64,000 bases of DNA from Phaeosaccion multiseriatum (taxonomy: Eukaryota; Protista; Ochrophyta, other classes), in assembly GCA_965112735.1 (NCBI GenBank), contig OZ218961.1:2046001-2110000 (forward strand), given 5' to 3'. Below, piece by piece: positions 1-64,000 of this stretch. The notes under the pieces were generated by a model, which was not told the origin of the DNA, did not search any database, and saw nothing but the letters and a program-made list of their open reading frames with translations. Positions within the stretch are counted from its first letter, which is position 1. Each line of letters begins with the position of its first letter. The position numbers were made by a program, and so were the translations under genes.

Positions 1-103
1 GACGCATGCAGGCAGATGCATATACGCACGCACACCGCACACGCAAATACCATGCAAACACACATAGACATACACATACACACATAGGCACATACACACA
101 CGC

Positions 104-134
<31 letters not shown>

Positions 135-518
135 ACGGAAAGATGGGACATGAGTTTGTGGGGATTTGGGGGGACAGCTACGTGACTGACTGACTGACTG
201 ACTGATTTACTCAGTTGAAGAGGAAGTCACTCAGTCACTGACTCAGTCACCCGGCTGCTGCACACGTGTGCGTATCTAAGCCCCCCCCCCCCTCAACAGA
301 AGATGTGCAAACTCCCCACAGAAAGACATGTCAACTCAGATCTTTCCCAAGAAGACATCTTAATAACCCCCCACAGAAGGAACACATGTTCGCCCCCCCA
401 AAGAAAAGGGAAGACGTTCTTTTCGTGTACACTAACTACCCTACTGACCCTGACCCTGACGGGAAGAGTCCACAGTTTCATTCTGGATTTTCTACATTGT
501 ACATGCCCAGATGCTCAC

Positions 519-3334
519 CTTCTGCTCCCAGTGATTGTACTTGAAGCCGGCGGTGTAGTTCGTTCGATCGTCCTCCTTCACACGCACCCCGGCCGCCTTG
601 AGCACGTCGTGCACATTCTTGCTGTACGGGCTGATCATCTCCGGAGGACACTTCTTGCTGATGATGGGAATCACCACCGCTTGTAGAGGGGAGACGCGAG
701 GAGGCAGCACCAAACCGCGATTGTCCCCGTGCACCATTACGCACACACCAATGCTGCGGGTGGTGATACCCCAGCTCGTCTGAATCGGTCGGGCGGCCTT
801 GCCGTCCTTGCCCTCGTAGGAGATGTTGAACATATCCCCAAAGCCTGTGCCCAGGTTGTGGCTCGTTGCCCCCTGAATTGCCCGGCCACTCCCAGTGATG
901 TACGCCTCGACGGTGGTCGTCATGACGCCGCCTGCGAACTTCTCCCCCTCCGTCTTGTACCCAGGAATCACGGGCACAGCAAGCAACTCCTCGTACACCC
1001 TCCGATAGAGCTCCAGCGCGGCCATGACCATCTCCTGCGCTTCCTCCTCCGTCTCGTGGGCCGTGTGCCCCTCTTGCCACAGGAATTCTCGACTACGCAA
1101 GAATGGAGTGGGGTCCTTAAACTCCCACCTGACCACATTGCTCCACTGATTGAGTTTGAGGGGCAGGTCCCGGTGACTCTGGATCCACTTGGCAAAGCAC
1201 GGGTACATGATGGTCTCGCTGGTCGGTCGCACAGCAATCGGCTCAGCGAGGTCCTCCTCCCCCGACCTTGTCACCCATGCTACTTCAGGAGCGAAGCCCT
1301 CGACGTGGTTCTCCTCTGCCTCGAGAGCCTTCTTGCTCACAAAGAGTGGGAAGTATGAGTTGGACACATCGTGGTCCTCCTTGATGCGCGTGTCGAACCA
1401 CCTTTGAATGTGCTCCCACACCTGTTGGTGATACATACAGGGAGGGAGGGAGGGATTGAGGGAGTGAGGGAGTGAGGAAGCGAGCGAACCTCCTCCATTC
1501 CTTCCTTCCTTCCTTCCTTCCTTCCTTCCTTCGTGCATGCGCTCCCCCACCTGAAAGGCCCACGGGCGCAGGATGTAGCAGCCCGAGATGTCGCTATAGT
1601 CGATCATCTCACTGTATGTGATGACCTGTTACAAGTTTCATGACGGACAGATGGGGTTTATGGCGGTTACACTACATGACGGACAGATGGGGTTGTATGG
1701 CGGTTACATTACATGACGGACAGATGCCGTTGTATAACGGTGACAGGTCCAGGTCAGGTGGGGCTGTGGGGACGGGCACTAGTAACAAACGTTACGTACA
1801 TACATACATACATGCATACATACATACATACATACATACATACATACATACATACGTACATACATACACACATACGTGCATACAATAGCTCCTTGGTTGG
1901 TATCGTGCTGGATACTGCTCTAACAAACTGAAACCGCATACCAAACCGAAACTGCACCCTCCAACCACTGACCTGTGTGTACCAGCCCGGGAAGTCCTCC
2001 ACCTTGTCCTTATCAATGGCGAGTTGCGTCTCCTTCTTTAATTCCTTGGTGCTGTCTGCCGCCCGAGCAGGCTTCTTGTCCTCCATCTTCTTCTTGTCCT
2101 TCGGCTGCTTGCCCTTCGCCTTCTGAGGAGCCTTACCTCCTCCTCCCCCTCCTCCTGCTGCTGCTGCCTTGCCTGCCTTGGCGTTGGCAGCAGCGGCCAT
2201 GCCTTGCTCAGTGGCCTGAGTGAACTCGAGAACCCTGGGCTCGTGCTCGCACGCCTTCGCGTACTTGAGCAGATCTGCAGCAGTGATGGCAGTGGTCATG
2301 TCGTTCCGAAGAGGGTGCGAGTTGACCAGTGCGGTGTCTACCCCTCCTCCTTCGCCCCCTAGCAGAGACTTGTCGAGGACAAGGGTGCACTTCCCCTCCG
2401 TATCATTCAGCACCGCGAGCGGCCCTACGCTGCCTTGCTTGACGCCGAGCACATCGGTCAATATGGACTCGTCTGCGAAGCGCAAATTGGCCCCTGCCAG
2501 GCCTAACTGCCTGCCCAGCGCTTTGGTGTCTGTCTTCGAGTCGTGCGCGGCGGTGAGCAGGAAGAGTCCGTGCTTCTTGTCTCTGAGGAAGAGGTTCTTC
2601 GTCTTCTTGCCCGGGAGATGCCCTATTTCCTCCATCTGAGCCTGCACGGTCATACACACCTCATGCCTGTGGGTGGTGCTGGGGATGCCCAATTCGTTGA
2701 GCTTGGCAATGACGGCATTGTCGGGCAGGCTCTCCACCACCTCCAGCACCTTGACCACCTTGGTCTGCTTGGCGAACTGGAAGCTGCACGTCTTGAACCA
2801 GCGACTGAGACTAGCGTGCTGCTGCTGCTTTTCTACCTCCGCGGCGAGGCATGTCGACGCGGAAATAGCGCCCCACACGGCAATGTCCGCGATGGAGACC
2901 CTCTGGCCAGCCAGGTACGTCTCCGTCGTCAGAGCGCTCTCCAGGGCCTTGAGCGCCGTCTGCACTGTCTCAGAGGAAGGGTCGCAGTCCCCGTTGATTT
3001 TGCCCAGGTCCTTCTCCGCAAAGGCGAGCCACTGATCCACGCGCTCCATCGCACACCCATCCACCCCCTTCAGAGCGGGGGGAAGGGAAATGACGGCCTT
3101 CAGCACCGCCGCCCCGCCCTTGGCCACCTCCTTGTCGCCGTCCTTCAAGATGACGCATGCCTCGGCAGGGTCAATCTTCTTCCCCACTGCTGCTGCTGCT
3201 GTTGCTCCCATGGCGTAGGCTGCGGCCACCAGAACGGGGCGCACGGCCGCTTCAGCGCCAACCAGCAAGAGACCGCCCGCAGCTTCCTTTGCTCCCTCGG
3301 AAGGGGGAGCGCAGGAACCTCCATCTGTTGCCAT
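519..3334 (-). CDS. proS: Prolyl-tRNA synthetase (eukaryote/archaeal type) with N-terminal GST-C-like domain and YbaK/ProX editing domain; 3' end lies left of the window
   Basis: Exons 3334-1973, 1625-1551 and 1421-519 with GT..AG junctions, all phase 0. ProRS motifs: [83 protein letters not shown]. ProX motifs: [35 protein letters not shown]-like: [24 protein letters not shown]. The start ATG could be preceded by another exon (AG at 3342-3341). Confidence 0.95.
1639..1883. repeat. Intronic 36-37 bp minisatellite (about 3 copies) followed by a (TACA)n microsatellite in ProRS intron 1
   Basis: CATGACGGACAGATGGGGTT(G)TATGGCGGTTACA repeated at about 1639, 1675 and 1712; TACA array at about 1797-1883. 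Confidence 0.85.
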
Positions 3335-5176
3335 GTTCACCTGACCCAACCCCTGTCCGCTGTTCTTGCTGCTGCTGTTGCAAAGAGAAGAGGCAAATTC
3401 TCCCCACTCCTCACCTCCCAGCTGTGAGTTTACGTACGACCAACGCGTTAGGTCATTATTATCGCGATGATTCCACTCTTGATGCTCATCCCTTTACTAC
3501 TGCTCATCCTACCTCTTCTGCTACTGTTTATTCTCCTGTGGCTGATGTGAGGCTGTGGCTGCTTGGGGGAGGGCTTTGGGTCAAGTGTCCTTAAATTCCA
3601 ACAAGACACAGCTTCTTTCGCTGAAGACCCCTCGTATATCCCTGTAGCGGGGCTCCTGAAGTCCACTGGGGTCTCAGGACCGGGAGTAATGTTTCCAGCG
3701 TGAGGAGGGCAAGGGACAACTGAAGTAGCCTAGCCTACAAATGCGTTACAGATGGGAAACCACGCTCCTTGGAATCGGACGTCGCTGCATGGCATCACTC
3801 GCCATCAAGAGGTGATATCCCCCGTTGGACCTGGGAGCCAAGTGGTGGAGTGGTGTTGATGTACAGGCATGAGCATTGGGTAGAATGGCAGGTGGGGCTT
3901 CTTTTTGTGCTCACTTCCATCGGTGCCCATGGCTGCTCAGCGCAAGGATGGAAGGGAAGAGACAACAGGGACCAAAGAGATCACCGTTACGTGCACTCGG
4001 TGACAGGGGCATAGTCAAGGTGGGCCCAGGCTGAGACATTCGCTTCCCCTCAGTCCTGCCTACCACTGGGAGGAAAGAAGACCGACGCTGGGAAGAAAGA
4101 AGGCAGACATTGGGAAGAGAAGAAGGGGAGGAGAAAAAGTGTATTTCATCCCTTCCCCCGCGTGCTGTGAGGCAGCAACACTGTGTGTGTGAATGTGTGA
4201 GGAAGCCCTGACACCAGACCCCAGACCCGCACGAACGAACGAACGAGTCGAGTGAGAGGGAACTGAAGTTAAGGAAGACCCCCCCCCCCCCCCTGAGGGC
4301 CTCCTTGATGAAGTCCCCTGGTCCCCTGGGGAAGGTCCGCCCCCCCCTGGGCAACGAAGTGCGGCTTACGCCCCACTCTCACTCTGACTGCTCTTCTCGG
4401 GACGACGCCTCACTGGATGGATGACACTTGATGGATGGCTCCAGATCATGGCGGCCATCGCCCTGCTCGTCCCGACACCCGTCCTGCTGGCATGTTACCC
4501 TAAGTAAGTGGTATGCAACCTTATGCAAGGAAGCATCCCACCGGGGGAGTAAGGTGCCACATACGGTCCATGCCCGCCTGAGGCTGGCGACGATGCGGAT
4601 GCGTGCGTCTCACCAAATGCCGCGAGAGAAACTTCCCCTGCTCCTCTGTCGGCCCTGCTTGCACACGGGTGGGTGGGTGGGTGGGTGGGTGGGTGGGGCG
4701 AGAGAAGGAGAGGAGAGGAGAGGAGAGAGGCCGAGCAAGAAAAGGAGAGGAGAGGAGACGGGCAGAGTAAGGGGCGTGTGTTGAATCGCAGCAAACGGTC
4801 CCTCTCTCTCTATCTCTCTCTCTCTTCTCATCTCTCTTCCACCCTCTGTTCACTCTCTCCCCGTCTCTTATGCCACTCCATGGTGTATTTATTGGAGTTG
4901 AATAGAAGCACTCTCTTCTTGTTTGGGGTGTACGGAGGTGTGAACCATCTAGTGCCATCTAATCTTTGAGTACAAGCACAATTTAACAAGGAGATAAATC
5001 TCATCTGAGGCTCAGGCTCAGGCTCAGGCTCAGAGTCAGACTCAGACTCAGAGACAAAGAGTCAGGGGCAGGGTCAGGGTCATGGTCAAGAGCAGCATCA
5101 GGCTCAGCCCCGGGGCCTGCAATCTGAAACTGCTTGACGTTACGTGGCCCCGCGGGACTGAAACTGCTTGACTTAC

Positions 5177-8100
5177 ATGGCCCCACGTGGTGGACGTCAT
5201 CGGAGAAGTGGCGGTGTGAAGCGGAAGCTGGAGGGGGCGGGGGGGGGGGTATGTGGGAACGGAGCCACAGGGAAGCAAAAAGTAGGAAGGGGGCAATGAG
5301 AGAGTGAACGAAAACAGTATACACAAAAGGCAAAGCGGAAAGGACAGAATGAGAGTTGAGGATGGGTGTGCGAAGGGGGCCACCGCACACGATAAGAATC
5401 GCTCTGCAGCTGTCACACCAGGAGCCAGCCCCCTCTCAAAAACCTGAGGTTGATTCCCAATGATAGGGGGGCAAGCATCACACAGAAGGGCGGCGGTGTT
5501 GTGGGGATCTCATCCCCCAGTTCCGCCTGCCTTCCCCCCCCCCCCCCTTACTCCCTCTCTTTCCCCTTTTTTTATCTCTCTCTAGTAACCTCTCCCTCAC
5601 CATCCCCTCTCTCCCACTCTCTCCATCTCTTCTATCCTTATCTACCTCCTACCCTCTCTCCCACTCTCTCCATCTCTTCTACCTCTATCTACCTCCTACC
5701 CTCTCTCCCACTCTCTCCATCTCTTCTACCTCTATCTACCTCCTACCCTCTCTCCCACTCTCTCCATCTCTTCTACCTCTACCTCCTACCCTCTCTAGTC
5801 ACTCTCTCCATCTCTTCTACCTCTACCTCCTACCCTCTCTCCCACTCTCTCCATCTCTTCTACCTTTCTCTACCTCCTACCCTCTCTAGTCACTCTCTCC
5901 ATCTCTTCTACCTCTACCTCCTACCCTCTCTAGTCACTGTCCATCTCTTCTACCTCTATCTACCTCCTACCCTCTCTCCCACTCTCTCCATCTCTTCTAC
6001 CTCTATCTACCTCCTACCCTCTCTAGTCACTCTCTCCATCTCTTCTACCTCTATCTACCTCCTACCCTCTCTAGTCACTCTCTCCATCTCTTCTACCTCT
6101 ATCTACCTCCTACCCTCTCTAGTCACTCTCTCCATCTCTTCTACCTCTATCTACCTCCTACCCTCTCTAGTCACTCTCTCCATCTCTTCTATCCTTATCT
6201 ACCTCCTACCCTCTCTAGTCACTCTCTCCATCTCTTCTACCTCTATCTACCTCCTACCCTCTCTAGTCACTCTCTCCATCTCTTCTACCTCTATCTACCT
6301 CCTACCCTCTCTAGTCACTCTCTCCATCTCTTCTATCCTTATCTACCTCCTACCCCTCTCTAGTCTCCCTGCGTGCGTGCGTGCCAGCAGGACGCAAGCT
6401 CGTTTGTGTGCGTGCGTGCGTGCACGCCCTCTCACCTCCGTTTGGTCAGCCTCCTCCTCAACCTTCTCCCTCTCCTTGTTGCCCTCCTCCGGCGTCATGT
6501 ACTTGACACCGTTATACTCCGCGCCGGTCCACCAATCCGTTCCGTCCTCCTTCCCTTCCTTCTTCTCCTTCGCTTCCTTGGCCTCTTTCGCTTCCTTGGC
6601 CTTGGCTTTTGCATCGCTGTCTCCTGGCTTGGCCTCCCACCAATTCTGTTGTTTCGTCGTGTACCACCACCACCCGCACCACCCCAGTGCCATCCATTGC
6701 CGTCGCCAACAGGCGGCAGGATGGGCGCGTTGCACAATAAGAGAGGAGGGGAGGCATGTTACAAAGCGTCAGCTCAGCAGCAGTAGCAGTCGGTGATACA
6801 GCCCCCCTTCCATGGACGACAGGGTACTCACTACGCGTCACCCCTCGACAAGAGTCACGCGCACAGACAAATTGGTAATGCCCCCCCCCCCTGTAGATGG
6901 ACACGCACGCACACACACGCTCTCCCACGCCCACCTCTCACCCACCTTTCCGACACTGCCTGCCCACCAGTGCCTCTCTACCGGGTCCGCCCCCTCTCCC
7001 CCTCCCTCCCCGTCGTAGCCTTCACAGTCCCCTCTGTGCAGGTGCAGCTGTGTCTCCTCGATGGCGCTCCGAAGGGCATCACAGCGCCAGTAATAGGCCT
7101 CTTTGTACAGCTGTTGGTCATACACGCACGCACACGACCCGCAGAGCCAGGCGCAGGAGAGAGAGGAGGAGCCGGGCAGGGTGAGGGAGACAAGAAACAC
7201 AGAAACAGCCAGTCAATCAGTCAATCGGTCAGTCAATCAGTCAGTCGGTCAGTCAGTCAGTCAGTCGGTTGGTCAGGCACCCCCTGCAGCAGAGGCTAGA
7301 GAGCAGAGAGCCGAGGGGCATGAAACCCCCTTTAGATCAATCCCCCCCTTCCTTCCCATATATGACCCTTCCCCTCCCCATTGACTTACTATACCCACCT
7401 ACCCATCGACTTGCTACACCCACCCACCCACCCACCTGAGTAAGCAGTGCCCGGTCCCCGGTGGGCAGCACCCCATCCCGCAGGAACTTGAGCAGCTGTC
7501 TGAAGACCCACCAGTCCCGGTCCACAAACACCACCCCCTCGGAGGATGGCAGTGGACAGTCATCGTCACAGAGCGCCGCCAGTAAGGAGTGCTTCTCACG
7601 TCGCAGGATGTGCTCGGAGGCCTTAGAGAGGGAGGAGAGGGAGGGAGGGAGGGAGGGAGGGAGGGAGTTGAGCGGTGACTCGTCGATGTGGAGCACAAGG
7701 CGCCCCCCCGCCCCCCTTCTCTCTCTTTTTCTCTCTTTCTCTCTCTCTTTCTCTCTCTTCTCTCTTCTCTCTCTCTCTTTCTCTCTCTTCTCTCTCTCTT
7801 TCTCTCTCTTCTCTCTTCTGTCTCTCTCCTTCTCTCTCTTCTCTCTTCTCTCTCTCTTCTCTCTCTCTCTTCTCTCTTCTCTCTCTCTCTTTCTCTCTCT
7901 CTATTTCTCTCTTCTCTCTCTCCCTCGGTCTCTCCTCTCCCTCGGTCTCTCTCACTCCCTCCCTATATATCTCTCTCCCTTCTTCCCTCGCTCCCTCCCT
8001 CCCTATCCCTCACCTCGAACATCTGCCCCCCCACATTGAGTCTCACTCGCTTGGCGTCAGGGTCCGGTAGCAAGTGCCTGGGTAGCCAGTCCTCTTTATC

Positions 8101-9139
8101 GAGCTCCTCGAGTTCGGCAGTGTCGAGCCGCAGGGCCTCTTCCTCAAGCCTGGCCCTTCGCCGCTCCTCACGTAGGAAGGCTCTTTGCCGAGAGAGCTAC
8201 GCACACGCACACGCACACGCACACGCACACGCACACGCACACGCACACGCACACGCAACACGCACACGCACGTGCACACGCACACATACACGCACAGGAA
8301 AGTCGGTGGGTAGGTATAGGGTATAGGGTGTGGGGTTTGGGGGGTATGGGGTGTGGGGCATGGGGTATGGGGTATGGAGTATATGGTTTGGGGTATGGGG
8401 TGTGGGGTATGGGGTATAGGGTATGGGGTATGGAGTACATGGTATGGGGTATGGGGTATACGGTATGGGGTATGGGGTATGGAGTATAGTGTATGGGGTG
8501 TGGGGTAGTAGGGTATAGGGTAGTGGTTGTGGGGTTGCGAGTTGGGGACGGGGGAGGGAGGAGGAAGAGGAGGAGGAGGAGGAGGAGGAGGAGGAGGAGG
8601 AGGAGGAGGAGGGAGTGTAGGAGGGGTGCGAAGGGGTGAAAGGAAGCGTATGTATGGGCAAGAGGAGGAGAAGGCGACAGGACAACAACAACAACAACAA
8701 CAACAGCAACAACAACAACAACGACGACGCAAAGAAGGGGCAACAGAGCTTACCATCGTATTCTATGTTTGCAACACGTGGGAGGTGTGACGCCAAACCA
8801 TGTCCAGTACCCTAAGCTGCCCATATCGTATAAATCTCCCCCCCCCCCCCCTATAGCCTCTCCCCAAGTACATATCCTATACCCTATACCCTCTGCCCTC
8901 TCTGCCTATACCCCATACCCCATTCTCTATCCCCGTACCTACCAACAGTATGAACACATGTACCCGTAACCGATACCCCATACCCCCCTTACCTTGGTAG
9001 CCTCTGTGCGCAGCTCCTTTGCCCGCAAACCGAGGACCGTGTTCTCCAGGCTCAGCCGAGAGCGAATGCCATCTGTGATTCCGTCCACGGCACGCGCCCA
9101 CGGGCCCGACCCCACGTCCATCATCATCTGCTGCTGCAT
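5177..9139 (-). CDS. KCTD-like BTB/POZ (T1-type) domain protein with Trp-rich C-terminal region; multi-exon, both ends uncertain
   Basis: Exons with canonical GT..AG: 9139-8993, 8811-8754, 8196-8014 (RVRLNVGGQMFE), 7621-7436 (ASEHILRREKHSLLAALC..VFVDRDWWVFRQLLKFLRDGVLP), 7110-6946 (LYKEAYYWRCDALRSAI), and an exon ending at 6436. A last exon near 5229-5177 (LPLHTATSPMTSTTWGH) is tentative. Confidence 0.8.
5575..6365. repeat. 48-bp pyrimidine-rich intronic minisatellite
   Basis: Unit CTCTCTAGTCACTCTCTCCATCTCTTCTACCTCTATCTACCTCCTACC with 42-bp variants; it produces the spurious LLPSLVTLSISSTSIY repeat ORF 5450-6796. Confidence 0.9.
8199..8530. repeat. Compound intronic satellite: (GCACAC)n followed by (GGGGTAT)n
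   Basis: Directly visible arrays at about 8199-8295 and 8315-8530. Confidence 0.85.
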
Positions 9140-9146
9140 CACTAAC

Positions 9147-9179
<33 letters not shown>

Positions 9180-10418
9180 TTTGTCTCTCGAGGCAGAGAG
9201 GGGAGGGGTAGTCACTACTACGGGGAGAAGGAGGTGGAAGAGGAAGGGGGGGGAGATGGAGAGAGACGCCGCAGGACAGAGCAGAGACGCGGGAGACGCG
9301 GGGGAAGATGGGAGAGGGGAGAGGGGAGAGACGCGAGGGGAGCGAGGCGAGAGAAGAGAGGAGAGGAGGGCAGCATGAGTGGTTGATGGTGATGCTAGCG
9401 CGTGCGTGTGTACGTACGTCTGCGCGGGTGGTCGCTACTGGGGAAGTACGAAGGGTGTCTGCCCTATCCTGTGGCCTTTTTGCCAGCGCAAAAGAGGGAG
9501 TGAATCAGTGAAGATCAGGGTGTCCGTACCACTCACCGGAAGTAGACGCCCCCTTTCCCCCAGCTACTTTGAGGGCTCAGTACACTTGCGTGGGTCGATG
9601 AGTTAGCCTTTATGCAGACACATTGTCTGGCAAGAGGTATATATCATCGGGACAGAGAGGAAGGAGAGGGAGAGACAGAGAGAGAGATAAAGCGGGAGAA
9701 AGAAAGATGTGAACAGAGGGAGATAAGAGAGATGAGACAGAAGGAAGAAGACAGACTAGACAGGAGGGACAGATAGAGAGAGAGAAGAGAGAGAGGGGGC
9801 GAGAGGGAGAGAGGACGGGGAAAGGACGGACGTGGCCGGGGAAGTGGCAGACCCTTCAGCGGAGCAGTCTCAGCCAGGAGGGAGTGGGGTAGGAAGAGCT
9901 CTTTTCGCCTGAGAACTGTATCGTCTTGTGTCGCCTTTTTCCCTCCCTCTGTCCCTCTCTCGGGCGGTCCCTCCCCCTCCACGCCCAACCCCGTCTCTCT
10001 CTCTCCGTCAACCCGCGAGGAGCAGTACGTAGCGAAGGTCCGGTTATCAGCTGACAGCTTCTCACCCCCTCTATCCCGGTGGGTAAAGTGAGAGCACTAC
10101 TTCACACGACATCGTCCTCATCCTTTTCGCGCTCACCTGTGTGCTTCTTGTGGTTTTGACGTGTTTCGTTTCCTCTCTGCTACTGTCTCAACTGAAATAC
10201 CGCAACTCAGAAGGTGAAGTTCACCCTCTTCTTCAGGGCCCTCCTTCGCGCGGAGCAGCACGATCGCAAAGGGACTGAAAAAAACACTGGGCGATTGGGC
10301 CCAACAGCCCACAGGTGGGAGAACATCCAGACGCGGAGTCCTGCCGAAACGTCGAAATTGCTCACCATCATGTTCTCACCTGCAAGTGTGCATTGGATAT
10401 CTGCATTGCTTAGGGACC

Positions 10419-11111
10419 ATGGAGGGCCACTACGAGGGAGATCTGGTGGACGGTGTTCGCGAAGGCAAGGGTTCCATCGTATGGGCAAACGGGGACCGCT
10501 ACGTGGGTGAATTCCACAACGGACTGCGCAGTGGGAATGGCGAGTTCACACACCACAAGACCGGGGTTGTGTATAAAGGGACTTGGAGGTTGAGCAAGCG
10601 GTGCGGCGAGGGGGAGCAGACCTGGCCTAATGGAGACCACTACACAGGGGGCTGGAAGGACGACGTGTTTCACGGACAAGGTACGCTGTTCCGCCGCAGT
10701 GGGCGCTACGTTGGGGGCTTCGTGGACGGGCTGCGCGAGGGCAGGGGTACGCTCTCGCTCAGCCACGGGGGGCAGTACGAGGGGCAGTGGCTCAAGGGAG
10801 AGATGCAGGGGGTGGGTAAGTACACCTGGCCCGACTTGGCTTGCTACGACGGGGAGTGGGAGAAGGGACTGAAGGAGGGGGAGGGCAATTTGCAGCTGCC
10901 CTCGGGGGAGAGGTACTCGGGGGAGTGGAAGACCGGACTGAAGGAGGGAGAGGGCGTGTGGCGCTACAACAACGGACGTCAGCGGCCAGGGGTGTGGAAG
11001 AAGGGCAAGCTTGTGCACTGGACGGGGAACGAGGTGTTTGGCAACGCCATTGCCAGCAAGAAGAGCAAACACAAGGCCGGTGGTACTTCCAGCCCCAAGA
11101 GACGAAGCTGA
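10419..11111 (+). CDS. MORN-repeat protein
   Basis: About 8 repeats of Y.G.W/F..G.R.G.G (YEGDLVDGVREGKGSIVWANGDRYVGEFHNGLRSGNG...YSGEWKTGLKEGEGVWRYNNG). ATG at 10419 directly after an AG acceptor-like site; stop at 11111. Confidence 0.92.
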   Translation: MEGHYEGDLVDGVREGKGSIVWANGDRYVGEFHNGLRSGNGEFTHHKTGVVYKGTWRLSKRCGEGEQTWPNGDHYTGGWKDDVFHGQGTLFRRSGRYVGGFVDGLREGRGTLSLSHGGQYEGQWLKGEMQGVGKYTWPDLACYDGEWEKGLKEGEGNLQLPSGERYSGEWKTGLKEGEGVWRYNNGRQRPGVWKKGKLVHWTGNEVFGNAIASKKSKHKAGGTSSPKRRS

Positions 11112-11925
11112 GCCTCCTCCTGCTGCTGATGCTGCTACCCCTCCTACTTCTTCCTCTACTACCGCCGCTCTCACGAGGTGGTAGTGAAAGGGAGATCTGT
11201 GGTCATGAGGGCAGTGTGCGCCCTTGCTCCCCACGTAGCTACACATGCAAGGGAGGGATAGATGCGAGGGAGGTAAATGCAGCAGCTGCAGGCCGGCAGA
11301 AGTGTCCATCTATTGATGGCCCAGTAGGGGGGTCAGTCCTGAGGGGATCTCCTTAGGATATCTCGGCCGACAGCGCGAGCCTGTGAAAGCCATTGAGTGG
11401 GCTTGTGCGGCACGTGACGGCGAAGCCCAACATCCGAACAGCCCATGCATATCCAAGGACAGGGAGTGAAGCCCAATCCCACTCGCTCGGCTCTCCCTCC
11501 TCACATGAGTGAGCACCGCTGGACAGTGACATCGGACAGGAGGAGAAGGATGATAGCACCTCAGCGCCTCCGCACCCGCCCACTAGCTTACTGGCAGGCG
11601 ACCAGGCGACATGCTAACACGGGGTAGGGGGCGAGCGAAGAGAAAAGAGTCGCAACCACCTCTTGGGGTCGTTAATTGGGGAGGAGGAAAAAGAGGTGCT
11701 GTTACTCTGCTGCTGGCCATGTAGGCATGTACTCGACCCCTGACGTGCAGTCGACCACATTCTCGATAGCAGCTACCACGCCGGCTGGCCCCGGCGATAG
11801 TAGATAGCAGATAGCACTTCAGGGGTCGAATGTACTGCAGCTGCTTCAAGACCGTGCATGCGTGCGCGTGCGTGTGTGTTGGGATGTTGGGGCGGGCCGG
11901 TCCTGTCAAGTGTTTGGGCAAATGT

Positions 11926-12146
<221 letters not shown>

Positions 12147-12583
12147 CCAACAACGACAACACAGAAGCAGATGCAGTCTCGGATGCTCCGCGCCTTTTGT
12201 GCGATCCCGTAGACTCCAGTCTAAGCCCTTGCCCCCCTCTCTTCTCCTCGCCTCCTCCTCCTCCTGCTGCTGCTGCTGCTGGGAGAGACGAACGCTCTTC
12301 AGACGGGTATGAAGTGAGCAGACCACGCGGAGATAGAGGACGAGAAGAGGGGAGTTGGTGCTTCACCGTATTTACGATGAAGAGAGATGAGACCACGCGA
12401 AGACAGAGGATGAGAAGGAGAGGAGGAGTGCTGTACGGTACGCGCTACGTAGTGCCATCACCGAACATTGAATCGAGTCAATAAGGAGGGGCAGACCAGC
12501 CAAAAGGGTTGGGGGGACTTTGCAACAGTGCAAGCCGATATCAGCCTGGCTTGAGGCGGGAGGCGTCCTGCTCTCCTGCTCCT

Positions 12584-12642
<59 letters not shown>

Positions 12643-13205
12643 GTGGCCCAAGCGTGCAAGCTTCAATGAGAGACAGCGGGGTATGGGGTCATGGTTCCAG
12701 GTGGGACTCGTTCTCCACATCAGGCTACGATACTTTGCTCACCAAAGTAAAGACGGCAGGTCGTCTGAGTGCAACTACGATAACTGGAAAATATACAAAG
12801 TCCTCTCTGTATTAACATTAACATGCAGGGTGGGGCCTGAATACTTGGGGCCCCTTCCTGTGTATGTGCCGTTGTTGTGTCACCTTCTGTGGTGCTACAT
12901 TTTCGTTCCGCCAGCTTTCACTTGCTCTCTTTTCCCCCAACAGTGGAGGGGTTGCAATAAGGAGAGGACCCGCCCCTGAGAAGCTGGCAAGTGCAAGAGG
13001 CCACAGCACCACAACAAACACGCGGGGAAGCGCGGCCTTCCTCCCAGCCTCAAGCAAGTCAAGGAGGCACATTTACAGCTGGCGCACTACAGCACGCGCA
13101 TATAGTGACAAACTGTAGCGTTCGTCTCCCTCTCTCCCCCGTGGGAGGAAGAAGAGCCTGTCGCCGCCACAGCCGAATCGCACCGCACCCCCTGCAGGTG
13201 CTTCT

Positions 13206-13839
13206 TCAAGCGCCCCCCACTCCCTCCTCATCCTCGCACATGTCTGTGTCGATATCCAGCCCATCCATAGCCACGCGACAATGCGACGCGTCCGCACCGG
13301 CCTCCAACAGGAGCTTCACCACGGCGGGCTGCTCTGCCTGGAGGGCGAACTGTAGCGCGCTTCTCCCCGGCCCTGATGTGCCACCAAAATCTGGGGTGTC
13401 AGGACAGACAGCGTCCATGTCCGCCCCGCCTCGCAGCAGGGCCTTCACCACCTGCTCTCTACCTATGGAGCATCAGCCGGAGAGGAGAGGAGATGGAGAC
13501 AAACAGCAGCACGAGGAATTAGGATGGGTCATACATTGCCATACGTACACCATACTTGCATTCCACAAGGACAAGGCACCAGGGAGACCATGGGTGGTTT
13601 GGCCTGGAGAAGCGCGGGGGGTTGATGGAGGCAACAACCCACCTCAACAACCCACCTTGCTGCGCGGCTTGCATGAGAGCAGTCATCATGTCGTGGTACC
13701 GGTCGAAGGCGTCAAGGTCCACCCTGCCCCCCATCATGAGCTCCTTCACCACCTCCGCGTGGCCCTCTCGGGCGGCGGAGTAGAGGTGCTGCTGGTGCTC
13801 GTCGAAGCCACCCACCGCCTCGTCAGCGTCCTGTTCCAT
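13206..13839 (-). CDS. Small canonical ankyrin-repeat protein (about 3 repeats)
   Basis: Exons 13839-13656 and 13462-13206 join in phase 1: LYSAAREGHAEVVKELM..TALMQAAQQGREQVVKALLRGGAD..SALQFALQAEQPAVVKLLLEAGAD. Confidence 0.85.
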
Positions 13840-14362
13840 GTGTATATTGACTCAATACGAGTCCATGATTGCCTCAAGAAGAGACGGAAACACCAAGAGC
13901 CACGCCTCGAGTTCGTCTTTCATAGCTGTTGGGGTTTCTCTTCTGTGTTTTGTGTTTGTCTTTGCTTTGTCATGTGGCCCGCCCCCACAGCCCAGCCTCA
14001 GGCAAGCCAATTTCGGTTTCAGCTCGCTTTGAAAGACGTAAGGTTACGTAAGGCGCGAAGTACATGAAACAGGCGTGTGGGCGCGTGGGTTGCCTCTGAC
14101 AAGCCGTCAAATGCCTTTCTGAATTGTCACCCATCAAGTTACACACATTGGCCCATTACAACTCACGGGGCAGGACTCTGACACATCTTAGAGGAAGGGC
14201 TTATACATTCAAGGGAGAACGGAGGCAAGGAGGACTTTAGGGGCGAACGGATTGGGGAGAAAGAAAGACGTGGAGGAGGGCAGTTTTCGAACGGGTCAGA
14301 AGCCCGCATCCCCCACCTACCACAACACACCTCAACCGCAGGGAGCAGAGACGACACATACC

Positions 14363-15246
14363 ATGGTGCGCTTGTCTACATTCATCACAGCAGTGGCCAT
14401 CACGTCCGCCAATGTGGATGCGTTCCAGTCCCCGGCAACGGCCTTTGGCCCGAGCAGCTCCGGAGGTAAGAACGGAGCACGAATAGGGAGAGTTAGCAGC
14501 AGTAGCACAGCAGCGGTGGGCCGAAGCAATATTGGCGCGGCCATGCGCTCCCCCACGTCCAGCAAGCGGCGGCGTGTGCCCACACTGGCACAGATGGCTG
14601 GCGCAGGGGGCGCGGGCGAGGAAACATCGGCCTCCGACGTTGAAGCCGCCCATTCCTCCACCTCTTCAGCAGCACCGGGACAGGAACAGCAGCAGGAGGA
14701 GAAGAGCTTCAACCCTCTGCAGATGCTTGGGAATGCCATTACCGCCGCAGAGAACATGATCCTGGGGGATGACGAGGCTGCCAACAGTAGCAGCAGCAGC
14801 AGCAGCCAAAGGAGAGAACCTGCCTCCATCCCCTGGCTCCAGGCCATAAAGGGCCCGGACGGCTGCGAAACCAGCTGGGACTGCGACGCCCCCCTGACGT
14901 GCTGCGACTACGTCGCCTTCAAGATCTGCTGCAACCAGGGAGGCGGGCGCGAGCCAGCTTACGCGGTAAGACATGGAGGATTTCTCCCCCTTTTTTTTAC
15001 TTCTTGTAGTCTTTCGATTGGCGGCAGCGGTGGTGAGAAGCGTGTTGTCGCGTAAACTAATCTCCTCCTTGTTATATGCAGAGAGAAAGAGGTTTGCTGG
15101 AGAGGCTTTTGTGTGTGTCGATTCTGAGTCAGTTTTTGTTCATGCATCTCACCCTCTTCCCCTCTTCCCACGCCTTGCCTTATGAATTTACTCCGCAGCT
15201 GAACAAGCAAAGGAGTGTGTACAACAACCCCATCTACGACGTCTAA
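14363..15246 (+). CDS. Putative plastid-targeted protein with C-terminal Cys-rich motif, function unknown
   Basis: Exons 14363-14965 and 15199-15246. Signal peptide MVRLSTFITAVAITSANVDA|FQSP, then an S/R-rich transit-like segment. C-terminal CETSWDCDAPLTCCDYVAFKICC. Confidence 0.75.
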
Positions 15247-16306
15247 TGAGAGGGGCAAAAAGCGGGGCGATCGGCGTGGACATGGAAGCGGGGGGGAGGG
15301 GGGAGGGGAGGGCTTCTTCATTCGAAGGCCTGTGGGGATGGATCTCTCTCCCATCCGCTGTACTGTGTTTTACTGTGTTTGGGGGCGGACGGACTGTCAT
15401 GGCGCTGCTACGGAGCTGCTGTACAGCACTGCTCTGGGAGCAAGCGCAACCGGGCAAGAAAGAGGTCAAAAGACAACTGAACTGTCGTCAAAAAGGTGTT
15501 GAAATCCTTCTCTGTGGGTTGGTTGTACATAAACAAATGTGGGGGCAGAGAGGCATGTATATAGCGGACGACTGATTATATGTATCGAGTTGAGTGAGTG
15601 GTTACACTTCTTCTGGGGTTTTGCTTAGAGCAGCGATGGCCTCAATTGAGAGGGGTTGCTGAACGACGCGGCGGCAGAATGGGGGTGTAGGGGTTTGTGC
15701 GGGGGGGGGGGGGGGGGGTGTTGGTGGGGGGGGGGGGGAGGTGTTGGTGGTGACCTGTTGGTACCTCCCTCCAGTCTATATGTATTTTCTTTGCAGCATC
15801 ATTTTTTTTCCCGTTCTTTGCAGATGTTTTTTCTTCCTTTTATATAAGTATCGTATTTCAAGTATTTCTGTCTGTAGGGTATAAGGGGGGGGGAGGGCAT
15901 GGGTGCCCGTCCCCCCTTGAGCACCACACTGCAGTCATGTACAGCGATAATCGGGGGGTGGGGTGGGGGGGGGGGCGTGTGGGAGAGGTGGCAATCACAG
16001 CGTTGACCATCATCTCTTCGCAACAGCGTAATCTTACTTCAATTGTTTATAAGCTCATGCATCCATCAGCTTGGCATATAAATAAATAAACAACGATCTA
16101 CCGACGTACTAATAAAAAGAGTATCGATGAGGGGAGAATGATGGAGGAAGGACCCTATTCACCCACCCCACGCGTTTCTTGCTGCTCCTCCACCACTTCA
16201 GCTGCCTCATCACCAGCCATAAACTACACTCTCCTCAGCCAGCACCGACCGCACCCCCACACCACACCACACCCCTTAGAAGCAGGAGTTGGTGGTACAG
16301 CCAGGC

Positions 16307-18837
16307 TCACAGGCGCACGACAATCACCCCAGGGTTGTCCGGCAGGACGTCTGCGTCCATACCGAGCTCCTCTCTGACAAAGTGCAGCAGCTTGGGGCCG
16401 AGCACGCTCACTCCGCCCTCACTGCCCCTGCCCCTACCGGTGATCACATTCACCTCCCTCTGCAGCACCCACCCCCCCTCCTCTTCCTCCTCCTCCTCTA
16501 CCTCCTCCTCCTCCTCCTCCTCCTCCTCTTCCTCCTCCTCCTTCTGCTTCTTGTTGCTGTTCTCGGAAGAGCACAGCGCGTGGCGGAGGGCGGCCTTGCC
16601 CGCGCTCTCTGAAAAGCCATGCAGATCAATGGTGCGACCCTCCCGGCCCTTGACCCAGTGGGACAGCACCCCTTCACGCAAAGCAAGCCTATACACCTCA
16701 TCCGCGAGGCCCCCCTGCCCTTCACGAAGCAGACAGGCGAGCACCTCTTGGTAGCTCACCTTGTCGGGCCGCAAACCTCCCTCGCACCCTCCTCGCATCT
16801 CCTCCAGCAGGGCCAGACTCTCCCGAAACCTCCCTCCCTCGCTCGCCTTGGCGCACGCTGCAAGCATGGCGTTGAAGCTAAAGACGTTATGCCTCACCCC
16901 CGCTGCCCTCATCTCCCCGAACAGTTCCTCGGCCTTGTGGAAGTGCCCCGCGTTCCCAAACGCGCTAATGAGCGCCGTGAATGTCACCACATCGGGTTCG
17001 AGCCCGCGACTGCGCAGCTCCGCAAGCAAGCCCAAAGCCTCGTCGAGCGGTGGTGCGGCATCACCATTGTCATTGGCATTGGCAGCATTGCCACACGCTG
17101 TGATGGCGGCGTTGAAGGTCACAAGACAGGGCTCCAGGCCTTCCCTCTGCATCTCCTTGAGCAGGCCCAGCGCCATCTCATACTGCCCCGCGTTGCCGCA
17201 CGCGCTAATGGCGGCGCTGTACGTGATGACGTTGGGCTTGAGGCCCTCTCCCCGCATCTCCGACATAAACTCCAAGGCCCGCTCATGATACTGAAACTCC
17301 GACTGAGACTGCTGCCCCTCCTGAGACGGCCCATCAGACTGCTGCCCCTCAGCCTCCTGACCATGCGCCCCTGTACTGCTTGCACCCCCGGTACTGCTTG
17401 CATTGGCGCACACCGTGACGAGGGCACTGTACGTGACCACCGTGGGCCTCAAGCCGCTGTCACGCATCTCCTGGAGCATATCCAACGCTCTTTGGAACCA
17501 CGTCTCGCGCAATTCCGTCTGCCTCGCCGCCGAAGGGGAAGAAGAAGAAGAAGAAGAAGAGGAGGAGGAGCGTGTACCGCTTGTGCTGCCGCCTACCTCG
17601 AGCAGGGCGCAGGCGCACACACTGATAAAGGCGTTGGCCGTAAGCCCGTTGGGCGTGAGTCCGTCTTCGCGCAATTGCTCAAGCAGCAGGAGGGCCTCGT
17701 CGTGTCTGTACGCCTTCCTCGCTGCGGTGAGACACGAGCTGTAGGTGAACAGATCCGGCTTGACGACGTGCTTGACATGCTTGAGGTGGTATCTGAGGCG
17801 GTGAAGGAAGATCCCCTCCTCCTCCTTCTCCTCCTTCTCCTCCTCCTCCTCCTCCTCCTCCCCGCGGCGGCGCATCTCGGCAAGCAGTTGGAGCGCCTTG
17901 TCGTACTGCCCGCCCTTCTCGTATGCGGCCACGAGTGAGTTGTAGCTGATGGCGTCGGGGTGAACACCATCCGCCACAACAACACCCACACCATCACCAA
18001 CACGTCCAGCTTCGCCTTCGCCCGCCTCGCCTCCCGTCTCCTCTCCACTCCCCTCCCCACCGCCGCCGCGCATCAGCATACTCTGAAACACACCCTCCGC
18101 CTTCTCCCACTGCCCCGCACTCCCATAGGCTGAGATGAGTGCATTGACGCAAATTGTATTGGCGCGTTGGCCGTATCGGCCATCGATCCAACCAAACACC
18201 TCCGCGGCTTTCTCCGGTTCTCCGGCCTCACCACAAGCGGCAATGAGGGCACAGAAAGTGACCAAGTCTGGACGAAGACCTTCGGCGTGAATGTCATACA
18301 ACACGTGAATGGCTTTTTCGTGCTGTCCGCTCTTGCCGTAGGCGGTGGTCATGGCATTGTAGGTGGTGATGGAGCGCGCAAGCTCGGAAGCCTTCATCTC
18401 TGCCAGCAGACTTTCGGCTGCCTTCCACCGCCGGCACCTGCCCACGGCGCTTATGGCGGCGTTGTAGATGATGCTATTGAGCGGTAGTCCCTCGTCCTTG
18501 GCCTTCTGCAGTGCGCCCGCCACGCCCCTCAAGTCCTTCCTCCTGCCCGCCGCTTCCACCGCCATCCGCACGTCCATCTGCCTCTTCCGCAGCCTCGCAC
18601 CCCTCAGAACAGCACCCAGCCGACCCGTCTCCGGGGGGGCGCGTTGCTGGTGTGGAAACCCAGAGAGCGGCTGCTGAGGCCTCAGCTGCAGTACCACCGG
18701 TTTGCCCATCCTTCTCTCATACGTGCCCTCGGACGAGTGCAGCATAATGCCTGATTGATGATCGGCAGGGGCATCCGCCCTTTCACCTGCTGTTCCTTCT
18801 TCTCCTTCTCCTCCCCGGACCCCTTTTTCTGCTTCAG

Positions 18838-18872
<35 letters not shown>

Positions 18873-19207
18873 GGCGTCTCTTGCCCGCCCCCCCCTCTTC
18901 CAGAAGCTGCTCTCTTGAGGCCCCCTTTGTTGCGTACAGAAGAAGCAGGTGCGGGGTCCGCTGCTGCAGAAGTCACTCCTCTCGCTCCAGCCCGCAAATG
19001 CCTCCCCGTCACCCAACCTCCCCCAACTGGCGATGCAACAGCCGTATGCAGCGGTGGGGCCACAAAGCCGCCGCACTGGTATCTTGCGCCACTCGTCCCT
19101 CTCTCTACTCCCCATGGAGCCCCCATAGAAGACACCTCCTTTACCTGCGAGTACGCGTCAAGGAATAGGAGGGACTGAGAAGTAAGTGCGTTCACTCGGC
19201 AACTCAT
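16307..19207 (-). CDS. P-class pentatricopeptide repeat protein with C-terminal SMR domain (PPR-SMR); true N-terminus uncertain
   Basis: More than 10 PPR units (e.g. IIYNAAISAVGRCRRWKAAESLLAEMK, PDLVTFCALIAACGEAGEPEKA, PNVITYSAAISACGNAGQYEMALGLLKEMQREGLEP). SMR motifs IDLHGFS, VITGRGRGS and NPG near the C-terminus. Confidence 0.93.
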
Positions 19208-22200
19208 TTCTCATGGTGAGCTAAGCAATTCCCACCCGAGAACTTACCAAGTGAGGTGGGGGGCGAGGCCAGAGGTAGGCAAACCTGCACAGCAAGCAGA
19301 ACGAGGCCTCAACAGAGCGCTTCCCTTCTTACATGCAGGGCAGGGTAATCTCCGGGCATTTTTTGGCTGACTAGAGCAAAAGAAAGAGGAGAAGACCTTC
19401 AGCCCAAGACAGAGGAGAAGAGTGAGGAGGGATCGAGGAAAGAGAGAATCATGCGCTCATGAGCGAACAAAAAGCAAAAGTGAGGCGCCCTCACAGTTGG
19501 CTGACGATTTGACCTTCTTCAACCATAGATGGCATAGATGGTGTACACACGATCAACACTATTCCCTATGTGCCCAGGGTGGAGCTGGAGGCAGACGTAC
19601 GGTTCATAAATGTCACTAGTGACATCATTAGGGAGGAGGAGGAAGCTCAATACGAAGAAGGTGAGAAATCTCCTCCTCCTTTTTTTTTTCTTTTTTTTTT
19701 TTGTGTCCCTGGTCTAACTCATTTCCCACGACTCCCCGGCCTACTCTCTCCTACCCTCAGGTGCGCTTGCCCCCCCCCCCCCACCAGTGTGCTCAAGCTA
19801 GCATGGGGCGGTATAGAGTGTCTCTGTGGTGTACAATGGGGCTCTCTCGTGGTACTTGACATGTGCGAGGCGAGCTTTTGGCCGGCAGAAGGGGGTGATG
19901 TTGGGGAAGGAGGACGGAAGTAGTTTGCCGATGTCTAGGACTCTTGTCGCCCCGCCATGTGTGGCCATGTGGCCTTCGTCAACTGACGCCCGACGCCTTT
20001 CTCGACCGCCCTGAAGGGCAAGGGTAGCCCCATCCAGTACCATCTGTCGCGTACCTCTTGCAGCCTCTCCGGTGGCGGGAAGGGCCGTGTGGCGCTACTT
20101 ACATCTCGGCGGCGGCGCTCGCTTTGTGAAATCCGCTCTTTCCCGCCAGTGCAAAAGTGGCAGAGTCATAATCAGCTCTGCCAGGCCTTTCGGCTTTCCT
20201 CCACAGGACGCCCCGTGGGACTTGAGCTTGACGTCCGAGTGCGCCAGGATGGAGCTCGTCGAGATGGCAGCAGATAGGCGGGACCTGAACCTTGTTTGGA
20301 GCCTACACTTGCATGCACGCCTACCTGCCTGCCTGTCGGCCTGCCTGGCCAAGCTGCTGATGGTCCGGCGACTCGCTATCATACAGTTGTGGTGGTGATT
20401 GGGTTCAGGCGACTTTTTGCCGTTCCAAGATGGGCCTGCAGCCTCGCACGCAGCAATGACAGCAATTGGTCCGACGCAGCAATCGGTCGCAAGAGGAGTA
20501 CATGTCGAGACTATTTTTGGGGGCGGGACTCTTTTCCCCGGCTACCCCCCCCCCCCCCCCTTAATCCCACGCCAGCTCCTACTACCTCCATTCTCCCGCT
20601 ACCCTTCCTACTCCCTCCATTCTCCCGCTTCCTTTCCTACTCCCCCCATCTCTGCTGCTACGGCAAGCGCTGCTCCTCGGCGTTTCGACCAACCTGTGTC
20701 TATAGCTCGGGCGGGGCTGGCGGGGGGGGTTTACTTTATTGACTTCATAGGAGGGGGGAGACTTTTGTGCTCCTCGAGCCATCTGTGAACATGCACAACG
20801 CCCTTGAGGAGGGCGGTAGAGCTCAGCGTGGCAGCGAACGACGAGACGGGCTTGCAGCTCTTCCCTTCCACTGTGGCGCTTCTTCTGTGGTCGCCCCCCC
20901 GCGAGGTTTGGTTTCTTTGGCTCCTGGCTTTTGAGCCGTAGCCCCCTCCTGGCTTCGGGCTTCTGGCCGCAGATCAGCGCTGGTTTCTCGGCTTTCGGCC
21001 GTCTGGCTTGTCTTTCTTTCCAGCTGATGACTGGCTTCTGCTGGTCGTAGCCCAGCCCCTGGCTTCTCGGCTTTCGGCCGCAGGCCGCCTCTGGCTTCTG
21101 CTTATCGGGGGCCAGAGAAACCTCGTGGGGGGCAGACTGTGGTCACCGCCGCCGCCGGAAGGAAAGATACGTATATCGTGCTTCCCTCAGCACCAGGGCG
21201 CCAGTGTGGGTGGGCAGCGCTAGGAGATGGCACGTGTGCTGCACGCAGAGGGTCAGCGGAGAATCAGACTAGGGGGGGGGGGGGATGCTTGTTCCGTCCG
21301 TCCTCCGATCCTGCCGGTAGGAGCGGTAGCACACGTCTTCGAGGTCGAGGCTTGGTCCTACATGAGGGGCCGGTACATGGGTAGCCTCGGCACACGAGAG
21401 AGCCGCGTACGCGAGAAAGAGAGAGAGAAAGGTTAATATATTAGCTACTCGTACTTTTTAGTGAACCTTCGGATGCGGCATCCGCAACAGTCAAAGGATT
21501 TTCTGCCTACGATACGTATACACAGAGTGCGCCAAGCTACCGGGCCACTCCTTGAGTAAGAACCAGGTAAGCACCCTGCTTAACCTTTTAAAAACCTTAT
21601 TTCCTCTTCCCCGCCCCCCCCTTTCCTTACATACATTGATGGTCTATGGTACAAACCCCCAACCACCCAAATCACCCCCCCCCTTCCGCCGAAGTCAGTC
21701 GTTCCTTCTGGCGCGCATCTGTCTTTCTCTGAGCGAGAGAGATAGAGATAGAGGGAGGGCGGGAGTGGCAGGGTGCGATGGGAGAGAGAGGGGGCGGGAG
21801 GGGGAGAGAGAGATGGAGTGGTTGGGAGATACAACAGAGAGAGAGAGAGAGAGAGAGAGGAGAGCCTGACGGAGAGAGAAGGGGAAGGGCGAGAGAGAGG
21901 TGGAGGGAGGGAGAAGAGAATGGGAAAACGTCCGCTGCAGTTCTTCAGTCCTTTTCCCTTTCCGCCGCCCCGACAGCAATCTCCGAGCAGGTGAATCGCT
22001 TCGCCCCCCTCCGCCTCCGCTTCCTTCTTCACAGCTTCCTCACTTTCTTGCGCATTGCCGCAGATTTGCGCATTGCTGCAGCCTTCCGCATCTTTACCGC
22101 CCGCTCAATCTCGGCTTTCCCCATCTTCTCCGCCCGCGCGGCCCGCTCGATATCCACTTTCCTCATCTTGTCCCGAGCTTGAAAGTACGGCAGGCCATTG

Positions 22201-23166
22201 ACCTGCTGCGTTTTCGTAGCAATATGTTGTCGCTCTTGATCAGGAATCATCCCGCGCGCCTTGAGAACAAGCGCCTTTGCTGCCTTTCCTCCTTGAAGAA
22301 CGCCTTTCTTTTGATTTGAAAGCGTTTTGGTCCGGTATCCGCTCTCCTCACTCTACAGCCTTGCTCCTTCTTTGGAGAAAGGAATTCAGCCCCCCGTGAC
22401 CCCTTGCTGCTCCTTCTCCTCCTCCTCCTTCGCGGTGCTGCTCCCAAGTCTCTCCTGCCCTCCAAGCGGTGAGAGAATTCTTCTTTTTTTCTCCCCCGGT
22501 GATCCCCTTCCCTCCAAGTCTCCGTTTCACTATCCCAAGTGAGCGATACTCCCAAGTTGACGCAAGAAGTATCACCCTCTTTCAAGGAAAAGACCTCCCC
22601 CCCCTACTTTCACTACCACTACTGCCTGCTGGGCACAGGCGGTTGTTCGAGGTCAAGGGCAACAGAAACCCACAGCCGCCGTCGGACCGTCAAAAAAAAA
22701 ATGCCGGTTTGCCGGCTTCGTCGGTTTGTGTGTGTGGGAAAAGAGGTTGGACGGGGTGTGCTTGGCTCAGGCGCTCCAGCCTTGCCTTTCGCCGCCACTG
22801 GTAGAGGTATAGGGGTGCTCTCTCGTCGCCACTGGTAGGAGTGGAGCGGCAGCACCGCAGTAGAGGAGCAAGGGAAATATTTATCAGCCTCCCTTATTCC
22901 GTTGCAGAACTTGAGGTGTCGGGGAGGGAGAAACGCACAGCAGCGGGCCGCAGGAGCGCACGAGCAGGGACAGGGCACCGGCGTACTAAGGAAGTCGCCA
23001 GCCCTCGCGATTGCAGCCTTTGTAGACGGTGGAGAAGGGATGCAAGCCTGTCAAAGACCGAAACATGGGGAGGAGGGGAAGAAGTGAAGTTTCCTTCATC
23101 TTTTTTTTGAAGACTGAGGAGCGATTTGCTTCTTGAAACTGAGGCGCGAAGGAGGGACCGACCAGC

Positions 23167-26100
23167 ATGCCAACTTTGACAGAAAGCATGCGGAGTGGGT
23201 TGGTGGGGGACTCCCGGGCAGCCGGGGGCCGAGGCCTGCCCGGCTCGGACACAGGCAGCCGGGGCCTTGTGCTACGCCCCCACCCATTGATGCTGCTACT
23301 GCTGGTCTGTTCGCTCTTCCTACTGGCCCCGACGTGGGCGCAAGATGAGGCCGACTCCACGTGCAGCGCCAGCTGCGAGCTGCTGAGCTGCGAGGCCGGA
23401 GCAGCTCCCACACTCACCCTGGACGACGGCGCAGATACTTTGACGGTTTCATGCCAGCCCTGCACAGACAACACCTTCAAGAACTCCACTGGCTCGCAGT
23501 CGTGCTCTGCGTGTGGGAAGGATGGCAGCGGAAAGGTGGACCTCGTCTCTGAGGCCGGGGCGACGCTGTGCACGTGTCCTGTAAACTTTTACTCCGACTC
23601 GGGTTCTTCAGACTCAACCTTTACGTGCCAAGCCTGCACCGATGGCGTAGACTGCTCCACTGCGGGTGCGAGTGTGGACCGCTTCACGCTGAAAAGCGGC
23701 TTTTGGAGGCTCGAGGATGACGTGGCGGAGGTATACGAGTGCCACCTGCCCAGTGCGTGTGTAGGCGGCAACGGTTCTCTGGGAGCGGTGGTGCCGGACG
23801 ACCCTTATTGCTCCCTCGGCTACGAAGGCCCACTGTGTGCCGTGTGTAGCGACGGTTACTACCCCGTCAGCGGCGCGTACGAGTGCGAGGCGTGTACCGG
23901 CGCCAACAAGGCTCATGTCCTCATCACCATCCTCGTGTTCGGAGGGGTGCTGCTGGCCTTTGTGCTGCTCATGCTCAAGAAGGCCGAGGTGGAAAATCCT
24001 GCAGACGAGGCCATCGAAGGCGGCGGACAGAGCGAAGGCGGGCAGGGCGCGGAGAGCGCCGCCGCCACAGACCTTTCCCTCACCATGGACCGCCTCAAGA
24101 CGCGAACCGCCAAAGCCATCCGGTGGTGGGAGGCAGCCGCCGCCAACATCAAGAAGAAGGCCGACACACTGATGGTCAAGTTTAAGATCCTCGTCACGCA
24201 CTTTCAAATCATCAGCGCCTTCCCCCTCGTGCTCGACGTGGCGTGGCCCAAGACCTTTGCTTCCTTCGCGGACGCTTTCTCCGTCTTCAACCTCAACATT
24301 TGGGGCCTTTTGTCCGGGGGTTGCTTCTTCTCGGCGGACTTCTACAAGGGACTGTTGTTCGACACGCTTCTGCCCCTTCTCATCGTCGCCATCCTGTTCG
24401 GTGTCTTCTACATTAAAGAAGTAAGTCAATGTAGGGGGCTGCGGGGGGGAGGGGGAGTGGATGGGTGGGGCCGGCCTTTTCTGCTTCGTACATCAGACGA
24501 ACACACACCAATACACACCCCACATGTGTCAAGAACATCCCACCTAACCCACTTGCCCCCTCGGGTCCGCCCGGCCTTGTGCAGGTGCTTCGCCCCCGCC
24601 GGAGAGGGCAGGAGGTGGACAAGAAAGAGGCAGGCTATGTGAGCAATTGGAATGGAACCATGGCCGGGGCCCTTCTCACGAGCTTCTTCTTTTACGTGCA
24701 GTCCAGTACCACGGTCATGCAGGCCTTCAACTGCGAGACCTTTATGGACCGCAAGGGCGACAAGCAGAGCTTCCTCGTGGCCGACTACAGCAAAGACTGC
24801 GACACCACCACCTACAGCATTTACTTTTGGTACTCCATCCTCATGGTTATCACCATCCCCTTGGGCATCCCTGTGGTGTACGCGTTGCTCATTCGGAGAG
24901 ACATCAGCCGCATCAGCCCCAAGGTGGAGTCTGTGGAGATTGCCCTCGCGCTGAGAGAGGACGACCCTCGCACGCAGCGAACGCGCTTCTTATGGAGCAC
25001 GTACCACCCCGGCGCTGCCTTTTTCGAGTGTTGGGAATGCATTCGTAAGCTCATGCTCACGGGGCTGCTCGTCTACTTCAGACCGGACACGTGAGTGAGA
25101 CGAGCAGAAGAGGAACAAGAACAAGAACAAGAACAAGTGGAGGAGGAGAGCACGCCTGAGATGAGAAGCAAGAGGAGAGCAAGCCTGGCACGCCCCCTTC
25201 CCCTCCCCTCCGCTTCTCTTCTACATCACCTCACCTCACCTCACCCCCCACTCCTCCCCACCCCGTGTCACATATCGTACCCTTCTTCCACCCGCCCCTC
25301 CAGCCCCTCTCAGGTGGTAATAGCGATGCTGTTGGCACTTCTGAGCATGCGCGTGTTGGCTCAGTACACACCCTACAAGAGGAGTGACGAGAACGACCTC
25401 GCAGAGAGTGCCCTTTGGGTCACCTTTCTCACCCTCTTTGGGGGCCTTCTCATCAAGAGTGGGGTGACAGCGGCGGACGGTTACAGCGAGGCAGGGCTGG
25501 GCGTGTTTCTCGCTCTGCTCAACCTCAGCTTGATTGCTTTGGCTGCATTGCAGACCTTCTACAGCGCTCGTCTGTGGGTGTGCGATAAGCTCGGCATCGA
25601 CGTCGAAAAAATCACGGTACGGTTGGGTGCGTGGAGAGTATACTATATCGTTAACACATTGTGTATGTGCGAGTGTGTGTGTCTGTGTGTGCGTGTGGGT
25701 GGGTGCATGTGTATGTATGGCGTGTGTTTATTCGTGTCTGTGTGTGGAGAGAGTATGTTTGCTAGAGAGAATATGTGTATGTGCTTAGCTTAATCATGCC
25801 GTAACCGCCATACCCCCCCCCCCCCAAATTCGCAGCTGGAGAAGAAGCTGCGGGACATCGGCACCACGCTCATGCCGGTACGCGACTACGATGACGAAGA
25901 CGAGTATCACCAACGCGTGACCCAAAAGACGAAAGAGTTCCGCGAGATTGCCGAGCAAGCCCTCTGCAGAGAGGCGGAGCTAAAGCGCAAGAGACTCGCC
26001 AAGGAGGCCGGGGAGGGAGGGGAGGATGAAGACGGAGAAGGCCTACCCGGCAAGGGTGGCGACAAGGATGGCACTAGAGGGATGTTCGCCAATCTCGCCC

Positions 26101-27653
26101 GCCCCTTCTCAGCGGCGCTTGCCTCGAGGAAGAAGGGCAGCAAGGGAGAGCGGGCCTCATCCTCAGACGGACCGCAGCAGAAGCAGAAGCACAAGCACAA
26201 GCAAGAGGGCGAGGAGGGGACAGGGCAGGAGAAGGTAGCGAAGAAGAGGAGCAAGAACAAGTCGGCCAGTGTCATGGGGGAAGACGCAGCCGCAGCAGAA
26301 TCAGCAGCAGCAGCCGTCGGGGAGGCGGTAGGTCCTGTCGACCGCAGGGAGGCGGAGGCTCCAGCTGGGGCAGCGGGGTCCTCCCCTCCGTCGTCCATAT
26401 ACTCCGCGGGCGCTTACAAGCGGCGGGTAAGTCAACGAAAGGTGTCCCGGGGGGGCAGCCTTTTGTAGTTCAACCTTCCGTACCCTGCTGCTTTTCTCTC
26501 CTTGTCTCTCTCTCACTACATCCCTCTCTTTCTCTTTCTCTCCTCATCACCCTCTCTCTTCATCTCTCTCTCTGCAGCTCTCTCCTCCTCTCTCTGCGTT
26601 TGTGTTTGTTCCCCCCCCCCCCCCCCTCGCGGTGTCGTCCTGAGGGGCGGAAGCACATACATATACTCACAAGCAAGCACTTGTGCCCCCTCTTCCGTCC
26701 CTCCTGGTGTCCTCACTTCGTGCCACTGCTGTTCCCTCTTTCTCCCTCTCTCTCCATCTCTCTCTCTCCATCTCTCTCTCCCTCTCTCCCTCCCTCTCTC
26801 CACTTCTCTCTCTCCCTCTCTTCCTCCCTCCCCCCCTCTCTCCCTCCCTCTCTCTGCCCTCTCTTCCCCTCTCTCCCTACCTCCCTCCCTCCCTCCCTCT
26901 CAATCTCTCGCTGTGCTCTGTATCCTCCTTCATCACAGCCGCTACCGACCCCCTCGGGAAGTGCCCCGTCTCTACCCCCTCCTCCGTCTTACCACCAGGT
27001 GATGACCGAAGACCCTGGGGCCTCCAAACGGCATTCGGTGAGCCAAATTTCTCATTTTTTTGAGCCCTTTCAAAGTGCGGCCCATATATGCCTGACTACC
27101 TCCCTCTCTCCCCCTCCCCCTCCCCTCCCAGTGGACAATGTGTACTGTGTGTGTGTGTGTGTGCGTGTGTATGTGTTATGCTTGCACTCACTGTGTACGT
27201 ACGCTCTCTATCCCCCCTCCCTTCCCCCCCCCCCCCCCACCCCACTCATCCCTTCTCCCCAACACGCAGAAGCGGCAAGAGCGGCCGTCGAGAGAGGAGC
27301 GCAAGATTGAAGAGGCACTTTCCCCCGGCCTGAGCAAGGGCACGAGGGAAGGGAGGGCGGGGCAACAGCCGCAGAGGCAAGCAAGGTCAAGGTCACCGGT
27401 TTCGGCGGTTTCGCACCCCATGCGCAGAGGGCCCGGTTCGGGTTCGGGCAAGGGCCAGCCTCCACCGATGGCTGCACACTTCGAGGCCTCCCCTGTGCAG
27501 TCTCCCTCTGCCGTACCACCAACGGCTACATCTGCTACTGCGGTTCCTCGGGGCCGTGCTAGTGAGGGCCGCGGTCGGGATAAGGGCGCGTCTGATGGGG
27601 CGACCGAGGAGAACAGACTGAGGCCGAGCAGATCTCCGAGTCCAATGTACTAA
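23167..27653 (+). CDS. Signal-peptide, Cys-rich (ephrin-receptor-like/GCC-type CxxC) ectodomain plus multipass TRP-C-like membrane domain and a disordered cytosolic tail
   Basis: Exons 23167-24420, 24585-25090, 25304-25616, 25836-26426, 26999-27037 (tentative) and about 27270-27653, all phase-compatible. Motifs CQPCTDNTFK, GFWR, CSLGYEGPLCAVCSDGYY, KFKILVTHFQI, FLVADYSKDC, FECWECIRKLMLTG, PYKRSDENDL are typical of this protist family. Confidence 0.85.
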
Positions 27654-27883
27654 GTGGGACGACTTTGGTAATGTTATGTAATCTTACATGTACATCGAGG
27701 AGGACAGACTGAGGCTAGACTTTCTCCCTTTTTTTTGTTATTTAACCTTAAAACGAATACATTTAGATTAGAAGGTTTTAAGTTGTGTCAGTTAATTCAA
27801 AGTGAAAATAGCAGTGCGTGGGCTGTTATGGTTTGTAGTTTGTAGCTAAGCGAGAGTCTCCAGGGGCGGGGAAAGTGATGATG

Positions 27884-28017
27884 AAGGGGAAGTGGTTCCT
27901 TCCATGGTGAGAGGGAAGGAGGAGTGGGCAATTTGTGAGCCTCTCTTCAGCGCTGCGGAGGGAGGGGCGCGGTGCTGCTCGACCAAGCACTTCGCAGAGG
28001 GAAAGCGCCAAATCTGG
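27884..28017 (+). repeat. 135-bp direct repeat R, copy 1 of 3
   Basis: AAGGGGAAGTG..GCCTCTCTTCAGCGCTGCGGAGGGAGGG..CTTCGCAGAGGGAAAGCGCCAAATCTGG also occurs at 30061-30198 and 40266-40399. Confidence 0.9.
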
Positions 28018-28120
28018 GTATATTACTATGAAGTAAGACAATAAGCCGCTATCGATGGCACCGTGTGCGAAACTAGGCGGTGCTTTACGCAGGAGGGGCC
28101 GCGCTGTCTGCCCTGGTCAC

Positions 28121-29134
28121 TCAGTCCTCGCAGTCGCAGGGGTGACCATTGGCGTGCACCCACTGCTTCATCTCCTCGAAGGCGGCAAGGGGCATATCCC
28201 ATTGTCTACACCATCCATGACCGCCATATCTGTTTTTCACGACTTGTGGGCATGCCAACCTGTCCCAGGGACACATGACCTCCACCGATCGGAGCCACTT
28301 CAGCACAGAGAGGCTCTTGGCGCAATAAACTGCAGCAAAGCAGACATCTGTATCCCAACTGCACAGCTCCCGTACGTTTGCATGCAGCCACTGCAGCACT
28401 TCCAGATTGCCTTCCTGGGCCGCCCAAAAAGCCCCATCCCTCCACCCGCTCCTGTCATCTGCCGCCTCCATCTCAGCTCTGACCTTCGGATGATGCAAAA
28501 GCATGTCCAACGCTCGAATGTGCCCCGCACTTACAGCCTCCTCCCACATAGTCCATTCAGGAGGGCCCTCAAACTCGTCGGACAGCAGCCACGTAAGAAC
28601 CTCCACATTGCCGCACTTGCCAGCTTCGGCACAAATATAGCTCAGATCCCACGGGCACCGCTCCTTGTCGGGCAGGTCCTCCACTCGCAGCCATTGGAGG
28701 ATGCTCAGTGCGTGCTTTTCATTCCTCACCGCAACCATGCAAACGATCGAACCCCAGGCACACCCCATGCTGTGAAGAGCCTTGCAAATACTCACATCTC
28801 CGTACTGTGCCGCAGCCTCAAAAGTCTTCACACTCAGCGCATATCCGCACTTCCTGGCCCACCTCAAGCGCTCCACAGACTCAACCACACTCCTGATCCG
28901 CGTTGTCTTGGCCGGATGGAGACGTCTGTAGCGGCCCTTCCACTCCTTGCTCACCGCCGATATAAACAAGTCCTGGCCCCCATCAGTCCACTCCATCACA
29001 TTGACGAGAAGCACAGCCTGGGCCAGGGCCTGCTCACAAGCTTCGAATGTTTGAGCATCGCTTCCCTCGCCTCCAGCAAGGGCAGCGGGAACGAGAGAAG
29101 CTGCCACGGCGGCGCTGCAACCTTGCGCCTCCAT
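28121..29134 (-). CDS. Intronless F-box-like plus CPW-type (giant-virus-like) ankyrin-repeat protein, paralog 1
   Basis: Repeats of C(P/S/A)W(D)..C..A...GNLEVLQWL; N-terminal LFISAVSKEWK...SVERLRWAR segment resembles an F-box. ATG at 29134 (MEAQG) is the start shared with paralog 2; the ORF is open further upstream to 29359. Confidence 0.85.
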   Translation of the reverse strand: MEAQGCSAAVAASLVPAALAGGEGSDAQTFEACEQALAQAVLLVNVMEWTDGGQDLFISAVSKEWKGRYRRLHPAKTTRIRSVVESVERLRWARKCGYALSVKTFEAAAQYGDVSICKALHSMGCAWGSIVCMVAVRNEKHALSILQWLRVEDLPDKERCPWDLSYICAEAGKCGNVEVLTWLLSDEFEGPPEWTMWEEAVSAGHIRALDMLLHHPKVRAEMEAADDRSGWRDGAFWAAQEGNLEVLQWLHANVRELCSWDTDVCFAAVYCAKSLSVLKWLRSVEVMCPWDRLACPQVVKNRYGGHGWCRQWDMPLAAFEEMKQWVHANGHPCDCED

Positions 29135-30060
29135 CGAGGAATCGATGGGTGGGGCTGGCTTGAGCCTTTTGCCACCCTGCTTTCGGCTCGGTCCGTCCAT
29201 GTCTTTCGCGGCCCCACTCTGGATGACTGCTTCTTGACACGTATGATGTGCCGCGCGCGGCACGTATCGGGGGGAAGAAGCGCTTTTGCTTTCCTCAGCG
29301 AAGCCTGGTACGACGAGGGAAGGGAAGGGGGAGGGGGGGTGACAGGAGGGAAATGCCACGCAGTGTGAGAAAAAGGCGGCATCGGTACCTCATCTGCTGG
29401 TGGGCCTTTGCCGAGACCCCCCCCGAAGAGCCGAAGAGTGCTGAGGGCATGTTTACTTCGATGGACTCGATCACCATCTCCCAACACGGCCTCGACTGCT
29501 CTAAGCCTCCTCGAGCCTGCATACCTCAGCGCCACGCTCCTACCTGCTGCTTGGTCGAAGAAGGACGAAGGGATAAATATGGAGGGGGAATGAAAAAAAG
29601 AATTGGATCGAAATTGAGCGACATACAGGCAAGTTGGTTGCTCGGAGTCGGCCCTGTGATCAGAGGGCGTTTGGCGGGACGGCCGGCCTTTGGCTGCAGC
29701 CTTGCAGCTCTCTGCCTGGGGGGTATAAGTCACTCTTCCCTCAAGCAGCCCACCTACGACACCCCCTCTTTGTGCTGCACTCTATCTCATGCTGTCTGCG
29801 GCCATTCGTCCCTTCTGTTGTGTTGCTGGCTGTTGTTGTGCAGACACTTGACTTGCTTAAACAAGCCGCAAGTCGACGCAAGGTAGGACACAAAGTTCTT
29901 TTTTTTAGGCCTATCCCTATTCGCTTGGTACACCTCATCGACGCGGAGACTGCTCTGCTATTGGAGGGAAGGGGAAGTGCTTTCTCTCACGGTGGGAGAG
30001 AAGGGGGGAGGGAAAGTGCGCCCGGGAAAGTGCTTCCTTTCACGGTGGGAGGGAAGGGGG

Positions 30061-30198
30061 AAGGGGAAGTGCTTCCTTTCACGGCGGGAGGGAAGTAGGA
30101 GTGGGCTGTGGCTGTGTAAGCCTCTCTTCAGCGCTGCGGAGGGAGGGACGCGGTGCCGCTCGATCAAGCACTTCGCAGAGGGAAAGCGCCAAATCTGG
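30061..30198 (+). repeat. 135-bp direct repeat R, copy 2 of 3, preceded by two extra tandem sub-repeats of its 5' part
   Basis: Matches 27884-28017. AAGTGCTT(C/T)CT(T/C)TCACGG(T/C)GGGAG occurs three times in 29975-30090. Confidence 0.9.
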
Positions 30199-30267
30199 TT
30201 TTAAGGAGGCGATGTGGGCCATTTGGTGCCATCCAAGCTATCGCCCGGGGAGCATCAACGTCTTGCC

Positions 30268-33200
30268 ATGTTGCTCCGGCGCAGTAACGAGCAGGCGCTG
30301 AGAGCTGCGGAGGCCAGGTCAGTTTGCAGTGTCAGTTTGCAGGGTCAGTTTGCAGTGTCAGTTTGGCTCGGGGGAGTTGGAGGAAGTGTCTCCTGTTGGC
30401 ATTGTCAGAGCGAGGCAGGCTTCGAGGTCTTTAGCTTTTCCAAAATAGCATGGATGGCAGGGGCAATGGATGGCAATGGATGGCAGGGGATGGCAATAGA
30501 TGGCAGGGGATGGCAGAGATGACGGAGGACTTGCAGGGGATGGCGAACTGCAAACTGTAGTGACGTGCGAGGCAAGCTCACAAGCAAGCAGTGCTCACTT
30601 CAACCCAGTCCACCTCACCCCACCTCATCCCACCCCACTCCATCTCACCCCACCCCACCCCTACCCCACTCCACCCCACCCCACCCCCCATCCCAAACAC
30701 TTTATATCAAACGATAACATCAACAATACCATCGCCCGTGTGACTCACAGGTACAACAGAGAAGTGCCCAGGAGGAGGCCGCAGAGCACCCACAGTCAAA
30801 GTGGGGGGGGTGGAGGAGGGCAGGAGCACGAGGACACCGGCGAGGGGTCCCCTCCCGTCTGGATGGGGGAGGGAGGAGAAGACAGATACGAGCAGCAAGC
30901 AAGCGTCGGTGATGCAGTTGGTGATACGGCAGCAGCGGCGGCAGCTGAACTCTACCTGCGCTACGGTTTCGGTTCGGCGGAGAGCTTTGACCCCACCCTG
31001 CTCCATCCAGACGAGCTGCTAGCCGCCGCAGATGGGCTGTTGCCTGCTAAGCCTGTTGGTGATACAAAGGCCAGGGCAGTTGGTGGTACGACATCAACAG
31101 CAGGAGCAGCAGCTGGTGATACAGACACAGCAGCAGCAGCAGCAGCAGCAGCAGTAGGTGCTACGCCAGTCGCCAACGCTGGGACCACAGCTCAGCAGGA
31201 TGGGGCAAGATCAAGGCCACGCACACGAGGAGGAGAAGGCCCCAACCCTCCCCCCTCCACTTCCCCTGCCCCTGGTCCTGGTCCTGGTCCTGTTCCTGGT
31301 CCTGGCCCCGATCGGTCCGTCGATCCCGGTGCGCTACGCTCAGCAGGGGCGAGTAGGCGTCCACCTCCCCCGCGCGTATCCACTGCGCCTGCGGCCGGTC
31401 ACACCAGCCATCGCTACTCGTCCAGAGGGTTGTTAAAGGCCACCCGAGAGGCACTTCCGGCCTTTGCGTTGGAGGGGAGGGGGTGGGATTTTGGGATGGC
31501 AGCGGACGGAAGGGGGAGGAGGGCGGTGAGGGGGAGGGACTTTGGTGGGGAGTTTGTGAGTGAGGAAGTGGCGAGGTTCAGCCGACAGGAGAAGGAGGAG
31601 GTGAGAGGATGGAGGGAAGGAGGGGAGGGAAAGGAAAGGGGGATTGTTCAGATTTGGGCTTTCTCTCCTCTTCCCCACTGCCATCCACTGCCATCCACTG
31701 CCATCCACTGCCATCCTGATGCCTCTATTGTGCATATTTGCCCATTCACCTCCCTCTTGCTGCTGCTGTGCTGTATCCCCAACTTGCCTACTATGCGGGG
31801 TATATCCGCAACTGCTCTGACATGTTGTGTATCACCACCTGCTCTGCCTCCTGTCGTCAGCTGTGGCAAGCGTTTCAACAGCACCGCGAGCTCAGCAGCG
31901 TGGACCGAGCGGCCTTGCTGGAGCTGGCCATCGCCACCCATCCACAGCAGTTGGTAATACAGCAGCAGCAGCAGCAGCACCAGCACTCGCTGCCCACAGA
32001 CGGGTCCTCGCTGATACCCCCCGGGGGACAGATTCCCCTGGGGGGGTTAGCCCGGGGGGGTCAGTCGTCCTCCCTGGAGAGCTCGCTCCCCTCCTACCCG
32101 AGCTCGGAAGAGCTTCTCCGGTACCTGCCCAAGGCAAAGGTACGACACCACATGTCGAGGCTATCGATATATAATACCGAGTTCATTGACCATCGAACAT
32201 CGAACATCGATACCCCACTCCAAATTCGCGATCCCCTCCTTCCGCCCCCCTCCCTTCATGCTTGCCCGTCATACACCCCCATCACCTCTCTTAACAATGT
32301 CCCCCACCCTCCCCTCCCTCCCACCCCCTTCTCTTTCCACCCCATACCTCCCCCTTACCACCCTCTCCCTCCCACCGCCCTTTCCATCGTTCAACAGGCG
32401 GACAGGCTTCTCTCTGCACTGCTGAGCAAGCTTGCACAAGATACACTCCCGCCCCCCATTGGACATCCCCCCGGGGTGGAGCAGCAACAGCTGCAGCCGT
32501 TGGTGATACAGCAGCAGCAGCAGCAGTTGGTGATACAGCAGCAGCAAGGCGCGATGGTGATTCCCAACGACCCCACCTCCTCCTCCATTGGGGAGCAAGG
32601 CAGCCAAGTCAGTCAGCGCAGTGGCAGCACAGACGCCGACACGGCCCACTCCCCTCTGGACGGCGCCTCGATTGCCCCCTCCACCGCGTCGACTCGGAAT
32701 CCTTTCTCCTCCTCCTCCTCCTCCTCCGCTGCCGCCGCCACCGCCGCTGCTGCGGGTGCTGCTGGTGCTGATGCTGCTGCTGCCTTAATCCCCTCGGTTT
32801 CAGGCGCCCCTCCCTCTCCCTTCGACTCGCAATCCTCGCAGCTCGACATGTACATGTGTCTACCGTTAGATGTCGGTTCGTTGGAGGAGGGGGGGGAGCA
32901 GGAGGGACGGGGGGGGGATGAGGGGGAGAACTTAGCTGACGGCTCGCAGGTGGGAAGGAGGAGGGGCAGCATGCGCGACGGAAGGCCATCCCGAGGGGGG
33001 TCGGCATCCCCGGGGGGAAGGCAGCAGCTAGCGTCCTCCCCGGGGGAGGCAAAGCCGATGTCGGCATCGATGTCCTATCTACTACCGAGAGGAGGAGGAG
33101 GAGGAGGAGGAGGAGGAGGAGGAGGAGGGAAACGACTGGGCGGCTCTAAGCGGCCACTGCCCGCGGAAGACGGTCTCGACCTTTCGCTTGGGGAGAGGAG

Positions 33201-36200
33201 AGGGAGGGGGCACCCCCGGGGGGCGGACTCCAAGACGTCCAGAAGTGGGTCAGATGGAGCTCGCGCTACTACCGCAGCTGCTACCGGGGCCCGACGCCGG
33301 GGTCATACAGCGGTTGGTGGTACAGCAGCAACAGACTGGGAATTGCGTGGGTCAAGGGAAAGAGGAACAGTCCGGACACCCCGTACCGCGGCAGCAGAGG
33401 CGGCAGTGGCCAGCAGGACGCGACCCAGTACGACACAACAACCCCGACTCGGAGTCACACTTGGCGGTCCGATTGCCCCGGGGGGGAGGGCGGCGACCCA
33501 GGAGGGGGCGGGGGCGGCGGACCTGCTGCTGCTTGCCGCCGCCACTGCTGCTGCCACTGGTGCTGCCACTGGTGCTGCGGCCCCCCTGGGCGGGCTGGCG
33601 CTGAGTGAAGCCGAGCAAACACTCGTGTTAGAGGCCGTTCTAGCTGGGGATGGAGAAGGCAGGGGCTCGGGTTCGGACGTTTCAACCGTTTCAACCGCCA
33701 AGGACAGGGCCAGGAGGAAGAGGGCGGCGGCGGCAGAGAGGTTTGTGCCAACGGATGGGTCGGGGATGCAGAGGCGGAGGAGAGAGGAAGCCGACAGACG
33801 AGAGCAGGGGGCAGAGGCAAGGAGGAAGAGGATCAGAGAGCGCTCAGCAGCGGCAGCAGCGGTGGCGGCGGCTGCGGGGCCTGCCCCTGCTCCTACCAAG
33901 CGCACCAAGGCAGAGGCAGGTTATACTTGCGCTTCGTCTCCTCGTTCTTCGCGTCCTACACCGGGTGAGACTTTGCCTAACCGGAGCAGCGGCCGTGAAG
34001 GGCGGAGGAGGGCTCGAGGAAGAGAACGAGAGCAAGCGCAAGCGCAGGAAGACGTCCTCGCCGCCGAGCCTTCACTGTCCACGGAGAGGGCAGCAGAGGG
34101 CCCCTCCCCCTCCCTGCACACCTCACTGGAGGCTTCCCTCAACGCCTCGCTGGATGCTTCGCTGGACGCCTCGCTCAGTGCCTCGTTGGAGGATAGTGCA
34201 GACGGTCACTCCGCCGGCAGGCTGCCATCCATCGAAGGAGGTGAGTGAGGCAGTGCTTGGTGTCAGGCGATGTCTGGTGATCGATCAAGCAGGGCCTGCT
34301 ATCAGTCAGTCAGTACCTGGTGTCAGTCAGTTCCTGGTGTCAGTCAGTCAGTGCCTGGAGTCAGTCAGTCAGTCCGTCAGAAGGTGGCTTCGTGTGTTAG
34401 GGGAAAGGGTTCGGTCCCAAGGGGGCGATGCTGTGGGGGAGCACCCGATTGAAAACGCCTACTCACTACTCTCTCTCCCTTCCTTCCTTTCTTCCTTCCT
34501 TCCTTCCTTCCTTCCGCCCTTCCTTCCGCCCTTCCGCCCTTCCGCCCTTTCTTCCTCCCGTTCTGCCGTCTTTCTTTCTTTCTTTCTCTCCTTCGCAGCC
34601 GAGTCTGAACAAGAAGCGCAAGACGGAGGAACACGAAGGAAGAGTAGATCCTTGCCCTCCTTGGGGTCGTCCTTAGAGGCGACTGGAGACGACGTTCTAG
34701 ATGAAGAAGGAGAAGGAGACGAAGAAGAAACACGGCGAGGAGGAGGCGGAGGAGGAGGGGGGGGGGAGGATAGTATAGAGAAGAACGAGGAGAAGCAGGA
34801 GGGGGACAAAGGAGGAGAGGAGGAAGAGGTGCAGGAGGAGCAGCAGGAGGAGGAGGACGAGAGGAAGGAGGGGGGGAAGATGCAGCGGTCTCCTACTGCG
34901 GCTCTGTTTGTTATGGACACAGCCGTGGAAGTACTCGCCGATCTGGTGGGATGGGACGAGCTAGGAGAAGGAGGAGGAGGGGGAGGAGGAGGAGGAGGAG
35001 GAGGAGGAGGAGGAGGAGGAGGAGGGGGAGGAGGAGGAGGGGGAGGAGGAGGAGGAGGAGCAGGAGGGCGACGAGGGGAGGGAAGGGGGAGGCGTGGAGG
35101 GGGAGGTAGGGGATCGAGGCGACTACTGGCACAGGCTGGCGACGATGCCGACGATTCGAATGCCTCGGACTCCGAGGCAGAAGAGAAAATGGGGGTTGAA
35201 TGTTTCCGAGGCGGGGTGGGTGGGCAGCACCAAACAGCCCGAGGAGGAGATGGGGAGGCCTCCGTAGGCGGCTCGGTAGGCAGTCTGGGGAGCGAGATGG
35301 ATTGCAGGAGTGGCTTCGGTTTAGGCGGGGGGGGAGGGGGAGGAAGTTACAGAGACAGCAGCGTGATTGACTCGACTGTGGCCAGGCTAAGGGAGGGGGG
35401 AGGAGGTGGAGGGGTGGGAGATAGCCTTATCGACCTGGTCTCGCTCAGTCCTCAGCAACAACATCCATCCGACTTGCCGGGGAGTATTCTGAGTGCACTG
35501 ACGGGAGGAGGAGCAGGAGGAGGAGCAGGAGGAGGAGGAGGAGGAGGAGGAGCAGGAAGAGGAGGAGGAGGAGGAGGAGGAGGAGGAGGAGGAGGAGGAG
35601 GAGGAGGAGGAGGAGGAGGAGGAGGAGGAGGAGGAGGAGGAGGAGGAGGAGGAGGAGGAGGAGGAGGAGGAGGAGGAGGAGGAGGAGGAGGAGGAGGAGG
35701 AGGAGGAGGAAGAGGAGGAGGAGGAGGAGGAGGAGCAGGAAGAGGAGGGGGAGCAGGAGGAGCAGGAGGAGTAGGAGGAGCAAGAGGAAGCTCACCTCCA
35801 AGTCGGGAGGGCAGGAACAGGCGAGCCCGAGGAGGCGGCGGTGGCAAGGCAGGGGTTGGAGCGCCCCCGGGGTCTTCGGGTAAGGGCAAAGCCAAGGGCA
35901 GCAAGGGAGGGGCGAAAGACGCCAACAACGCCAACGCGAGGGGCCGGTCTCTGGGCAGAGGGAAAACGACGCTACCGAAGACCGAGGCACCCGGCAGCAA
36001 GGTGAAGGGACCGGCGAAGAGCGAGGCAGCAGCTGTGGCAGTTGGTACTACAGCGGCAGCAGCAGCAGCAGCAGCAGCAGCTGGGGGGACGGATGGGAGT
36101 AGGCGGCCCAAGTCTCGGGAAGGCCGACCCAAGAGTGGAAAGGACGGGAAGGACACCAAGAGGTCTCGCTCGGCGTCTGCGAAGAAACGCCCGGGCTCCC

Positions 36201-37018
36201 GGGGGGCCGGTGGTGGCTCCAATCGACCACCAGATGGCAGCGGATGGTCAGGTTCTCCGAGTAAGAAGGAGAGCAAAAAGGCCGTGAAGGAGCGGGCGGA
36301 GAGGGAGGCGCGAGACAAGCGAGAGGCAGAGTTGCAGGAGGAGAAGGAGCGGAGACAGAGGGACAAGGAGCAGGCAATGAAGGACAAGGAGAGGGAGAAG
36401 AAGGAGGAGGAGCGGAGGAAGAAGAGGGAGAAGGACGCAGCGAAGCGGGAGCTGGAGGCGAGAAGGAGGGCCCGAGAGCGAGCGGCGATTGACAAGCAGG
36501 AGCTGGCCGACTTGATGAAACCGCCACTCACATTTGTCGACGACGGATTCGACGAGGCGGCGTGGCGCAGGGCGCTCACCAGGGAGGACCGTCTTTCCGA
36601 CTCGGAGCCGGACAATTCCGATTCCGATTCCGTGGATTCCAATGTCGTTTCCCACCCCGCTTCAAAATCGGAACCGCAGCGTCGGTCTCGCGGTGGCGGT
36701 GGTGGTGGTGGTCGGGGGGGGGTGGTGCTCCCCCGGGGGATCAAGGGTAGCAGCAGTAGTCGAGTCCCCGTGCCAGCAGTAGCGTCTGCTTCTTCCCGCT
36801 CCCCATCGCCCGCGCCCCATCCGATAACCACGACTCGGAAGCCTGTGAAGGGTGTGCCGAAGACGGTTTCGGAAACGGTGGATGTGGTGGCGGGGCGTGA
36901 AGTAACCTCCGAGCAGCTCCAGGGCTTGGCGTCGAGCTCCACCCGGGCCCAAGCGGCACAGGCGGCAGCTTCTTCTGCCGCCAGGCGCTCCGGACGGAGA
37001 CTTCTTCGACTCGGAGGA

Positions 37019-37049
<31 letters not shown>

Positions 37050-38116
37050 GAGGGGATGTTGTTCGGACCGTGCGAGAGGCGCGAGCCATGCTGGGCATCA
37101 TGGACGCCGCCTCAGTGGGGTCGGGGTCGGGATTGGGAGGCGATGCCGCTTCAGGCAGCGGTGGTGCTCTTGCTGCTGACGGTGCTGGTGATGCTTCCTC
37201 TCTTCTCTCTTACGGCGACGGTGGTAGCCTAGGAGGAGGAGGAGGAGGAGGAGGAGGGGGGGGAGGTGAGGGGGGTCGGGAGGAGGGTTCGGACAACGGC
37301 TCTTGGAGGATGGGTGCACCTTTCAAGGAGCCGTTGGTGCTCCTGCGCAGGGCGAGGCCACAGGCAGATACGCACCCGTCGGTGCTGCGGGAGAAGGACC
37401 GCCTGGAGAAGGTGTCACAGACTCATTCGCTGTGGGATTCCACGGCGCTGGGCATCCCGGAGGAGGAGAACGAAGGGAGGGCTGAGCTTGCCGAGATGGT
37501 GATGGGCAAGGCTGGCAAGGAAGGGGACGGAGAGAAGGAGGGCGAGGAAGAGGAGGGGGGGGGGCGCGGAGGAGGAGGGGAAGAAGAAGAAGAAGGAGCA
37601 GGAGCAGGAGCAGCAGGAGGAGGAGGAGGGCGAGAAAAGGGAGGAGGAGGTGAAGCGAGAGGAGGAAGTGAAGAAAGAGGAGGAGGAGGAGGAGGAGGAT
37701 GCCGATGACGACGAGGTTGAGGAGGAGGACCATGACGAATCCGACGACGATTGGTCTTCCTCTTCCTCCGAAGACGGCGCCGACAGCCACACAGCGTCGG
37801 ATTCTCTGGACAGGGCCAAACAGGCAGAGAGGAAGGGGCGGGCGTTGCGAAGGAGGCAGCGGAGGGAGTTACGAAAGGACCCGGACGCCAGTATTATCGA
37901 CTTCTCCAAGGAGGGACGGATGGACGCGAGGTTCAAGGGGTTGAGGAGGAGGGAGAAGGAAGCGCGGGCAGCGGCGGCGGCCGGGCAGCTGTCGCAGAGC
38001 CTGAAGAAGCCCTGGGAAGGTGAGTTCGAACTGCAGGAGTTGGTGATACAGCAGCATGAGGGGGGAGGGGGGGGGGGGCGGGGTGATCACTGTACCACAC
38101 ACACACAACCACACGT

Positions 38117-38160
<44 letters not shown>

Positions 38161-40014
38161 CGCGTGTATATCGACGTAGTGATGCCCACCCTCATGTGTC
38201 CATCGTCGAGCCGATGCTGCCTGCCTGTCTGTCACCGTACATGTGTTGCCCTCCTCCCCACATCTGTCCTCCTCTGTTCGCCAACATCATACTGCCACGA
38301 AAGTGCATGTGCCCCTTCCGTGGTAGCTATGCCACCCCTGCTCCTCCTTTCCTTTCCTCTAAGCCCCCGTTGCCCCCTACCCTCATCCTGACACCCTGTG
38401 CTCTGGTGGTGGTATGTCCTGACACTCTGCACGCATGCCCTCAGCCGTGGACTTCCGAGACGGCGTGACGCAAGACATGCTCCGGAGAGCCGCGGGGAAG
38501 CCCTTTGTAAAGGGCCACGGACAGCGCAAGAGGTCGGCACAGGGTAAGTGAGGAAGGAAGGAAGGAAGGAAGGAAGGAAGGAAGCAAGGAAGGAAGGAAG
38601 GAAGGAAGGAAGGAAGGAAGGAAGGAAGGAAGGAAGGAAGGGAGGGAGGGAGGGAAAAAGGCGAACGCTGCGAGGTGGTAGTGGATGGGTGGATGGCAGT
38701 GGATGGGTACCGGCGGTGAGCGGGGCATTGATGGGAGAGGGGTGATGGGTACAAGACGACACATACACATGCGGGGCAACAACACAAAGCGAGGACCGGG
38801 CATCCGTCCTGACCTCTACCCTGACCCTGACCCTGACCCTGACCCTGACCCTGACCCTGCCCCTTGACCCTGACCCTGACCCTGACCCGGACCCTCACCC
38901 TCACCCTCACCCTGACCCTGACCCTGACCCTGACCCTGACCCTGACCCTGACCCTGACCCTGACCCTGACCCTGACCCTGACCCTGACCCTGACCCTGAC
39001 CCTGAACCCGACCGTCACTCTTACTAGACGGTCTGGACGCGAGTGAGCAGCTTATCGTGCCCGGCAGCGACCGTCTCATCAACTACATGGCAGGTGAGTG
39101 AAGCCTGCCTACTAGACGTACTACCTGCGTACTCCTACGTAATAGCGACGTACTGGCTGCTCTCGTGAAAATATGAAAAGGGGGAGGTTTTCCAGCAGCC
39201 TCGCCTTCCGTTGGCTCGGCCTTCCCCTTGTTGGCCTGATTGGAGTGGGTAGGCTCTGATGGTACTTCCGCGTGACTGCAGCTCAGTGCCCGCAAACGCA
39301 TAGAGAACTGTAGCGAGGGAGATGCTGAGCAAAGCAGAGCCGCACCCACTGCCGCCTCATCCACTGCCATCCCCTCCGCTTCCACTGCCATCCCCGTCCA
39401 CTGCCATCCCACCCCATCCCCTCCACCACAGACGTGGGAGAGGTTCGCAAGCAGTTCGAGCGTCTGCGCGAGATCGAAGGGATGGAGCGCAGGGTCGTGG
39501 ACATGGCCAACCGCGAGAGAGAGAGGTCAGTCGGTGTCAGTGTCAGTGTTTGTGCCAAGTGCAATGGCCAGAAAGGTGCTGCTCCATGCCATCGGCGGCT
39601 GGAAGGGATAGGCCTATCCCCATTGGGAGACCTCATCGACGCGGACACTGCTCTGCTACTGTATCACCAACTGCTCTGCAGAGTACAAGGAGCGTCTTCG
39701 CTTGGGCCTGGGCCTTCCCTTGCGTCGGCCTGCCTCTCACCACCTCACCCCACCCCGACCCCGCTCAATCCCACCCTCAAAACCCCAACCAGGTTAAGAT
39801 AGAGGCCCGCAAGGGTGGACTCGCGCTGGCTGCAGAGTCCGAACAGTACGACAAGACCGAGGAGCTCGACGGCCTCGGGAGCGAGGCGCAGCAGCAAGAG
39901 AGGGGCAACCGGTTTAACACCGTTGTTGGGGAGGGAGGGAGGGACTGGGGCAACGAAGACGACGACGAGGAGGAAGAGGACGAGGGGGAGGAGGAGAGCA
40001 CAGATGGCACTTGA
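30268..40014 (+). CDS. Very large low-complexity/coiled-coil hypothetical protein; multi-exon, one apparent frameshift
   Basis: Phase-compatible exons: 30268-30317, 30751-31600, 31861-32139, 32398-34240, 34599-38019, about 38445-38543, 39027-39092, 39432-39525, and a last exon near 39793-40014 whose phase is unresolved. The frame changes at a G10 run near 37555. No recognisable domain. Confidence 0.6.
35505..35790. repeat. Exonic (GGA)n tract encoding a very long poly-Gly run
   Basis: About 285 bp of nearly pure GGA in frame within ORF 33650-37708. Confidence 0.9.
38818..39004. repeat. (CCCTGA)n hexamer array just upstream of a 3' splice site
   Basis: About 30 units ending about 20 nt before the TACTAG acceptor; a degenerate copy lies at 42311-42437. 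Confidence 0.92.
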
Positions 40015-40186
40015 GGGGGGGGGTCGCTACAGATAGTGTCTAGCTGCTGTATAGATAAGGGGGGCAATGGCAGCGAGCGAGGCAGGATTCCGGGGGCAGT
40101 TGATCGGCAGTTGGTTGGACGCGAAGGTTGGAGGAGACTCTTCCCTTCAATGAGTACATGTTAAGATCAGAATAAAAAAATAGTAC

Positions 40187-42258
40187 TTAATTTCAATTTG
40201 AAATAGCAGTGCGTGGAGTTGAGGAGAGTGAGAGTCTCCAGCCAGGGGCGGGGAAAGTGATGATGAAGGGGAAGTGGTTCCTTCCATGGTGAGAGGGAAG
40301 GAGGAGTGGGCAGTGTGTGAGCCTCTCTTCAGTGCTGCGGAGGGAGGGGCGTGGTGCTGCTCGATCAAGCCCTTCGCAGAGGGAAAGCGCCAAATCTGGT
40401 TATATTACTACGAAGTAAGACAATAAGCTGCTATGTATGGCACCGTGTGTGCGAAACTAGGCGGTGCTTTACCCAGGAGGGGCCGCGCTGTCTGCCCTGG
40501 TCACTCAGTCCTCGCAGTCGCAGGGGTGACCATTGGCGTGCACCCACTGCTTCATCTCCTCGAAGGCGGCAGGGGGCATATCCCATCCACGACCGCCATA
40601 TCCGCTTTTCATGACTTGTGGGCATGCATACCTGTTCCAGGGACACATGACCTCCTCCGATCGGAGCCACTTCAGCACAGAGAGGCTCTTGGCGTCACGA
40701 ACTGCAAAAAAACAGACATTTGCATCCCACCTGCACAGCTCCCGTGCGTTTGCATGGAGCCACTGCAGCACTTCCAGATTGCCTTCCGCGGCCGCCCAGA
40801 GAGCCCCCCACCTCCACCCGGCGGGGTTATCTATCGCCTCCATCTCAGCTCTGACCTTCGGATGATGCAAAAGCATGTCCAACGCTCGAATGTGCCCGGC
40901 CCTTACAGCCTCCTTCCACATATACACAAAATGAGGAGGGCCCTCAAACTCGTCGGACAGCAGCCACGTAAGAATCTCCACATTGCCGCACTTGCCAGCT
41001 TCGGCACAACTATCGCTCAGATCCCACGGGCACCGCTCCTTGTCGGGCAGGTCCTCCACTCGCAGCCATTGGAGGATGCTCAGTGCGCGCCTTTCATTCC
41101 TCACCGCAACCACGCAAACGGACCGATCCCAGGCACACCCCATGCTGTGAAGAGCCTTGCAAATACTCACATCTCCGTACTGTGCCGCAGCCTCAAAAGT
41201 CTTCACACTCAGCGCATATCCGCACTTCCTGGCCCACCTCAAACGCTCCACAGACTCAACCACACTCCTGATCCGCGTTGTCTTGGCCGGATGGAGACGT
41301 CTGTAGTGGCCCTTCCACTCCTTGCTCACCGCCGCTATAAACAAGTCCTGGCCCCCACCAGTCCACTCCATCACACTGATGAGATGTACAGCCTGGGCCA
41401 GGCCCTGTTCACAAGCTTCGAAGGTTTGAGCATCGCTTCCCTCGCCTCCAGCAACAAGGGCAGCGGGAACGGGAGAAGCTGCCACGGCGGCACTGAAACC
41501 TTGCGCCTCCATCGAGGAATCGATGGGTGGGGCTGGCTGGAGCCTTTTGCCACCCTGCTTTCGGCTCGGTCCGTCCAAGTCTTTCGCGGCCCCACTCTGG
41601 ATGACTGCTTGACACGTATGATGGTGTGCCGCGCGCGGCACGGATCGGGCGGGGGAACAAGAAGAACTTTTGCTTTCCTCGCTCTGCGAAGCCTGGTATG
41701 ACGAGGGAAGGGAAGGGGGAGGGGGGATGACAGGAGGGAAATCACGCGCAGTGTGAGCAAAAGGCGGCATCGATACCTCCCCTGCTGTTGGGCCTTTGCC
41801 GAGAACCCCCCCCCAAGAAGAGGGGGAAGGAAACTCGATGGACTCGATCACATCTCCCGCCCAGCACGGCCTCGACTGCTCTTAGCCTCCTCCAGCCTGC
41901 ATTCTTCAGCGCCACACTCCTACCTGCTTCTTGGTCGAAGAGGGACGGAGGGATAATTGTGGAGCGGGAAAGAAAGAAATTATGGAGAAAAGCCAGCCAG
42001 GCATGTTGGTTGCTCGGAGTCGGCCCTGTGATCAGATCAGAGGGCGTTTGGCGGGACGACGGCCGACCTTTCGAACCTTTGGCTGCAGCCTTGCAACTCT
42101 CTGCCTGGATCGCTCTTCCCTCCAGCATCCCACCTACGACCCCTTCTCTTTGTGCTGCACTCTATCTCATATTGTCTGCGGCCTTTCTTCCCTTCTTTTG
42201 CTACTGCTGTTGTGCAGACACTTGACTTCAACAAACAGCAAGGTACACATGTTCTTTT
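40187..42258. repeat. Segmental duplication unit A' (contains repeat R copy 3 at 40266-40399)
   Basis: Colinear with 27792-29902. Confidence 0.93.
40505..41512 (-). CDS. Intronless F-box-like plus CPW-type ankyrin-repeat protein, paralog 2
   Basis: Same architecture as 28121-29134 with an intact frame and two in-frame indels in the repeat region. Shared ATG at 41512; the ORF is open upstream to 41851. Confidence 0.85.
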   Translation of the reverse strand: MEAQGFSAAVAASPVPAALVAGGEGSDAQTFEACEQGLAQAVHLISVMEWTGGGQDLFIAAVSKEWKGHYRRLHPAKTTRIRSVVESVERLRWARKCGYALSVKTFEAAAQYGDVSICKALHSMGCAWDRSVCVVAVRNERRALSILQWLRVEDLPDKERCPWDLSDSCAEAGKCGNVEILTWLLSDEFEGPPHFVYMWKEAVRAGHIRALDMLLHHPKVRAEMEAIDNPAGWRWGALWAAAEGNLEVLQWLHANARELCRWDANVCFFAVRDAKSLSVLKWLRSEEVMCPWNRYACPQVMKSGYGGRGWDMPPAAFEEMKQWVHANGHPCDCED

Positions 42259-42310
42259 AATTAGTACCTGTAGTATTGTACCTGTTCAAGAGCACTCGAG
42301 GAGTCGTGGG

Positions 42311-43609
42311 CCTGACCCTGACCCTGGTGACCCTGACCCCGACCCCGGCCGACCCTGACCCTGACCCTGACCCTGGCTGACCCTGAACCGCACCCTGACC
42401 CTGGCTGACCCTGACCCTGGCCCTGACCCTGACCCCGACCGTCACTCTTCCTAGACGGGCTGAACGCGAGTGAGCAGCTTCTCGTGCCCGGCAGCGACCG
42501 TCTCATCAACTACATGGCAGGTGAGTGAAGCCTGACTAATAGCGACGTTCTGGCTGGGCCTGCTTCTATGAAAAGGGAGAGGTTTTCCAGCAGCCTCGCC
42601 CCCTCTTGGCTCGGCCTTCCCCTTGCTGACCTTATTGGAGTGGGCAGGCTCTGATGGCACTTCCGCGTGACTGCAGCTCAGTGCCCGCAAACGCATAGAG
42701 AACTGGCTGTAGCGAGGGAGATGCTGGCTGAGCAAAGCAGAGCCGCACCCACTGCCGCCCCATCCACTGCCATCCCCTCCGCTTCCACTGCCATTCCCAT
42801 CCACTGCCATTCCCATCCACTGCCATTCCACCCCATCGCCTCCAAAGACATGGGAGAGGTTCGCAAGCAGTTCGAGCGTCTGCGCGAGATCGAAGGGATG
42901 GAGCGCAGGGTCGTGGACATGGCCAACCGCGAGAGAGAGAGGTCAGTCAGTGTTAGTCAATGTCAGTGTCAGTGTCAGTGTTTGTGCCAAGTGCAATGGC
43001 CAGAAAGGTGCTGCTCCATGCCATCGGCGGCTAGAAGGGCTTGTTGACCTATCCCCATTGGTAGACCTCATCGACGCGGAGACTGCTCTGCTACTGTATC
43101 ACCAGCTGCTCTCCGGAGCACAAGGAGAGTCTTCGCTTGGGCCTGGGCCATCCCTCGCGTCGGTCTGCCTCTCACCACCCCACCCCACCCGACCCCGCTT
43201 AATCCCACCCTCAAACCACCAACCAGGTTAAGATAGAGGCCCGCAAGGGTGGACTCGCGCTGGCTGCAGAGTCCGAACAGTACGACAAGACCGAGGAGCT
43301 CGACGGCCTCGGGAGCGAGGAGCAGCAGCAAGAGAAGGGCAACCGGTTTAACACCGTTGTTGGGGAGGGAGGGAGGGACTGGGGCAACGAAGACGACGAG
43401 GAGGAGGAAGAGGACGAGGGGGAGGAGGAGAGCACAGATGGCACTTGATGACGGAGGGGAGGGGGGGGGGGTCGCTATAGATAGTGTCTAGCAGATAGAA
43501 AAAGGGGGGCAATGGCAGCGAGCGAGGCAGGCTTCCGGTGGCAGTTGATCGGCAGTTGGTTGGACGCGAAGGTTGGAGGAGACTCTTCCCTTCAAAGAGT
43601 ACATGTTAA
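42311..43609 (+). pseudogene. Duplicated 3' fragment (last exons and 3' flank) of the 30268-40014 gene
   Basis: Near-identical to about 38810-40164 (EQL.VPGSDRLINYMA, GEVRKQFERLREIEGMERRVVDMANRERE, VKIEARKGGLALAAESEQYDK). All upstream exons are absent and the copy starts in the CCCTGA array. Confidence 0.85.
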
Positions 43610-44291
43610 CATCATAATACAAACTTTATGAAGACAAGGAAGTAATGAGCGGCTGGGGATTGGGGGGATGGGGGTGACGAGGGCCTTGGAGGATGGCCAC
43701 TCCTGTTGCACTGGCTGGGATATATACATAGAACAAAAGAGGAGGAGGGAGGAGGAGGAGGGAGGAGGAGGAGGAGGGGGATGAGGGGGAAAGGGGATAC
43801 GTTGCTTAGCGCCATCGCCTGCGGGGAAGGCGGCAGTAAAGACGGTCAGAGAGCAAGCCGAGCGGCAGACGCTCGGCGATAGATCGAAAACGAGTTTTCA
43901 GGAAGTGGGGAGTGGGAGAGACCAAACCCGGTAGTAGGGCGGCGGTTGGCTGCTTGAGACCCGGCCGCATCTCGGTGGCCCTAGTGCGGCCCGGCCGGGT
44001 CACGGGCACCCTCCTAGCTATGGCTGCCTTCGTGGCTCTCGAGTGCCTTGGCGCTCGCTCGGAATAGACTTTTCTTCTGGGGGTGGCTGGCGGCGATGCC
44101 CCCTTTGTTGTGGTCGCCTGCTTGTCTCGTTACAGTAGATTACGTACTATACTATGGGTGTATAGCAAGGTGAAAATAGGTCCAGCTGTTGTAGGTCGAT
44201 GCCATTTGTGATATGCGAATTACTTACGCACGTCGTTAAGGAACCTGGGTTCCCCTCTCAGAGCCTGGTTGTGTAAGGACAGAGCGGCCAG

Positions 44292-44389
44292 CAGGCTTGC
44301 TCTCGGGTTGTAAATAGTCAATCAGACTACTAGACAAGTGTGAGCTACTGGAATGTGTATTGATACAGCTTAACCCGAGAGCAAGCCTG
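44292..44389. other. Perfect 18-bp inverted repeat enclosing a 62-nt loop
   Basis: CAGGCTTGCTCTCGGGTT (44292-44309) is the exact reverse complement of AACCCGAGAGCAAGCCTG (44372-44389). Confidence 0.9.
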
Positions 44390-44529
44390 GCTGCGGAAGT
44401 AGGGTTTACAACCCTCCTTCCCTGCTATCCATCCTCTACAATCATTGTGTTCGTCTGCCCGAGGCCTGAACACACCAGCCAGGTGAAAGAAAGGAAGCGC
44501 CACACCTCCTAGTCCCCCTCTTATCGGAT

Positions 44530-44695
44530 TATCCGCTATCCGCTATCGCCGGCGCCAGCCGGCGCGCTATCGAGAATGTGGGCGATAGTGCGTCAGGGGT
44601 CGACTATCCGCTATCGCCGGCGCGATCCGCTATCCGCTATCGGCTAGACTAGCGCGCTATCGAGAATGTGGCTGGGCGATAATGCGTCAGGGGTC
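44530..44695. repeat. Two imperfect 70-90 bp direct repeats built from CGCTATC motifs
   Basis: TATCCGCTATCGCCGGCGC...GCGCGCTATCGAGAATGTGG..GCGATA(G/A)TGCGTCAGGGGTC at 44530-44601 and 44605-44695. Confidence 0.85.
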
Positions 44696-45219
44696 AATTA
44701 TCACCCTTCTAATCTCCCAACTGTTCTTTCCCAATGGTCAGGGAGTTGGACATGATTATGTCATACGCCGACCATTATCAGTAATCATCAGACCTGGGGG
44801 AAGAAGAAAAAAAGAGGAAAGAGGAGGAGGAAGCTTCTATATTACACCCTTAAGTGCCATCTATGGTTGTCTAAAAGTAATATCTCACCCGCCGGCGAAC
44901 TTAGTCCCCGAGGTCGTATCCCTCCGATGCGTCAATTCTCCCCATCGGAATAAAGTTGATACCAGCCAGGATCCTATGTCGAATCGAGCGTTCGTGTCGG
45001 GCCCGCTGGAGCGCGACGGCCAATCGCCGCCGAATAACGCAAACAGCCCTCGGGAAGAGGAGAAGCCGTACGCTTGCCATCTGTGACTCTTGAAGCACCA
45101 AAACCCACACTTGCTTGTTTCACGTGGTGCCGAGGGAAGGTATTGTCAGTTTTTTTCGCAGCTACAGCGAAGAGCGTGCGGTGCTGGTGCTTCTGCTTGT
45201 CACCCCCATAGAATCAGCA

Positions 45220-46806
45220 ATGTCTGCGCCACAATATCCTGCTGATGTGGCTCGGAGAAGTACTTTGGGGACGGCGGGGTTGAGAGTGGTGGCCGGCCTT
45301 TTCACGATGGAGAAAGCCCTGTGGGGCGTGAGCAGGGAGGTGGATGAGGTCACCTCCCGCACTCTGGTGATCAACGCCGAGATGCCTGAAGACGTCCAGC
45401 AGCGTATGCTGAGCATCCTGGAGCAGCAGCAAGCGCATGAAGGAAAATGCCACACTCTTCTTGGTTCTTCCCGGCTGCGGAGGTGGGGGGTGCGGGGGGG
45501 GGAGCAGCTTGAATGCGCGCAGGGGCAGCGAAGTCAAGAAGCTGGACTGAATGGGAGGAGAGGCTTCTTCCGCGCCGCCGCTGTGCTCCTCGGTCTGAGG
45601 AGGGGACTTCCCGAACTTACATGTGCGGACGAGGCCCTCGTGGCGAGGGCCTTGGTGCTATTGCCCAAATCGATCAAGCGCGTTTGTTTTTCCAACTTTT
45701 TCAATCAGCACGTGGCGGTGCCTAGCACAGTGGAGGAGTTAATAGTCGGTTGGCGATACAATCGGCCAATTGCTCTCCCACCCTCTCTGCGGAAACTCAT
45801 CTTTCTCAACGGCGCGGTGTTTGACCAGACGATTGGCCTCTTGCCGAGTACGCTGGAAGTAGTGGTATTTCCCTCGAGATTTGATGAACCCGTTGTCCTT
45901 CCGAGCTCGCTCAAGGAGGTGGAGTTCGGGCTGTATTTCGATCGCCCAGTCGTTTTCCCTCCTTCGGTGAGGAAGATACGCTTTGGTCAGAACTTTAATC
46001 GAGCAAATGTGGTCCTGCCAACCTTGCTGGAGGAACTGGTCTTGGGTCTCCGCTACTCTCAGCGCATCGTCTTGCCGTCTTCGCTCAAGAGGATCACATT
46101 CGGATCATTCTTCGATCGTTCTGATGTCACTCTTCCGAGCTCGCTGGTGGAGATTGAGCTAGGTTTTCACTTCAATCAACACATCGTCTTTCCTGCGTCG
46201 GTCAAGAAGATTACCATGGGGGCGTTTTTTAATAGGCCCGATGTGGTCTTGCCCGGGGGGCTGGAGGAGCTGATTCTGGGTGATCGGTTCAACCAGCCCA
46301 TCGTGCTGCCCAGGTCGCTGAAGAAGCTCACCTTTAGCTCTCGCTTTAATCAGCCACTGGACCTGCCACCTGCGCTCGAATCGCTGGTCTTCACGTACGG
46401 CTTTCAAGAGCCTCAATTCAACCTCCCTCTGGACCTCCCTGCTTCTCTTCGGGTTCTCAGCCTGGGAAGGGCGTACACCCACCCCTTGGAGAGTCTGCCG
46501 GCTGGCCTGCAATGGCTTGGGATTGGAGACCACTGCCGGCTGCCTGCGCATCTACCCGAGGGGCTCAAGGTGAACTACCTTGGGCCTCCGTTGGCACCCT
46601 ACGATGGGCCCTCTTACCGGCACCCCGACGATTCCGATTCCGATTCCATGGACGATGCCTTCTCCGATCTCGAAGGGGGCGTGGACAATCGAATCGTCAG
46701 TGCAGACATCTGGGCGCTTCCCATGGTGACGTACCCCGCACTTGCCTACTCCGGGCCACACGAAAACGAAGCTTCCTCCGCCCACCGCGACGAACTGTAT
46801 TTATAG
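45220..46806 (+). CDS. Intronless FNIP-type leucine-rich-repeat protein
   Basis: About 14 units of F(N/D)xPxxLPxSLxxLxFG (e.g. RFNQPIVLPRSLKKLTFSSRFNQPLDLPPALESLVF). First ATG at 45220, stop at 46806. Confidence 0.9.
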   Translation: MSAPQYPADVARRSTLGTAGLRVVAGLFTMEKALWGVSREVDEVTSRTLVINAEMPEDVQQRMLSILEQQQAHEGKCHTLLGSSRLRRWGVRGGEQLECAQGQRSQEAGLNGRRGFFRAAAVLLGLRRGLPELTCADEALVARALVLLPKSIKRVCFSNFFNQHVAVPSTVEELIVGWRYNRPIALPPSLRKLIFLNGAVFDQTIGLLPSTLEVVVFPSRFDEPVVLPSSLKEVEFGLYFDRPVVFPPSVRKIRFGQNFNRANVVLPTLLEELVLGLRYSQRIVLPSSLKRITFGSFFDRSDVTLPSSLVEIELGFHFNQHIVFPASVKKITMGAFFNRPDVVLPGGLEELILGDRFNQPIVLPRSLKKLTFSSRFNQPLDLPPALESLVFTYGFQEPQFNLPLDLPASLRVLSLGRAYTHPLESLPAGLQWLGIGDHCRLPAHLPEGLKVNYLGPPLAPYDGPSYRHPDDSDSDSMDDAFSDLEGGVDNRIVSADIWALPMVTYPALAYSGPHENEASSAHRDELYL

Positions 46807-47084
46807 TTTGTTGATGTTAGAATTTTAAAAAATATGAAGTAATGATATTTTAGGGGATGGATCCGAATTGTAATATGCGAAGCGACGCTGCTATCTTGTC
46901 TTGTCTTGGTGTATAGATCCTCTACTTAGCTGTTGTTTCGCCTACAATCGTGCATTTGTAGTCTTGCTTTTGGTTCCGAGAAGAGATATCGAGGAGAGTC
47001 TTCGGTCGTTTTCGAGAGACCACAGAGGCTCGTGTTGGTCATCCAAACGATTCGAAAAGGGGCGATTGCTTCAAAAATTAGGTC

Positions 47085-47855
47085 ATGGTGCTGCGTCACC
47101 ACCTGCCGCGAGAAGCCTCATGCCCGCCGACTCCGAGCGGCGCGGAGACTGTCTTCATCTCCCAAAGGCAGTCTGTCCCTACCAAGGATATGCGCATCCT
47201 ACCCTGTGTCCCGATGGCTTTCCGAACTGACGATGGCCTTCGCCACGGCGCCCCGGGATGCTTGCTGCTCTGCGATGCCCATAATCGTCGCTATGGACTG
47301 GACGAGCCGCTTCGCTGGGGACAGGCGCGAAGCGATGAAGGCGATGGGGAGCTCGCGAGGCCGAAGCTGCTAGCCGATAGCCCATCTGAAGAGCAGTCAT
47401 GCGCCCTCTGGGGGAACGTCGCGCTGTCTTTGGGACATCCCGCGATGCTGGCGAGGGTGACGGAGAGCAGCGCGGCTTGTCCTAAGTACAATCGCTGCCT
47501 TCCAAGGGAGAGTGACATCCGATTAACGCCCGTGACGAGTCGACAGAAGGGCGCGAGTGGCGGCAGAAAACACAGCGCGAGTACCGTTGTCACCAGCGTC
47601 AGCGACAGCAGCAACAGCAACGCTAGCACCAGTACCAAGAGCAAAAGCACCAACGACAGAGGGAGAAGCAGCAGTAGGCGGCGGCAGGGCGGTCTCAAAC
47701 GCAAGCTGCGGAGCGCTTCCTCGGGGGCGAAAGGCTCGAAGGCGGAGGGGAACCGCCAAATTAAAGGGGTAGACGTGGACAGATCTGGCGAGGCTCGTCG
47801 TCCCATCGCTTCTTCGAGTCGCAGTAGAAGGCCCCTGCCTCTCCTTCTTCCTTCC

Positions 47856-47886
<31 letters not shown>

Positions 47887-49735
47887 CCACCAGCAGCTTC
47901 GGCTTCTCAAGCGGCGGCGCAGTCGACATGACCGAGCCGCTGCTGGACCACCAACTGCTACTGCTGCGACAGTCCGACTCCTCTGCCTCGCTCTCTTGCA
48001 GCCCGACACCGAGACCACACGGCCCCGTGTGTGTATCCTCGACCTTGACGGCCCCCCAAGCAGAGTCGGGAAAGGCGGAGGCGGACATAAGTAAGACGTC
48101 GTGTCCAAAGCGAGAGACGGGGTTGACCTTCGTCCACACGCGGCTGGGAGAGGAGGGGGAGGAGGGGGCGGGGCAAGAAGGACGCCTTGCTCCTGCTGTG
48201 CCTCTCGAGCCGCTTCCTCTCTCCCTCGCGCAACTTCCACCCCTTGGTCTGCTGCAACTGAGCCTGGGAACAGGAGGAGGAGGAGGAGGAGGAGGAGGAG
48301 GAGGAGGAGGAGGAGGAGGAGGAGGAGGAGGACGAGGAGGAGACGGCGGCGGCGGAGGAGGAGGAGGAGGACGACGAGGAGGAAGGGGCGGCTCGGAAGG
48401 AGAAGACGGAGGGGTAGAGGCACCACAGTGGCCATGGTGGCGATGGGGGCGGTCGCAGCAGAGAAGCTCAAACTACGATAGCAAGCAAGGGCAGCAGCAC
48501 CCCACACAGCGGCGACAGCAGCAGCAGCAGCAACCACCGCCACTGCCACCACCACTCGTCACCCGCCCCTTCGAGCATGACCTTTTCTCTCCCCTGTTGC
48601 AGGGGGGAGTCAAACCATCATCATCGTCATTCTCGCAGCAGGTGTCGTCCCATTCTCACCCTCATCCCGCCGAGGAGAGGAGGAGGGGCTTCTCCTGGAT
48701 GACACAGGCGGGTGATTGCGAGCAGGAGAAGGAGAAGAAGAAGACGAGACGGGAGGAAGAAGGGGAGGAGGTGGAGCATCGCTGCTTCGTCGACTCTGCT
48801 GAAAGTGTGGTGTCGGTGCCCATCGACGGCGCCCCCCTCTGCGTGGAAGACCATCACTCCTGGACGTCGCGTACCACAGTCATGGGAGCCACAGCAGTTG
48901 GTGGTACAGCAGCAGCGGCGGCGGCGACGACGAGGAAGACTACGCCGCGCCCGTTCCGCGCTGGCCCTGAGCAAAGGTCGTCCTGTCCAGCATGGGTCAA
49001 GCAGACAGCCACACGAGGAGGAGGAACAGGAGCAGGAGCAGGAGGAGGAGGAGGAGCGGTAGGAGGACAGGGATACAGGGGGACTAAAGATTCTCTCTTG
49101 CGCCTCCTGAGACCTGCCGCGAGTGTGAGCGCGTACGTGAGAGGCAGCGGCGACAGACTGAAGATCAGGGGAGGTGCGGACGACATCAAGAGTCTCATCG
49201 CCCTCCGCCCCATCACCTCCACCTCCATCGCCGTCGACAAATGTGATAACAGTCCCGACACTAACAAGCCTGCGCCTGCGACACTGTCCAAGGCATTCCT
49301 CCATGTCATCGGTAAGCTTAGGGGAGGCACGCACGCACGCACGCACGCAAGTGGAGGTGTCGCAATTCATCATTCTGCCGGTGTGTTCTGGTACCTTCCC
49401 CCTTTGATAGAGGCAACGCAACTAACTGAAGATGCAAGCAGGGCATACCGCGCCTCAAATTGTACCACCAACAAGCGTAGGAAGGAGTGAGAGGAGGGGA
49501 GGGGACTGCTTGTTCGCTCCGATATCATCGTTGGTTTGGTGTGTGTGTGCGTGTGTATGTTTGTGTGTATGTGTGTGTCTGTTTGTGTGTGTGTGTGAGA
49601 GAGATAGTGTGTGTGTACAATGGCTTCTCCATCATGTATTCACCCCGACCCTCTCTTTGGCGCATCGCCTTCCCCGCCTCTCTCTCTCCCTTTCTCTCTA
49701 TCTCTCTCTCTCTCGCTCTCACTCTCTCCCTCTCC

Positions 49736-49776
<41 letters not shown>

Positions 49777-52114
49777 ACTTTCTCCTCTGCTTCATTACTG
49801 CTTCTTGTTCGAAACGCGTTGTTGCTTTGGCGCTGTTGGCTTTGCTTTGCTTTGCCATGAGTCACAGACGGAACGACGACACAGCCCGGAGTACCAACAC
49901 GCATCCAGGCCGCGAGGCTTCACACAGCACGGGCCAGGACACTGGCACTGCAGCATCGCGCTCAGGCCCAGGCTATGTTAGGAGGGGGGTTGGAGCTTGC
50001 ACCACCGGCGGCAGCAGCGGCAGTGTCGCCCGCGCCCACACCCTTCCCCTCGGGGACCTCGGGAGGCAGCAGAAGAATGATCTTCCCTCTTCCTCTCGCG
50101 GGCAAGGGTGGTGGCAGCACAAAGCGGGGGGATGAGTACACGAAACTTGGCCACTCCTCCATCCACTGCCTTCCTTCCTCCTCCTCCTCCTCCTTCTCCT
50201 CTCTCGGGTGTCTTCCGCTTCTCTTGCATCCTCTTGGCAACAGCGTACGCAAAGGAGGATGGGGAGGAGGGGGGACGGCAGTCGATGGGGGAGGCACACT
50301 CAAGGACGACTCGGAGTCACTTCTCCTCCTACCCGTCCCCGGTGGGCGCCGACAGGACAGCCGTGTGTACTTAGGTGCCGGGGGGCAACAAGAAGAAGAA
50401 GAGAGAAAAGGTGAGTGAGAAGGAGCAGAGTGAAGGCAGGTCGGGGGCAGCCAGCGATGCCCACCTATCCGCTGCGCCCGCCACCCCTGTGTGAAGGAGG
50501 TGAGGTCTTCCTTCCTCTCGTGCTGGCCGAGCTGAGGTGTATCACCAACCCCCCCGCCTCACTCCTCCCCTGGCCGCTCACTTGGCTCCTCACTCCTCGC
50601 TCTTCGCTGCTCTCCCTATACTTTGCTTCACACCGCACACCGCCTCCCTCCCTCCCTCCCTCCCTCCCTCCTCCGCAGCAGCAACAATTGGCGACGACGA
50701 AGGCGACGACTCTACCAAGTGAGGCATGAAGCGTGCGGCGCCCCCCCCCCCACCGAGAACAAGAAGCCCGAGCCGCGACCACCCCCCTTCTCCCCGTCTT
50801 TTGCCGCGGGGTGAGCAGCAGGAGAAGCCTCTCCAACGAGACGAGGGAGCCGACAGGTGCTGTCGAGAAGCGGCAGCGAGCAGTGGTGGTGGTGGCCGTG
50901 GGGACAAGGGCAGTGGGAGAAGTGGGGGTGGCGTGGGGGTGGTGAACCCATACACTACTCCTACTCGGAGGGGCTCTCACGCCAAGCAGGAGGGTGGAGG
51001 GGGAGTGGAGGGGGCAAGGCAAGCGGCGAAGGAACTAGCGAACAAGAAGTCCAGGTATCACGAGCAGAAGCAGCAGCCGCAGAAGTTGGTGATACAGCAG
51101 GAGAAGGAGCGGCAGCCGCCGTCGAGCACCTCCCTGACGCACAATAGGCCCAGCGCGGGGATGGGAGCTTGCTCTCATGGTGCCCGGAGCACTGTGCTAC
51201 CCAAGGGGGGGCGCGACATAGACCCACCGGGGTCGGGCAAGGAGAACACCAGCAGCATCAGCACCAACACCAATGACATCGGCCAGAACACTGACACCAG
51301 CAGCAGCAGCAGCAGCAGTAAGAACAAGAAGAGCAACAAGAAGAAGAAGAAGGTAGCCAAAGTCAAACCTGCGGGTGAGAAGAAGGAGAAGGAGAAGCGG
51401 AAGGGGAAGGGGAAGGAGAAGGAGAAAGGGAATGAGAAGAAGCGCGGCAGCAACCAAGGCCAGAAGGCGGGGGGTGGTTGCGGGCCTGCTGCTGCTGGTG
51501 CTCCTTGTTCCACCAACAGTAGGAACAACACCAACAGCCCCACCACCGACGACAACGAGGCCAGAGCTAAGCAGCAGCGCCTCGGTGAGAGAGGAGAAGC
51601 AACAAGAGCCTTTCTTCATGAGCCCCAGCCTCCTCTTTGTGGTGCTGGCCCTGCTCGCCGCAACAACAGCAGCAGAGAGGATAATAGCAGCAGCGGTGAG
51701 GGCCTGCCTAGAGAGGGGTGTACAAGAGAGGACAGCCGCATGGCGGGGAGCAATGTGGCCCCACGCGCTGACCAGGGGGCTGGGTACTGCCCAGGGGGGG
51801 CATCGTGGGGAGCAGCAGGGGCGGGTGGGAGCCCACCGGGGGAGAATCCGGGGGGGGACCCAGGGGGGGTTGCGTCAGCATGGGCAGGGGCAGGGCAGAG
51901 AGGTGAGCACAGGAGTGAGTACAGGCGCCAGCGGAGGAGTGAGAGGGGTGAGCAGAGGGGTGCGAGTCGTCAGCAGGGTGCCCAACAGCAGAATGGGTCG
52001 AGGCAGCAGCAGCAGCAGTTGGTGATACAGCAGGAGCCCAGCATTGAGGGTAGCCTGTCCTGCGCAGATATGCTTGACCTCTTCTTCTCGCTCCGACGCC
52101 GGCAAGACCAATAG
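47085..52114 (+). CDS. Low-complexity hypothetical protein; 3' exon structure unresolved and may be two genes
   Basis: Long ORFs 47085-49490 and 50726-52114. Plausible exons 47085-49311, 49411-49486 and from 49868, but frames downstream of about 49950 do not join cleanly. No recognisable domain. Confidence 0.45.
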
Positions 52115-52607
52115 CACGGCACTGTCAACAGCTGGCGAGGTGTTGAGGGCGGGGGTTGTACTACCAACATACCAACATACAAACAGAACACAGGCACGTC
52201 AAAGATAGAAGTGCGACTACTCGCATCCACCAGTGGGAGTAGAAGTGATCACTCCTCCCATCAGTGCCCCGTCAGTGCATCCATTGCCGTTGAGACTCGT
52301 CCATGCATGCCGTCATTCATTCCTTTCAACGTCACAAGGTACCAAAAGGAAGTAGAAAATTTTCAATTTGTTGACCCCGACCAATATCGATATCGAGAAC
52401 CAACATCGATGCGCTCACAGAGTCATTCGTCCGACTCCTCCATCCGTTTCCATCCACTGCCATCACCACTCCTCCATCCATTGCCATCCACTGCCATCCC
52501 CTACTCTCCCTTTTTTGGCGAGTCAGGTCGGGCAGGGCGCCTTGAAGCGGCTGGACGACATGCACTCGCGCGAGAACCTAGCCCTCTGTCCGTCTCTTCC
52601 TCTCTCT

Positions 52608-52669
<62 letters not shown>

Positions 52670-52793
52670 ATCGACCTCCTCCTGTCTCTCGCCCTCGATC
52701 TCACTCACTTTCCGTGCGAGCCCCACCTCCCCTCCCTCCCTCCTTTCAGCATAATCTTACGTAAAAAAGAAGTAAGAGTTGCACCATAAGTCA

Positions 52794-57150
<4,357 letters not shown>

Positions 57151-57444
57151 TGTGTTGCTCCCTTGTTCCTAAAGCCCTTCCGACGTTACAAGCTGCAGCT
57201 CCCTCGCGACCCATGCTCCTGCCTCGTCATTGAACGACCTTGGCTACCGCAACCACATCTCCTTCCCCTTCATCGCAGGAACTTCGTGGGGTATAAGATC
57301 TTAGGAGAGAGAGGGAGAAAAGGTGGAAGAACGATGCCTGATTTGTGAGAAATGAGAAATTCAACAGCCGGCCGTAGAGGACCATCGAATCAATCCTCTC
57401 CCCAAACCCCAATCCCAAACCACTCTTGGCTGCCCTGTGCAGCA
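57151..57444. promoter_or_regulatory. Probable bidirectional promoter between NEK and FGAM synthase
   Basis: Head-to-head start codons (57150 minus, 57445 plus) are only 294 bp apart; inferred from geometry alone. Confidence 0.55.
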
Positions 57445-60400
57445 ATGGCAGCAGCTGGGGCAGAGAGTACGGGTGCTTTATCTCGGACAGGCACCCCTCT
57501 GTTGCTGCTTCTCGTCGTCGCCCTGCGGTTGCCTCGCGATGTGGACGGCTTTGGCCCGCCAAATATGCGACCACATGCACAACCAAGGCTTGCACAGAGG
57601 ACACCCACACGGCAGGAACCGGCTGCTAGACATGGTCTAAGGCGTAGAAAGAGGCCTATGCACGCATCGGACGAGTGTGGTGACGGTAGATGTATCAGCA
57701 GCGGTAGTGCTGCCAATGGGCGAAGGAGGAGGAGAGGGAGGAGACGACATCCTGCCCCGGGCAGCAGCTTTGGAGACGATTGGCTTCGCAGCGAGGACGA
57801 TAACGACTTCTCTGCACCTTTGCCTCCCCGTGGCGGTGCTGGGGCCCTCCACATGGGCGCAGGCCAAGACCCAGGAGCACGGGCACTCGTCTCAGAGGTG
57901 GAGGGAGCGACGGGAGGAGGAGCAGGAGGAGGAGCAGCCACCTCCACCCTCCCGCTACGCGATTCAGATTCAACCTCGGTAGCACCCCTGCCTCCCTCCT
58001 CGTCACCCCCTCCGGTGGCAATAGGGGCACCCTCCGGGGGAGTGGTCAGCAGCAGCGTGGTCAGCAGCAGCGGCATGGTTACAGAGTCCCTCTCCCTGCC
58101 TTCTTCATCGGCTTCGCGAGCTCGAGGTCCGTCCGAGTGGCCCTCCTCCTCATCACCACCAGCAGCGTCAGCACCAGTAGCGCCAGCAGCAGCCACAGGA
58201 GTTGTTGATACAGTGCTACTGCGCTTCACCCGAGGCCCTGAGGCAGGAAGGGCCCTCTCGGAGCGAGCGCTGCGGCTATTGGCAGGGCACGGTGTGACTG
58301 CTGTGCAGACACAAGAGCTCTTCACTGTGCAAGTGCAGCAGTTGGTGATACAGGAGCAGGAGCAAAAGGAGGAGGAAGAGGAGGAGAAGGAGGAGGAGGA
58401 GGAGGAGGAGGAGGAGGAGGAGGAGGAGGAGGAGGAGGGAGGCCAGGCAGCGAGGAGGCGGATGGCAGCGCATCGGGAGAAGCATCGGTACGCCCCGCTT
58501 CTCCCTGAGCGAGAGATGGGCTTGCTGCAGAGCCTTCTTGGATGGGTGGATGGGGAAGGGATGATGCACAAGGCACAAGCGCTCCCGATTGAGATGGCAA
58601 TAGATGGCAAGGATCAGATGGCAATGGATGGCAAGGATCAGAGGGTGGGAGAGGGGACGGGTCGTCTGAGGAGGAAAAGAAAGAGGGTCACCGCGCGAGT
58701 AGAGGAACAGAAGGAGCAGCAACAGCAGCAGTTGGTGATACAGCAGCAGGAGCAGCAGCAGCAGCAGCAGCAGCAGGGCGGGGAAGGGGAAGAGGGTGGG
58801 GAGTCCCAGTCCAAGTCTCAGTCTCAATTTGAGTTTCAGTGTCCGCGGCAAGTAAGGGAGGTAGATGACGAGGTCGAGATCGAGATCGAGATTGGCCCAC
58901 GCGCCCACATGGTGTCTGCATGGAGCAGCAATGCCGTGTCTGTGCTCAGGGCCGTGGGGCTTGGGCAAGTGCGGAGGGTGGAAAGGAGCCGGAGATACAC
59001 CCTCACCCTCCGAGGGGTAGGGGAGGAGGAGGAGGAGGAGGAGGAGGAGGAGGAGGAGGGTGGGGGAGGGGAGCTGCTGTCGTCTGTGGCTAGTGCTAGT
59101 GCTGCTACTACTACTGCTGCTGCTACTCCTCCTGCTGCTGGATCACCAACTGCTGTACCAGGCCGGGCGCGGGAGGAGCAGGAGCAGGATCAGGAGGCGG
59201 AGGCTAGTTTCTGGGAGAGCGCTCGAGGGCAGATGATCGTAGGGCTGCTCTCAGACCACATGACCGAACAGGTTCGATCCAATGGGGGAGGGGTTCCCAG
59301 CGCGGGGGAGGGGGTGGGGATGAATACCTGTTCCCGTGGACGGTTGCTGGGGGGGTGGCCGGCGGGGAAGTGCCCGTGCGGAGAAGCAAGACTGCACAAC
59401 AGACAGGCTGTATAACCCACGCAGGCAGCCAGCGAGCCCCAAGTGCAAGTAGCTGTCCACCCAACTCAAGCACCCAACTACCCGACTATCTCTGCCCTCC
59501 GTCTCTCTCTCTCCCTCTCTCACTCGCTCTCTTCGCCCCCCCCCCACCTCTCTCTCACCCTCTTCTCTCTCTACATACGCCCCCCCTCTCTCTCCATCTC
59601 TCTTCCCCTCCGCTCTCCCTCTCTCATCCTCTCTCTCTCTCCTCTCTCGCTGACCCCCCTCTCTCTCCCTCTCTCATCCTCTCTCTCTCCTCTCTCCCTG
59701 ACCCTCCTCTCTCTCTTCTCTCCTTCTCTCTCTCTCTCCCTCTGCCCCTCCCACATTCTCTCTCTATCCTTCAGGTGTACCCACGCGATGAAGCGGCGCT
59801 ATCGACCCTCTTCTCCAGGGCGTCTCGTGGTGTAAGAGGAGACAGAGGAGGAGATGGAGACTCTTCATCGCATGGGGCTGGGGCAGGGGCGACGGAGGGG
59901 AGGATGGCAGTGGATGGGGCAGCAGGAGGAGCGTTGAAGGTGCCGCTGCTGGCGGAGGGGGAGGCGGCCCTAGGGAGATTCAGCAGCACACACGGCCTTG
60001 GCTTCGGGCAGGTCAGTACTTGGTGTCAGTCAGTCAGGGCCTGGTGTCAGTCAGTCAGTACCTGGTATCAGTCAGTCAGTCAGTCAGTCGGTCAGTCAGT
60101 CAGTACCTGGTGTCAGTCAGTGGCTGGTGTCAGTCAGTCAGTCAGTACCTGGTGTCAGTCAGTCAGTCAGTACCTGGTTTCAGTTAGTGCCTGGTGTCAG
60201 TCAGTCAGTCAGTCAGTCAGTCAGTCAGTCAGTCAGTCAGTTCGTGGTGTCAGTCAGTTAGTACCTTGTGTCAGTCAGTCAGTTCCTGGTGTCAGTCAGT
60301 CAGTGCCTGGTGTCAGCGTGGTGTCAGTCAGTCAGTATTTCGGAACCAGGTGTCAAGCATTAGTACCTGGTGTCAGCTTGAGCTGGGTCCCCCCCTTCCA

Positions 60401-60727
60401 ACTTAGTTCCTGCCTTCCTTCCCCTCCTTCCCTCCCGCTCTCCCATTAACTGCCACCCCACCCCTCCCCCCATCCACTCCTATCCCCTCCTCTCTCTCTC
60501 CTCATCCTCCCTCCCCCCCCCCCCCCTCTCTCTCTCCTCTCTCTTTCCCCCTCTCTCTCTCCCTCTCTCCCTCTCTTCTCTCTCCTCTCTCTCTCTCCCC
60601 TCTCTCTCCTCTCCTCTCTCTCTCCTCTCTCCTCTCTCCTCTCTCTCTTCCTCTCTCTCTCCTCTCTCTTTCTCCCCTCTCTCTCCTCTCCTCTCCTCTC
60701 TCTCTCTCCCTCCGTCTCTCTCTCCCG

Positions 60728-60764
<37 letters not shown>

Positions 60765-61394
60765 ACTCCCCCCTCTCTCTCTCCTCTCCTCTCTCTCTCT
60801 CTCTGTATCGAGCAGTGGGAGAAGTCTTTCTACCGCCACATGTTCGAAAACGTTCTCAAGAGAGACCCCACAGACGTGGAGCTCTTTGGTGTGGGACAGA
60901 GCAACTCTGAGCACTGCAGGTGAGGGGTGGGAAGGGGATGGCAGTGGATGGGACTGGAGCGGAGATGGCAGTGGATGGGCCCACTGTTGGTCAAGTGAAA
61001 CTGAAACCACCCCTCTCTCTCTCTCTCTCTCTCCCCTCTCCCTCCCTCTTCTCTCTCCCCTCCTTCCTCTCTTTCTCTCCCTATCTCTCCCCCCCTTCCT
61101 CCCTCTCTCCATGTGCAGGCATTGGTTCTTCAACGGCCGCATCTTCATCGATGGCGTGGCTCAGCCGCACTCTCTGCTCGATGTTGTCAAGGGAACCTTG
61201 TCCCGTGTGATCGAGCAGCAGCAGCAGTTGGTGATACGTGACGAGGGCGGGCAAGGCGGGGACGAGAAGAGATGGGCAGGGACAGGGGAAGGGGAAGGGG
61301 AAGGGGACAACACCAATGACAATAGCGTCATTGCCTTCAGCGACAATTCCTCGGCGATTCGAGGCTTTCGAGTGCCCACTCTGGAGGGCAGAAG

Positions 61395-61442
<48 letters not shown>

Positions 61443-62592
61443 TAATAGCAGCGGCAGTGGTAGCCGCAGACGCAGTAGCAGTAGTAGCAGCAGCGGCAGT
61501 AGTAGCCACGGCAGTGCTAGCGACAGTATTAGCAGCAGGAAGAGGGGACGGGCAGCCGTGCGGGCTTCCCAGGGGGGTGAATCTTGGCCCGAGGGGGGAG
61601 ATCGTTGCTCCCACGGAGACGGAGCAGGCAGAGCAGTGCCTCTGATGGTTTCTTCTGTACCGCCCCTCCGACACGTGCTCATGACGGCAGAAACCCATAA
61701 CTTTCCCTGCAGTGTGGCGCCGGTGCCCGGGGCAGAGACGGGGGTGGGGGGGCGGCTCCGCGACATACAGGCAACAGGCAGAGGGGCCTTCTCTCTGGCG
61801 GGGGTGGCGGGGTATTGTGTAGGGGGGATCTCGGATGCGGATACAGCACGGGCTGCGGCAGTGGCGGCGGCGAGTGCTGCGGAGGAGGGGATGGCAGTAG
61901 ACGGCAGTAGTCACAGCGACGGCGGCGCAGGAGAGGGAACCGCAGCAGACAGCCACAGCAGCGACAGCAGCGATGGCAACGAAAGCCATGGTAGCGGAAG
62001 CCGAAGCAGTTGGTCATCCAACGACAGCGACTGGCCCTCTGCAGTGGCCCCTCCCCTCTCGGTGCTCATAGGCGCGTCTGACGGAGCCTCGGACTACGCC
62101 AACAAGTTTGGAGAGCCCCTGGTTACGGGCTTTGCCAGGGCTGCCAGAGTGCAGGTGCGCGCGTGCACATCATGAGTTTCAGGGTGTCAGGAGTGTCAAT
62201 GGGTGTCAGACAGTGGGTCGTTGGCTGGCAATCAGGACATAAGGGTGGGTCGGTGGAATGCCTGCCTGTGCTTCTGAAACTGTCAGTCAAAATTGCCCAT
62301 TGCCCCCCCCCCCCCCATCAACTGCCATCCCCCCCCTCCCCTCACAGGTTGGCGACTCCCGTGTGGAGTGGGTGAAGCCCATCATGTTCAGCGCCGGCCT
62401 GGGCAGCGTCAGGGACGAGCACATACACAAGGCCAAGCCCGCTAGGGGCATGATGTAAGTGGGTGGAGGCGGATGGGTATGCGCAAAGGCAGGCATATGG
62501 GAAGGCATAAGAGTCTCTCTCTCTCATACAAACATACACAATACATACACATACGTTCTCTCTGTTTCTGTCCCGCTCACTGCCTCCCTCCC

Positions 62593-62635
<43 letters not shown>

Positions 62636-63621
62636 ATCACCAACTGCTATAGGGTTGTGAAGCTAGGAGGTGCGGCCTTTCGTATCGGTCTAGGGGGGGG
62701 GGCAGCGAGCAGCAGAGCGAGGGGCAGGGGGGGAGGAGGAGGGGCCCTCTCAAAGAGGGAACTCCAGGAGCTTGACCTCAACGCTGTGCAGAGGGCGGAT
62801 GCGGAGATGGGCAATAAGGTGGGTGACGGGAGGGGATGGCAGTGGATGGGGGGGGGGGGGGGGGATGGTAGTGGATGCAAAGATGGGCGATAAGGCGGGT
62901 GAGGGGGAGGGGATGGCAGTAGATGGGATGGAGGAGGGCATGTCAGTGGATGTGGGACTGTTTATGTTGCAGCCGCCCCCATCCTCCTCCCTTCCCTGTA
63001 CTCTGTACTGACACACATACACACGTACATACGCACGCACGCACACACACGTACACACGCCCACGCACACGGCTGTGTTCTCACAAACGGCCCCACAGGT
63101 GGCTCGGGCGGTTCGGGCCTGCACCGAGTTGGGTCTGGAGAACCCAATTGTGTCCATTCACGATCAGGGAGCGGGGGGGAATGCAAACGTTATCATGGAG
63201 ATTGTTGGTGAGTGGGTGCTATGAGTGCTATGAGTGCTAGTGCATGGGTGCATTGTGAGTGCCAGTGCATGGGTACATTTGTGAGTGCCAGTGCTTGGAT
63301 ATCGTGAGTGCTAGTTCTTTGGGTACGTACAGCAGGCAGGCATACGGGTAAGCGATAAGGAGGCCCTCCACCCTACCCCACCACACCCCACCTGAGTGAG
63401 GGGTGTACTTTTGCACCCCTGAATGAGTGTGTGTGTGTGTGTGTGTGTGCGTGTGTGCCTGTCTTGTCTCTAACGTCTCCCTCCCTCCCCCAGCCCCTGC
63501 CGGAGCCGAGATCGACATCACCCTCTGCCCCCTCGGTGACAACACCCTAAGCGTTCTCGAGATTTGGAGCAGCGAATATCAGGAGAACCATGCTCTGCTT
63601 GTGTGGCCCCGAGGGATGGAG
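57445..63621 (+). CDS. purL: Phosphoribosylformylglycinamidine (FGAM) synthase, large type; continues beyond the window
   Basis: Exons 57445-59271, 59775-60011, 60816-60919, 61119-62154, 62348-62454, 62653-62818, 63099-63207 and 63494-63621. Motifs EIGPR..SAWSSNA, RVERSRRY, DHMTEQVY, RDPTDVELF..QSNSEHCRHWFFNG, SDNSSAIRG, TAETHNFP..APVPGAETGVGGRLRD, ASDGASDYANKFGEP, KPIMFS, RIGLGGGAASS, AVQRADAEM, IHDQGAGG, EYQE. Confidence 0.97.
60012..60380. repeat. (CAGT)n satellite interrupted by (TA)CCTGGTG, starting at a GTCAGT donor
   Basis: Directly visible; the same compound repeat occurs at 34257-34380 and 55621-55822. Confidence 0.9.
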
Positions 63622-64000
63622 GTGAGGAGAGGGGTGAGAGTAGAGGCATATGGTTGGGGATAGGGGTGAGAGTAGAGGCATATGGTTGAGGAGAGGGGTG
63701 AGAGTAGAGGCATATGGTTGGGGATAGGGGTGAGAGTAGAGGCATATGGTTGAGGAGAGGGGTGAGAGTAGAGGCATATGGTTGGGGATCGGGGTGAGAG
63801 TAGAGGCATATGGTTGGGGATCGGGGTGAGAGTAGAGGCATATGGTTGGTGATAGGGGTGAGAGTAGAGGCATATGGTTGAGGAGAGGGGTGAGAGTAGA
63901 GGCATATGGTTGGGGAGAGGGGTGAGAGTAGAGGCATATGGTTGAGGAGAGGGGTGAGAGTAGAGGCATATGGTTGGGGATCGGGGTGAGAGTAGAGGCA
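63622..64000. repeat. 32-bp intronic minisatellite, about 12 copies, running off the window
   Basis: Unit GGGGTGAGAGTAGAGGCATATGGTTG(A/G)GGA(G/T)(A/C) begins at the PurL exon-8 donor. Confidence 0.93.

Follow-up and report, generated by a model that had tools for sequence, protein, structure and literature searches.

Position-specific diversifying selection in a pair of F-box-like ankyrin genes of the ochrophyte alga Phaeosaccion multiseriatum, candidate SCF substrate receptors

Two intronless paralogs in duplicated cassettes

The window analysed here, a stretch of 64,000 nucleotides from a Phaeosaccion multiseriatum contig, carries two related ankyrin genes, denoted A and B, both on the minus strand. 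Gene A (28121-29200) is an intronless open reading frame of 359 amino acids encoding a low-complexity N-terminus, an F-box-like segment, CPW-type ankyrin repeats and a Cys/His cap. The start codon shared by the two genes is the ATG at 29134 in A, which has an extra in-frame ATG at 29200, where B has TTG. Gene B occupies 40505-41512 when counted from the shared ATG, and its open frame reaches an ATG at 41770 (40505-41770, 421 amino acids). A previous, sequence-only reading of the locus had described two intact intronless paralogs, at 28121-29134 and 40505-41512, with long identical nucleotide blocks, and this description holds: both frames are open, the quoted ends are those set by the shared ATG, and identical blocks of 63-115 nucleotides were found.

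Each gene is embedded in a 2-kb duplicated cassette on the minus strand (27849-29854 around A, including ~650 bp upstream and 270 bp downstream of the gene, and 40227-42228 around B), the two being 88.3% identical. To the left of the B cassette lies the 3' end of a plus-strand host gene, with exon-like blocks (39009-40178), and to the right lies a direct duplicate of this segment, also on the plus strand (42436-43612), which is 6.3% diverged and begins inside a TGACCC-type microsatellite. Upstream of A, a remnant without assigned strand (29907-30203) combines a 57-bp piece of the same host-gene segment with copies of the cassette 3' flank and is the trace of a further, deleted unit; a tblastn search of the 64-kb window found no third copy. 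The divergence of the upstream flank (0.14-0.17) is about three times that of the silent sites and the 3' flank (0.04-0.05), and the cassette is therefore a recombination mosaic. An intronless FNIP gene is located 3.5 kb from B.

Repeat class, fold and C-terminal cap

Both proteins match the Ank_4 profile above its curated cut-off of 22.7 bits (31.2 and 28.4 bits). In a structural search, the best matches of the structure model of A (pLDDT 86; a single-sequence model with pLDDT 53 was not used) were ankyrins, with the Espin ankyrin domain at the top (Z 15.4, rmsd 4.6, 245 residues aligned). Designed PPR proteins appeared among the top Foldseek matches, which would fit repeats that read nucleic acid by a position code, as PPR proteins do. 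The probability of such a role is close to negligible: the PPR matches have a TM score of ~0.29 with an rmsd above 12, ankyrin-type proteins lead the full structural search, and the variable residues are a mixture of aromatic, acidic and basic ones.

The C-terminal cap (28124-28255, minus strand), with conserved Cys, His, Cys and Cys residues, is shared by A and B and was otherwise found only in three unannotated proteins of Chrysoparadoxa australica (CAM9526596.1, CAM9164428.1 and P0189). These resemble A and B in the N-terminal segment, the CPW repeats and the cap, but are only ~33-35% identical to them and have regular repeats. CaaX prenylation of the C-terminal cysteines was rejected, since the five capped proteins do not end alike. 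Protein searches found no close paralogs: BLAST identities were at most 38%, with one weak short match, and at most 53% over the repeats. A viral search with A alone gave no match.

Diversifying selection on the ankyrin face

The C-terminal part of the alignment (columns 151-361, 206 gap-free codons) contains, as first reported, 36 amino-acid-changing codons, 3 purely silent changes and two in-frame indels, of 1 and 4 codons, and all eight motif pairs quoted at that time are present. This region had been picked post hoc, and the p-value of 0.007 obtained for it is discounted here. After formal codon alignment of the complete genes, the M0 model gave a dN/dS of 1.93 (p=0.047), above 1, as the proposed diversifying selection implies, for a single pair with 8 purely silent differences; comparison of M2a with M1a yielded an LRT of 53.6.

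The signal is position-specific. Across the CPW-type array of A (28256-28846, minus strand), hypervariable codons, such as 151, 152, 188, 216, 217, 255, 258, 262, 284, 285, 289, 292, 293 and 315, occur at offsets -10, -9, -6, -5, -2 and -1 from the repeat glycine. Face positions were defined by homolog entropy over 1,352 homologous repeats and assigned by repeat register and secondary structure rather than atomic coordinates; this is the only set relied on, an earlier one that included offset -11 having been partly chosen after the data were seen. At the 36 homolog-defined face codons, which are exposed inner-helix positions, dN/dS is 12.5, compared with 1.1 at the 297 others (LRT 46.7). Offset -9 differs between A and B in all six repeats, the changes follow helical periodicity, and of the variable-type positions, 18 of 36 in the inner helix differ, versus 2 of 24 in the outer helix (p=0.0006). 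Thus, the strong selection signature proposed at the outset, and its location on the ligand-binding side of the repeats, were both recovered, with dN/dS at the face codons of about 8-12.

Two further elements of the original description stood in part. The changes do cluster around the Trp and first helix in terms of position within the repeat, but linear clustering is weak (p=0.035 for the whole gene and 0.15 for the C-terminal part). The scaffold is indeed near-identical in A and B, but with dN/dS ~1 this pair shows no purifying selection there, and the near-identity reflects the youth of the copies.

Such a background is also what would be expected if there were no selection at all, the repeats being relaxed or dead and the differences stemming from short conversion tracts derived from old paralogs, multi-nucleotide mutations or mutation hotspots. 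The mosaic flanks fit this account, as do the private scaffold replacements of A, which are missing from nearly all contigs of the family described below. It is nevertheless very improbable and largely refuted. A model of mutation hotspots in which dN/dS may not exceed 1 is rejected (LRT 12.3, p=0.0005). The inner helices alone, given their own silent rate, yield a dN/dS of 6.8 (p=0.0002). Face dN/dS remains at 8.4-10.6, with an LRT of at least 20, when indel-adjacent codons are dropped and double-nucleotide mutations are allowed, which argues against alignment error near indels and double-nucleotide mutation as sources of the signal. Silent divergence is 0.06 inside the inner helices and 0.034 elsewhere; with silent sites between the variable codons barely raised, the pattern is not accounted for by imported old conversion tracts. 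Only 8 of the 71 differences are of the CpG type, so CpG decay was rejected as their source. Finally, neither frame is interrupted, and none of the three coding indels shifts it, whereas the flanks hold many other indels. DGR-type mutagenesis, which is adenine-specific and involves a template repeat and a reverse transcriptase, was likewise rejected, given that third positions and all four bases vary and that tblastn found no third copy in the window.

Pairs from viral contigs served as a control: in 13 of 14 giant-virus pairs, pN is lower than pS at the face. Similar face-biased divergence was found in unrelated CPW-ankyrin pairs of algae and protists.

A multi-copy family

A and B are young members of a multi-copy family whose selected sites carry many alleles. 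Contigs from two samples reveal further copies, numbering in the tens, that bring new alleles at these same codons, and in all four runs, 34-48 contigs per run pass into unrelated sequence directly behind the stop codon; family size is thus expressed in contig counts, not as an exact copy number. Amino-acid-changing alleles absent from both A and B are present in 8 of 40 codons, with 6 of these among the 10 codons that vary between A and B (p=0.0012), and the EGNLEVLQWLHAN core has silent variants only among the family contigs. An exact 23-mer search of metagenomes retrieved three loci, none of which encodes a relative. Given the background dN/dS of ~1, either copy may be drifting or decaying.

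The F-box-like segment and SKP1 docking

The proposal that the N-terminus is an F-box fared unevenly. The segment in question (residues 58-92 of A, 28925-29029, minus strand; by alignment, 41300-41404 on the minus strand in B) forms three helices in the structure model of A and lacks the Leu-Pro start of helix 1. No match to the Pfam F-box profiles PF00646 and PF12937 was obtained for A or B, with either the whole protein or the N-terminal segment, at E-values up to 10, nor did A and B alone match an F-box HMM built in this analysis. Profile-profile comparison with HHalign, in contrast, aligned the segment to the F-box (68%, E 5e-5), with a score of 22.9 that exceeded all 100 shuffled controls (maximum 10.8). 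Among the atlas clusters for the segment, the top three are F-box clusters (best 0.85), which we treat as a lead only. Among the fold-search matches listed, there were no F-box/SKP1 structures; the repeats fill these lists, so that the N-terminus was barely probed.

The suggested co-folding with SKP1 gave support in silico: A with a stand-in SKP1 scored 0.78, compared with 0.04 for the best control, although this might be memory of solved F-box/SKP1 complexes. The runs agree in at least 91% of contacts, and the partner pLDDT is at least 81. The calculation was made for copy A with an SKP1 from a contig of a viral collection rather than that of the alga itself; among microbial pairs, 51 of 78 solved ones and 2 of 108 mismatched ones reach the mark applied, and among eukaryotic pairs, 39 of 65 and 2 of 126, respectively. 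On the basis of these models, A and B likely contain a degenerate F-box that is predicted to dock on SKP1.

Between A and B, the segment is not conserved: its 35 codons include 7 replacements, 4 of them at predicted SKP1 contacts, and 1 silent change. This, together with the missing Pfam match and the possible likeness of the co-fold to solved complexes, would be compatible with selected binders in which the F-box is vestigial and which work without ubiquitination, by blocking or sequestering foreign proteins or by serving as decoys. We consider this distinctly unlikely because the LF-x-x-AVSK-x-W core, which provides the closest predicted contacts, is unchanged between A and B save for one Ser/Ala difference, and residues 93-146, which hold a second predicted SKP1 contact patch, have no replacements in 54 codons.

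Viral or host origin

The label "virus-like" originally given to the genes applies to the repeat class but not to the whole architecture, which is closest to the Chrysoparadoxa algal proteins. In repeat type and fold, A and B match proteins of pandoraviruses, cedratviruses and pithoviruses, and these matches, together with the lack of introns in A, B and the nearby FNIP gene, would suit genes carried by an endogenous giant virus or mobile element and diversified to the advantage of that element. Several observations make this origin most improbable. The cap motif, present in the three Chrysoparadoxa proteins, was found in none of 53 fetched loci, 50 of them viral, on which the N-terminal profile scored at most 17.6 bits. 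The window ORFs scanned are ordinary host genes or unmatched, with no viral hallmark genes among them; the base composition of the locus is like that of the host; and there is no recognisable transposase in the cassette.

Possible function and related systems

We consider it somewhat probable that A and B, as young copies of a multi-copy intronless ankyrin family with a diversifying face, are SCF substrate receptors directed against probably foreign proteins, viral or parasite ones. Under this reading, the N-terminal helices (residues 60-88, plus 97-133) would dock on SKP1, the SKP1-CUL1-RBX1 complex would ubiquitinate whatever the variable face binds, and fast-changing foreign proteins, possibly of viruses or parasites, would be sent to destruction. 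New specificities would arise as copies duplicate locally, acquire point mutations and probably recombine with one another, along with copy birth and death. Pathogen recognition by the family is what we infer from this combination of features.

Diversifying selection alone does not name the antagonist, however, and the same SCF-receptor mechanism could target proteins of the alga itself, in self/non-self or mating recognition, for which the S-locus F-box proteins of plants provide a parallel, or in conflict with transposon or drive proteins. The copies being intronless and numerous is compatible with such a role. In addition, fungal NLR repeats that bear this signature function in allorecognition (PMC4986451). 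This alternative appears unlikely: similar face bias in unrelated CPW-ankyrin pairs of algae and protists is easier to reconcile with a general enemy than with the mating system of one lineage, and the ORFs scanned include no recognisable toxin-like partner gene next to A or B.

Returning to the receptors of foreign proteins, the closest analogy is with the expanded fbxa/fbxb families of C. elegans, for which antimicrobial ubiquitination has been proposed (PMC8120010); they share with A and B an N-terminal F-box, a positively selected substrate-binding domain and large family size. A and B differ in being algal and in having a CPW-type ankyrin array as the binding domain. Moreover, Pfam profiles do not detect their F-box, and the lack of conservation of the F-box-like segment in this pair departs from the classical nematode pattern. 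Like the nematode genes, A and B are likely SCF substrate receptors under diversifying selection.

Within the ochrophytes, the LRR-ROCO and NB-ARC-TPR candidate receptors of Ectocarpus are also repeat proteins whose concave ligand-binding face is positively selected and whose genes arise and disappear rapidly; they have one-repeat exons (PMC3341825), exon shuffling and GTPase or NB-ARC signalling domains, whereas A and B are single-exon genes without a signalling domain and with a predicted direct route to degradation. The Podospora NLR ankyrins likewise show positive selection on inner helices and loops, with recombination among repeats (PMC4986451); A and B have no NACHT/NB-ARC or effector domain, and their within-gene repeats are divergent, the variation being between copies.

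For one algal ankyrin family, the locus supplies a strong selection signature tied to specific positions, together with docking on SKP1 as a concrete predicted mechanism. What was an annotation curiosity thus becomes a testable hypothesis of immune or non-self recognition with named residues, in a largely open field, the recognition of viruses and parasites by algae. The locus also points to a natural library of ankyrin binders. Among other microalgae, the ankyrin expansion in Chloropicon was left without a function (PMC12301720), and that in Bathycoccus was tied to cold adaptation (PMC11409870). As a tentative extension that we hold to be possible rather than probable, the large, so far unexplained CPW-ankyrin expansions of microalgae might constitute a germ-line repertoire of natural DARPin-like SCF receptors, an intracellular immune system degrading viral or parasite proteins with the F-box/ankyrin device that giant viruses turn on their own hosts. 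The same adaptor logic of ankyrin plus F-box is seen in proteins of giant viruses and poxviruses and in Legionella AnkB (PMC5871332), and the proteins of amoebal giant viruses share the repeat class of A and B (BFVD matches). A and B, however, are host nuclear genes with an algal-specific cap, whereas the viral-contig pairs are mostly under purifying selection at the face.

Two paralogous genes under probable diversifying selection

Two intronless paralogs, A (28121-29200, minus strand, 359 aa) and B (40505-41770, minus strand, 421 aa), encode an F-box-like N-terminus, CPW-type ankyrin repeats and a C-terminal Cys/His cap, each within one copy of a duplicated 2-kb cassette (27849-29854 and 40227-42228; 88.3% identity). 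The sequence-only reading counted both genes from the ATG common to the two copies, but the open frames reach further, to 29200 and 41770. Because the alignment 5' of the common ATG contains frame-breaking indels, this ATG is, by inference from the alignment, the likeliest start codon of both. A basic, nuclear localisation signal-like stretch present in A and B (29156-29194, minus strand) sits upstream of it and, in B, may not be translated. No third copy was found within the window by tblastn.

The manual count in the sequence-only reading proved exact: the last 206 gap-free codons contain 36 amino-acid-changing differences, 3 silent ones and 2 in-frame indels, and 15 of the 39 differing codons carry two- or three-base differences. 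Over the entire gene, Nei-Gojobori dN/dS between A and B is 1.7-2.1; it is 0.6-0.75 within alignment columns 1-150 and 2.5-3.2 beyond them. In pairwise codon models, M0 gives dN/dS of 1.93 (p=0.047), and the claim of diversifying selection was borne out by site models run on the A/B pair (M2a vs M1a, LRT 53.6), which put ~8% of sites in a class whose ratio is very high but poorly bounded, and all others at 0.96.

The binding surface of ankyrins consists of inner helices and loops, as described in PMC4986451. Avoiding after-the-fact site choice, we pre-set the face (presumably exposed inner-helix positions, counted from the repeat Gly) from the most variable positions of 1,352 homologous repeats. 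These comprise the inner-helix offsets -10, -9, -6, -5, -2 and -1, which make up the face, and the outer-side offsets +3, +10, +11 and +12. With repeat anchors set by hand and the sixth repeat only a half repeat, the two copies carry different residues at 18 of the 36 inner positions vs 2 of the 24 on the outer side (p=0.0006); offset -9 is among the differing positions in 6/6 repeats. A fixed partition gives dN/dS of 12.5 for the face vs 1.1 elsewhere (LRT 46.7), and 11 of the 15 multi-hit codons fall in the 36 face codons (of 333). The signal persists without indel-adjacent codons, with double mutations and without the sixth repeat (8.4-10.6, LRT 20-37). When the register is shifted, the number of differences is highest at 0 (18), and secondary maxima occur at -4 (16) and -8 (15), a pattern to be expected of a single helix face. 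An aligned structure model places the face positions within the inner helices or immediately ahead of them, in agreement with the earlier suggestion that the changes cluster at the ligand-binding side. Diversifying selection on this face is, in our assessment, highly probable.

Processes that could mimic selection

Silent divergence between A and B (~0.04) agrees with that of the 3' flank (0.049), and the upstream flank is diverged by 0.14-0.17; the cassette is a mosaic. Import of old tracts would be expected to raise silent divergence among the variable codons as well; it is only 0.061 there (2 changes, 43 codons) vs 0.034 elsewhere, so such import does not explain the pattern. A rate-hotspot model was rejected by codon models; when the inner helices are modelled separately and their silent rate is left free, the ratio is still 6.8 (p=0.0002). 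As a method control, 14 related ankyrin ORF pairs from viral loci showed face pN<pS in 13 cases, the sole exception being a tandem pair (face pN 0.48 > pS 0.23) on the viral-collection contig L004. This contig is 302 kb long, and its tandem CPW-ankyrin paralogs are two same-frame ORFs near 8300-11000. Counting against the selection reading, dN/dS between A and B is ~1 off the face, and scaffold replacements private to A are missing from nearly all mapped contigs, so that A and B may be under relaxed constraint.

A multi-copy family

Five public sequencing runs from two samples contain the stretch (21-58% of its words), and 324-2341 contigs mapped to it (4 runs), read depth in these counts being no copy number. 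Because 34-48 contigs per run diverge into mutually unlike sequence just after the stop codon (4 runs), the family comprises at least tens of members, with allelic doubling possible. In run X5, the cassette flanks (27849-29854) are about one contig deep and the coding part is deep; in runs X1-X3, the flanks are deep also. The data suggest a recent, sample-specific spread of the cassette, with depth again no copy number.

Contigs at least 80% alike yielded 33 unphased alleles at 15% or more in 28305-28475 (3 runs mapped). Amino-acid-changing alleles absent from both A and B occur in 8 of the 40 codons 250-289; 6 of these are among the 10 A/B-variable codons and the other 2 are adjacent (p=0.0012). 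Codons 263-275 have silent variants only. In other homologous protein pairs (68-88% identity), face differences exceeded outer ones in all 23 scored, that is, those with at least three scorable repeats among the 35 pairs listed; given that the pairs are non-independent and that these proteins also served to define the positions, this apparent face-biased divergence is only a lead.

Among the proteins fetched, only three, from Chrysoparadoxa australica, combine an N-terminus, repeats and Cys/His cap like those of A and B. A cap profile built from these five proteins strongly matched the same five of 287 proteins and 0/53 loci. These relatives make a related ochrophyte alga the probable host. 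In the cap (28124-28255, minus strand), Cys, His, Cys and Cys are conserved in all five and might, speculatively, form a zinc site. Chrysoparadoxa together with ankyrin gave no full-text literature match.

The F-box-like segment and SKP1

Several more distant homologs have an F-box at the N-terminus. The profile of the subfamily N-terminal segment matched that of 12 such F-boxes with 68% probability, above 100/100 shuffles, and a structure model predicts three helices in this segment; these results favour the F-box-like N-terminus proposed earlier, but Pfam, which matched ankyrin in A and B, found no F-box in either, and A and B taken alone did not match an HMM of those F-boxes. In an atlas search with residues 52-105, F-box clusters ranked first (0.85), a lead. 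Between A and B, the segment has 7 replacements in 35 codons.

The proposed co-folding with SKP1 gave, for A residues 51-148 and a stand-in partner (the Pfam-confirmed SKP1 of viral-collection locus L064), 0.78 vs 0.04 for the best control, past a mark reached by 51/78 solved and 2/108 mismatched pairs; the prediction took no account of the alignments supplied. The runs share at least 91% of contacts, with partner pLDDT of at least 81, and the residues in closest predicted contact (F79, I80, A82, V83, S84, K85, W87, V68, E110 and R111) are all identical in B. Because F-box/SKP1 complexes are already solved, such a pass would indicate likeness to F-box/SKP1 rather than binding. A role of A and B as SKP1 adaptors is, in our assessment, likely. 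Twelve viral-collection contigs (L054-L065) encode SKP1 homologs; two of these records also carry CPW-ankyrin genes, and there is a third such record.

Putative function

Most likely, the N-terminus would load the protein onto SKP1-CUL1, as predicted; the variable inner-helix face would select the substrate, given the selection and ankyrin structure; and the bound substrate would, following SCF biology, be ubiquitinated. That the same surface positions have been replaced again and again in many copies is best explained by a fast-changing antagonist, most likely of viral or parasite origin. Self/non-self or mating recognition is the role of plant S-locus F-box proteins, and we rank self-recognition or genetic conflict below viruses and parasites as the antagonist. 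A foreign target of A and B seems reasonably probable, and the entire mechanism, combining face selection, SKP1 adaptor and foreign target, has roughly an even chance. The selection signal is real and strong; the immune role is putative.

Nematode F-box genes are a known example of this receptor logic (PMC8120010), and positively selected repeat receptors are known from Ectocarpus (PMC3341825) and fungi (PMC4986451). No description of positively selected F-box/CPW-ankyrin genes in algae was found in the full-text literature, a corpus mostly outside subscription journals and supplements.

Genomic setting

The window is eukaryotic in character, with microsatellites and ordinary host genes; a Pfam scan of 12 ORFs identified prolyl-tRNA synthetase, MORN, PPR and FGAR amidotransferase pieces, and 7 further ORFs had no Pfam match. 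Among the ORFs scanned, no viral or transposon hallmark was seen around the cassettes. On either side of cassette B are a host-gene 3' end and its duplicate, 6.3% diverged (last exon-like blocks at 39009-40178 and 42436-43612), and what is left of another unit is found upstream of A; the locus history is one of local duplication and deletion. The coding-like blocks of the duplicated end are near-identical, and the breakpoint is inside a TGACCC microsatellite.

An intronless FNIP-repeat gene (45220-46806, plus strand; Pfam FNIP E 2.6e-42) is located 3.5 kb from B, with an N-terminal stretch that resembles the end of an F-box and has no Pfam match. FNIP repeats are another repeat class common to protists and giant viruses. 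Upstream of this gene is a short direct repeat (~80 bp, 81%; 44531-44608 and 44625-44702), which 11730-11813 resembles.
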